DNA from: Dicyema japonicum
Lineage: Eukaryota > Animalia > Dicyemida
Assembly (NCBI GenBank): GCA_011109175.1
Contig: RDEW01000020.1
Span: forward strand, 428,514 to 492,513
DNA: 64,000 bases
Reading direction: 5' to 3'
Part shown: piece by piece, positions 1 through 64,000 of the stretch
Position numbering within the stretch: position 1 is the stretch's first letter
Layout: every line of letters begins with the position of its first letter
Notes under the pieces: model-generated
The model's input: only the letters and a program-made list of their open reading frames with translations
Told to the model about the DNA's origin: nothing
Databases searched by the model: none
Made by a program: the position numbers and the translations under genes

Positions 1-1445
1 GCCAAAGTTTCAGGTTCGGATAGATGTTGGTTTCAAATATTTTCATTTTTAGGAGTTTCCTAGGGACTGAGTCGAACGCTTTTGTGATGTCCACGGATAT
101 AAGTACTGTCCTCTGATGGGGTTTGGGGGAGTTAAATCCTTCCGCAATGAATTGTGTGAGGGTTGTAAGATGTGTTGTCGTCGAATGGTTGTCCCGGAAT
201 CCGTGCTGGGTCGGAGGTATTGAGATTGAGTCTTGTACTTTTTCCAAAACAAGCCTTTCAAGGATCCTTGAGACCGGACTTAGAATAGATATTGGGTGGT
301 AGGAAGATGGTTCATCTATTGGTTTGTTGGGTTTTCGGATAGGTCTGATTAGAGACTTCTTCCATATTTCAGGGATTGTATTTGTGTTAATGGATAGGTT
401 GAATATATAAGCTAATAGTTCCAGGGTTCGATGGCCTAGGTGCTTCAGTTCACATGTGGTTATGTTGTCTGGTCCTTTGGCCTCTGAGTTGGTCTTAGAT
501 ATGGCTCTGCGAACATCCCGACTTGTAAATAGGATCCAGTCGTCGGAGCGTTTCGGTTCAATCTTTTTCAGGAATACTTGGTGTTCTTTTGAAAACTTCC
601 TGTAGGATATAGATGTGTAATATTTTATCAGAGTGTCTGGTTTTATGTAGACTTCGACTTTACTCTCTGGGGAGGTCTTTTGATGTTCTTGATCCACTTT
701 CACACTCTCTGCATTGGGGGTTTTTGCAGAAAGCATTTGATAGTCTCGTCCATCTATTTGCATTTTCTGTCTTTATGTTGTTGTCAATCTCTCTGTTCAA
801 TTCTCGTATTTTCCTGATGTTCTCTTCTGTCGGGGATTTTACCATCTTTAGATTATTTCGTTCTCTGATCAGATGTTACGTCGTTGTGTTGAAACGTTTT
901 GATGACGTAGGTTGTCACCCCATAGGAATGTACTTCTTTTTCTCAGCGTTTAGGGTGGAGTTGAACCATTTCACTAATTGTTCGACGGTGGGAGGAGTGG
1001 GGAAATTTAATAGTCCAATGCAATTATCGACGTATCTTTGAATCCTCTCCAATTCGCAAGGCTGTAGTTAGTTATTTTGGGCATTGTCCTTTTATCCGTG
1101 ACCTTGTTTTGACCTCCAAAAATATTGGGTTGTGGTCACTCCTGGTGTCATACTTCATTGACAAGTCAATAATGGAACAAAGGACGGTGATGACAATGAG
1201 ATGTCGATAGAAGAAGGTTTATCATTACGTCAAGTAGGTGTTCTTGTATGAGATGCAGGATCGTTGAGTATACATAGGCTGTGGAGGTCCTCAATTATCA
1301 TCTTCCTCTTTGTCGTAGGTTCAATTATCATCTTCCCTCTCCGCAGCGGCGCAGGCCTTCCTTATTGGTCCACCCGTGAAGATAGGGAAAAGTGTGGTTC
1401 TTTTTTTTCAAATGCCACCACGTCGTCGGCGAACCACATGACATT
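1..1445 (-). mobile_element. Degenerate APE-RT LINE, 5' part; sister copy of the element at 23179-26450, with an internal deletion just after the 2A leader
   Basis: Reverse complement matches 23545-23645 and about 24120-25400. It shares ORF MVKSPTEENIRKIRELNREIDNNIKTENANRW and RT-type YRPISIL. The deletion junction near 1340 has a short local duplication (tcaattatcatcttcc x2). Confidence 0.9.
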
Positions 1446-1449
1446 ACTA

Positions 1450-2825
1450 ATGGCTATAAAACAAAATATTTTAATTTTAATTATAAAATATTTTTTAATT
1501 TTAATTATTTTTTAAATAGTATTTGTAAATCTTGTTTGTCAATGCCACGTGTTTGTTCTGGAACTAAAAAACGGTGTTTGAAAGATGAAAAGAGAGTGTT
1601 TCAAAAAAATGGGAATTTCTTTATTTTTGTACAACATTGTTTAATATGTAACCAGTTTATTGCTATACCGAAAGAATACAACTTAAAAAGGCATTCCATT
1701 CCAATCATAGATCATACGATTATTTCGAAGGTACTAAGTCGTTTATTAACCAATAAGGTCCAATGCGTGTTTTAAAGCTAAATGAATTACGAAATAATAT
1801 GACTTCGTCACAGGCTCATTTCACAAAAATTCACAATCGAAGTACTGCATCAGTTACTGCTACTATGAAATCAGCAGAATGCTTGCAATCAATGGGAAAT
1901 AATATTGTGATGGTGATTTCATCAAGCAATGTTTCGTGAAAACAGCCAAAATTATTTGTCCAGACAATGCTCATTTGCTTAAAGACATTTATTTGACCAG
2001 AAACACAGTTCCCGAACATATCACACAAATGTCTGCATTTGAAACAACAATTAAAGCCTGAATTGTTTAAATTTTAATATTTTTTCCAATTGTGATCGTT
2101 GAAACGGTCGACGTTGTTGTAATTGCACAATTAGCAATTTTTTAGAGCTTTTGATTCAGATTTTAATATTTATTAAAAATTTCTCGAATCTGTGCCAATG
2201 CACGATACTACTACAAGTAAAGATCTCTTTGACTATGGATTTGATTTAAAGTCATGCCCTCAACCACCGCCAATTCAATAAATTGCTGATAGATATGAAC
2301 AACCAGTTCAGCGACCATTTTATACTACAGTGCGTTGGTTATCTCTTTACAAAGTTGTCTAAAGATTGTTAAGACAGAAAATAATTTTATTTATGGAAAT
2401 GAAAGGCCAAAACACAGACGAGATGAAAAGTGAATCTTGAATCCAAGATTTGGTCTTTGCAGTTGATATGAACGACCTTAATTTGGAATTGAAGGGCAAA
2501 AACAATCTGAACGACCTTAATTTGGAATTGAAGGGCAAAAACAATCTCATAACTCAAAAACTGTTCAATGTACAAGACTCACTGATGAAAATTTATCGGC
2601 GTTAATAAAAATCGGGACTACACGAATAATTGAGCCCGACATATCAAAAATTGTATCCGAAAAAAGATGTCAATCCTCCGGAAGTTGCTCTAAGCACGAT
2701 TAGAAGATGGTGATTACATATTTCGTTTTTCTTATTTTTGGTTTTCATTAAAATAAATAATCTTTCCTTGATGAAAAATTATTATAAAATGCGGTCCTCG
2801 AAGCCTAATGAGTTTGACATCCCTG
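1450..2825 (+). mobile_element. Degenerate hAT DNA transposon (SPIN/GTF2IRD2-like transposase remnant)
   Basis: CLICNQFIAIPKEYNLKRH zinc-finger motif and 'DLNLELKGKNNL' transposase segment. The right end reads CAGGGATGTCAAACTC on the minus strand, a hAT-type TIR. No left TIR seen. Confidence 0.8.
2469..2548 (+). repeat. 40-bp exact tandem duplication inside the hAT remnant
   Basis: tgaacgaccttaatttggaattgaagggcaaaaacaatct occurs twice head-to-tail. Confidence 0.9.
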
Positions 2826-2999
2826 TCGTAGAGTATCACTCCAAACTGTAAGTATTCATCCGAATATATACGTCGTTTTACTTTTTTATCAGACATCTAT
2901 AAAATATTAAATACAATTAGAAAATATATCGGTAAATAATTTTTTCAGACAAGTACACACAAGAAAAGTAGAATTAATTAGAAAAGCACGTGATAATGA

Positions 3000-5900
3000 T
3001 AAAAACAAATTATTATTTTACTATCTTAAAAGGTTAATTCTAATTAAAATGTTTCCTCTTAAAGCAACTATGAGAGTAAACCCAATTGTCACAGTCTTTA
3101 TCCTTTTCCTCAATATATATTGACATCACTTCGCTCACACTCTTCTCTTGAATTTCTTCATATTCAGACCGAGAGTAGATATCCTTTATCCCTTCATTAA
3201 GTTTATCATAACGCCACGAAACGTCGATTTCGTTCCTATATGATACAATTATACTCTCCAAAGTCTTCTTGATTACCAGCGATTAAACGTTCTTTCACTT
3301 ATAATCAAAGATCTGGCTTACTTCCACGAATGTGAAGTCACTAGGCCATCCCAAGTGAGTACAATCGGGACAATCTTGACGTCTGCGTGGTGTATCAACT
3401 TCAGCTCTTTAGAAAGGTCATTATTCCTCAGCTTTTCGCATTCCACCTGCTGTTGTTTTTGGGAAGATGTTATTCCCATTTCGACCAAGGTAATTTTGTT
3501 TCTCCTTTTATCAAAAACGAACAGGTCTGGCTGTGTTATGCTCAATAATTATGTCCGTTTTGATAAATGGGTCAACTTGATTTCAACTGAGTCATTCATT
3601 ACAATAAATTGCACTGAATGAGTCTTCTGTTTCTTCTCGTTTTTGAAGCCAAACTCTCTGCAAATGTGGAAATGTGGACACCTCACGACTTCGTTATGTC
3701 TTCTTACATAATCCCCATGCAACATCTTTTCACACTTTGTGGCACAATGTCCACAGTCTTCTCCATTTTTTACAATGGGTGCACATTGCATTTTGTTCTT
3801 CAAAGAACAGATTCCTATCTTGAATAAGGCAGAATAAGGCTTCCGACTTTGGGGAGTTATTCCCTTTTAGAAGCCAATGAGAGGAATGCTCTATATTCAC
3901 ATAATCCTCCAACAAATTCTTATAAATAACGGAATGAAGACTCTTCAGTCTTATTTGATTCATTAAACTTTCTTTTTGCATGTTCGATATCAATTTTATA
4001 TACAACTCAGAAGTGTCGCAAACAGAATACTTGTGCCTTAGAAATTCTTCAATTAATGCCAAATGTGTTTTCTCCGAAAATTCGACTTGAAGAATTGCGG
4101 AACTTCTACTGCAAACAGTACTTCTGAGTTTCAAATGAAAAAATCCATATAACATCTTCTCACTTAGAAGAGAGATTGAGCGTAGCCCTCTCCCAAATTA
4201 ATTCCTCGTTAAATAAAGCCTCTGCTTGCATGCAGGTTTGAGATGGACTCGATGTTTAATCAATATGGTGAGGATAGCTGAGTCAATCAAATCGTATTCA
4301 CAAGGTTGCACATTAATGAGTCCAATATAATAGTTATATAAAGACAGAGCATGCTCGTTAATAGCCTTAAACAAATTCACTGCGTTTAGTTTGATATTCA
4401 CCAATTTCTCAATTCTCTGGTTTACTTGCAAAAAAATTATGTTAACATTTCTGGCTTTTGAATTTGTCCGGAAGGACCTTCCAATACACCGAGGTATTTA
4501 TATCCATCCATTCCCTCAAACAACTTGGCTTCATCTGATAACAACAAGACATTTGTAGCGGACTTTTCTAGATTCCTTTCCAGCCCCACAGCACTGTAGT
4601 ACAAATTAACATCTTCACTAGTCGAAATAAGTTTTAAATCGTCAATAAATAGAAGATGATTAGTTTAGAATGACGAGACAGACTGATCATCATGTAAAAC
4701 GGAGACTTTTGGATACTTATATGACAATAAACGGATAAGTGGGTCAAACACTAAGACAAATAACATGAGGGATGGACTATCCCCTGCAAAATTCATTTTT
4801 CAATCTGAATATCACGAATATTTTCATTATTCAACATTAGTTTTACTATCCAATGCATAATCAGTAATCTCACAACTTTAATAATTATGGTCAACTGAGT
4901 GAAATGCTTTTTTGACGTCAATCAATGTAGCATATAATCCACCTCCATTTGCTTTATTAAGTGATTTATTGACTAGTGCCTGTTCTTTAGCACCCTAACA
5001 TCTCTTCCTTGTTCCCATCTGGTTTTCAAAAGAAGGCCAAACGCTTCTACATAATCCGCTAGCTTGGCATTGATGCACTTTGTCATAAGTTTGTAGAGTG
5101 ACGACATGCATGTAATAGGGCGTAAGTCCTTTGGCGACTGTGACGCTTCATATTTTGGGATCAAGTACGCAATTCCAGTAAAAAAACCAGTTTACAGGGA
5201 CGTACTCTCCGTTTAAAATCCTAAGCATTTCTGTATAAATTCATGCAGCAGGTAAATTTCTTAAGAAAGAAATTGTAGATCCCATCACAACCTGGGGCCT
5301 TCCAATTCTGCAAATACTGAATCGTTTGTTCAAACACATTCTTCGATAATTCAACAGACACATTTTTAACACTAGCCATTCTTTTTCTGATATTAAAACT
5401 TTCCGAATTTGGACTTCTTCTTTTCTATAATTCTTCCCAAAAATCCGAATTTTTCATTATCAATTGAGATATTAATATTATTTTGTCCTGATTTCAAGTT
5501 CCTGTAGAAGGAACAGTGGTTGTCCATAGAAAATTTTTTTTCGATTCAAATGTCGATATTTTTTTCTCCATGACTTTAATCTTATCTTGGATAAGAGACG
5601 TAATTCTGGTCCTTTATTGTTTTTTCCTGTAACCAACTATCGACAAAACATGGCACGCCATGGACTTCTCGTCGAGTCTTCGTAAAAAACTTTTCAATAA
5701 AAACAGAATGTGATATGTATTGTTCAATTTTTTAGTCATATCCTCCATCCATTTTGAGGGCTCAAATTTCTTTGTAGTAAGAGTTTGGTAGGCAGTTTGC
5801 CCAGCATAAATAATAGAGGAAATTTGATCAATTGACGTTGGGTGATTGACTTTAATCCAAGCATTAATAACACTTTAATCCAAGGTTTTTCTTCGTACGG

Positions 5901-6430
5901 GGTCTTGAAGAATGGTCAATTGACTGATTCGTCCGTAACTCTGCAATAAAAGTACGTTCACAACGAGCAAACAACTTGGCCTCAAAAAATGTCTAAGACA
6001 TATCAGGCTTAGAATCTGAGGTCCCCTTCTAATCATGTTCAATGCTTGGTAATTGTTGGCGTTTTTGGGCGTACATCAGTCTTCTGAACTCATGCATTGT
6101 TATTTCCTTTCCAAACTTAGATTTGAAACCTTCCAAGAGAATAGCCCACCCACCTCTGGGGACACGACCGAGTCTAGAGCGCGTGTTTTCAATAACTGAG
6201 GTAGCCCATTGTTCTCGACAATCAGCTGTTAAGGAAGACATTATTGCTCGTAAAACCAGAAATTTCGTGTTGTTTTGCTGAGGACGAATCCTAGAAGCAT
6301 CCGCGTCGGAAACATGTCGGACAAACTCGGCGGCAGTTCGATTTGGGCTTTCTTTACTCAATTCGGCACAGAAGTCCGCATAATCCGATGACTTTAGATG
6401 GTTCTTATCAACGACAACCATTAACCAGTA
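3000..6430 (-). mobile_element. Degenerate RLE-type non-LTR retrotransposon (R4/Dong-like)
   Basis: Fragments in order: WKAPG.DGI, DLRPITCMSSLYKL, QGDS.S, HLLFIDD, QRLYL.R, CTHC...H...C zinc knuckle, YVRRHNEVV, and QPDLFVFDK...VEMGIT (PD..D/E restriction-like endonuclease). Many frameshifts. Confidence 0.9.
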
Positions 6431-6534
6431 ACGTATAAAATTTGATAACCTAAGGCAAACATTTATAATAATTAAAAAATTAAAATTCTAGCTCCCCCGT
6501 TAATAACCACTTGTCTAGCATGACACAGTTGTTA

Positions 6535-9500
6535 ACAGTTGAGAAGCGATGCTGTGGCCGTTGGATACTGTGGCCGTTTTATGCACGTTGGAGGAATGTA
6601 TTCAAAGGACCTCAGAAAGTGCTCCACAGAAATTGAAGAATTCTTCGCAGGAAGCGATATGTCTGTCTTATTGGGAGATCTAAACGCCAAGAACATTAAA
6701 TATGGATGCCCGGTACCAACGAGGATGGAATCAGGCTAAGAAAATTGAGTGATAAGACTGGCTTCGAGATTTTGACGTCGGAGAAGCCGAATCACTTCTC
6801 GCACTATGGTGGAGACATGTTTTGGGTGTTCCCGGTGTCACCACTGCTCTACACTTATGTGGAGAGACCGATGATCATGTGGGACATCGGGAGCGACCAC
6901 ATCCCCAAGAGATGTCACTGAACCTGGCTCCGGACACTACGGAGTCAGTGTTTACTGGCTCCTCAAAAACTGGAAGGAGGGACCTTATTCCAGAAGTGAT
7001 ATTGACAACATAGACAGAGAACTCTCAATTGTGATGGAGAGATACTTATCACTTTACGCCAAGAAGAGACTGGAAAACTTCCATAGTCAGAATGATCCTG
7101 AAACCGGGAAAATCGGGGAGGGCCTCATTTGCTCTATTTCCAAGATTGTTGAGCGAATTATTTTAAGAAGCTAAACGAGCACATAGAGAGAGTGGTTTCC
7201 TCCTCGCAAAACAATGTGGCTTCAGACGTCGGAAATCCTGCACGGATTGCATCCACCACATGCATTCGGTGGTATTGAGAGGTCTGGAATTCAAGAGGCA
7301 AGTTAATCTGGTATGTTTGGACCTATCCAAGCCTTTCGATAGCGTGTGGCATGAAACCCTGTTATCAAGGCTAGCGGCTTAACATCCAAAGGAAACTTTT
7401 CATATGGATAGTGTTGGGACGAGTATGTCAAAAGATATCCTACTAAGAGGGCCGTTTCATAGGGCTCTGTCTTGAGCCCGCTTCTGTTCAATATGCTTCT
7501 ATCAGACTTTCCAATTCCGCCGGATACGAACACCAAACTACAGTCCGACCCCGAATTGGGGCACCAAGTGCCCCAAAAAGCGGGGGTGCCCCAAAAACAG
7601 GGGTTTAATAAAACAGAGATTTTAAACATCAAAAATCAATTTTAGAAAAATAATCAGTTAATTTATTCCCAGTTATCTTTTTACTTCTTACATTTTTCTT
7701 AAAATTAAGTCGAAAATCGTAAAATTCTTTGAGCATTTCAGGAGAAATGTAAAAAATTTTCTTCTCTAACTGATCAAGAGAATCTTGCGTTTTTCTTAGA
7801 ATTGTTTCCATGTTATCGTTTTCTAAACCTTCGTTGTAAATATTATCAACGAATTCGTCACTTTCCCCATTCAATGTTTCGTTTACGGCATTGTTGATCA
7901 TTTCTTCTGTAATGGTATCTTCAATTTTTACGGAATCACGAATCTTTTCAATTTGATTCCAACAATTAAATATTAAACTTGGATCAAGTTTTTCCCAGCT
8001 TTTAGAAATTAGCAGAATTACATGACAAGGTTTATTTTGTTTATCAACCGTTTGAATTCATCATCATCCTCCTCATAACACAAATACTGAATCAGATAAT
8101 TTGAGTAATAATCTTTAAAGGTCTTGATAATTCCCATATCCAATGGTTGCAAATACGGTGTTGTATTTTTTGGCAAAAATAAAAACTCAATATTTGAGCA
8201 TTCAATAGTTTTATGACATCCCGCATTATCAAGCAATATTAATACTTTTCTGTTGATTGTATAAAATCTTTCATTTATCCGAGTCAACCAGCTCATAAAA
8301 ATATTTCGAGTCATCCATGCATTTTTAGAGGATGAATATGAAAGTCCAAAATCTTTCACATTGAAATTTTTGAGACATCGAGGGTTTTTAAATTTTCCAA
8401 CAATCAATGGCTCAAGTTTTTCCCCATGGAATTGCAACAAAGAAGTACAGTGACTCTTTGTTTTCCCTGTTTAAAGCCAAAAGTATCGTCATTTATTCCG
8501 ACAAAAGACTTTCGTGGAGTCCTTTTTATATAAAGATTTCATCACAATTAAAAACATTTTGTCTTCCATATTGAATAATTTTCTCGTCAAGAATTTTAAA
8601 AAACTCATTGATGTAAGTCAATTCACATGAATTTTTTTCTCCACAAATTGATTTGAAATTAAGTTCATGTCGCTTTTTAAATCTGTCAAGCCAGCCGTTT
8701 GAAGCTTTGAAAGTATCAAATCCAATTTTTGAAGCCGTATAATTTCTCACAATAAGGCATAAGATCCTCATCCTTGTTCAAGAAAAGGTACAATTGTTTT
8801 TTTTATTCGCGAAATTATGCCTTTACTAGTTTTGTATTTTTTACTATCTGTCTTTCAGATAATTTTTTCTTCAATATCAATTTAGCAATCGTTAATTTTG
8901 TTTCGTAGTTAATAACCATTCACAACAAAAAATGTAAATAAACGTGTAAATTAAAATTATATATTTATTAATAAAATATAATTTTATTTACTTATAATTT
9001 CATTCCCCACAATTTTATAGTGCCCCAAAATTTCCATATTTTTTATCGATTTTCCATTTTACTCTGCCAAAATGTTGGCAAAAAAAATGCCCCAAAATCC
9101 GAGAGTGCCCCACCCCTGGGGTCTGCCCCAATTCGGGGTCGGACTGTATCGATATATGCAGACGATATTCTAATTACAGATATGTCTAGGAAGTCAACTC
9201 TATCGGAAAGAAGAATCAAGTCATTCATCGATCAAGTGCAAGATTGGTGCTCCAAGAGAAGGATGAGAATCTCTACGGAGAAGTCCAGCTGCTTGAAAGT
9301 TAGCCGTCTACGGAGACACCGTACGCATCCCTACTCACTTGATATTCCAAAAGTAAACTCACTCCGCTACCTCGGGATATTTATCGATGGAGAAGGTTCC
9401 TTCATGGTGGATATCAGACGAAGAAAGAAGAAGGCGCTACAAGCGCTTCTCTTTACGGGCAAGTTGTTCATAAGTTTGGAGACCTTCTTGTTTATCTTCA

Positions 9501-9820
9501 TGAGGATTAACCTACCAGATCTTCTATAAGGGTGTGAAGCGTGATTTTTCTCCTGTCAAAGAGATAGGATGATGTTACTCATGGAAAAGTTGAGAAGATC
9601 AGCAATAACGTTGGCCCTGGGGAAAAAGCTGTTTGATGTCCTAAGTACAGAAGAAGACAAGATTCTTGCACCGGTCAAAAATATTGTGGAGAAAAGGATC
9701 AAGAAGATCCGACGCTAGGACGAGATTAAAATGGAGATGGGGTGCATCGGAAGAGTCCAGGCAGCATAGGTGGACTCGTTAATAATTTCCAAACTAACTC
9801 CTAATTCCTGTTGAATAAAG
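6535..9820 (+). mobile_element. Degenerate APE-RT LINE (group B, I/Jockey-like) interrupted by a Tigger insertion
   Basis: GDLNAKNIKYGC and DIGSDHIP endonuclease motifs; DLSKAFD-like and GSVLSPLLFN RT motifs. Removing the Tigger restores TKLSIYADDILI. Confidence 0.85.
7541..9146 (-). mobile_element. Tigger/pogo DNA transposon with both TIRs and a frameshifted transposase
   Basis: Perfect 23-bp TIR CAGTCCGACCCCGAATTGGGGCA; TA duplication at 7539-40 and 9147-48; FKASNGWLDRFKKRH, VFNCDE, LLDNAGCH and LQPLDMGII motifs. Confidence 0.95.
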
Positions 9821-9821
9821 T

Positions 9822-10055
9822 GTTTTCGGTCCACTTCATTACTACGGAGAAAACTAAACTTCTTTTCCTCAAGATGGCAATGTCCCCTGACCATCTCCTC
9901 GAGTCGGACATTAAACAGATACGATGAGAAACCTACCCCGTTGTGGAGATTAACCGAGGACTCCAAAACTAACCGGAGGAAAAGTACTGATATGGGCACA
10001 GGGGTTACTTAATAACTCTTATTATCTTTCTCGTGATTTCGGGGTTAATAAATTA
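9822..10055 (+). mobile_element. 3'-end fragment of a LINE related to the element at 11500-13930
   Basis: Similar C-terminal coding (P.PLW..DSKTNR) ending ...TGVT*, followed by ctttctcgtgatttcggggttaataaa, identical to the end of the 11.5 kb element. Confidence 0.75.
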
Positions 10056-10260
10056 GTGACATAAGGATCTTTGGTGGTTATGGAGACTCCTCCATGTTAG
10101 AAGATTGGTTCTTTGTCCATAATTTTGGTGGAATCTATAATTGATATACAACAGCAGGGAAATCAGAAGAATTTAAAATTTATTGACTTTATGAAGTACC
10201 CTTTTAAGCACCTTCTGTGATTTTGTTTCAATTTATATGGAAGACTCAGGTGAATATATA

Positions 10261-11426
10261 ATGTTGACTATTTTACTGTGTTCATTGCTATTTTCAAGTA
10301 ATCTTAGGCATAAACTAAGTTTGTGAAAATGTGGTCAAATATGGAAGATGGGTAGCAAGAAATGATGATATATCAACAGTAATATGTCCACCAGGTACCG
10401 AAATTTCTTCTTGTCGTCCTCATTTTATCCGCAGAGCTGACGGCTCATATGTCCAAAAGAACTTATGTCAAGTGAGAGCTAGAGGAAAAGGGAAAACTAG
10501 AGTTTAGCCTCAATAAGTATGTAGGCCATTGCTTCATGTCTCCCCATTTCTACTCACATGACAATAGAATATAGAACTATTACTGGTGGAGGAAGATTAG
10601 CATGCCCGAGTGGGACTACACTTTCAGATTGCAGGATCCACAGCTGGCAGGTTTTTTCGCTTTAATTAAGATGGGCTTCTTACAACAACTATGTTATTAA
10701 AAAAAGTGGCAATCAATGTCAAGTTAGGAAAAAAAGGAAAACGTCTCCAGTCACACTCGAAGTGACTTGTCTCAGTTTGCTGATTATTAACTATTTGAAG
10801 AAAAAGTTGGCAATTCGAAATCAGGAAAAATACGTAGTTTTTGCTGTAATTAAGTCCCAAAACCTCTTCCAATTGTATCAAAGACTCCCAAAAAATGTCC
10901 CGTGGGATATGCTATGAAATATTGCTTTGCAGTCAACTCGAATCCATTTTACAATAACGGATTTTGCAGAAGCGACAAAAATTTTTACGTTTCTTTATCT
11001 CCCCATTTCTAGGTTTATATGAGTTGTGAAGATGTCCGAAACTATAATTTGATTTCCAAATATTTCCGCCCGAATCCAAGAGTGCCATATTACACCGTCG
11101 GATACTGCCCAAGTGGGTATACACTGGTGAGCTGTCTGCCTACGGCACATTCGTAAGGGAAATATCATTTTCTAGTCCAGGAAGCAGTAATTTCGTTTAT
11201 ACAGACAATAAATGTTATATGTTAGCCAGAGTGAATATTGTAGTAATCTGCAAAATTGTATTTATGCTAAATATTTAAGCGTCGTCCTTCAACAACACAC
11301 ACAACGACGACTCAAGAGACCACTAGCACTACAACACCCACAACGAAGAGTAAAGAAACAACCACTCAAATCGACACAACACAACCTACTTTTCAAACAG
11401 ACTTTATATTATGCACAACCAGATAA
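10261..11426 (+). CDS. Putative secreted Cys-rich repeat protein (4 PCSK9-C-terminal/resistin-like modules) with Thr-rich tail; about 8 tiny introns
   Basis: Manual splicing of 20-26 nt GT-AG introns (e.g. 10298-10319) gives a signal-like start MLTILLCSLLFS, repeats CPPGTEISSC, CPSGTTLSDC, CPVGYAMKYC and CPSGYTLVSC, then STTHTTTTQETTSTTTPTT. One junction near 10650-10670 is off by one base. The gene is not recognisable in the ORF track. Confidence 0.75.
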
Positions 11427-11499
11427 CATAACTTAATTTCAAATTACTAACAAGACTGTCATCACTAACACTTTCTCATTGTCAGCGTTTGTGGTAAGT

Positions 11500-13930
11500 C
11501 TTTATTTTATTAACCCCGAAATCACGAGAAAGAGGATAAAAGTTATCGTCTAATTAAGTGATTTCGGTGTCCATACCAGTCCTTTACTGCGATTAGTTTT
11601 GGAGTCCTGGATAAATCACCACAGCGGGGAAGGTTTCATCTCATATCTCGGGCAGGTGTTCATATATAATCTGATGTGCGGTCCGATGGGATGGTCAGGA
11701 GACTTTGCCATGTTGAGGAAGTCCCGGTGACGTTCTATAAGGTATTCCATGATTGGGGGGACGTTTAGTGTTCTCCGTAGTAAAAGCAGGGAGTCATACA
11801 ATGTTATTCGTAGTGCTGCCCGTAATTCTTTTCGTTCTGAGGTAAACATCATTACATGTGACTATCCTGGTGATATATTCAGACGGTTCTTCAGGAACAA
11901 AGGACACATCTGGTTTAGTAGATCTTGCTTGGATCGTGTCGCCTCCTCGATTTTTCTATGATTCACTGCGACCACGAGATCATCCGCATAAGATAGAAGA
12001 ATCGTGTTTTTGGTGGTTGGGAATGATAGGTCACTGATGAACATGTTGAAGAGCATTGGAGACAACGGTGAACCTTGTGGAACTCCATTTGGAAGGTATC
12101 GGGTTTTGATTTTTGGTTGTTTGCCACCACTTGGCCCATTCGACCGTTGATGAAGTTAGCCAACCATGACTTTAATTTAGGGTGGATCGACGTCGTAAAA
12201 AAATTTTTGCTGTAAGGATCTTCCGGGATACTGAGTCAAAAGCCTTCTCTACATCCACTGAGACCAGCACGGTTCTCTCATGTGGATTTTGGATATTCAG
12301 GCCGTCCGAAATGAATTGAACCAGTTTTGTTAGATGAGTTGTTGTTAAGTGTCCTTTTTCCATATTGACTGAATTTTGTTCTCGTTTATTGAGAAGTTGA
12401 AAATTTGTGTTATTGTGGCCGTCGCGGAAGGGCCCAAGTGTTTCAGTTCGAGAATGGAGATGTCATCTGAGCCGCGGGACGACGAGTTATTCATTTTCCT
12501 TATTACTGAGTGCACCATTGAAGAGTCGAAGAAAGTCATGTTGGGACATTTATTTCTTCGACCATTGCCAGAACGAACATCCAGGTCTTTTGAATATGGT
12601 TTATGACTAATATTCACATAGTACTTCATAATGTCATTGGGATTGGATATGGCTCTCGATGTCCAATTAAATGTGGAGAGCACTTCTTGAGCCTCCTTAT
12701 CGATTTCCATAATACAGTGAGGGAAGTATTGTTCTTAGCTTTTCTGCGCAAAACTTCCCAACGTTCTTTGTTGTGTTTTGTGACGTTCCGTGTGATTTCT
12801 TTGTTCAGTTTTGATATCCTTTCAGTTACGTCCACTGATTGTCTTTAGAAATTCTTCAGCTTATTTCTCGTTTTGATTAGACCTTGAGTTTCAGAATCAA
12901 TTGGGTGTGATGAACGTTGAAAACGACCCATCGGAATGTATCTTTGCGAGCTCGGAGTATAATCTCGTCGAAGTATTTGACAGCAGCGTCGATAGACCCG
13001 AAGTTCTCTATCCAAAAGGCCTGGAGGTGTAGTTTAGTAAAATGTGTCAAGGCGGCTCATATTGCCTTTGAGTAGTTCACATTGGATCTAGGAGTGTTCA
13101 TTAACTTATGTTTTTATGGGATCTTCATGAAGATCGGGTTATGGTCGGTATGTAAGTCGCATATAGTATACCATGAAATAACAGCCGCAAGAGAGAGCAG
13201 CAAAAGAAATGTCTGGTAAAGTAGGGTTGTCGTCTCGACGGAGAGGGGTCCTTGTGTGTTTGCTTGGATTATTGAGAATGATCAAGTCGTCAAAAGTGTC
13301 GGATATGAGGGCTCCCAGTTGATCCAGTTGTTGATCAGCATACCACTGAGAACATTTAAATCACCGCCAATTAGCGTGCTTTCCAACTTGGTAAATCGCT
13401 TGAGTTTGGGACTGTAGCCGCTGGGGCATGACGGTGGAGGGAGTATGTACATATTGACAAATGTCAATCGGAAAGAGGGTAGGCATATTCTCAGAGTTTG
13501 ATGTTCCAGTGTGTCGTCTTGGCGGGAGGGGTCCGGAATGTCGTCCGAGATATTTCTGGCCATTATATGCTTCCTGATTATAGTAATAAGGCCTCCTCCC
13601 TTTCCATGACTTCTGTATCGTCTGAAAACGGAGTATCCCTGAAAGTTGGGGGTTGGTCGCCGTGGGTTAAGTTTCGTCTCTTGGAAAAGAGCTATATTCA
13701 CTGAGTGTTTTATGAGAAAGCGTTGTAGTTAGGCAATTTTTGTTAGGATACCATTGATGTTAATTTGTAATATGACTAGATCTGATCCAGGATTTTCCTC
13801 GACATCTCCACAGGAAAGGAGTAGGATTCAACACCATCCGCGCGTCCATGGTTCCGAGATAAGGAGTTTGTGACTATTTTCCAACACTTCTAGTGAGCGA
13901 TGCCACCACGTAGGTGAGTCACACGGCATG
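11500..13930 (-). mobile_element. Near full-length degenerate single-ORF APE-RT LINE with N-terminal 2A-like leader
   Basis: LLLSCGDVEENPGS, then LQININGI, IALFQETKL, GGGL, GGDLN, DVEKAFDSVS, QGSPLSPMLFN and YADDL. Ends TEIT* with hairpin and AT tail. Confidence 0.9.
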
Positions 13931-14199
13931 AAATTCATTTTTCATATATAAATATTATATATGCCAAGTTAAAACAATTTTGGATTTGGAAATTTGTGCT
14001 CGCGACTTGTTGAGTGTAGAAAAAATAGAAAAATCAGATAATGCAGAAAACTACAAAAAATGCAACAAAACAAGCGAAAGAAAACTAATGATTTACTGAA
14101 TGGCTTGTTCGTGGGATTTCAGCACGTCCTGTGTCGAAATAACTAATAGATTTCTGGCTGTTATTACCAATCAGCATTACAATACCTCCTATTATGGAA

Positions 14200-15250
14200 T
14201 AGGACATTCTCAACTTCATGCTATCTTTCTGAACAAGTGCTACTAGATCATCAAAAAGTACTTGAAATGATTTCAAACCTGACACATAAGAAGGCTCCTG
14301 ATCAGGATTCCTAACAGGAGTGTATTTAAAAAAGCAGTCTCTTCGGCCGACTCTGAGAATTGGGTACCATTATTTTGCTTCGCTCCATATACACTATGCA
14401 TGCCACATAGGAGAGAGAAAGAAGGGAAATTACATATGTCATTAGTAAAATAAAATATCAACAAATTCTCCTCTGGGAACTTATTGGTTGACTCTTAACA
14501 GCTTTCGTACAGATCCCAAAACTGTGAGAAGCAAACATCGACTATCTGAGACACAGATTACCAAGTGCAATACGTCGAAAACTTTTTGAAGGTGGAATCC
14601 GTGTAGCCGTGAGGAATCTTGCAGATCAGAACCGTATAATTGAGCCATCCCAACAGTCCTACGCAGCACTCGTTGAGCGAACAACCAACGATCCCGTTTT
14701 CCCTGGACACCTAATCTACTTGTTTTCTTAAGAGGACGTAAACATCTACTATTCTTTCGTTCTGAGCAGCAGCAGAGGACTTGATGACCTCAAAGAACAC
14801 ATTTCTCATAGCACGGGCTAATCTGGCGTCCGGCTAGTGTTAACTAATGAACAGGATGCTCCAGAAGCAATTCGTGACGTCATCTTCATGTAATCGTCAA
14901 AATTGATATTATAAACGCCTTCAGCAGGATACGATGTGATGTAATTTTAGAGGATTGTTTTGCATTCTCCCATGGGTGTACAATGTTCATAGCTCCCATG
15001 GAAAACTTTCCAGGCTGGTCCACAACAAATACTTCAGTACCTGGCGTCCAACAAGGAAATCCACTGGGCCCGGCCTTTTTCAGTCACAGAATTAGTCATA
15101 TCACGGGATATTGTTCAATTCCTTTAAAAGTGTAGTATTTGGATGATTACACCATAGGCTGTTATCCTACGAATGTGCTCGATTGTTTGATAAAGTTAAG
15201 AGTTCTACTAGTATTCTTTTGTCTAACTCTGAACACCTAGAAATGTGAAG
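14200..15250 (+). mobile_element. Highly degenerate CRE-like non-LTR retrotransposon RT remnant
   Basis: Translation by eye gives KIDIINAF, GVQQGNPLGPA.FS, YLDD.TIG and LN..KCEV. Boundaries are approximate. Confidence 0.6.
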
Positions 15251-15529
15251 TTAACAAACTTATATTTATAGCTAGCAAACTCAAAAGAAATAAAAGAAAG
15301 GTGCCGTGAAGAGAATTTCTGATTAGTTTCGTTTTATGAGGTGTTAAATAATAATAAATAAAATATGGTTGATGAATGTAGCTATTCACACTGTTACCTG
15401 GAAGCATCAATATTCATGGATACAGTTCAATTGACATACTTTGGCATCCCGGTTCCAATGCTGAGCAGGGACTTCAATACAGACGATGGACATTCGAAAT
15501 CCAAGAACAATTGAACAGAACGCATGCGA

Positions 15530-16090
15530 ATTAGCATGCATTGATTTAAACACTTCTATTGGATGGATAACCATTGAAGGATATACTCCAAAAAGTTGAA
15601 AGACTATTCGTGGATTGTTAAAGATTTTATGGAAAAGAACGAAACTCTAATTCTTAAGACAATGTATATGGGAGCGTGAAACCTAATTAGGATGGAAAAT
15701 GTTTACTTGAGATTAAGGAATCATCAAATTTTCACATCTGAAGATCTAACCACTTTCAGCAGCAAAGTGGCGATAGATTAGGATTGTTTATTGTTGCAAA
15801 TGCCTTAAGTGGTTTGTGTGACCGGCCTTATGTTGAAAATGATGTGGGGAGTGACCATCTTCCACAAAATATGAAATTACGAACGAGACCAGTTTTCACT
15901 ATATTTCTTGACTACAATATCAGCAACATTTATTGGAATCATTTTTGACTGATAAATGAAAAGCAATTTCAATTTCGTGAAACAAGGAATTTGGAAAGTA
16001 AATTAAAACGCTGATAGGACCCATAAGATGCTATCTTTCTTAAACAGAAAAAAAGTCGACTAAAAAATCATTAGAGGAATAATCCAAAAA
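15530..16090 (+). mobile_element. Group B LINE endonuclease fragment
   Basis: HFQQQSGDRLGLF and YVENDVGSDHLPQ, similar to 53583-54439 and 63156-63953. Confidence 0.75.
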
Positions 16091-16100
16091 TACTCTAAAT

Positions 16101-16246
16101 CAGTGGTTCTCAACCTTTTTTAATCGCCCCCGCGAATTTTTTTCGCCCCTTATTTCACAAGTCAAAAAGTAATAACTAGGGCAACCAGAAAATTGCAATT
16201 TTCAAAATAAAAATTGCAAATAAAATTTTTTTAATTGTAAACCCGT
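16101..16246 (+). mobile_element. hAT-type MITE left end, truncated by the duplicated block
   Basis: Begins CAGTGGTTCTCAACC, a hAT TIR-like sequence. The internal part resembles the reverse complement of about 59890-59960. Confidence 0.55.
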
Positions 16247-19200
16247 TTACAAAAGACAGCTCTGTATCGAACAAAAATTTATATGAAGAACGAGGCTATC
16301 CTGTTATCAAAACACAGAGGATTCTGGAGTCACTTATATCTGACATGTTAAGAACAAAGAAACTTCTACTCTGAAGAAAATGAGAATTTTAAAAGTGCTC
16401 TCAAAAACACTTAGAGACCAAACTGGTAACGATTTATGAACAATTTATCCGACCCACAATGACGTTTACAAGTCCTTCGTGGGCAATGCAGATTTCACGA
16501 TCCTCCTCATTGAAACTATCCACACTCGAAGAGACGGCAATAAGGTTAATTGGACCAAAGCACAAAATCCAGCCCATTGAAAATTTCTTAATCGAATTAC
16601 AACGGAAACTCTTAAAGGAGGCTAGTTTACCGAGCTTCTTTCTATTCCATACACTATCGAAATATCTACATTCATACAGAAAATTTGAGCCGATGCCATG
16701 TCCAATGAGAAGAGCTGTTCAGGATTCTCAAACCCGCCGGACTCGTCCTCCCCTTGTCGGTCTTATTATTGAGGTATACCATTCAGGCATAAAGAGTCTG
16801 GATGGGGAAAAGCAAATGGTTCTTTTTGGTGTATTATTACACTGAGCGCCACCACAAAAGGTGAACCACATGACACCACGAGACAAACTCATCCGGTCTT
16901 GGATCACTTAGTTAGTTGAAAACTTTTATTTCTTTCTCTGACCCAGTGATCTTGGGGGTAATAATAATTAAATAAATTGGAAATTAAATAACATTTGTTA
17001 AAATTCAAAATTCCACGTTTAATTGTCTTTGTTGTTAGGCATATGATGATTTGTAAGCAAGCCAGTCATGATTCTGACAATTTGATGATTTGCTTCCTGA
17101 TGCCACTCAATCGTAGTAGATGTCATCCATATTCTAGTATCCTTTAAGTATGACTCACCTTTTATTTTATATTGCATCCTTACTCAATTGGTGTGCATAG
17201 TACCCACATTTTAAAGAATATCTCGATTTGGTGCCTTAACATAATTCAGTCTGGAAATATTGGATCTTAATTTCCTTTCCTTAATTCGCTCACGACTTCT
17301 TTTATAATTAAATTTTGTTAAAAGATCAAGGATCGATTAGTTAAGGTAAAAACTCCGTGGACGGACATCTTGAACTATTGTCCGTTATGGGCTTCTAGTT
17401 TTTAGTTGTTTGACAATGATGTCGTAGTGGTTGCCTTTGTTTTAGTTTGGGTAGAAGTGATTGAAGAGTCATAGATTGGGGATTATGGCATGTGATTCTG
17501 TGGTGGTTACTGGATTGAGAATATGTCCCTTAACCACAATCCACTTGCTTAGGCCAAAAGTATGTGAAATTGTCTATGGTAATTACATTATTCCATCGCT
17601 GCTGTCCCAGGTCAACCATGACTCTCATTATGTTTGGCTGAATAATCGTTAATTACTATTCTTTATTCGATTTTTAGTCATTGAGGATTTGTTTGGGGAG
17701 CTATAAGTCGTAGATGAGAGAATGTAACATTTCTTTTATGGCCCAAGTGGCGGTTTGATAATATGTATTTCCGGGGGGAATTACAATATGATCCACAGGA
17801 TAGCAGTTTTCGCAAAAGACATCTTTTTGATATCACGTTGACACTCATTACTCTGCCTTTTCATGACACTCATTCTTGGAAGTAAACCAACCAATGTACG
17901 GATAATGTTGGTTTTAATATTCGGAAGTTTATATTCTGTCATGTCCTCTAGAGAATTCCGTTACGTGCAATAGTTAGTAAACCTCCACCAAGTTTTCAAA
18001 AATGTCTACACTACCAAGGGGGATTTAAGTGTTAGGTTTCCATATGATGTCTTTTGCGATTTCTCTCTATTCAAAGATCTTGTTCTTGACTTCATTGATA
18101 TTAGATGGGCAATTGTCAATGACCCCGGTTTATATTCACCATCCCCACTTGCTGGTCCATTTGATTTAGAGGATATAGAAATTGCGACTCTTTCCAACCA
18201 AGTGATTTATAATTTGCATCCATCTTTTCACACATCTTTGCAAAAAGTTTAGACTTTAAAAAACTGTGTGAATAATCTTATCTAAAGATATCCCGCCATG
18301 CTGCTATGAAAAAAATTCTGATGCGTGCTCTTGAAGCTGCAGCCTTCCCGGCAGTACTGGAGCCCGTGGGATTGAATCACGGAGACAGGAAAAGACCGGA
18401 TAGGTTAACTTTCCGTTCATTGAGGGAAAATCGGGAAAATCGCTCGTTAAATAGCTTAACTGTTTTTTACTTTAATAAACTAAATGGTTATCGGCGACAT
18501 AAGAAAAATGGTTAACGGCGACATCCCAAAATATGCCAGAGAATTGCTCTTCTCTGCAAGGCTACTTGCTTTCAAAAAACCCAACGGAGGAATCCGCCCC
18601 ATTGCGGTCGGGAACTATTTTAGAAGACTTGCAGCAAAAGTAGCATCGACCATGGTGAGCAGACAACTCAGAGAGGAGTTCTTTCCTAAACAAATGGGTG
18701 TTAGTATCCAGAACGGATGTGAGGTTGCGGTTCATGCAGCAAGGCGTTTCTTCACACAGAAAAATATTTCAAATGAATGCATTGGAATCAAGTTGGACAT
18801 AACGAATGCCTTTAATTCTCTCAGAAGAGACGAAATTATGAAAACGTGTTGGAAGAGGGCTCCAAAGCTTTTCCCTCTTGTCAATCTATCCTATGGGGAA
18901 GATACGTCTTTGGTTTTTGAAAATGAAATTATTAAATCAAAAACGGGTGTACAACAAGGAGATCCGCTCGGACCTCTATTATTTGCCTTGACCATTGATG
19001 AGGTTGTGAGCTCAATTGATGCTCAGCTAAATCTCTGGTACCTCGATGATGCCACAATTGGAGGATTGTTCAAAGAAACATACAATTCATTACGTAAAGC
19101 GTTACCCGCTTTAAAACATTTGGGCTTGGACATCAATGTTAACAAATCAGAGCTAATAAATGTCTCATATCCATACACCGACTTCCTCTCTATCAAGGAG

Positions 19201-19552
19201 TCTTTTGAAGAACTGCTTCCTGGCCAGTTGATAAATTATATTTCCTCGGATGCCCACTCAGCGAAGAAGAACTCAAGAACCATCTACTTTCCAAAAATGA
19301 AGAATTAACACGCCTTGCGAAAAGATTGTCATGTTTCGACTCTCACACATCTTTCTTTCTAATGAGAAACAACATCGGACTACCCAAGCTTTTATATCTA
19401 CTCCGATGTTCACCCTGCTACGAACAATATGACATTCTACTTTCAATGGACAAGTCTCTCAAGCAAACAGTCGAGTCAATAATTAACGTCCGCTTTGACG
19501 AACTTGGTTGGAAACAATGCAAGCTTCCCTCTGGATTTGGGGGTGTCGGAAT
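16247..19552 (+). repeat. Segmental duplication, copy 1 (about 3.3 kb; copy 2 at 25720-29026)
   Basis: Near-identical sequence at an offset of 9473-9475, with identical ORF translations (274, 69, 63 and 63 aa). Confidence 0.97.
18290..19552 (+). mobile_element. CRE-like non-LTR retrotransposon RT fragment (in duplicated block)
   Basis: KKPNGGIRPIAVG, QMGVS..GCEVAVHAAR, KLDITNAFNS, GVQQGDPLGPLLF and WYLDDATIG. Confidence 0.9.
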
Positions 19553-19639
19553 TGTGGACCAATCCTTTTTGAATCCATGCTGGAACGGTTAATCGAGAAT
19601 TAAACACGTTTCATAAAAATTCAAAATAAAAAATGATAA

Positions 19640-20900
19640 CATTAATTTTTTTTCATCAAACAAAATAAGCTGATAGAATGGATTATTTTCCTGACAACTG
19701 CCAGAGAAATCCTTAAAACAACCATTCGGTTTCCTGACGCTCATTACTAAATTTCAAAATCATTGACCATCAATCTTAGAAAAAGGGCCGTCTTGGGCCT
19801 GAAGACTCCACACGTCTCGAAAACAACGGGCTGTTCATGGAAACTTGTGGAGAAGCTGTCGCATTTTTTTATCTCGAAAATTTCGAAAGTCCGAGCACTC
19901 TCCCAAGCTTTCAACGCGGAATAAGCAAGTCTTGAATGGGAAAAAGTGTCGATAAACGCCCCATCCCAAATCAAGCATTTCCCATAAGGGAAGGGGAAGA
20001 CAGTTACTCCGTCAGGGCACTTTCCATCTCTAAAATCCAGGCCCACCAGGATTCAGAAACGAAGGAAATCCAGCCACCTTAAGAAAGCGCTTCACCCCCG
20101 TTGATGGCTGCATGCCTCGGGAACCGACCTTTGCTGAGACATTAATATTATCAATTTTTTGGATAAAATCTAATTTTTTTAAAAAATTAAATAATTAAGT
20201 TTTTGCAAAAAGGATTGCGTATGCGTTTCCACGTAATACTGCAATCCCGACTCGTTGCTTTATCCTGAACGATTCGCGGGGTTCTTTTTTCGGCTCGCTA
20301 GTTTCCCTTTTATTTCTTTCAGAAAAGCCGCAGTGACTAATCCTACGGCTCCCGACGTCTCTATGGCCACTGGTGTGAATCGGTCTAAATGGTCTAATAC
20401 TTTTGGATCTTAACCGATTCTGCGGCGTTGGCAGCTGGATCTTATTCTAGGTCTCTGAGCAGATCTCAGTAGGAACGAAATGAAGAAAGTTTCTACACAG
20501 GTTACATCCAGACCAATGATTTCCGTGTTAATGTGGGGAAAGCGTTATTCCGTCTGGCCTCTTGTCATCTTCAGTCCAACAGGCTACAGTTGAGCTGGGA
20601 AGCCTGCTGCTTTGAGGGTTCGCAGAATAACATTATTAAATGCGGCATAACGAGTTGAGCGACCTGCATTCCTTTTGTAAGACAAAGGATGCAGGTTTTT
20701 GGTGTCAACTGTCGATAGATATCTTCAGAGTGGTTTCAAAAGTAGTAGGTATGCAAAGGTCGTCCGGAGAGTTTAGATGTTTCCTCCTTAGCATATCAAG
20801 AACAGTTGAGACGGCGAAAAGACTGTATCATCCGAAGCAATTTTTTGGAAAAATGTGGCGGATCGAGGATTTTGTTAGGTAAAAATGTATCTTTTGATTT
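19640..20900 (-). mobile_element. Two tandem 3' fragments of CRE-like elements (RLE domain)
   Basis: GLDFRDGKCPDGVTVFP...LIWD...DTFS (19747-20046). A second copy at about 20170-20900 has the GLK..RGQT-type PDG region, DVTCV and RVGIAVLRGNA. Confidence 0.75.
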
Positions 20901-21216
20901 GATGGCAGATTCTAGGGGATTTATTGTATATGTCAATAGTTAACCACTAATTAGATGTATATCTACATTCCACAGAAGTAGAACCATTGGAAAGGTAAGA
21001 AAACATCCAGTCACTGGGAATCCATCAAATGGATTGAAAAGAACAAATGATCATTTTCGTGCCATTTTGGAATCGATGGACAGCTGCATCAAGTGACACA
21101 TTAGAAAAAACTTTAACCAAGTAGAGAGAACCTGAGACCGTTTTCATAGTATAACACACTAACCACTAAACTCCTAGTTATTATGAGACATACTACGAAA
21201 ACAAAACGCACATAAA

Positions 21217-23046
21217 CTAATCAATATTATTTAAATAGCGAATATAATCCTCAATATGACCATTCATAGCCTTCCCAATCAGTAATACATTATCCTTAGA
21301 AATCCACCTCATCAACTTAGCAACAGACGAGAATACCCCACATCCACGTTGGTTGTCATACTTATAAGTACTCAGTGTAGCAACCACAATCCTTGTAATC
21401 TAATCATAAACACCAAGCAAACCTCATCCTCACCCATTTCACTGCAGTACGGCAGCAGCTGAAGACAACATAAACCAACGTCATCTCTCCCAATAGATTC
21501 TCTAGCCGCGGATACAAGCTACAATAAGCTTCCCCAATACAGCTAATAAGCAGTCCTGCTTAACCCACGTGGCATTTCTTCTACATACTAAAACAGCAGC
21601 CTCCAAAACCCTAGCCAGAGACCTATCATCCACAGACCGTACTGCTGAACATAGCAGTTTGCCAGCCAACGAATGACCCACCGCAGAAGCCATATCCCCA
21701 ACCCCACCTACATAATCCGTCACATCATCCCCAAGAACAAGTTTCATAGCCAACACGAGTCTCCCAACAGTTGGGGACAGCACCTCATAGGTACTCAGAC
21801 CTACCACAGAAGCGATAAAATTCAGAACTCCAGTCTTCTCCCAATCAGAGAGCAAATAGAAGCGATTAATAGCGAATCTATACAAGTGGGGACATTCCAA
21901 GGAAGAAAAGACGACAACAAGGCGGATACATCTTTCAGCCATGGTCTGGGGAGACATAATACTAGTGAGTGATCCAACTTACTCAATGCTCCTCCACACG
22001 TCGATGGCGGTTATTCTGCATATAGTGTTAGCTGAGGTGATCTGTTCTACCAGTTTGTGGTACTAAAGTAAGGACAATCACTACCATGACGTCTCTCTCA
22101 TGGACTCGGGAGAGGACACGCACCAGAATGGAGTAGACAGGTCCCGTAAGGAAGGTAGACATAAGATCCGGGGTAAATTCGGCTAGAATTACAGGTATTC
22201 GTACAAATTACACAGAAAACGTGGTCTAAACAAACCAGGAAGTCAGCATCCACGTTCACGTAGTACAAATAGTGGGAGAAGAAAACTATTAGGGAAAGGA
22301 CAGAGGAGCTCTGGCTTAAATTGAACAGAAGAGAAGCGACATTTCCGCGGTTATTAAGCGAAGACAAGTAGTCGTCGACCACGGTAAGGTTGTATTTCCC
22401 GGTGGATAAGGCTGAGGAGAACAAGTTCATAATGAAGTCAGCTAAAGAGGATACAGACATCCAGTCACGTGTCAACTGACCCAATTCGATGAGGGAAGAT
22501 CTGTTGTGAAAGAAAAACTAACTCTGTACAAACCACAATCTGGGAATGAATAACTTCCGAGAGTTCTTGAAGGATGGTTGGAGATATCTCGGAGTTTTGC
22601 CACTTACTGATAAGTCTGAATCGTAGGTACAACTTACTGGATGAAGAATGTGTGAATATAATCGGCACGAGTTTTCAGGAGAGTCAGAACCAGTTGGGGA
22701 GTGAGATTGTCTGGAGGTTGTGAGTCTATAAAATAAATCATATCCTTTGGTGTGAATTGAGACTACCTTGGATATATTGATGAGAAGTGTGCTCACTATG
22801 GAGTCGTTGATTATGTGAGATATGGTTGTTAGGTGGGCTAGTATGTAAAGGATCCTATTCAGGGTGTCATTTTTGGGGATGAAATTTTCGAAAAGGATGA
22901 TTAGTTCCTTAAATGAGTTTGTTATATACCTCATTGGGATGGAGGACTCTAGTATATCGTTTATTATGTTTTTTGAGAACAACTTTCCGTATGAAGTATA
23001 AAGATCTTAAAATTATTAATTCTCCACCTTTTTGTACCAGATCCAT
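21217..23046 (-). CDS. Host gene with tiny introns; predicted alpha-helical (HEAT/ARM-like) protein of uncertain identity
   Basis: ATG at 23046 followed by a 22-nt GT-AG intron. Collinear minus-strand ORFs (22982-22518, 22484-22098, 21957-21502) can be joined by short introns. Stop TAG at 21217-21219. No TE motifs. Confidence 0.65.
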
Positions 23047-23178
23047 CAAGTAAACCGTTAAATTTTCCCGCGCATTAGTTAAATTGTATTTATTTTTTTG
23101 AATAACCCGGTTAAAAATTTTATTTATTTGTTAATATATTAGTTTAATAAATCATTTTTAGATTGTGGTGTCAAAAAA

Positions 23179-26100
23179 ATGTCATGTGGCTCGCCGACTG
23201 AGGAACAAATTAAATCTCAAAAAAGTTATGGAACATCTCGGTAACGAACAACAAAAATGCTTCAGAAATGAGAAACAAATTAAATCTCAAAAAATTTATG
23301 AAACATCTCGGTAACGAACAACAAAAATTCTTGAAAATGGTGCGATCTTCTGGTAACCATCTTGAAGATGAGTTTCTTGCCTACCAGAAGTATGCTCGCA
23401 AATTTGAGATCAAACCTTCCCCCTTTTGGACGATCATAAAACATTGCAGTCAAAGTCGAAATAAAGAAGGACGCACTGACACCGGGATCACTTTTTAGAC
23501 GATAACTTTTTCCTTTTTCCTGTGTTCCCGGGGTTATAATAATAATGTGGCTCGCCGACGACGTCGTGGCATTTAGAAGAAAAGAACCACACTTCCCCTA
23601 TCTTCACGGGTGAACCAATAAGGAAGGCCTCCGCCGCTGCGGAGACGTTGAGGCAAATCCTGGACCAGCCAGAATAGTCCAACTCAACATAAATGGAATC
23701 AAGAACAAGATACTCGAACTAAGGACATTTGTGAAAGAAAATCACATCGATCTGTTGCTAATTAAAGAGTCTAAACTTTCTCCAAAGATTTCAACACCAG
23801 TATTTCGAGATTCATAGTAATTCGCCGTGACAGAATTGGCAAACTTGGTGGGGGCCTTCTCACAGTTATTTGCAACGGCTTTCCGTTTGAGGATTTAACT
23901 AGCAGTGCCTACAGTATGCTTAAAGGATATGGAAATCTCGAACTTTTGGTTACCAAAATACGATTCCCAAGACTATGAATAATTCTTGTCAACGTATATC
24001 TCCCACCGTTGAGTTCCTGCTCGTCCAGTGCTTTCAGACTCACTCCTCTCGCATCACTGAAGGATGTGATTATCTGTGGTGACTTCAATGCGAAGCACCC
24101 ACTGTGGCTGACAGGACAAACCTACGACAAAAAAGGGAAGATGATGATTGAGGACCTCCACAGCCTATGTATACTCAACGATCCTGCATCCCATACAAGA
24201 ACACCTACTCGACGTAACGATAAACCTTTTTTATCGGCATCTCACTGTCATCACCGCCCTTGGCCCCTCTTATTGGTCAGTGAAATGTGACTGGTCAGTG
24301 AAATATGACACCAGGAGTGACCACAATCCAATATTTTTGGAGGTCACGGATAAAAGGACAATGTACAAGGATGACTAATTACAGTCTTGCGAATTGGAGA
24401 GGATTCAAAGATTACGTCGATAATTGCATTGGACTATTAAATTTCCCCACTCCTCCCACCGTCGAACAATTAGTGAAATGGTTCAACTCCACCCTAAACG
24501 CTGAGAAAAAGAAGTACATTCCTATGGGGTGACAACCTACGTCATCTAAACGTTTCAACACAACGACGTAACATCTGATCAGAGAACGAAATAATCTAAA
24601 GATGGTAAAATCACCGACAGAAGAGAACATCAGGAAAATACGAGAATTGAACAGAGAGATTGACAACAACATAAAGACAGAAAATGCAAATAGATGGACG
24701 AGACTATCAAATGCTTTCTGCAAAAACCCCCAATGCAGAGAGTGTGAAGTGGAGTGGATCAAAACATCAAAAGATCCTCCCCAGAGAGAAAAGTCAGTCT
24801 ACATAAAACCAGACACTCTGATAAAATATTACACTATATCTCCTACAGAAGTTTTCAAGAGAACATCAAGTATTCCTGAAAAAGATTAAACCGAAACGTC
24901 CGATGACTGGTTCCTATTTACTAGTCAGGATGTTCGCAGAGCCATATCCAAAGCCAACAACTCAGAGGCCAAAGGACCAGACAACATAACCACATGTGAA
25001 CTAAAGCACCTAGGCCATCGAGCCCTGGAACTATTATCTTCAACCTATCTATTAACACAAATACAATCCCTGAAATATGGAAGAAGTCCCTAATCAGACC
25101 TATCCGAAAACCCAACAAACCAATAGATGAACCATCTTCCTACCGTCCAATATCTATTCTAAGTGCGGTCTCAAGGATCCTTGAAAGGCATGTTTTGGAT
25201 AAAATAAAGACTCAATACCTCCGACCCAGCACGGATTCCAGAATAACCATTCGACACAACACACCTTACAACCATCACACAATTCATTGCGGAAGGATTT
25301 ACTCCCCAAACCAGAGGACAGTACTTATATATCCGTGGACATTACAAAAGACTCAGTCCTAGAAAATGAAAAAATCCATGAAACCTGAAACTTTGGCTTG
25401 GAAACTTCTTAAATGGAAGACGAGCACAAGTACTCTGCAACAACATCAAATCAAGATCTCGCTATTTCACAAATGGAGTCCCTCAAGGCTCCCCACCATC
25501 ACCCAACTCTTCAATCTCTACATAAACGACATGCCACAAACCTGTAATGAAAACTATCTAATTCTCCTATGCCGACGATATCATTCTTGCCTTCAAGGAC
25601 AGAAGTATTTAATCAGCAACTCAGTCCGCTCAACAAATGCTTGACAAGCTGGAACTATAGCTCTCAAAGCGGAGAATCGACACATCAACAACAAAGTCCT
25701 CTGTCACGCTGTTTACCACTTACAAAAGACAGCTCTGTATCGAACAAAAAATCTATATGAAGAACGAGGCTATCCTGTTATCAAAACACAGAGGATTCTG
25801 GAGTCACTTATATCTGACATGTTAAGAACAAAGAAACTTCTACTCTGAAGAAAATGAGAATTTTAAAAGTGCTCTCAAAAACACTTAGAGACCAAACTGG
25901 TAACGATTTATGAACAATTTATCCGACCCACAATGACGTTTACAAGTCCTTCGTGGGCAATGCAGATTTCACGATCCTCCTCATTGAAACTATCCACACT
26001 CGAAGAGACGGCAATAAGGTTAATTGGACCAAAGCACAAAATCCAGCCCATTGAAAATTTCTTAATCGAATTACAACGGAAACTCTTAAAGGAGGCTAGT

Positions 26101-26450
26101 TTACCGAGCTTCTTTCTATTCCATACACTATCGAAATATCTACATTCATACAGAAAATTTGAGCCGATGCCATGTCCAATGAGAAGAGCTGTTCAGGATT
26201 CTCAAACCCGCCGGACTCGTCCTCCCCCTTGTCGGTCTTATTATTGAGGTATACCATTCAGGCATAAAGAGTCTGGATGGGGAAAAGCAAATGGTTCTTT
26301 TTGGTGTATTATTACACTGAGCGCCACCACAAAAGGTGAACCACATGACACCACGAGACAAACTCATCCGGTCTTGGATCACTTAGTTAGTTGAAAACTT
26401 TTATTTCTTTCTCTGACCCAGTGATCTTGGGGGTAATAATAATTAAATAA
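23179..26450 (+). mobile_element. Full-length degenerate single-ORF APE-RT LINE with 2A-like leader (Ingi/Vingi-like organisation)
   Basis: GDVEANPGP at 23641-23667, then VQLNINGIKNK, GGGL, CGDFNAKHPLW, SDHNPI, GVPQG and YADDI. Ends RSWIT* with hairpin and (TAA)n-like tail. Confidence 0.92.
23199..23544 (+). mobile_element. 5'-truncated LINE 3' end inserted into the 5' tip of another LINE
   Basis: 15-bp TSD ATGTGGCTCGCCGAC at 23184-23198 and 23545-23559; ends TGITF* with hairpin and ataataata; internal duplication of about 70 bp at its 5' end. Confidence 0.88.
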
Positions 26451-29026
26451 ATTGGAAATTAAATAACATTTGTTAAAATTCAAAATTCCACGTTTAATTG
26501 TCTTTGTTGTTAGGCATATGATGATTTGTAAGCAAGCCAGTCATGATTCTGACAATTTGATGATTTGCTTCCTGATGCCACTCAATCGTAGTAGATGTCA
26601 TCCATATTCTAGTATCCTTTAAGTATGACTCACCTTTTATTTTATATTGCATCCTTACTCAATTGGTGTGCATAGTACCCACATTTTAAAGAATATCTCG
26701 ATTTGGTGCCTTAACATAATTCAGTCTGGAAATATTGGATCTTAATTTCCTTTCCTTAATTCGCTCACGACTTCTTTTATAATTAAATTTTGTTAAAAGA
26801 TCAAGGATCGATTAGTTAAGGTAAAAACTCCGTGGACGGACATCTTGAACTATTGTCCGTTATGGGCTTCTAGTTTTTAGTTGTTTGACAATGATGTCGT
26901 AGTGGTTGCCTTTGTTTTAGTTTGGGTAGAAGTGATTGAAGAGTCATAGATTGGGGATTATGGCATGTGATTCTGTGGTGGTTACTGGATTGAGAATATG
27001 TCCCTTAACCACAATCCACTTGCTTAGGCCAAAAGTATGTGAAATTGTCTATGGTAATTACATTATTCCATCGCTGCTGTCCCAGGTCAACCATGACTCT
27101 CATTATGTTTGGCTGAATAATCGTTAATTACTATTCTTTATTCGATTTTTAGTCATTGAGGATTTGTTTGGGGAGCTATAAGTCGTAGATGAGAGAATGT
27201 AACATTTCTTTTATGGCCCAAGTGGCGGTTTGATAATATGTATTTCCGGGGGAATTACAATATGATCCACAGGATAGCAGTTTTCGCAAAAGACATCTTT
27301 TTGATATCACGTTGACACTCATTACTCTGCCTTTTCATGACACTCATTCTTGGAAGTAAACCAACCAATGTACGGATAATGTTGGTTTTAATATTCGGAA
27401 GTTTATATTCTGTCATGTCCTCTAGAGAATTCCGTTACGTGCAATAGTTAGTAAACCTCCACCAAGTTTTCAAAAATGTCTACACTACCAAGGGGGATTT
27501 AAGTGTTAGGTTTCCATATGATGTCTTTTGCGATTTCTCTCTATTCAAAGATCTTGTTCTTGACTTCATTGATATTAGATGGGCAATTGTCAATGACCCC
27601 GGTTTATATTCACCATCCCCACTTGCTGGTCCATTTGATTTAGAGGATATAGAAATTGCGACTCTTTCCAACCAAGTGATTTATAATTTGCATCCATCTT
27701 TTCACACATCTTTGCAAAAAGTTTAGACTTTAAAAAACTGTGTGAATAATCTTATCTAAAGATATCCCGCCATGCTGCTATGAAAAAAATTCTGATGCGT
27801 GCTCTTGAAGCTGCAGCCTTCCCGGCAGTACTGGAGCCCGTGGGATTGAATCACGGAGACAGGAAAAGACCGGATAGGTTAACTTTCCGTTCATTGAGGG
27901 AAAATCGGGAAAATCGCTCGTTAAATAGCTTAACTGTTTTTTACTTTAATAAACTAAATGGTTATCGGCGACATAAGAAAAATGGTTAACGGCGACATCC
28001 CAAAATATGCCAGAGAATTGCTCTTCTCTGCAAGGCTACTTGCTTTCAAAAAACCCAACGGAGGAATCCGCCCCATTGCGGTCGGGAACTATTTTAGAAG
28101 ACTTGCAGCAAAAGTAGCATCGACCATGGTGAGCAGACAACTCAGAGAGGAGTTCTTTCCTAAACAAATGGGTGTTAGTATCCAGAACGGATGTGAGGTT
28201 GCGGTTCATGCAGCAAGGCGTTTCTTCACACAGAAAAATATTTCAAATGAATGCATTGGAATCAAGTTGGACATAACGAATGCCTTTAATTCTCTCAGAA
28301 GAGACGAAATTATGAAAACGTGTTGGAAGAGGGCTCCAAAGCTTTTCCCTCTTGTCAATCTATCCTATGGGGAAGATACGTCTTTGGTTTTTGAAAATGA
28401 AATTATTAAATCAAAAACGGGTGTACAACAAGGAGATCCGCTCGGACCTCTATTATTTGCCTTGACCATTGATGAGGTTGTGAGCTCAATTGATGCTCAG
28501 CTAAATCTCTGGTACCTCGATGATGCCACAATTGGAGGATTGTTCAAAGAAACATACAATTCATTACGTAAAGCGTTACCCGCTTTAAAACATTTGGGCT
28601 TGGACATCAATGTTAACAAATCAGAGCTAATAAATGTCTCATATCCATACACCGACTTCCTCTCTATCAAGGAGTCTTTTGAAGAACTGCTTCCTGGCCA
28701 GTTGATAAATTATATTTCCTCGGATGCCCACTCAGCGAAGAAGAACTCAAGAACCATCTACTTTCCAAAAATGAAGAATTAACACGCCTTGCGAAAAGAT
28801 TGTCATGTTTCGACTCTCACACATCTTTCTTTCTAATGAGAAACAACATCGGACTACCCAAGCTTTTATATCTACTCCGATGTTCACCCTGCTACGAACA
28901 ATATGACATTCTACTTTCAATGGACAAGTCTCTCAAGCAAACAGTCGAGTCAATAATTAACGTCCGCTTTGACGAACTTGGTTGGAAACAATGCAAGCTT
29001 CCCTCTGGATTTGGGGGTGTCGGAAT
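25720..29026 (+). repeat. Segmental duplication, copy 2 (probable source copy)
   Basis: Both flanking elements (LINE on the left, CRE-like on the right) continue beyond the duplicated limits here but not in copy 1. Confidence 0.95.
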
Positions 29027-30060
29027 GAGATCGGCGCAGGAGGTTGCGTACCCGACATACCTATCATCTCTCTCAAGCTGCAGTCATTTGACACGGCAAG
29101 TCATTCATAACACAATTTTTGTTAGGATACCATTGATGTTAATTTGTAATATGACTAGATATGATCCAGGATTTTCCTCGACATCTCCACAGGAAAGGAG
29201 TAGGATTCAACACCATCCGCGCGTCCATGGTTCCGAGATAAGGAGTTTGTGACTATTTTCCAACACTTCTAGTGAGCGATGCCACCACGTAGGCGAGTCA
29301 CACGGCATGAAATTCATTTTTCATATATAAATATTATATATGCCAAGTTAAAACAATTTTGGATTTGGAAATTTGTGCTCGCGACTTGTTGAGTGTAGAA
29401 TAATCAAATAGAAAAAATCAGATAATGCAGAAAACTACAAAAAATGCAACAAAGACTAGACGTTTGCCAGGAGCACCGATGCCGATGCGGGAAAACAGTC
29501 GATGTGAAAGGATTGCACCCGCTGTCCTGCAGAAGAAGCGCCGGAAGGAAACCACGTCATGCTGCTCTGAAGGCTTCAGGCTTCCCAGCACAGCTTGAAC
29601 CAGTGGGTCTTGATCGAGGAGATAGGAAGAGACCTGACGGGATGACCCTTTTCCCCTTCACGTCTGGAAGATCTTTGGTCTGGGACGCAACTTGCATAGA
29701 CACGTTCTCAAGCACGAACATTTTTAAATCGGTTCAGACACCTGGAGCAGCTGCTTCGACCGCAGAAAACCTAAAAATCAAGAAATATTCTTGCCTCGGG
29801 GATCGCTACCGATTTACTCCTGTTGCGACCGAATCATCGGGAGCCGTTGGTCCAATGACGGCTGAATTCTTGCAAGAACTCGGAGGATTGCTTGCCAGAA
29901 AGAAAAGGGATCAACGAGAAGGGCTATGGCTAAGACAAAAGATTGGAATAGCCATACTCCGAGGGAACTCGTTCGCAATCCACGCAGCAGGCTTCCTCAA
30001 CTGATATTTGTTTAATTGTTAAAAAAAATTTAATGTAAAATAAATACAAAATAAATTGAT
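27770..30060 (+). mobile_element. CRE-like non-LTR retrotransposon (RT + zinc knuckle + RLE), interrupted
   Basis: 274-aa RT ORF; LPSGFGGVGMRS; CRCG...HPLSC; KRPDGMTLFP..GRSLVWDATC; IAILRGNS; A-rich tail after 30004. Confidence 0.92.
29113..29453. repeat. About 340-bp copy of 13734-14069 (LINE 5' end with 2A) patched into the CRE-like element
   Basis: Direct near-identity with 13734-14069; no TSD or tail. Confidence 0.92.
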
Positions 30061-30369
30061 TTAAAAAAAATAAAAATAAACTAAATACGTGATATTAATT
30101 AACTATTGGATATTAATGGATATTTAAAAGCAGTGACGAGTGAATATTTCAGATTATAAGCATTTGTATGCTTAAAACCAATAGTTGAAGAGACTGTAAT
30201 AGAATCGTGGGCTATATCATGCATATTCTCATCGGAATCTAAAAACAAGGAAAAAAAGCAGTGAAATATTATTTTCAAAACAATTAAGTTCATTCCCACA
30301 GGAAGAAGAGAGACAACGGTTCTAATCCATCATTCATTCCATGCGACAGAGGTAACTTATCACCTCAAC

Positions 30370-31030
30370 CTTACTATTATTATCACCCAAGACCAACTGA
30401 GCACTTATTATTATTACCCCGAGAACATCAATAGTTAATTTAATTACTAAATTAATTAAGTGATCGCGAAGGCCTCAATCAGATTTCTCATTTCCTCGTG
30501 CGCCTTCTGGGATCCAACGCAACTTCTCTGTTGGCGGGGTGGTTTCGGGAATAGAAATTGGAGAGGGGTGATGTGTACCCCTCATAAGAAACATCGTGGC
30601 TGTGATGTTTACATGATCGAAAAACAGAGTATCCGGCCTTCTCAACGTGCGAAGGTGCCTCTTGTTGTCACGTAAGTCGAGTGAGCAGATGACTTATATG
30701 ACAATCACGTCTCACAAAATTTGATCTCCGTGCTTTAACTTGCCAGCAACTCGATGACATTTTTTTCAACGAAAATACTTATAAAAAGTGTATGTTTTCT
30801 AAGTGATTAATTTCATTTTTGACATTGATTGACATTGAAGAATCATGTCTGCTGCTTGATCGTGCCCGGAACTAGCGACTATAATGCAAATCCTTCATAG
30901 TCACTTCTAGCTTCGCATGGCAGAGTCAACGGCAGGACAGTCTGGGTTTGTTATTGGTATTATCAGATAAAATGTATCAACACAAGAGACATCCCATAAA
31001 GATTACCTCCTTCCATCTACAAACTTAAAA
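30370..31030 (-). mobile_element. Stacked LINE 3' fragments and a CRE-like RLE fragment
   Basis: ...FAIT* followed by (TAA)n tails at 30370-30480; WDVSCVDTF motif at about 30975-31000. Confidence 0.55.
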
Positions 31031-31641
31031 CTGTTAGTATCTACCAATATTGGATCTCACTAACCTTCCCAGTTTTACATCCATCCATCATAAGAACACA
31101 ACTGACTATTGACCTTGTACCTCCCAAAATGGAGATACCATAATGTTGGAGGATAGCAATAATTGAAAATGGTGTGTGATTGATGTGTCATTGAAAAATC
31201 ACTCTGAACCAACTCAAAGACTGTTTGATTGTGACTACCTTTACTATTTCGGTACTCAATTCAGATGATCGACAGAAGCTACAGCCATATAAAAGCAGTG
31301 CAAGTAATAATTATGTAGAAAATTGATAATTAAGGGTCAAACAACAATAAACTACTTATGATTATAATTGCCCACACATATAATTTATGGCCATCTTTCA
31401 AAACATCAACCAATAATACGGGGTTTACCGATGTAAATGAGACATGCGTCGAACAAAATGAGACATACACCAATCTAAAATAGACGTACTCAGTTTTATT
31501 GTAATTTAACATAATTTAATTATAAGCGGCCTCGATTAATCGTTCTATTAAATTAAATTTAATTAATACTAATTTTAATTTTTAATTAAAAACAATAAAA
31601 TTTTTCACATAAAAATAAAATAAAAAATCACCACAAAATTA

Positions 31642-33422
31642 ATGTCGAATCTGAATATTTTTAGTTCCCACAAAACTAACATTTTTAGTTCACAGAGGAA
31701 AGAACTTATCTTTGGGAGATAAAAAACAAGGTTTGGAGCCAAAACTAAATTAAGACGAGGAAATTACCCGAGAGTTCACGTGCGCAGTCTCGTTGGGCTC
31801 AAAGGTACACAAAAGCGCCGTGAAGGAAGACTGTGATGGAAATCCCCTCTGGAATGAATTCATGGCGCTGTATTTCGTAGAATTGGAATTTTAGGTCAAT
31901 CGATGATGATTCGAAGGATTGTTTCAAAGTCGCGATCGCAGAAAACGGGAAAAGGTTCGCCAGTCTGAGTTTACCCATCAAAAACGTCGGATTTGATGAG
32001 CCGGGTTACTTCGAGAACGAACAATTGGTCCCCGATAAAAAGTACCCGGCCGCCAGTGGAATGATTATGATTAAATATTGGATCGACCATGAAAAAAACG
32101 TTGATTCTTCCAATATTGAAAAACCCAGGTTTAGTCGAGGCTCAATCCTGAAAAAGAAGTCCTTCAAGAACAAGGTTGAGGATTTGCTGAGAATTAGTCG
32201 TTGGAGAAGACCAAATTAAGTGTGGATAAAAGCAAACCCCCAGTTGTGACCCTGATTGATCCGGCGGTCATTCCTTCCAACAAATCAGTCACCATAAGCA
32301 TTATTGGACGGTATTTAGGAGCATCCTCGACTGACGTTACTTCCGTGGACGTTTTTGGACATTCCTGCTTGGGGTCACTCGTATATGAGAGTCCGTACAA
32401 GATTATGGTTCAGACTCCACCGACTCTAGTATTCTTGGCGTTGATTTAGGAGGAGGATCAAGTAGAAGGGGACATCATAGTCACCACAGAATCAGGCGGA
32501 CAGGGGACATGTATTCCGCGTTTGAGGATTCAATCGAGCCAATCCAGTTGGGAGTCCTCTCTTGCTTCCGAGGCTGTTGTGAAGTGGAGGTCCGCCTCCC
32601 TCAGACATAAGGAATCCAAGGTTTCATATTCAGAATTATTTAAGTCAGATTGTAAGTGCTTCAAACACATGCTCACTAAAACTCTTAGAGGAAGTATTCT
32701 GCGAGGACCAAGTAGTGCTCCTTGTTATGAGTAGACTCAACCTGAAGACTTCATCAATGACTCTCGTTTACAAGCCGAATCCTTTGAACAAGAAGATAAT
32801 TTTTATGGTGTGTCGCTAAAAGTACTATATTTCGACAATATGCTAGCAAAAGCAAAATTTCACGGAGAGAGGCGATTATCTGGAGAACATGGAGAGATCT
32901 CTTTCCCTGTGTCTACTAAAGTATTTTACATAATTTCCTAGGCAAAGAAGGCTGAGGCCTATTACAATGAAAACACGGAAAATAGTTTTTTCCGTGCATC
33001 AGTCAAAGTACTATATTTTAGAAATTTTCAGAAAAAACAGAATTCGCTGGCCGATTACTACCAAAATTGGCAAAGGAATATGGTTTGCGAGACTATAAAG
33101 GTAAATATAATGTAATATCCCAGGAAGAGCAAACCTACATGGAGGACAATGACAGAAAAACTAACCCCGCACTTAAAGTATTGTAATTAGAAAATGCAGG
33201 AGACGCAAACAGAAAGCGATCCAATCACCGAAAATAATCTTAAAACACTACGGTCCCAGGTCGCCGAGTTAGAAGAGAAAAATAAAGGTCACTGTTAACT
33301 TCACCGTAGAATTGACGGCTGAAAGCCGGGATCTCCGCGACTACTTGAATGGTCTGGAGTCACATTACAACAAATTAATGGAAATTATAAGCCGAGAAAA
33401 CAAAAATTTTAATATTTATTAA
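31642..33422 (+). CDS. C2 domain + Sec5/EXOC2-like IPT/TIG domain + repeat region + C-terminal coiled coil (Rab11-FIP-like); many tiny introns
   Basis: Spliced product MSNLNIFIHRGKNL...GNPLWNEF (C2); PPVVTLIDP...ISIIGRYLG...GHSCL...GDIIVTTESGGQGT (Sec5 N-terminal IPT signature); ELEEKNKELTAESRDLRDYLNGL (coiled coil). Splicing at 32620-32930 is not fully resolvable. Confidence 0.8.
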
Positions 33423-33437
33423 CCATGATAATAAAGT

Positions 33438-33794
33438 TTAAACCATTTGATCTGGGTCACGTGACTTAAGTCTTGTATTTCTGGCCGCCTTCATGTATGT
33501 CCTCGGGTTGATAGGGAGGTAACCGCTCAAGCCTAAAATGGAAGATATCATGCTACCAATCAGTTCTGAGAGCCTCTCACTGATTGAGGCGCCTTCTGCT
33601 AGCCAATAGTTGAAGCGATTTAGGTTGAGTCCCATGACGACTTGGTTTAGCTGATTTGGGAGTGGATCGTAGTAACCCAGTCTTTCGACTTCATCTGGCT
33701 TTGAAGATTTGTCTTTGGCGCTTACAACGTTTATTTGATAAAATGGACGATTCGCACAACCACGAAGAACTAGACGGACTGCATACTTTGACAT
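33438..33794 (-). CDS. MRPS16: Mitochondrial ribosomal protein S16 (bS16m)
   Basis: RLVLRGCANRPFYQI, ERLGYYDPLPN and YWLAEGASIS. Removing the in-frame 24-nt GT-AG intron 33533-33556 gives LIGLSGYLPINP. Confidence 0.93.
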   Translation of the reverse strand: MSKYAVRLVLRGCANRPFYQINVVSAKDKSSKPDEVERLGYYDPLPNQLNQVVMGLNLNRFNYWLAEGASISERLSELIGSMISSILGLSGYLPINPRTYMKAARNTRLKSRDPDQMV

Positions 33795-33829
33795 ATTTTA
33801 TTTTTTATTTAAATATTTTATTTTTTATT

Positions 33830-35010
33830 TCTTCTAAAAGGAATAACTTTGTTTTCCTTCAGATCAACCGTCCGTCTTCCCAGTCTCTTGTCTAAGTAAA
33901 TAGAGGTGTTACGGACTTTTCACTGCTGGAAGCTAAGCGATTTGTCGAGAACCATTCGTCAAGACGGTCCAGATTTTCTTGCAATCTCGAAGTGGCGATC
34001 TGGGTGTCCTGATCACGTGATGCAATTATAATGTCGTCAGCATAAGTCAGCAATAATATAATTTTCGATGTCCGGTGTGGGGAGGTCCGCCATTAATAGA
34101 TTTAATAATACTGGAGACAAATGGGATCTTTGGGGAACACCACTAGAGAGATCTTGACTGACCAATGCAGACGCGTCCTCACCGATCACTAAGAAAGTTA
34201 GCTAACCAGAGCTTAAGCTTTACAGGGATCTTTTTTTGGTAAATTTTCCAAGTAAGAATCCTCCTTGACACAGAGTCAAAAGTTTTGTGGACGTCAATGG
34301 AGCAAAGTACAGTCTTCATGTGGCCTGTGCAAGTAATCATATCGTATAAAGTTAGTCAATGCAGATAAGTGGGTCAAAGTAGATTTTAATTTAAATCAAT
34401 TGTTACAAGTGTTTGCGCATGTCTCATTTATAGGGCAACAATAGAAATGTGAAGAAGAGGTTGACATTCTAAATTGTTTCTTTTGCTGGACATGCTGTCG
34501 TGAAAGTGCTTAATAATAATGCATCGGACAGTCAAAATCTATTTCCCGGGTTCTTCCGAATGGTGTTCCCCAGGGATCCCCTTTGTCTCCTTAGTTATTC
34601 ACTCTATTCATCTCCCAACGCCAGAAACCGAAAATAATATTCCTCTTATGCTGACGACATTGTCATAGTTTCACGCGATTGGGACATCCAGGCTTCAACT
34701 TCAAGATTGCAACCTGAATTAAGGAAACAGCGACGTTATCTTCCTTAAAAGATAACAAAAGATTATTGGGGTCATTTTTTACATACCATGCCATTCTCGC
34801 TCCATGTTGAAAATGTGTAAAGAAGACCAACGTGCAGAATTCGAAAGTATTCATAGCCAATACATGAAGCCATGAATTTCCTAATCACGTGCCCGTACGA
34901 CTAGGAGCATCCAGTTATATGGACGATATGTGTTTTTGTTGGTTCGAGGGGCAAGTTGGACCGTCTCAAGATCACGTGAGTAGTTAGTTTATTGTTACCG
35001 TGGTCTTTGG
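33830..35010. mobile_element. Two LINE RT remnants in opposite orientation
   Basis: Minus strand 33830-34340: GVPQ and YADDII. Plus strand 34480-35010: LPNGVPQGSPLSP and YADDI, ending LKIT* with hairpin. Confidence 0.7.
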
Positions 35011-35839
35011 AGTTTTTCATCACGTCATCCCACCGAAATCAAATTGTACTTTTCATGTTTAATTGACGCTAAGCAAGAAACCACACAACCCACGTTATTT
35101 CAAAAGCAATAACCTTTTACGTTTCCGCAAAGAACCAGGAAACCATTTAGGGGAAAGAATGTGAGAATAGTTTTATCAAAAATGGGACAGTGTCATTCAA
35201 TATAATAATATTTTCATTCAAAATGAGAAATTTTCAGTTTCCGTTTAGGTTAGACACGGGTCACTTAAGAAAATTGATCTGAGCCTATGCAGATATATCT
35301 TGTTTCTCTTTGTTGGAGAGATGGTGACATGCTTCGTTTCTCTATTGGATAACAGTTGAGAAAAATGTCTATAAAAAGATACAAGAATATGTTTCACGTC
35401 GAGCTCCTCACATCACGGTAGAGGTATATAAGACCTGTTTGAAGAAGATTCTCTGTGTACCTGGAGAAATATAACGTTTCTATATGATTTCTACAGGAGA
35501 CCAAGATTACCAGGAGCCCCAACGAAAATTATGGAAAATATCGATTAATGTGTCTACCAAGTGATTCAAAATACTGTGGACTCAAGTTCCTTATCCATTT
35601 AAGATTGGCATCCACTTTGTTTTGCATGAGTGACAATATTTGTGTAATTTTAGTCTGACCCCAAAATGATGCGAAAATTCCTTAATTTTGAGGTTTTCCT
35701 CAAAAATCTTCTTAATAAGCTTAATAAAAATGTGAAACAATTACGTTCTAAATTTTTATTTTCCATTTATATCCTGGTTAATTGGGCTGTTTTCGTTGTC
35801 ATGTTAAATAAATAAAAAATGTTGTTTTCTGGATTGTAT

Positions 35840-36490
35840 TCATGATTGGTTGATAGCTAACCGTTTCTCAGTATCGACTCCAAAATCATCATGCACTCTA
35901 TTCACCTCCGACCGGCGGTCCAAAGAAGCACCAGAAATCTTCATCGGACATACTCGGATACCTGTCACAAGAAACCCCTCAATCCTGGGAGTGACATACA
36001 ACAGGCTGCTTGATTTTACCTACCATGCCAAACAAGTCATCACCAAAGGACTACAGAATAAAGTAATCGGAACCATATACCGCCAGACAATCTGCTTATG
36101 CTGCGTGGAGATTCGCGTTATCCAAGAACTAAACTACTGCAAAGGAAAACAATACGTATGCTGGGACCACAATGTGGAACAAAAATACCTCCCCTGCTGA
36201 CGGAATCCACAAATCGTAGATGTGGTTCCCGATTTCTTCGTATTTGCGAGGAAGATGGGACACCCAATAAGGCTCTCATTGCTCCACGCAAAAGAAAATC
36301 GGTTGGCTAAGAAATTTCAGTCCCCAATCAGCTTCCTCTGCAGGGATCAAAGAAGGCATTTCCGTTCGACAGTGAGAACAATCGAGACAGGCTTCGGATG
36401 GCACGTTTGGTTGCGGGAACTGGGATGACTCAACTAGTTGACATTACTTTGGTCTTTTTTTCTCGGTGATCCCTGGGTTAATAAATAAAT
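35840..36490 (+). mobile_element. 5'-truncated LINE 3' portion
   Basis: KSSCTLFT..., NPSILGVTYNRLL.F; ends ctcggtgatccctgggttaataaataaa. Confidence 0.75.
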
Positions 36491-36499
36491 GTTGTTTTC

Positions 36500-37175
36500 T
36501 ACTGTCATACAGTTCAACTTCAAATGCCTTTTCAAAGCAATTTCGTATTTCAGATTTATTTCCTCTCAGGTAATTTTTTGAACATGATATTGCATATTTT
36601 GATCCCTTAGCTATCGAGATACAGGATTTTATATTTTTTTCATCCAAGGAAGTCGTATTTTTTTGAAAAATATTATGTCGATGTTTGAATATTGGATACA
36701 AGTAGAAAAGTTTAAATATACATCAGTAGTGCTATTTTCTTCTTCCCCACATTTCTTCGTTAATACGAGATTGCCAATTTTCAAAAATACTTTTTGTCAT
36801 CAAAGCTCTATGTGAATCATCATATTGAATGCTAAGGGATTTTAGATTTACTCCTCTCAATCTCTTGATGACTTTGATTTTTATCATTTGGTCGACCTTC
36901 GTCTTGAAGGTTTTGAATTTTATATAAATTGTTTCTTAAGTCAATGGAACCACCCATTTAATGCTATAAAGTCTTTATTAGAATGCCTATTAGCAATTTT
37001 AAAGGCAGTAACTTTTAGCGTTGGTCCACTGATCGGGAAACCGTTGCATCTCAGAGAACGAAAAACTTGACAAACTTCCGTATTTAATTGTGTCCTTTTA
37101 CCCAATTTGACGTAGAACAGCCTTCAAATAGGATTTCTTATCTTCTCAGTATAGACTTCTCTGGGAGATGCCATA
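36500..37175 (-). mobile_element. Tigger/pogo transposase remnant
   Basis: Translation by eye gives RCNGFPISGPTLK...FIALNGWF (CENP-B-type HTH); stops present; TIRs not found. Confidence 0.6.
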
Positions 37176-37926
37176 TTTCTTACAAATAAATGTATATACA
37201 ATCTGACTGTATTTCCCTACAAATCTAATTTTTCATTTTGATTTAACTTCTTTGTCATATTTTTTTTTTAAGACAAATTTAAAAATTAATAATTGTGACA
37301 TTACTTACAAGATTGAACGACCTTTTAAACAAATAGAGCCGCTCAGACTTGTCCCACTTAACGAAAGACCAGACTGATCTACTCTCTTCCCATGGAAAAG
37401 TGATAGATACCTTGCCTGGGACGCCACCTGTATGCCTCTCTCCCTTCAACCTTGTTATGGCAGCAACTAACCCAGACTCAATAGATGAAGAAATACGTAT
37501 GTCTCGTTCCCTTATTTGGGGAATGCAAAAATTGGGGTAAAAATAACCCAGATGACGTTTTCATGGGTAAATGAACTTATCTGTGAATATACTCAGTTAT
37601 TTCTGTGTCGCAAATAATCTTTTTCTATGTAATACTGCATCATGCACCCTGTCTGTCATAAACTACTAGGTAGGGAAAACGGAGAAATTCAAATAAGGGT
37701 TGGTTCCTATATATAACTAGATTAACTAAATCATGTTTCCGGTTAAAGACAAACAAAGACCTTCATACGAAAGTTTGACAACTGTGAATGATCACGTGAT
37801 TGCGACATTTTGTCTAACAAAACATACTATCAAATTTAAAATACTAAAAATAACAAACCTGTAAATATAAATAACAATTTTACAATCGATAAGCTAGTGT
37901 ACCAACCAAAAACAACAAATTCATTA

Positions 37927-38563
37927 AACTCATGGTGTCCGCGTGGCGCAATGTGGTGCTGTGTGGTTAATTGGTTGAAGTTTTCTGCTAGCTTGTCTCT
38001 TCCTCTTCTCTCTTCCTATTAGAGTGGCGTCATGTGAGGATCATTTGCTCTCCCCCACTCCACTGGAGGGGTTTCCACAACTGCATGTAATGGACGTCTT
38101 TAACCTTTTATGCTGATTCCGGATGTACTCTGTTTCTGTAGAAGTGGAAACTGGATACACTTAACTAGTTGTTTACTTTAACTTCTTTCTCGGTGTATCC
38201 GGGGTTAATAAATAAATAATAAATAAATAACTCATGGTGTCAAAGTGGTGCTATGCGGCCACTTGATGGAATATTTTTGTTTGTTTCTTCTTTTCCTCCT
38301 CTTTCCTTTCGAATAGAGTGGCGTCATGTGATCCACTTCTCTCGGGTGGCGCCCAGTGCCAGGGTGGCTTGTAAAAGGATAATTTTTCTATCCCCATTCC
38401 ACTGAAGGAGATCCAACAAGTGCAGGGAAAAGTCGTCTTCCACTTTTTATGTGGGCTCTGGATGGACTTGTATGACATTCAAAAAATTATGTTTCTGTTA
38501 CAGTAGAAAGTGGACACTTTTAAGCAGTTGTTAACTTCTCGGTGTATTCGGAGTTAATAATAG
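37927..38563 (+). mobile_element. Two tandem copies of a short (about 300 bp) non-autonomous retroposon; third partial copy inverted at about 39900-40022
   Basis: AACTCATGGTGTC at 37927-37939 and 38229-38241; shared blocks tagagtggcgtcatgtga and cccca.tccactg; LINE-type 3' hairpin and (AAAT)n tail. Confidence 0.75.
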
Positions 38564-38759
38564 TGAGCTACCAGAAATACTTTTCACTAAGAGATTCTTG
38601 TGACCATACAAAGAACGTTATTATACCTTGACCCGAAAGAGAAGAGTAGGAGTTGCCTGATGCCGTTTCACCCAGAAATTGTAAGCTAGTGAGGAACTTG
38701 AAAGATATATGCAAAGGAAAATCAAATGATGATAGTATAAGAAAATTCCTCCAGAAGAA

Positions 38760-39530
38760 AAATTTTCTAGATTATCTCGAATAAGCAGACAGCATAAAAG
38801 ATAATTCACAAATGTACACAGTATACGATTGCTTCGACAAACAAATGATACAAGTTCCGATGGCAGACAAACCTGCAGAGGATCCATCATCTTACAGACC
38901 AATATCAGTCCTATGCGCGGCTTCAAGAATTCTGAAAGGATGGTCCTCGATTGTATTCGAGATACATTTCAATGTCTGCTTTTCAATATGGGTTCAGAGC
39001 AAACCATTCAACTTCGACTTTACACAATCCCTCTTACAGTCACACCAACCATCCTGGGAGTTAAGTTTACCAAAGACTTACATTTGCTAAACATGTTGAG
39101 AATCGGAAAACTGCGGCAATTACGAGAATGAGGATCCAGAAGATAATCTCGAATCCCCTCGGAATCTATCGGCAATGTGTATACGAAAGTTAGTTGTGGT
39201 CAATGGGCATTTCCCGCTCTTCTCTCCTGAAACTGTCCGCAATCCATGAAACTACCAAAAAAGTAATTGGGCACAACTTTATGTCCACCCTTCTGGAAGC
39301 AGTTTTGATAGGACAACAACAGAAGAGTGTGAGGGCAGCTACTCTGGTAACAGCTCCCTCTATGAACAAATACCTTAATAACCGTCCTAGATACGAGATA
39401 ACCGCATGTACTTTCTGGAGAGCCATCCAGGATTCTCATCCACGTCGGATAGGACGTCCCCTGTATCGGTCTGGGATCACTTATTTAGGAACTTTCTCTC
39501 TTTTCCTTTGATCCTGGTAATAATAAACAA
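38760..39530 (+). mobile_element. Internally deleted LINE remnant related to 23179-26450
   Basis: PSSYRPISVL, PTILGV, ISRSSLLKLS and WRAIQDSHPRR; ends RSGIT with hairpin. Confidence 0.8.
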
Positions 39531-40033
39531 ACTAAAGAAATCATTAGCTATTATGGGAAATTAACATTGAACCCAAAATAATAAGCCTAAAATTAATACG
39601 ATAATTGCAATGCTATTAAATTGTATGTTTACCACGTGCCATACTCTACTCATGAGGCTCAGACTATTAATTCCAATACAGAAAATGAAAAAAGCTAGAA
39701 AACTACTTAAAAACTTACGACCCGGTATACCAATAAACTCCTACGTAAAGTCCTTCAAAATATTGTGCTGGAATAAATGAAAGGACCCGTATACGGATAC
39801 GTACCAAGATGGATTTGAGAAGGGAGATCAACGTTTCAACGGTACTTATCTAGTTGATGATCGCCACTTTCCTCCAAAAAAATCAATATATTATTTAATT
39901 TCCACTTTTTTCCACTTTTACAGAAACAAGTCCATCCGGAATCAACATAAAGGGTAAAAGATGTCCATACTTGCAGTGTGAAAACCTATCCAGTGGAGTG
40001 GGGAAGAGCAAATGATCCTTTTTCGAAATATTA

Positions 40034-41110
40034 TGTCAGAGTACAGATCTCAAGACGTCAGAGCTGCGAGGTTTTAAAAATATTAATAATTGTTAATAAA
40101 AATTATATTTTTATAGTTTTTTCTTTATCTCTTCATCAAAATTCTGAAATTATTAATTTTTCCTTATTATTTTGAAGATCGTGATTTCTTGCAGACCAAC
40201 ATCCTATCAAAATCATTGATTGAATGTAGCGTTTTTTTCATTTTATTTAAAAATTCACGAAAAATGGTTCACCAAACTATTTTAGTAATAAAATTTATTA
40301 AAAATGTTATTTTAAATTGTTTAATTTAGTATCTGCCTTATGCTGTATATTTTTCGTTAAAAATTTGGTCGTATAAGGAGTATTTTCTATTTCTATTGTG
40401 TCCCCTTCGTGGCATATAAAAATTTCATCACCATCTTCAATTTCACCATATTTTCATCTTTTACGGTTCCAATTATTCAAAAAAAATTCCATTCATGATT
40501 CGGGAAAATCTCTGCAGATTTGTTAAATGGCACTTTCTACCGCACCAAATTTCTAAAAAAATCAATTAAAACAAGAATTTGTTAATTATACTGCAAAATA
40601 ATTACCCTGAAATAATTTTAATTATGTGTGGAATATCGCCTTAAGTGGACAAGATCTACAATGTATCAGTCTATGCGTAATTATTTGAAGTCGCAAGCAT
40701 TCGTGTAGACTAAAATTGTTTGAATTAATAATTTACATGACAATAAACACATTTAGATCCACAGTAGCCACTTCACTAGGTCTAGCACCATAAATGGTGA
40801 GAATAAAACTACGTCCAAAGTGATTTAGATTATGTTGAGTCTAATTTAAATTAACAAATATACAACTTCAATATATTTTAGTTTCAATTCAGCTTCATCA
40901 TTACAAATGAATCGCAACTCTCGACCATTTTTTAGTAATGTAGGCTGCGGACTCCTTGAAACTGAAACTTTGAGGCACATCGTTTGATAATAAGTTTTAT
41001 TATTTATTAATAATTTCTTCCAATGAAATGTTTCTGAAAAAAAAAATATTTTTTCGTATTTTGAGCATTGACCTCGCAGCTCTAGCGTCTCGCAGATCCG
41101 GACTGTGGCA
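40034..41110 (-). mobile_element. Ginger2/TDD-like DNA transposon remnant with decayed integrase-type coding
   Basis: Imperfect TIRs of about 40 bp (TGTCAGAGT...AGAGCTGCGAGG / CCTCGCAGCTCT...ACTGTGGCA); 5-bp TSD TATTA (40029-33, 41111-15); minus-strand remnants HNLNHFGR and YIVDLVHLRRYS resemble rve integrase. Confidence 0.7.
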
Positions 41111-41863
41111 TATTATAATTAATTATTACAGTATGACCTCTATTTGGGGCACCTATTTAAAAAAAATGCCCCAAAAACAGAGGTTTCTCCAAAAATGGAG
41201 GTTCGGGATTTTCTTTAAATTTATTTACAGTTTTAACAATTTAAATTTGCTTTTTATTAAATTTATAGATAAATAATGTTTTTTTAATAGATTTTTTCAA
41301 GAATATATTAAAAACAAATTTATTTAACGATAGGAAATAGTCTGTTAATTTCCCTCCGGTTGCGGATTTTTCATTTGCATTCCTAATATTTTTCTGAAAT
41401 TATAATAATCTTTCAAAGCTTCAGGAAACAAAATGAAAATGTTCTCTTCAAGTGTATTCATCGCTGTTATTGTTTCCAAATGAGAATAGGTACATTTTAC
41501 TCCGTCGTATATATTCTCGTCATCATTTTCTACTTCATTTTCAGTATATCTTTAATTATGTTATCTAAACTCCCCAATTCATTATTCACCAATGAGAGAG
41601 TTTGAAAACGACATCAATTTTCTTCCAACAATTAGTAATGTCATATGTCATAAGAACCCGGGGCGTTGATACTGTCCGGGTTGAAGAGACAAATTTATCA
41701 CTTGAAAACATTAACAACCACTAAGTTTTGTCTCAAGAGAAACAAAATAGAGATAAGTTAAATCCCCAAGGAAAATAGAAAAGTAAAATCCCGGAGTAAA
41801 GTAGAGATATTAAATCCCCAAGGAAAAGAACCGAGATATAAGGTTACTTTATAGCAAATCCGA

Positions 41864-43817
41864 CAAGACAAGACAATGACAAGACAATTTTATTTTCTAA
41901 CAAACCCCAAAACTAATTACTGTAAAGAAACCAAAACCTGAACCAAAACTAATTAAGTGGGTTTGTATTCATCGTGTAGGGTCATTTTATGAGACACCAC
42001 ATGTCTCTACTTCGTTTGGACCCCAAAAATTACATCACATTTTCCATAAGTGATGTAATAATTTTTCTATCTTTCTGACTTTCAGGTCGTAATCCTCTTC
42101 GATATTAGATTTTAAGTCCAGTCCATATGCCAATTTAATCGCAAATCTTCTGGACTTTTCCAATTTTTTGACAAAGACATCACTTTCTTTTGTTCTAAAC
42201 CATCCTTGATAACCATATATCAAGAATGGTTCAACACACGCCGAATACACAAAAAGAAAAGTTTCAGGCTCCAAATGAAATCGAATTAAAGATTTCAACA
42301 TTCCTGTAGCTTTCTTTCTTCGTGTTTTAATATGTTCCTTGAAAGATCCTCTTCGGTCTATCAACAATCCGAGATACTTCAATGTTTCAGAGATTTTTAT
42401 ATCCCCAGTATTCACACATTGATTAATATTTTTTCTTTTACTTGCAATCCAAGTGACTGTTGTTTTTTCCCTCGATAGAGTCAACCCATTGTTTTGGCAC
42501 CACTTTCCAATCTTAGTAATATGGGATTCCACCCTTTTCCATGAAATTTGTTTATTCATGCTTGAATCAAGCACAAGAATGTCATCAGCATAAATAATCA
42601 TTTGACTATTTACGCTCTCTGTTTTCGGCAAATCTCTCATTACGCAATTGAAGAGTAGCGGGCTGAGAATTGAACCCTGTGGAACTCCTCTTCGCAATTC
42701 AATTTTCTTTGAAATTAAATTTCCAACACGTATATATGACTTTCTTTTTGAAAGAAAGTTTTCTATCCATAATAACGCAGTTTTCCCAATTTCTGCTTTT
42801 GACAACGTATCAACAAGTCCAAAGTGCCAAACACTGTCAAACGCTTTTGTTATATCCAAACATGCTATTGTAAGAAATTCCTTTTTATTTCGTGAAATTT
42901 CGATTGCAGATCTTAGCTCTTTAAAGCAATCTCCAGTCCCTTTTTTATGCCGAAATCCCAGTTGATTATCAGAGAGAAAATTATTATCCTCAACATGCCT
43001 TGATAGACGATTGAAAACAATTTTTTCCATAACTTTCGATATTGAGCAGACTAGGCTAATTGGCCTATAACTATCTGCTTTTGACCTTGGCTTTCCTTTT
43101 TTCACAACCATGCGTACAATTGTTCGTTTCCAATAAGCTGGAACATGACCAAAACTCCAAGAAGAATTATATAATATTTTTAGGCACTCAATCAAAATTG
43201 GGCCTGCGTTCTTGAAAATACTCATTGGGATAAAATCCCACCCTGGTGCTTTATTTTTGCAACCCTTAATTGCAGCATTTATTTCTTCCAGCGTTATAGG
43301 ATGACACAAGGGACCACTCAGTTTCGACTTTTCTTTATAACTACTTCTTGTATCTTGTACTTCTATCGGAATAAAAGATGCCGGATCTATCTCTTGAATT
43401 TTGGACAATTGTCGACGTAAAACATTTGGAATTTCTTCTTTTGGAATAGTGAGACCATCATCTGACTTGAGAGATATTTCTTCATTCTTATTACTGGGAG
43501 AATTCATTCTTGCATATAGTTTCCAAAATTTTGGGTTCTGTCGACGTAACTTTGAACATTCTCTTTTCCATACTTTTTCTTCATTCTTCTTTACAACATC
43601 CATTATTTTCTTCTTCACTAACTTGATCTGCATTTTAAGTTCTTGAGAGTCGAAGATATCCCAACACCTCTTTAATTTATTTTCTAACTTATTCTTCTCC
43701 TGACGCAAAGAGCGTTCTTCTACTCCTATTATCATATTTTCCTGCGGCAACAGATTTTTTCTTTTTCCATAATTTTCCAGATAACTTAACAACAAAGATC
43801 TTATTTTGTTATCCAGA
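41864..43817 (-). mobile_element. 5'-truncated group B LINE
   Basis: 11-bp TSD AGCAAATCCGA (41853-63, 43818-28); (TCTTG)n-like tail; 5' part matches 63721-64000. Confidence 0.92.
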
Positions 43818-43822
43818 AGCAA
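42035..43822 (-). CDS. LINE reverse transcriptase ORF, 595 aa uninterrupted, lacking its N-terminal endonuclease
   Basis: KAPGWD, YRPISLV, QLGFR, LDITKAFDSVWH, GVPQGSILSPLLF, YADDIL and KYLGL. Confidence 0.93.
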   Translation of the reverse strand: MLLDNKIRSLLLSYLENYGKRKNLLPQENMIIGVEERSLRQEKNKLENKLKRCWDIFDSQELKMQIKLVKKKIMDVVKKNEEKVWKRECSKLRRQNPKFWKLYARMNSPSNKNEEISLKSDDGLTIPKEEIPNVLRRQLSKIQEIDPASFIPIEVQDTRSSYKEKSKLSGPLCHPITLEEINAAIKGCKNKAPGWDFIPMSIFKNAGPILIECLKILYNSSWSFGHVPAYWKRTIVRMVVKKGKPRSKADSYRPISLVCSISKVMEKIVFNRLSRHVEDNNFLSDNQLGFRHKKGTGDCFKELRSAIEISRNKKEFLTIACLDITKAFDSVWHFGLVDTLSKAEIGKTALLWIENFLSKRKSYIRVGNLISKKIELRRGVPQGSILSPLLFNCVMRDLPKTESVNSQMIIYADDILVLDSSMNKQISWKRVESHITKIGKWCQNNGLTLSREKTTVTWIASKRKNINQCVNTGDIKISETLKYLGLLIDRRGSFKEHIKTRRKKATGMLKSLIRFHLEPETFLFVYSACVEPFLIYGYQGWFRTKESDVFVKKLEKSRRFAIKLAYGLDLKSNIEEDYDLKVRKIEKLLHHLWKM

Positions 43823-44019
43823 ATCCGAAAATATTTAGGTAATGCCATATTATTGAATATTATATCTTATAACATTAAACTGAATAAGGTTGAATTAAGT
43901 ATTCAAATTAAGATAAAATTTAAAATATAAAAGAAAGGATTAAATATGTGAAAAAATTACAAATAACTCAAATATCGATGATTCAAAGGTTTTCGATGGA
44001 GATATAACTCTTTGTTGCT

Positions 44020-44550
44020 TAATCGCTTTATTGACTCAAAATAAAATTTTTAAATTTTTAAAAAGAATTAAAAATATTAAAAAAAATATTATATAACATT
44101 CAAATAACCATTTCACGCTAATCGCTTTATTGACTCAAAATAAAATTTTTTGTTTTTTTGAGGGAACAAAGACCGATCCTTCGACCTTTCTATTCGACCC
44201 TTTTCTCTTTAATCGCTTTATTGACTCAAACTAAAATTTTTGTTTTGAGTGAACAAGGGACCGATCCTTCGACATTTTCAATTTTCGACCTTTTTCTCGT
44301 TAATCGCTTTATTGACTCAAACTAAAATTTTTTGTTTTTTGACGGAACAAGGACCGATCCTTCGACATCTTCTATTTTCGACCTTTTTCAAGCTTAATCG
44401 CTTTATTGACTCAAACTAAAATTTTTTGTTTTTGAGGGAACAAGGTACCGATCCTTCGACCTCTTCTATTTTCGACCCTTTCTCGTTTAATCGCTTTATT
44501 GACTCAAAAAAAATTTTGTTTTTTGAGGGAACAAGGACCGATCTTCGAAG
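44020..44550 (+). repeat. Tandem array of about 92-bp units (6 copies of the core) next to the right TIR of the Ginger-like element
   Basis: TAATCGCTTTATTGACTCAAA near 44020, 44119, 44210, 44301, 44395 and 44488; five units continue with GAACAA..ACCGATC.TTCGA. Confidence 0.93.
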
Positions 44551-45979
44551 CAAAACTTAGTGGTTGTTAATGTTTTCAAGTGATAAATTTGTCTTATCAA
44601 CCCGGACAGTATCAACAGCCCGGACGCTATCACATACGACAGTAATTGATTCAGAGTGTATTTGTTGCCATGTCTTCCCGACAATAATGATTATTTGTCT
44701 GAGATTTACTTGCTTTAAATTCAACATTGTAAACTTATCATCCTCAAAAGATAGGGTAAAATCCATCAAATTATTTAAATAATTGGATTTGAAAGATTTA
44801 ACTCTCCATATCTAAGGGTTGAATTAATGATGTTGCATTTTTTAAAAATAGCTCAATGTTAGAAAAATGATTATTCTTGTGACAACTTGCATTGTCAAGC
44901 AAAGGACAATTTTCGGTTGTGTTGAATCATTTCTTCGTTGACAATGTTCAACCAAGTAATAAATATATCAGATGTCATCCAACAATTTTTAGAAAACGAA
45001 TATAAAAACTCCGTGCTCTTCAGGGTTAAAATTTTTCATACAACGTGGCGATTTATATTTCCTAATAATAATGGCTTCAATTTTCGCCACAAGCACTGAC
45101 CGACAAAAGAATATGACTTTTTCTTTACTTTTTTTAATTCCAAAACAATCTTAATCTGAAGTTACAAATGATTTTGATGTTATTCTTTTAATGTACAATC
45201 CCGTTTCATCGCAGTTGAAAATATTTTCAATTCCATAGTTATTAACATAGTCATCGTACTTATCAAAAAAATTCCAAGGCAAGAAATATCACACGAATTT
45301 TTTTCACCACTTATTGTCTTAAATGACAAATTGTGTCTTTTCTTAAATTTTTCAAGCCAACCATTCGAACCTCTGAATGAGGTATAGTTCAAATTCCTAG
45401 CTACTTTTATAGCAATGTTTTTAAGAATAGGTCCTGAAACGGGAATAAATTCTTCCCATGCTTTAGAAAAGCATTCATAAACAATTTTATCGAATTTCTG
45501 TGACAGACTGTCTCTTCTCTGTGAATTTTGACTAAGACAATTGATTTTACAGACCCATTATTATAAAGTTCATATAATTTTGTTTAATTCTAGATACTGC
45601 TCCTAAACAATAGAATTATCAGATAACCTTTACTAATTTTATACTTTTTGACAATATCTCGTTCGCTCATGAAACAATTTCGTTGATTTCTTGGGCAATT
45701 TTAAGCTTTAACTCCAGAGTAAGCTTCCTCCCATGACAACAAAAACGCAAATCTAGCACGCGAAGTTTAAGAAAATTTTATATAATAAATTTAATATTAA
45801 TTGCAAACTTTATATAAATTAAAAAAATTAAGTGCCCACTAAGAGGTTCAGGTAATTTCCAAATTTGTAAATTACTGTATAAAAATGATCTAATTTTCAA
45901 ATTGCCCCAAAACCTGGGAGTGCCCCAAAAATAGATGTGCCCCAATGAGGAGGTCCGCCCAAATGGAGGTTGCACTGTA

Positions 45980-46135
45980 TTATTAAAACTAAAAATCAAC
46001 GACAATTTAAATAACTACAGAGCCTTCAGGTGATTCCGGCCGCCTCGAATAGCCACCTCATTCTTGCTCGGTGTTCCTTCCTGGTTCCAACGCATTTCCG
46101 AATTGGGCTGGGATTTCTAACTTTTTTGGGGGTAG
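45980..46135 (-). mobile_element. LINE 3' tip
   Basis: SPIRKCVGTRKEHRARMRWLFEAAGIT* parallels RPVRACVGTREEHRERMRILAERIGIT* at 55105. Confidence 0.7.
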
Positions 46136-46165
46136 TAAAACTCCGGTTTTCCTCACTAATTCCTT

Positions 46166-46612
46166 AAATGGTTCCCAACCTGGGTTCCGGGGAACCCCAG
46201 GGTGCCGCCCATGTGACATAATATTTAATAATAATTTAATTATTAAAATATATTAAACATCCACGCTTATATCTTGTTTTTGTTTTGGAGTAGTCAATTA
46301 GTCAATTATAAGATTTTTAATGGGAAACAATTATTGCATGAGAGATACAAAAATATTGAATGCAGTAAGATGGTTGTCACGTGGAAGGGTATTGGAACGT
46401 TTTAAGAAACGAGCTTGTTGTGTATTTAAGAACCGAAATTATCCAATTTACAAAAATTTTGAAAACAATCTTTGTTTGCATTTATGATAAACTGAATAAA
46501 TTTACATTATCGCTACAAGGAAAATATCAATTTGTTTTAAATTTGAACGACAAAGTAATGGCCTTAATTAACTTAAGAGGGTTCCGCGAGCACCTTAAAA
46601 TTGGGAACAACT
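46166..46612 (+). mobile_element. Internally deleted hAT (Buster/ZBED5-like) element
   Basis: VRWLSRGRVLERF motif; ends tggttcccaac... and ...ttgggaacaactg are inverted; subterminal ggttccg repeats. Confidence 0.65.
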
Positions 46613-47279
46613 GGTGTAGGGTTTAGAGGTGTCTGGGAAAACCTTTGCAGAGCCTTACTGGCTATTTTTTGGAATGTGTTGATTTTTTCCAACGTTCCGT
46701 GATTTTGGAGGCTCTTTTCCGGCTAGCCTCGAGTTAAAATAAAATATTTAATTTTCATTCGATTACAAATAATTTGAAAATTCAATAGTAAATATTTAAA
46801 TTTTATAATTATTTATGCCTGGCTGGCATCAAGAGGATCCAACTATTTTTCTCCAAGGGACAATGTCGCTACCTGGAGAAGTGCTGGAATGCTGGAACGA
46901 TTCAGGATCAATAATTAGTTGGTTACCCTTGGTCTTTGGAATTATTATTATTAATAATAACATTAGAGACCACGGTTATACAAATTAACTAACATTAGAG
47001 ACCACGGTGACCTCATCTTGGCCCGATGATCCTTCCTCGACCCCACAAAAGCACGTATCGGTCGAGTGACTGGACCTTCGCATTCACGATGGTGCGTTCC
47101 ATGGTTCATTCGTATCAAGGATTCAAGAGGCATTGGTAGCAGGAACTCTCCAGAAATCCAGCGTTCCGTGATTTGGAGTCTCTTTTCTAGCTATCCTCGA
47201 TCTTCAAGACATTCTGAAGAGATGAATGGGTCCATATACCACATGCATAAAGATGGTTTAATTAATTTAGTAGTAATTG

Positions 47280-47830
47280 GTTTTTGGAGGACGAAATTCC
47301 ATGTTACATGAAAGTTGCGGACATCATTAGACAAGAACCACTAAAACAATTTCCAGATAAGTCAAGGTCAGAATTATACTTTCCAATACTGAGCTCTTTG
47401 TGATAATCGGAAAGACCTATTCAAAAAAATTTAACACAAATACAGGTCCCCTTCAAGGAGACTCTCTCTCCTCTACTGTTAACGATATATTTGGAAGCAG
47501 CTATGAGGAACTCAAACACCATACCAAGAGGGATTAGAAGTGATATATGCAGACGATGTCGACCTAATTTCCCAAGACAGAGTGCTCTAATAGAAAACCA
47601 CGGATATATTAGGGAAATTGTTTCTTACTGTAATCAAAGACAAAAAATTTACAAAAATAAGAAGAATGAGTAACAATCTCCAAGAAAAGTTGATATATGT
47701 AAAAAAGCCCGTTCCTTCAAGGAGAAAGTGAGGATATTATACAAAGAGAATCCTTAGCCGCTTTTAAACACCTCCATTTTCTTTGTCGCAAGGCGTACTC
47801 AACATAAAAATTCAAGGACTAACTTGGAGC
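47280..47830 (+). mobile_element. LINE RT remnant
   Basis: GPLQGDSLSPLLLTIYLEAAMR and YADDVDL. Confidence 0.65.
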
Positions 47831-48192
47831 TAATAATACAGTAACTAACTCTATTTTCCCCTGTTTTCCATGTAAGCCGCCGTCATGACTTTCTAATTGA
47901 GCCTTTGCATGATGTGCGAGCCTTCCTTCATGTCTAACTGCTACCATACTATTCGCCTCCGGAACATGAATAATCGGCGACCTTCCCGATAATATCCAAT
48001 TTGTTCCCCTTACTATGGAGACTTCCGGATCCTACTCCTTTTTTACAATAGAGTTTTTCGGACGTCTTGGAAACCGGATCACCTCATGCACTGGAGATCT
48101 CCGCGAACGCCGCTAACTAATGTTTTGTCCTTATAATCAAATCCAGAAAAATCTTCACATGGCCTAATAATTAATGCTAATAAATTAAATAA

Positions 48193-48298
48193 GTAGGACA
48201 CTGAATTCCCAGGCGATCACCCAGCCAAGCAACAGCTTATAGTAGCTTAACTTCCTTAGTTGGCTGATAACGGGTACTTGCGCCCAAGTATAATAGTA
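48193..48298 (-). pseudogene. Degenerate 5S rRNA-like sequence
   Basis: Minus strand has cccg...ggaagttaagc (box A-like) and cttggctgggtgatcgcctgggaa (box C-like) in the order and roughly the spacing of eukaryotic 5S rRNA, but shortened and diverged. Confidence 0.65.
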
Positions 48299-49537
48299 TA
48301 TATTTTTTTTTAAAATTGCCTAATAATAACATCATATATAATCATTTCAAAACATTCCTTAGCTAATCGTTTTAAAAGTTTTGGGATTTCAGCTGTGACT
48401 AGCTGACAAAAAGTACGTCATGCAAGACACTTTCGAAAGTCTCCGATATATATAGGTAGACAACACTCAGCTGATATTTGAAGTACATGGCTTTTTCAAT
48501 CTCGAAGTTTAAAATGAAAAACAATCTCCAAATGATTTTCCTGGACGAAAACACCATGTGATTTGATATGACGCATAAGTATTTATTATTATAAATCAGC
48601 CTTAAACGGTTATTATTAGGATGTTTAACCACTCTCCAGTTCAAGGTAGGTCATTCAAATTCCTTCTAAGGGAAAGAAAAATCGAAGGAATAGTATAGCT
48701 GTATGTGAGTTATTATCTACTGATGCTTCTCGAGTCATCATTTTTCACAGGTCTCCACTTGTCTTTCTATTGAAAAGTATGGTCTTCACTTGTCTCTCCT
48801 ATTTATGATGATTTCACATTTAATTTAATTTTCGAAGATTTATTTGATTTCTCTAATTTTTTACTTTTACCGCTTCCTGAGATCCATCATGATCAAATCA
48901 GAAATCATTACTTTGCTGAGTTCCTTGACTCTATAGCAGAACAGTTCGATTAAGTACAGACAATCAAATTGAAAATATCAGTAAAATTGAGATCAACTAC
49001 TCTATTCTACTTTTAGTTTTGAATCCACATTACTCTAATTAACTAAATAAGGAACTTATTTATGATGAAACCAAAATTAGGTGAAAAGATACGGAAACGT
49101 GCGAGGAGGATTGTAAAAAGCACTGAACAAGCTGAACACTAAGTATTCATATGCTTATGGGTAACTCGAGAGTGCTTTTAACTAACTAATAACAGAGACA
49201 TCACACACGTCTACCAAGAAACAGAAGAGATAAGAAAACATAGGTCCTTTTCACTTGAAATGAGGGGGAGCAATTGATCCTTGCCATCCAGTCACTAGAC
49301 GCCATCTGATAGGCTAATATAGAACAACGATAGAGAAGGTACAGAGAAGCATTCGTCCAAGTAATTAGTGACGAGAATTGAAGAATATTGTTAGTAACAC
49401 GGTTCCCATCTCTTTTTATTGTATTTATTCCCTGTCGTGAAAAGATTAAAATAAAGTGAACTTTAGACTTTGTATAATTAAATAAGTAAAAACAAATTTA
49501 TTTAATTAATTGTTTAAAATATTTAATACGTTACAAT

Positions 49538-50263
49538 ATGGTGTTGTGCACTATGATAGGAAGGGTGACTGATGGAATGCCTCTTTGCGCATCCACACAG
49601 GACGACAACGACGTATGTCTTCATTACTAACCCTAGAATGATTGCGACGTCATTCTCTACCAAAATAAGGCGAAACAGCTATTCAAGACGCTAGGAAATC
49701 AACAAGAGCCAAAAATGTTCTCTCTAATCTCAGGAAAGTTCATATTCCAGTAACCTACTGCTGACATTCAGCTGCCTAATAAATCACAGGGTCTGTCACA
49801 CAGTGCTTTGTCGGCCAGACTTTTCCAAGAAGAACGCCTTTGCCTATTTGACCGATATTTCCGATGAGTTTGACCGACAGTATGGGGCCTCCGTGCACGA
49901 GGCAAGAGGAATATATGCTTTCATAGAATTTGGTAGCAACTTTTTCCCACCAGTAGACATCTACCTGCAGAAGGTGAAGGCTAAGTACTGTGCGGGACGT
50001 TTAGACATGTCTAACATAAACAATGAGCTGAATGACATCGCACGTATAATGGTAGGGAACATCGAGGACATCCTGGATAGACAACAGACTCTCCAAAGTA
50101 CCTGAGTGACTAAGGTGTAGTGTTAGAGAACAGCACTCAGGACATGCGACACTATTCTAATTTGTACAGAAACGAAGCCACCAGATTGAACAAAAGCTGG
50201 CGACTTTGGATTGGATTATTTATTTTATTTATTTTGATTTTAATCTTTTATTTTTTAAGATAA
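49538..50263 (+). CDS. SEC22: Vesicle-trafficking longin R-SNARE Sec22; about 4 tiny introns
   Basis: MVLCTMIGRVTDGMPLCAS; YQNKAKQLFK; AFAYLTDISDEF; YAFIEF; INNELNDIARIMVGNIEDILDR; C-terminal TM helix WIGLFILFILILIFIFLR*. First intron 49613-49636. Confidence 0.93.
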
Positions 50264-50355
50264 TTGTTTTAATTTAATTTTTGACAAATCAGGAATTTTT
50301 AAGTAGAATTACCATCGTTGGTGTATAATAGTATAAATGGTCGTTTCAGCATAGA

Positions 50356-52605
50356 ATGAAAAAAACGTTTTCCAGACACAAATCCAAACTAATTTTGACC
50401 CCGTTTAACCTTGATGAGTGCGTCATCGACACTCCCCTGTTCAACACTCTCGTCCATGATCATGAATCTATGATTAATAATGCTGGGAAGGAAATGAAAA
50501 CTATTCGAAAAAATCTAAAAAATGTCATCAAATGCCACGAAGGTGAGTATTCTTTTCTATTGTAAGAACTCGGGTCTAAGATGGAGACTCTCTCCACATC
50601 CCTGAGGGATTATCAATACTTTCAGTTCTCCTCAATGTCTGAGGACCAGTTCAAAATAAGTATGTCGTCATCATAAACGCAGACTACTCCTTTGTTGACT
50701 ACTCGGTCATCCTTGATGGGATGGAGAAGCAGAGGAATGACCTGGTTATCCATATTAGTTAGTGTAGGTTTCCTCGCTGACTATTGACCTCAAAACCCTG
50801 GAGGATTGCCAAAAGAGCAAGTATGACATGCTTAATGTAGGGATGTGTCCTCATTTGTAGGAGAAAAAGAAGAAGTATGAAAAGGAGCTGGCGAAGACTG
50901 AAAAGCTGTCAGAGACGTTTGTCAAGTCCACAGTCCAAACTGACGAGGTATTTTGAGGTAATATACCCCCAGTTAGTGAGGAATACTCAACTACAGCAAA
51001 ATGTCCTCCATATGGCCTCAACTGACTATTTGATGGCTATAAACATTGTCCACAGCTTCAATAGACTCGGCTTCCACGAATTGGTGGACTTTATGATTAT
51101 TCCAGATGTTCTCTGTCATCTCCAAGATCAAGGCATTCTACGAAATAAGTGAGGACTTTGGGGAAAATTTAGTGGGAGAGACATTCCACGGACACCACGA
51201 CTTCCTTTTGCAAATCCAGAACTCCTTGAACCTGGCAATGGAGGAAAGCAACTTTCAGAACGAAAACAATTTGGCTTTGATGGCTGAATCCACCAAGGTT
51301 ACCCCAGTCCTCATCCTAGAATTCTCGCAAGGTCACGGAAGATGGTGTCTTCTCCGGATATTTGTACGTAGAGGAGAAACCCAACAAGAAAAAGCTCCAA
51401 TTTGCCTGTTTAAGCCGATTATAACTAATAGCGGGGGTTAAAAAGTATTTCTGCGAGTACAACAAGTCCACATGTCTTCTCAACCGCTCTGATGTCTCTG
51501 AGAATCACGTTCGAGCAAGTTATTGAGTTTAGAAGGACCAAATCCTCGTTGGGAGATGCCGACCTTGCCTTTCTAACAAATTTGCCTTCGACATTTACAC
51601 GGAATCAACGTAGAATTTGTTATTACTTGAGGTCTGACTTTACTACCTATGTGGCTCTTACTGAGGATGAGTTTGCCGCCTGGTGTAGCATTCTTGGCAT
51701 CTCCTCAGTCATCGACCAGTTACAGGTACCCACGTGGTCTCATTTTGTAGAACCAGGAATTCCCAACCGAATGTAGAGCAGATTTGTGAGGTTTAGATCT
51801 CCTCAGCGACCATTCCGTTAAATTTGTGGATGAGTGCATTCGACTGATTGAGGAATCTGAAGGGGGTTTGTGTTTTAATCACAGAAGGTCTCAACACGAT
51901 TGGAATCTACAGGATCGAGGGCTCAAAGGCTCGTAAACTCTCTCTGTTGGAATTAGGAGCAGGTATCCCCCTGTTGACTATCTCAGACCCAAAAACCTTC
52001 GATAGGTTTCTGAAGCTGTGTAGCTCAACGATTGACTGCCAACTCGACGTGACCAGTGTTCTGAAAACCTACCTGAAGTGAGTTACCACCAATAATCCTA
52101 GACTGATCAGACCCTCTCTCATTTCAGAGGCGGACTTTGCCCTTCTGAGGCGCTTTATTGGTACACTTTGTTGTAACTCAGAAAACTGCGACGACCAGGA
52201 GGAGCTGAAAATCGACTTTTTTACTCTTGTTTTGTCCAATAGCTCTCCACTACAGAGGAAACTCATGCGATCCACATTGGAACATCTTAGGAGGTTGGGG
52301 GGTTCTATATTGTAGAGTATCTCTCAACTGTGAAGTAAACATGATGTCTTTGGACAATATTGCCGTCTGTTTCGTCAATTCCTTAGTTTACATTGAGATG
52401 AACAGCCTCGAACAGTTAAGTCAGATGCCAGCCACGTTTAAAGTCATCAAATGGTGTGTCCAGCACTGTGATAAGGTACTCTGTTTATTTAGTGCAGATT
52501 TTGGCGGATCTAACCGCAGAAAGACGGAAGGAGTTACAACAGAGAGTTTATTTAACATATTTACTTTAGTTGGGGGAATTCCTTGCTAATCGTGGATTTA
52601 TGTAA
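50356..52605 (+). CDS. GRAF/oligophrenin-family BAR-PH-RhoGAP; many tiny introns
   Basis: N-terminal PFNLDECVIDTPLF (GRAF-like BAR start); PH-like RRICYY...EFAAW; GLNTIGIYRIEG (Arg finger), VTSVLKTYL and VNMMSLDNIAVCF. Stop inferred at 52603-52605. Confidence 0.85.
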
Positions 52606-53079
52606 CAGCAAGTGGGATATTTTCAATTTGTTTTATGCTAATAGTCTTTATTGTGTAGTGGTTATGGAGTGGCTGACATTAGCCATGTCCCACCGTCTTC
52701 TTAAGTTAGTGAGTAATGCTTAACTAACCAGTTGTGGTTATTGGTTTATACTTGTGACGGTGTCAGGTGACTTTGGAGCTGATTAGGGATTTTTGGATAC
52801 AATCAGCTTTGTCTCATCGTAAACCATGGTGACTGCCATGGTCGTTGTCACAGATTTAAGGTTTGACGAGCGATCGGGATCTCTATTTTAGATTTGCGTG
52901 AACTTTAATTTTGTGTAAATACAGTGGTGACACAATTATATGGGACAAAAAATTATATGGGACGGGACAAAATGTATAAATGGGACACTTTAACCAATTT
53001 ATTAACAATTGTCAATATTTGCATTTTTTGTAGTAAATTTATATAAATTATTTAACAATTTTAAATATATCGCTAATAT

Positions 53080-53510
53080 TGTTACATCAAAACTTTTGGA
53101 AACGCTGATTCTTGAACTAATCAAACCATACTTTCCTGATGCACCTTTTCAATACGGATTCAGAAAAGGACACTCCACAGAAACGCATCTTACATGCCTT
53201 ACAAATTTCATCAAGGATGGACTAAAGCGCAAACCTCATCAAAACTCTTTGTTATGCTCCATCAATATAGAAAAAATTCCCAGGAAAGATTTTGACAAGG
53301 AAGATCTTTACGTCAAAAATTCCAAACAACCTGAAAATCTGGATCGCAAATTTCTTAAATGGAAGAAGAGGAAGAGTAACTGCTGGAAAAACTAGATCAG
53401 TGACCAAGTTCCTTCCAAATGGGGTCCCTCAAGGATCTCCACTGTCACCACACCTGTTTAACCTATTCCTAATTGATATGCCATCCCTTACCAGTGACGA
53501 TACTTTGGTT
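53080..53510 (+). mobile_element. LINE RT fragment
   Basis: FQYGFRKGHSTETHL and LPNGVPQGSPLSPHLFN. Confidence 0.8.
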
Positions 53511-54950
53511 CTGACATCTGGAACTTTTTCTTTCGGGATCCAAGATCCGTCACGAGACTTGAGATTTATCTCTTCACCTTTCCTATCCAAAGAATTCATT
53601 TTCGAAAAAAAGTTTCCAGAATTTAGGATTATTACGATAGAGTCTGGAGCATTCTCTCCTCCATCTATCTTCTTCAATACATTTTGATAGTTCCATCAAT
53701 ACTCTCTTTATAGACTTGATCCTCTCTTTGAGATGGCAAGAATCTTGTGGATCCCAATATCGTCTCAATTTGCCTTCCAAATTTCTCATTTCACGAAGAA
53801 AATGACATTGCTTTCCATTCATAAATTTATTTCTATGCGGAGAAAGAAATCTCATCCTTCCATAATAATCAAGATAGTTAAAAATAACATTTCTTATTTT
53901 TACATCCAAACTATTGATATCCACATGATTTAAAATTTTCAGTTCTCGAATAATATCCAACTTCATAGAAATATAAGAATTAAAATAAGCCCAATCAATT
54001 CTGTTGATATTATATCCAAGAAATATTTTTTCTTCAAAAACGGGTCTAGTTTGCAACTCCAAAGTTTGAGGTAAGTGATCACTCTCTATATCATTTTCGA
54101 CATAGGGCAGACTGCTCAATAAAACGAGGTTTTCTTGCATAACGAAAACACCCTATCAGCAATCCGTTGTTGAAAATGATTAAGTTCTTTAAACGTATAA
54201 ACTTCTAAATTTTCTGATTCCATTATTTCCAATAAATATTTGCTGTCAGAATTAGTTTTCACACAACCATATGCAACATTTTTTGCAATGCAATCTCCAA
54301 CAAGGATTGGGTTTGCATTATTAGCAAAAAAAAATCTTTTATAATCCTTGAATAATTCCTTAATATTTTGGAGTAAATTCCACCAATTGTTCCCAACCAA
54401 TAGAAGTATACAAATCAATGCATAATAATTTGCAGACATTCTCTTCTATAATTCTCTTCTATAGAAACGCGCAATATGACCGAATAACTGACAGCGAAAG
54501 CATTGAATTTCAGGTTTATTAAACCATTCAGCTGTGACTTGTAAGAAACCAATTTTAAAACCAAGTCTAATTAAAAACTGAGCTTCTCCACGGTTTTCTA
54601 TTATTAGTTTTGCCATAGGCAATCTTTCGCCACGTTTTTTAAATCTTTTGATACTGAACTCTGAAGATATAATAGTAGCAAGGTATTCATTAAGCTCTTC
54701 AGTTCTACCCACGTTGGTAAATTTTTTAATACAATTTCCAAGGGTGGCAACTTAGTTCGTGTAAGTTTGTGCCTATTATCTCCAAAAGGCAACTTTGCAT
54801 TAAGATCCCTTTCAAATAAGCTAGCATCTTCTGGAATGTTAAAGCATAATACAAAGTCCCCCGTAAAACCTCGGGTCACTCTAGCCACAGCCGCAAAATC
54901 CAAGACAGATTATATTTGCAACCTTGATATTCAAGGGTTTTATTTGTAAC
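53510..54950 (-). mobile_element. Group B LINE 5' portion: ORF1-like zinc knuckle plus APE
   Basis: QCFRCQLFGHIAR, GDCIAKNVAYGC, ENDIESDHLPQ and WRRECSRL..NNPKFWKL. Confidence 0.8.
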
Positions 54951-55059
54951 ATTAGGCACAATTGAGACGTTTCCATAACTATTATTCGAACTTTTCAACG
55001 TTTCATAATTATTATTTGAATTTTTCATTTTCATCGACAAGGTCATTTATTAATTTTAT

Positions 55060-56580
55060 TATTTTATTTAACACCCAAGACCACGGTAAAACCAAAACTA
55101 ACTATCACGTGATCCCGATGCGCTCCGCCAAAATCCTCATTCTTTCCCGGTGCTCCTCCCTCGTACCCACACAAGCTCGTACTGGGCGGCTGACTGTATT
55201 TGCAGGGACACCTTCCTGCATGCCGGAGTTTTGTTTAATGAGGGCCTCCAGAGTAGTCGGTCCGGTTCTGTGTCTCCCACAAGACCACCGCTTTGTCATT
55301 CTGAAAGCCTTCTTTTGAACGTCCTCGATTTTCTTACTGTTCGTCCATGATAATGAAGGTTCCCACGAATCACACGCGTACGAGAAGTATGGTTCGATGT
55401 ATTGTTTGTAAATGTTCATCAAGACCGGGTGGGTACCTATCTTCCATATTCCAGATAAACATTCTAATACATTGATCCTCTTCTCGCACTTCAGAACAAT
55501 GTTTGCCACGTGTGGTGACAAACATTAGTGTGTATCCAGTGTCACTCCCAGGATCTTCTGACATTTGGTGAAGGGGATTTCAATGTTGTCCAATTTTAAC
55601 TTGACAGTCATCTTCCCCAACTTTTTATACAGTCATCCTCGTAGTCATCCTCGGGGGAAGTTTCTTCTCCCTTCGCATCATTTCGGATGACTTTCCACAC
55701 TTCTCCGGTACTACGGTTGCGATTTACATTTGTAAGAATCCGATTCCACTTTAATTTCTGGGTCTTGAACTCTTGCCTTTATTTCGTTGTTTAGAGCTCT
55801 GATCTGGAGTTTCGTTTTTAATGTGATCCAATTAGATTTTTTGAGGTGATTTCTTTCTTTGATCAATGCCGACTTCCCTCGACCATTAGAGGAGTTTAGA
55901 CGATGCTTGAGAATAGCCAATGATCTTGCTTCTAGGATTGTACAAGTGAAGTATTTGATCGCTTTTTCTAGCGATTTGAAGCTGACCAAGTAACAATTCT
56001 TCAGTCTATCATCAGAGATTGCGCGATACAATTCCCAATTAGCAGCTTTGTAGTTATAACTAGCAGGTGTTCTCCTCACTCTGACTTCTCTCATGACCTT
56101 CATCACAATTGGACTATGGTCGCTTCTTGTTTCGTAGAGGACTGACCAATCAATTTTTGATGAAAGCGACGATGAGCAGAGTGTTACATTCGGTGAGGTA
56201 AGCTGATCCGTCTCTCTGAGTGGGGTCCTTGTATTTTTCGCTGGATCGTTCAGTATCGTTAGGGAGTCCGAGTTCAATAACAATACCTTCCCTCTCGTGT
56301 CGGGCTGTTGGGTCGACAACCATAATGGGTGCTTTGCGTTTAAATCTCCACATTTGATTATCTCATCGTAGATAGCCAATCTTGATAGGTTTGGAATAAC
56401 ATAGTCCTTTGGGCAGGAGCCGGGAGGAGGCAAGTAGATATTCACGAGGCACATACTTCCTTTCGTTGTCCCAAGCGAGATTCCAATTGCCTCAGTAACC
56501 TCGTCATTTCCAACAAGTTTCCTCACTTCCGAAGTAATGTCTCTGTATTTCAGGTTCTTTTTGAATAGAGTAAGTAACAG
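55060..56580 (-). mobile_element. Internally deleted LINE (APE joined to 3' end, RT core missing)
   Basis: 271-aa ORF with NIYLPP, CGDLNAKHPLW and SDHSPI, then directly the post-RT region ending IGIT* with hairpin. Confidence 0.85.
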
Positions 56581-57599
56581 TAAGTCTTTAAGTCTCTATT
56601 GTTTTGTTGTTCAATGAATGGAGAAATTTGCATTATTTATTGGTAAAAATCCTCGGTGCTTTAAGCAATATGATCTTAAAGCAAACAATATTAAATATAT
56701 TGCAAATATGGTTAACGAAAGACATTTTTTATATATTAATTAACTGAATAATAATTTTATTAAAGAACATCGACACATTCATTTGTTAATTGACAATTTT
56801 AGCGGTCATAATATTGAAGAGCCAAGTAAAATTTAATTTCATTCCTCCAAATACCAGTTCAGTAATTCAACCTTTAGATATGGGAATTATTAAATAATCA
56901 AAAGTAAATACAAAGCTCAACTTTAACAGAATTTAATTAATCTTTGGGAATGTGAAGAAGTTAAATTTAAATCTATAAAATTGATAGTATATTTTGGATT
57001 AAAGAAGCCGTAAAGTTAATTTCTAAAGACACTGTTATTAATTGTTGGAAAAAAGCTGGTTTGTATTATGAAGAAGCAAATCCTGACAATATGGTGTTAG
57101 AAAATATTGAATTCAATGAACCTTTAGAAAATGAATCTGAAAATGTGAATGAATCAATAATTTTCAATTCTGAAATAATTTTTGAAGAAAGAATTGACCA
57201 AAATGATGAACCGTTTTCATATGAAGATTTAAAAGAAATAAGAGTTAGACTTGGATCTTTTAAAAATTTGGTGCATGAATACGATAGTGATCTATGTGTT
57301 TATTTGATGAGGTTTGAATTCAAATTAAATAAAGTTTCAATTAATAAAAGAAAAAGTGATATTAGATTATATTTGAAATAAATTTGTTGATTAAAAAAAA
57401 TTAAAATATTATATGGGACGATTTTTTAAAAATACCCCTTTTTTGTCCCATATAAACGTGTCAACACTGTATTTTGTAAATAGTTGAATACGATCGCTCC
57501 ATTTCACCAGATGTGGTCTGGCATTCTGTTAACAATGAATAGAAATTAACCTTCCAATCGATTATGATAATTAAAATAAATTCCCGCTTTGTCTTTAAA

Positions 57600-59480
57600 A
57601 TTTTATAAAATAATCATTAAATATTTATTCTTCTTCCCTTAGAAGAAGAGTGTGCCATAAACTCCCTGTTACTCCCCATCCACATCAGATTCAGTCGAAA
57701 TATCTCCGTTAGAGTCCAGTGGGCTGTCCTCACGGCATGCCAGTTCCACAAGTTGGGAGGTAGCAGAGGCGTACTCTTCATCGTATACTTTCATCCCATG
57801 CTTATGTTCAATGAGCATACATTCGAGCGTTCTCTTCAGCACAACCGATTGGATGTAAGTCCTCGTTGATTCTTCAATAGATAATTTATCCATATGATTC
57901 TTGAAGCATCCTGAGACAACTCTATCCCATGTCAAAACCACTGGAATAATCTTCACTTGGCATTCATAGAGCAGCGAAAGTTCATTTGCAAGCAAGTCAT
58001 ATTTGTGAAGTTTCTCAACTTCAACTTGCTTTAGTCGGTCTTGTGAGGTAATGCCCACTTCAATTAAGGTTACTTCCTCCATTGTTTTGTCATACACAAA
58101 AATATCAGGTTTATTGTATTGGACTTAGGTTACTGTCAAAATCGACGTGTCAACTCTAATTTCGACATTTTGATTCGTCAATATTGACTGAACCGAATGT
58201 CCTTTCAATTTCCTGCTTCTTTTAATTCCATAAATTTAGCAAAGATGAAGATGGATGCACTTTACCACTTCATTATGTCTTCGGAGATAATCACTATTTA
58301 GCATTTTTCCACACTGAGTAGCCAAATGATCAACAGTTTTCTTGCTTTTTTTACAATGGTTGTATAATGACCCCAAGTGTGCATAAACAAATTCCTATCT
58401 TGGCAAAAGACAGTACAATGCTTCGCTCCGTTTGCCGTTATTTCCCTTGGATAACCATTCCGAGGAAGTATATAAGAGAGTTTGGAATTAACACATTTGG
58501 TAATATGTTTATATAAAGTTGGCATACACGTTATAGGACGTAAGTCTTTAGGAGTCTCACAATCATCCTTTTTAGGAACTAAATAGGTTATTCCAGTATA
58601 AAACCAACTTTCAGGCATAATTCGGTTAATCTCAGTGCATAAAAAGCCATGTAAAGATTCTATTTTCTTAAGAAATTATATGACCCATCGCATCAACACG
58701 CCTTCCAATCGGGGAGCCATTTAATAACATCAAAGATAAACTCATTTGTGAACTCTGGCAACATGCCTTCAATACTAGTATTTACTTTACCCACACTGTC
58801 TAAAGAAACGGGGATCTCATTTCTTTATAACAACATTTGTTCATAGAACGACATACAATCCTCATCATCTAAGCCATATATCGTTACTTTATTGCTTGCG
58901 GATAAGTTACGATAAAACCTTCTACGATTTAATTCAAAACAATAATTATCTTTGCGAAAGTCCTTCCTCAAATAATGTACAGCCATTTGCTTCTTCTTAA
59001 TTCTTACAAGGTCACATAGTAGAGCCTCAATCCTGGCAAGCTCCCCTTTTTTGGTCCTTTTGTATCCATAGGTACAAAGAACATCCATAACCTTTTGTTT
59101 TTCATACACAGGGAGAACCTGTCTGGAAAAGCGATTGACAAGTTCTAGTTCTGCCATCAGCTTTGAGAGGGTTCTAGGTAAATTCATCGCCGGTAAATTC
59201 ATCGCGAAGTAAATTCATTGCCGGTTAATTCAAGCGACCACGTGGGTTCTTGAATGAAGAGGTCGAAATTTTGATTTTTATCTAGAAACCCGCCCACGTG
59301 GTTCCTTGATTTAACTGGGATGAATTTACCTCGCGATGAATTTACCGGCGAAGAACTTACCAGCGATGAATTCACCAACGAAGAATTTACCGGCGATGAA
59401 TTTACCGGTTACCCTTTGAGAGTCAATGGTTGAAACTTTTTACAATTTTAGTCAATGGTTGAAATTAATATTCCCACGCT
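57600..59480 (-). mobile_element. Second degenerate R4/Dong-like RLE retrotransposon, internally deleted
   Basis: FELNRRRFYR, DLRPITCMPTLYK, QDRNLF, RRHNEVV, KPDIFVYDK..IEVGIT and KLHKYDLLANEL. Confidence 0.88.
59170..59413. mobile_element. Foldback/Mutator-type MITE (244 bp)
   Basis: 9-bp TSD CTTTGAGAG (59161-69, 59414-22); both arms are built from inverted arrays of the 15-mer GGTAAATTCATCGCC. Confidence 0.9.
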
Positions 59481-59984
59481 GTTTTCAAGTTTACTGAAAT
59501 CAGCTCGAACTAATTCGTTTTAAGTGAAATGATTTCAAACATCTAACTTCTCGATTATTCAATTGAAAAATATTATGCAGATCTGAACAGCATATAATTT
59601 TCATCAGATCGGAGCAATATAAAAAATTATATATCAAATAAGCTTCAGAAAACTGAGATCTAAGTATTCTTGATTTCCCAAATAAAAATATTTCGCCAGA
59701 AATTTACTCATACCTTCGAAATTGTTGCGGAAGCCTTTGTTGAAAGGGCGATATTTTTTTTCGACGGAAATTCTTACTAAAAATCGAAACTTTAAACCTA
59801 AAAATGTTCAGGAATATTCAATTTCCTATTACAATAAATGATTTCGCTTATTTTTCCACAATGCAATTTCTTGCAAATTTTATTAATTTCTTACAATTAA
59901 AAAATTTTTTACTTCAATTTTTATTCAAAAATTGCAATTTTCTGATTGCTCTACTAATAATCATAAATATTCTTCTAGTCCGAT

Positions 59985-61171
59985 TTACACAGTTAATCTC
60001 CGATTAGAGACTAAATAATGAAAAAACTTAGATAAATCAGCAAAAAAGTGAGAATTATGGGCAATAGTCCTGTCCAGGTCAGTCTGTGTGGTAGAACAGT
60101 AATCCAGGAACCCAGAAGTAATTAATGCGGACCACAAAAGTCTCAGATGAGAGGGGAGAAGAGTAGACACGTGGACAATAATAGATTTGTGTGACTTTAG
60201 AATGTTCCACTACATTAATAGAGTACTAGAACCTGAAGACCGAGGATTGTGGCATATTCGAAAGGGGTATTGGAGACTAAGGTGAAAGGGGACGACTCCG
60301 AAAAACTGTTTGGCTCGTTGGTTTCCCGGGAGACGATCTGGTTAAGCCAAAAGTCGACAAAGAGGTCAACGTCCTTTTTTCCATGAATAATAATTGGGTA
60401 GTTGTTAGTAGAGAGTTCACTAGGAAGTTAAATGTAGGTACTTTTTGTCGATTCTGATGGGACAGTCGTCGGGACTCACCCCCAGATAGTTCAGCCACAG
60501 AGAAGCCGACTTCAGGTGGTCATCCCCATCCTCTATCAAGTCATCATCTGAGTTTCCTTCGATTCTTAGCATTAGAGTGTTCGGTACTCTTCGACAGTGG
60601 AACTGTTCTTGTCATCATTTGCATTCACAAAGTTGATAGAGCCGAGTCTTAGCCTTTCTCTGAGTCTCTCGCTGGAAGAACTCACAAAAGCGTGGACCGG
60701 ACTCCCATAAAAGAGGATCGAGAAGCCGGTGGGCATTATAATGTAGAAGTAGGACTGATTGTCAGACTGGGAGATGGAATTGTAGGCTGATTTAAGGGAG
60801 GACTTTAGCTCCTTCATGACCGTGGACATTTGTTGAACGGTGTAGGGGACTGGGGGATCGGACAAGCAGTTGAAAGCAGGGGATATGTAGAAGTATTTGG
60901 AAGAGAGTTCCGTAGTGAATAAATTACGTACTTCCGCGAATTTAACGTCGGAGGTGAATTCGAAGAACAGTTTGGATCTAATTGCAAAATTATACTCCGA
61001 AATGAATATATTTGATGGATGATTTGGTTTGCTTTCTTTTGGGGGAGAAAACTGAAGGACTCTTTTTGACGGAAGAGGTGCCTTGGGAGAAGACCTCTGT
61101 TTTGACTTGTAGGAATCCCGTTTCACTTTGACTTTCCGTTGAATCATTTTCCAGGAGGGAGAATAATCCAT
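59985..61171 (-). CDS. DONSON: DONSON (downstream neighbor of SON)-like replication protein; tiny introns
   Basis: SLKSAYNSI...SYFYIIMPTGFSILF...HAFVSSSSERLRERLRLGSINF and PFTLVSNTPFEYAT resemble the conserved DONSON blocks (YFYVC..FTVLF, SPTTRGLR, PPTLLSP.AF.GAT). ATG at 61171. Confidence 0.75.
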
Positions 61172-62934
61172 AACTTGACACAACTCAAATTGCTGTAAAT
61201 GTTTAAAAATTTAAATTAATAAAAGATGTAAATTCAAATTTATAAACAATAAATTATAAATATTGCATAAATTTAACTTAATAATCCTCATATTGAATAA
61301 TTTATATACTAGTCATGAATCTGTTAGAATGCATCGGGATCACGTGATAATTAGTTTTGTTTTTCTTGGGTTAAATAAATTAAAAAAAATGACTGGTGGG
61401 TTAATAAATTAATTAAATTAAATGATCGGTGACCCAGTGTTACGAGCTGTCCCGCTGCTGTCCATTCGTTTGAAGGTTCCACGCATCTATGATGGTTTGG
61501 TTTGACGGGTGACGCAGTCATCAGTGAACATCTTACTGCGGAACAGGATCGTCTACAAAAAAACTCACTCTCAACAAAAAGAAAAAAAAGTATTGAGCAT
61601 TCCTTTATTATCCCTAATCATTAGGGCAAGTTGTTTCTAGCACTTAAAAAAATTTTTTAGCGCTAAAAAATCACAAAATTTAGCAATTATAATTAAAAAA
61701 GTTAGCACTTAAAATGATAAAATCTAGCATTTAAATTTGTCAAATCTATAACTTAAAATAATAAAATATAACATTTAAATTTTATTTATTGTAATATAAT
61801 AAAAGTTAATGCCTGATATTGTCTGGATGGAAGTTCCTATCTTTTTTTTTAAATATTTTTTAGCATTTTAATATGTCGCGAGCGCTACTTGCAACTATGC
61901 GCTACTTGCAATATCGATTTTTTGAATTTTTTGAATTTTTTTGAATCTATGAAAATTGTTCTTTTGGATTAAAATTCTAATTTTTAGTAATATAAAATAT
62001 TAATTTTAATGTATAAAATTAATATAAACTATTAATTCTAATTTGAATTGTTATGTCACGCTTCTCCCACGTTGTTGTGGTGCTTCGTTTGTGCTAATGC
62101 TTATTCTATATTATTTTTGTATTGTCTTACATTTTCTTCATTAATATATTAGTGGATTCATCAAATAGAGTTTAATAGGTTTGCATTTAGACATGATAAA
62201 GACATGAATTTTCTAGAGAAGAAAAACAGAAGCACGTCACCACTTCAGCCAAAAAGACCTAGAAACACACTTCCAAACTGCTTAAAAGATGACTACGAAC
62301 AAAATAGTCGTAAATTGGTGACAGCGGACGATCTGGATGATGTTCGAATGAGGGCCAGGAACAAGATGGCGTGGGCGAGGAGGATGGCTGCAAATCATGG
62401 CTCAAGCGAACCCCTTTTAGGGCCACGCGAAAGAGCTCTTAACTAACTAAATTAACTATATAGGTTTGCGTAAAAAAAGACCATGGGACAAATCCCTCGC
62501 TAAAGTTAGGGAAATTTGAATTTCCCTACAGTGAAAAAGTGAAAGTCGTAGATATATTGTTTAACAAGCGAATGACACTTCAATCAAATGAGGGACATAG
62601 CGAGATCTTCCACATAAGTCGCGTTAAAAAGCTTAAAAAGAAGTGACTTACCTTTTCTTATAAATAAAATATTTTTTTGAATTTTTTGTCTTAATTGAAA
62701 CTTAAATGAATACAATCGTATAACCCGGAATTTTTAATAGTTTAAAATATTGAAAAATTAAGAGTTTTATGGTTGGAATTAATTTTTAAATTATTTAGAA
62801 TGCTTATCAGTATTATTAATAGTACGATAATTTAAGAATTTAAAAAATAAATTCAATTTTATATTTTTTAAAGCATAACATAAATCTTTTTTGGTGGCGA
62901 TCCTAAGAGGAGGGATCAGCCACCAAAAAAATCA

Positions 62935-64000
62935 GAAGTAATCAGGATAACCCTGATTAATGCCCGCTCTCTTCGGAAGCGGGCTTCAGAGCTGACTGCA
63001 TTGGTCAGCACAGTGCATATGGATGTTTTGATAGTAAATGAGACGAAATCAAAGAGGGAAGTTCTTTTAAAATTAATGGATTTTCATCAATTGATATTCC
63101 GTGGAAGAAGGGTTCTATTTCTGGAACTGGAACTTCGATTTATTATAAATCTAATTTGAATACGAAGAGACCAAGAATTATTGAAGAAGATGTATGTGAA
63201 CTAGTCAGTGTGCAAATACAAACAAATATTGGATGGATAACAGTTGGAGGAATTTATTCTAAGAGCTTACGTGAGTACCCTTGGATCATTGTGAAATTTT
63301 TTAACGAAAACGTGAATTCGATTTTGGTTGGGGACATGAACGCAAAGCATGTAGATTATGGATGTTTTACAAAAAATCAGGATGGAAAATGTCTTATAAA
63401 GTGGATGGAATCTTGAGAATTGAAAATTTTGACGTCAGCAGAAATAAATCACTATGCAAATTACTGTGGTGATAAACTTGGATTGTTCATAATGCCTCTG
63501 ACGATGAGTGAAATGTGTGATCCTCCATATATTGAAAATGACATAGGAAGTGAGCACATCCCACAAACGATTGAATTAAAAACTGGTCCGGTTTACACAC
63601 GACATTTATTCATTGGATGTGATGTCAGCAAAATTGATTGGAATCACTTCAATTTCTACATCAGGCTGAAAATAGGTAATGTTTGTGATTTGGGGATTTC
63701 GAAACCAGAAGATATCGACATTCTGGATAACAAAATAAGATCTTTGTTGTTAAGTTATCTGGAAAATTATGGAAAAAGAAAAAATCTGTTGCCGCAGGAA
63801 AATATGATAATAAGAGTAGAAGAACGCTCTTTGCGTCAGGAGAAGAATAAGATAGAAAATAAATTAAAGACGTGTTGGGATATCTTCGACTTTCAAAAAC
63901 TTAAAATTCAGATCAAGATAGTGAAGAAGAAAATAATGGATGTTGTAACGTAGAATGAAGAAAAAGTATGGAAAATAGAATGTTCAAAGTTACGTCGACA
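62935..64000 (+). mobile_element. Group B LINE, APE region, running off the window
   Basis: ITLINARSL, VNETK, GDMNAKH and ENDIGSEHIPQ; 63721-64000 is nearly identical to the 5' part of the 42-43.8 kb copy. Confidence 0.9.

Follow-up and report, generated by a model that had tools for sequence, protein, structure and literature searches.

Many LINE and SINE copies in the genome of Dicyema japonicum end in an RNA hairpin whose 5' arm, in the main classes, doubles as the final three amino-acid codons of ORF2, x-[I/V/Y]-T. The hairpin is genuine and abundant, with good support as an RNA structure. It is probably the structured 3' tail of stringent-type non-LTR LINEs and of SINEs that borrow this tail, with a putative role as recognition signal. 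Distant LINE clades are not united by it as one signal; the tails fall, by loop and 3' arm, into two or more related classes, with an outlier besides. Tails of this kind are already known, and what is new here is a candidate stringent-type LINE/SINE recognition tail whose stem overlaps the ORF2 terminus.

The window, meaning the whole stretch of 64,000 nucleotides that was analysed (contig RDEW01000020.1, positions 428,514 to 492,513), is AT-rich eukaryotic DNA with a GC content of 0.31-0.41. It is densely filled with non-LTR retrotransposon fragments, and several of its ORFs match RVT_1 or LINE endonuclease domains. The assembly containing it has 67,542,437 bases in 377 contigs, and the published D. 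japonicum assembly is described as 67.5 Mb in 377 scaffolds, with 36.7% GC and 49% repeats (PMC6736024). Despite that repeat share of a 67.5-Mb genome, the dicyemid repeat landscape is undescribed; on LINEs, the genome paper goes no further than noting many ORF2 copies (PMC6736024). A search of the window with ARAGORN gave no tRNA, and the Rfam library, curated LINE 3' elements included, returned no family there at gathering score. A permissive Rfam scan of two tails gave noise only.

In the sense RNA, the stem comprises 10 bp, typically CYGGGAUCAC with GUGAUCCYGG. The loop of 25-50 nt opens with the ORF2 stop codon and continues with a TTAG motif and a pyrimidine tract. After the stem, GGGGUUAAUAAA leads into a short A/T-rich tandem repeat that forms the very end of the element. 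The order in each copy is the hairpin, a GGGGTTAATAAA-like sequence, a repeat of (TAAA)n, (TAA)n, or (TTGTC)n that varies in length, and unrelated flank. An earlier sequence-only reading of the window had assigned the hairpin to the 3' ends of LINEs and SINEs, and this position, at the very end of the copies, is confirmed. The TAG-containing loop motif that it described is also present, although most of it is accounted for by the ORF2 stop codon and another TAG close by. Motif counts exceed those expected from shuffles, with 8 occurrences of CACTTAATTAG (at most one mismatch) against 1.8 and 11 of GGGGTTAATAA against 1.4.

All nine hairpins listed in that reading are present at the coordinates given there (9/9). 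When the window was searched with a covariance model built from these nine ends (R1), 13 copies were credible, at E <= 2.5e-4; four of the 13 were absent from the earlier list. A further model (R2) was built from class-1 tails only. The tails and the coding sequences associated with them are as follows.

9988-10062, + strand: decayed class-1 tail, G type, G-V-T-TAA, on a separate short fragment (R1)
11496-11578, - strand: class-1 tail of a 5'-truncated A-type LINE copy (R1, 84.9 bits); 5' arm 11558-11567 (E-I-T, then TAA), 3' arm 11516-11525, then GGGGTTAATAAA
11619-12104, - strand: degenerate remnant of RT C-terminal coding sequence in this same A-type copy, upstream of the 11496 tail (tblastn)
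16887-16975, + strand: class-1 tail, C type, W-I-T-TAG (R1, MFE)
23471-23551, + strand: class-1 tail, D type, T-G-I-T, stop decayed to TTT, then TAG (R1)
26362-26450, + strand: identical duplicate of the 16887 tail, a local duplication (R1)
34955-35030, + strand: class-2 tail, H type, K-I-T-TGA (R1, MFE)
36409-36495, + strand: decayed class-1 tail, J type (R1; R2, 71.6 bits)
37935-38222, + strand: copy of SINE B ending in a class-1 tail (R1, 79.9 bits)
38140-38222, + strand: tail of this SINE B copy; arms 38151-38160 and 38193-38202, pseudo-codons E-T-G-Y-T-TAA kept
39460-39537, + strand: class-1 tail, E type, S-G-I-T, stop decayed to TAT (R1)
41886-41977, - strand: family-I tail, the outlier; 8-bp stem of 41959-41966 with 41900-41907
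42035-43822, - strand: ORF2 (RT part) of the young family-I LINE
46891-46959, + strand: decayed class-2-like tail (R1, 31.2 bits)
55053-55129, - strand: class-2 tail of an F-type LINE copy; 5' arm G-I-T, then TGA (R1)
55105-55524, - strand: F-type ORF2 C-terminus, 139 open codons, ...AERIGIT-stop inside the hairpin
61323-61389, + strand: class-2-like tail, 3' arm mostly deleted, G-I-T-TGA retained (R1)

The coding remnant at 11619-12104 shares 33% identity with the F type and 29% with the family I ORF2 by tblastn. The G-type tail at 9988 has a weak stem with four G.U pairs, and the 3' arm of the class-2 tail at 55053, GTGGTCTTGG, likewise pairs through several G.U pairs. An RT at 9020-9526 was considered as the owner of the 9988 tail and rejected; its family has a distinct hairpin ("type Y") and ends near 9800. 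The genome-wide covariance-model search proposed by the earlier reading extends the inventory beyond the window. A rough first look at the 67.5-Mb genome gave 47,661 candidates, and all 150 of those that were scored match (150/150). Such a model is a simple handle for annotating thousands of dicyemid LINE/SINE 3' ends and for sorting their partner sets.

Covariation carries the case for the structure. In a MAFFT alignment of the nine listed ends (A1), the stem pairs in 90% of cells, with double changes at five of ten pairs, and the covariation score was reached by none of 500 shuffles; the covariation that had been claimed is borne out. An independent MAFFT alignment (A4) of 21 distinct tails from the window and other loci, about 315 kb in all, contains tails less than 85% identical to each other. 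Its stem pairs in 88% of cells compared with 79.4 +/- 1.5% in shuffles, and it contains 25 double-change cells compared with 9.8 +/- 3.1 (0/500). When the 3' partner is slid by 1-3 columns, pairing falls to 36-56%. RNAalifold recovered exactly the 10-bp stem de novo from alignment A5, and the stem is present in the single-sequence MFE of 10 of 12 copies, the two failures being the decayed copies G (9988) and J (36409).

The pairing is that of the sense-strand RNA, as had been proposed. Stem cells include 31 G.U/U.G combinations and 6 A.C/C.A combinations, an excess that excludes a strand-symmetric DNA feature; the cells are non-independent, so the binomial p of 4e-5 is indicative only. The non-coding 3' arm tracks the codons of the 5' arm, from ATC/GAT to TAC/GTA to TAT/ATA and from GGG/CCC to AAG/CTT. 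The stem-loop is in this way held by compensatory change, as in stringent-type tails.

The carriers of the tail are 5'-truncated LINEs and a SINE of about 330 bp. A-type LINE copies have unequal 5' extents and contain RT remnants, and their unequal length is as expected for 5' truncation. SINE B measures ~330 bp and starts at a constant 5' boundary, and unrelated flank begins after its terminal (TAAA)2-4; a target-site duplication is seen at one copy. Its copies are 86-94% identical, which indicates that the insertions are not recent. The last ~75 nt of SINE B align to the A-type LINE tail, and a conserved 3'-terminal sequence is common to a LINE (A type) and a non-autonomous SINE (B). Terminal tandem repeats of variable number replace poly(A) in both SINE B and family I. 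The SINE-bearing loci gave no tRNA, 5S, or 7SL match against Rfam, and box-like motifs are visible by eye in the SINE B head; SINE B is probably of Pol-III type. In the search for A-type and F-type elements, the longest open frames reached about 530 codons, and none of the examined sequences contained an intact LINE of either type.

The overlap with ORF2 is precise. In 16 of the 21 distinct tails, the last two arm bases and the base after them form a Thr codon and a stop codon comes next, so the arm reads x-[I/V/Y/M/F]-T-stop. In most of the other five, the stop has decayed by a single base. TAA, TAG, and TGA are all used at this one position, which indicates a real stop and not an RNA motif only. 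In the F type, the ORF stays open for 139-289 codons into the arm.

This C-terminus extends well beyond the dicyemid tails. When 1.84 billion representatives were searched by HMMER with the C-terminus of the F-type RT, 40,062 relatives emerged, the nearest of which, XP_036356140.1 (58%) aside, are ~37-42% identical to the query. Several full-length APE+RT relatives from metagenome eukaryotes end in ...G-I-T or ...G-V-T. For example, L061 has the identical letters GGA ATC ACT TAA and then an (AATC)n end; on folding, this distant relative showed no equivalent hairpin. L063 forms a different long-range stem that begins at the stop codon, and neither fold is significant. The same hairpin in distant G-I-T/G-V-T-stop relatives was rejected on the basis of these two elements. 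Because the relatives have G-[IV]-T-stop without an equivalent hairpin, the C-terminus would be older than the hairpin, which appears, from sequence comparison, to have been built onto a pre-existing ORF2 C-terminus. The 5'-arm sequence shared among divergent families is mostly the conserved protein C-terminus, G-[IV]-T-stop, and protein-coding constraint on the arm could cause part of the stem conservation.

A separate observation concerns how some of these sequences are filed. The best non-self protein match is XP_036356140.1, labelled "importin subunit alpha-3-like [Octopus sinensis]"; D. japonicum was collected from this octopus, its host (PMC6736024). An F-like RT with 58% identity makes up the first 171 residues of the protein. 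In contig VCDQ01001777.1, the 29 kb around its gene contain tails with G-I-T-stop intact, and the LINE part has 79% DNA identity to many D. japonicum copies. The importin exons are interrupted by introns of 32-40 bp, a size that is a dicyemid hallmark; the importin part has only 56-64% protein identity to its best match in D. japonicum. The contig is probably DNA of another dicyemid inside the host assembly, with horizontal transfer a conceivable alternative source of these features. Users of the database should note that this 482-kb contig, although filed under the host octopus, carries dicyemid-type tails.

Whether the tails represent one signal was assessed with R2. The model recovers all eight class-1 window copies at E < 1e-9, but gives 21.9 bits (E 0.05) to the top class-2 tail, 55053, and 14.4 bits (E 2) to the family I tail. 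Class 1 forms a robust group, the relationship of class 2 to it is borderline, and the family I score does not rise above noise. The sequence-only interpretation is supported in part, but its claim of one structural signal across distant LINE families does not stand in that form. The carriers are indeed divergent, with RT C-termini 33-36% identical between the A and F types and 27-29% identical between each of these and family I, but the borderline score of class 2 and the noise-level score of family I speak against a single signal. Class 2 has the arm, the G-I-T-stop, and the GG...AATAAA context in common with class 1, but differs in its loop and in a G.U-rich 3' arm. The nine examples first listed are heterogeneous, given that family I pairs in a shifted register.

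Family I is the only young LINE seen and has many 100%-identical copies. It encodes an ORF1 with CCHC knuckles and an ORF2 of 898 codons (APE+RT), and it terminates in (TTGTC)0-4 followed by unrelated flank. Its hairpin arm is non-coding, since the ORF2 stop lies ~70 nt upstream. The exact 11-mer CACTTAATTAG occurs only twice in the window, in family I and in class 1, and the two have CACTTAATTAG, GGGGTT, and AATAAAAT in the same order. An RT tree made up only of this genome's LINEs and relatives from other organisms places these LINEs in two deep groups with 100/100 support. The A and F types cluster with the foreign APE+RT relatives; family I falls in the other group, alongside families with quite different 3' hairpins ("type Y" and others). 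A and L048b form long branches, the exact placement of which is unsure. This hairpin is absent from the closest relatives of family I (68%, 49%, 48%, and 47% RT identity), which suggests that its tail is a captured module or a partial convergence. Conservation of the hairpin within the lineage of family I was rejected, as L050 (68% identical) and L047 fold non-equivalently. Other LINE families of this genome likewise have different 3' hairpins.

On the reading as a structured recognition tail, and by analogy with characterized elements, the ORF2 protein would recognise the stem-loop and target-primed reverse transcription would start in the terminal repeat. Slippage in this repeat would lead to variable repeat number, and SINE RNAs with the same tail would be copied in trans. 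Compensatory change keeps the stem as the last codons of the ORF drift. Alternatively, the AATAAA of the tail may act as a polyadenylation signal.

One alternative extends this proposal to a universal structural signal, inherited by descent across distant LINE clades, such that any enzyme mobilises any tail. A- and F-type LINEs do share the stem consensus and G-I-T-stop at an RT C-terminal identity of only 33-36%, the ordered motifs of class 1 recur in family I from the other deep clade, and the stems of zebrafish L2 elements are interchangeable (PMC4176376). Such universality is nevertheless unlikely given the weak class-1 model scores of class 2 and family I, the lack of this hairpin in the nearest relatives of family I, and the use of the type Y hairpin by other families. 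Loops also differ by class, and it is loops that confer specificity in the only tested system (PMC4176376). Cross-mobilisation in particular receives no support and is slightly disfavoured: the young LINE has the outlier tail and the class-1 SINE is old. With SINE B copies 86-94% alike and family I copies 100% identical, the active LINE is not visibly driving the class-1 SINE. A different proposal, also unlikely, is that the hairpin serves in addition, or even chiefly, to link translation termination with cis-loading, the ribosome melting the 5' arm and the hairpin refolding beside nascent ORF2p. The stop lies immediately 3' of the arm in 16/21 tails with all three stops used, the 3' UTR is very short (~60 nt), and a second TAG follows in another frame, all of which fits. 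The argument is purely positional, however, and it must contend with SINEs that retain the hairpin without translation, with the upstream stop of family I, and with L061, which has G-I-T-stop and no equivalent hairpin. If true, the termination-refolding hand-over of the nascent enzyme to its own 3' end would provide a physical basis for cis-preference.

A broader scenario is a dual-coded and portable element, in which the conserved G-I-T codons of ORF2 were recruited as an arm of the RT-recognition stem, with the stop codon at the loop entrance, termination and refolding confer cis-preference, and the unrelated family I captured a copy of the module, with fossil "T-stop" codons, downstream of its own 3' UTR; we consider this scenario unlikely. 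It is very unlikely that the tail is instead an element for processing or stabilising the transcript 3' end, made up of AATAAA and a protective hairpin, and not an RT recognition site. It is true that 3' hairpins stabilise many RNAs, and AATAAA within GGGGTTAATAAA directly follows the stem in most copies. Yet the element ends inside the repeat right after AATAAA and not 15-25 nt downstream, a poly(A) tract is absent, family I terminates in (TTGTC)n, and a SINE that is probably of Pol-III type retains the whole module. Least credible, and extremely improbable, is a tail without functional structure, in which coding conservation of the 5' arm meets chance complementarity or a DNA palindrome. In its favour, the 5' arm encodes protein, and distant relatives have conserved G-[IV]-T-stop. 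Against it, the non-coding 3' arm follows the codon changes, and non-coding SINEs keep the stem. The failure of the slid controls and the excess of G.U over A.C point the same way, and together with covariation they led us to reject a DNA palindrome or coding artefact.

The recognition-tail reading can be set against several known systems. The Drosophila I factor has a (TAA)n 3' end, comparable to the A/T-rich tri- and tetranucleotide repeats that end dicyemid elements in place of poly(A); we know of no hairpin module shared with it. Ingi/Vingi-related LINEs and their non-autonomous derivatives (PMC5786205, PMC3708506) are a candidate affiliation, the nearest RT relatives of the A and F types being APE+RT elements. 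One of these relatives is labelled "Tcoingi protein-like" by NCBI, a database label that serves as a lead only. Ingi and L1Tc end in poly(A), unlike the dicyemid tails, and we found no description of a stop-codon-spanning hairpin in either.

Amniote CR1 elements have a 3' hairpin and an 8-bp microsatellite (Suh 2015 as cited in PMC8665684). As described there, they resemble the dicyemid elements in combining a hairpin with a terminal microsatellite, in the presumed use of this module for RT recognition and priming, and in its conservation across many families of a genome. They differ in sequence and in repeat unit, the dicyemid units being (TAAA)n, (TAA)n, and (TTGTC)n. Relative to CR1 as cited there, a single dicyemid genome contains at least two or three tail classes in addition to LINE families with unrelated hairpins.

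The closest likeness, as the sequence-only reading had suggested, is to stringent-type stem-loops such as that of UnaL2, and the anatomy matches the UnaL2/ZfL2 paradigm (PMC1636434, PMC4176376). Stringent LINEs need a 3' stem-loop that is bound by ORF2p (PMC4176376; PMC1636434), and UnaL2 mobility requires the hairpin (PMC1636434). Recognition in zebrafish L2 elements is generic for the stem, which is interchangeable, and specific for the loop; a stem-loop is common to four L2 LINEs with ~60% RT identity (PMC4176376). As in UnaL2/UnaSINE1 and ZfL2-1/ZfL2-2, the dicyemid stem-loop is 3'-terminal and followed by short tandem repeats, and a LINE and its partner SINE have a common tail. The stem is kept while its sequence varies, and LINEs with diverged RTs have related stem-loops. 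Any membership of the dicyemid carriers in the L2 clade would be conjectural, and the function of their tail is proposed by analogy. There is no sequence or Rfam match between the tails, and the dicyemid loop is long (25-50 nt) where the UnaL2/ZfL2 loop is short and defined. Only in the dicyemid elements is the 5' arm made of the last ORF2 codons, with the stop opening the loop. With more than 15 diverged stem-loop variants that have compensatory changes and overlap the ORF end, the dicyemid genome offers a natural mutagenesis series. Read alongside UnaL2 and ZfL2, this series could help to show what stem, loop, and stop codon each contribute to recognition by stringent-type LINE enzymes.

A second LINE 3' module, here termed type Y, is unrelated to the main tail family and was located as follows:

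9740-9800 of the window, plus strand, type Y module
L041:6060-6140, type Y module at another locus
L045 and L048, type Y modules at two further loci

Its hairpin is G+C-rich, of the GAGTCCAGGC..GTGGACTC kind, and is followed on the 3' side by TTAATTAACTCC-like sequence and then a terminal (ATTTG)n or (TTTGG)n run. The reading frame of the window copy closes with ...G-R-V-Q-A-A-TAG, its stop inside the loop. The reverse transcriptase (RT) at 9020-9526 belongs to type Y and was hence rejected as the owner of the decayed class-1 tail at 9988.

The window also contains a local duplication: positions 16887-19308 and 26362-28782 are copies offset by ~9.5 kb, identical both in their tails (16887/26362) and in their 274-codon RT ORFs (18484-19308 / 27958-28782). 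A second SINE-B-like copy (38245-38571, plus strand, 69% identical) lies head-to-tail straight after the SINE at 37935-38222; its tail is degenerate, scoring 20.3 bits (E 0.12) with R2, the covariance model of class-1 tails.

A further structure, GGGG...GAGACA-loop-TGTCTC...CCCC, lies upstream of the terminal hairpin both in the young LINE family I and in L050, its 68% relative; L047, also a relative, has a variant of this structure:

41978-42034 region of the window, minus strand, second family-I 3' UTR structure
L037:7480-7540, same structure at another locus

Possibly this is the 3' UTR element native to family I's LINE group. In the LINE family of L038/L039 (G000:C43, C64), with an RT 48-50% identical to that of family I, a ~100-nt 3' UTR block is duplicated in tandem; the block takes in the ORF end, and ...RVRGGR-stop is seen twice. 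Three family-I insertions at different loci (L031, L033, L046) are followed by one and the same 3' flank (GGATTTGCTA.AAGTAACCTTATATCTCGG...), which suggests repeated insertion into another repeat or co-mobilisation with one.

Tails of the D. japonicum type are also present on contig VCDQ01001777.1 (482 kb) of the host Octopus sinensis assembly (NCBI GCA_006345805.1). Example features from the stretch analyzed, L060 (VCDQ01001777.1:385235-414718), are:

1985-2069, plus strand
25363-25439, minus strand
18143-18184 and 18807-18840

G-I-T-stop is unbroken in the contig's tails, and the LINE sequence there is 79% identical to D. japonicum copies. A gene model on the contig fuses a LINE RT to importin-alpha, the exons of which are interrupted by introns of 32-40 bp. 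The contig is probably dicyemid DNA inside the host assembly. As its importin is only 56-64% identical to that of D. japonicum, the source may be another dicyemid species; alternatively, the sequence may have originated by horizontal transfer.
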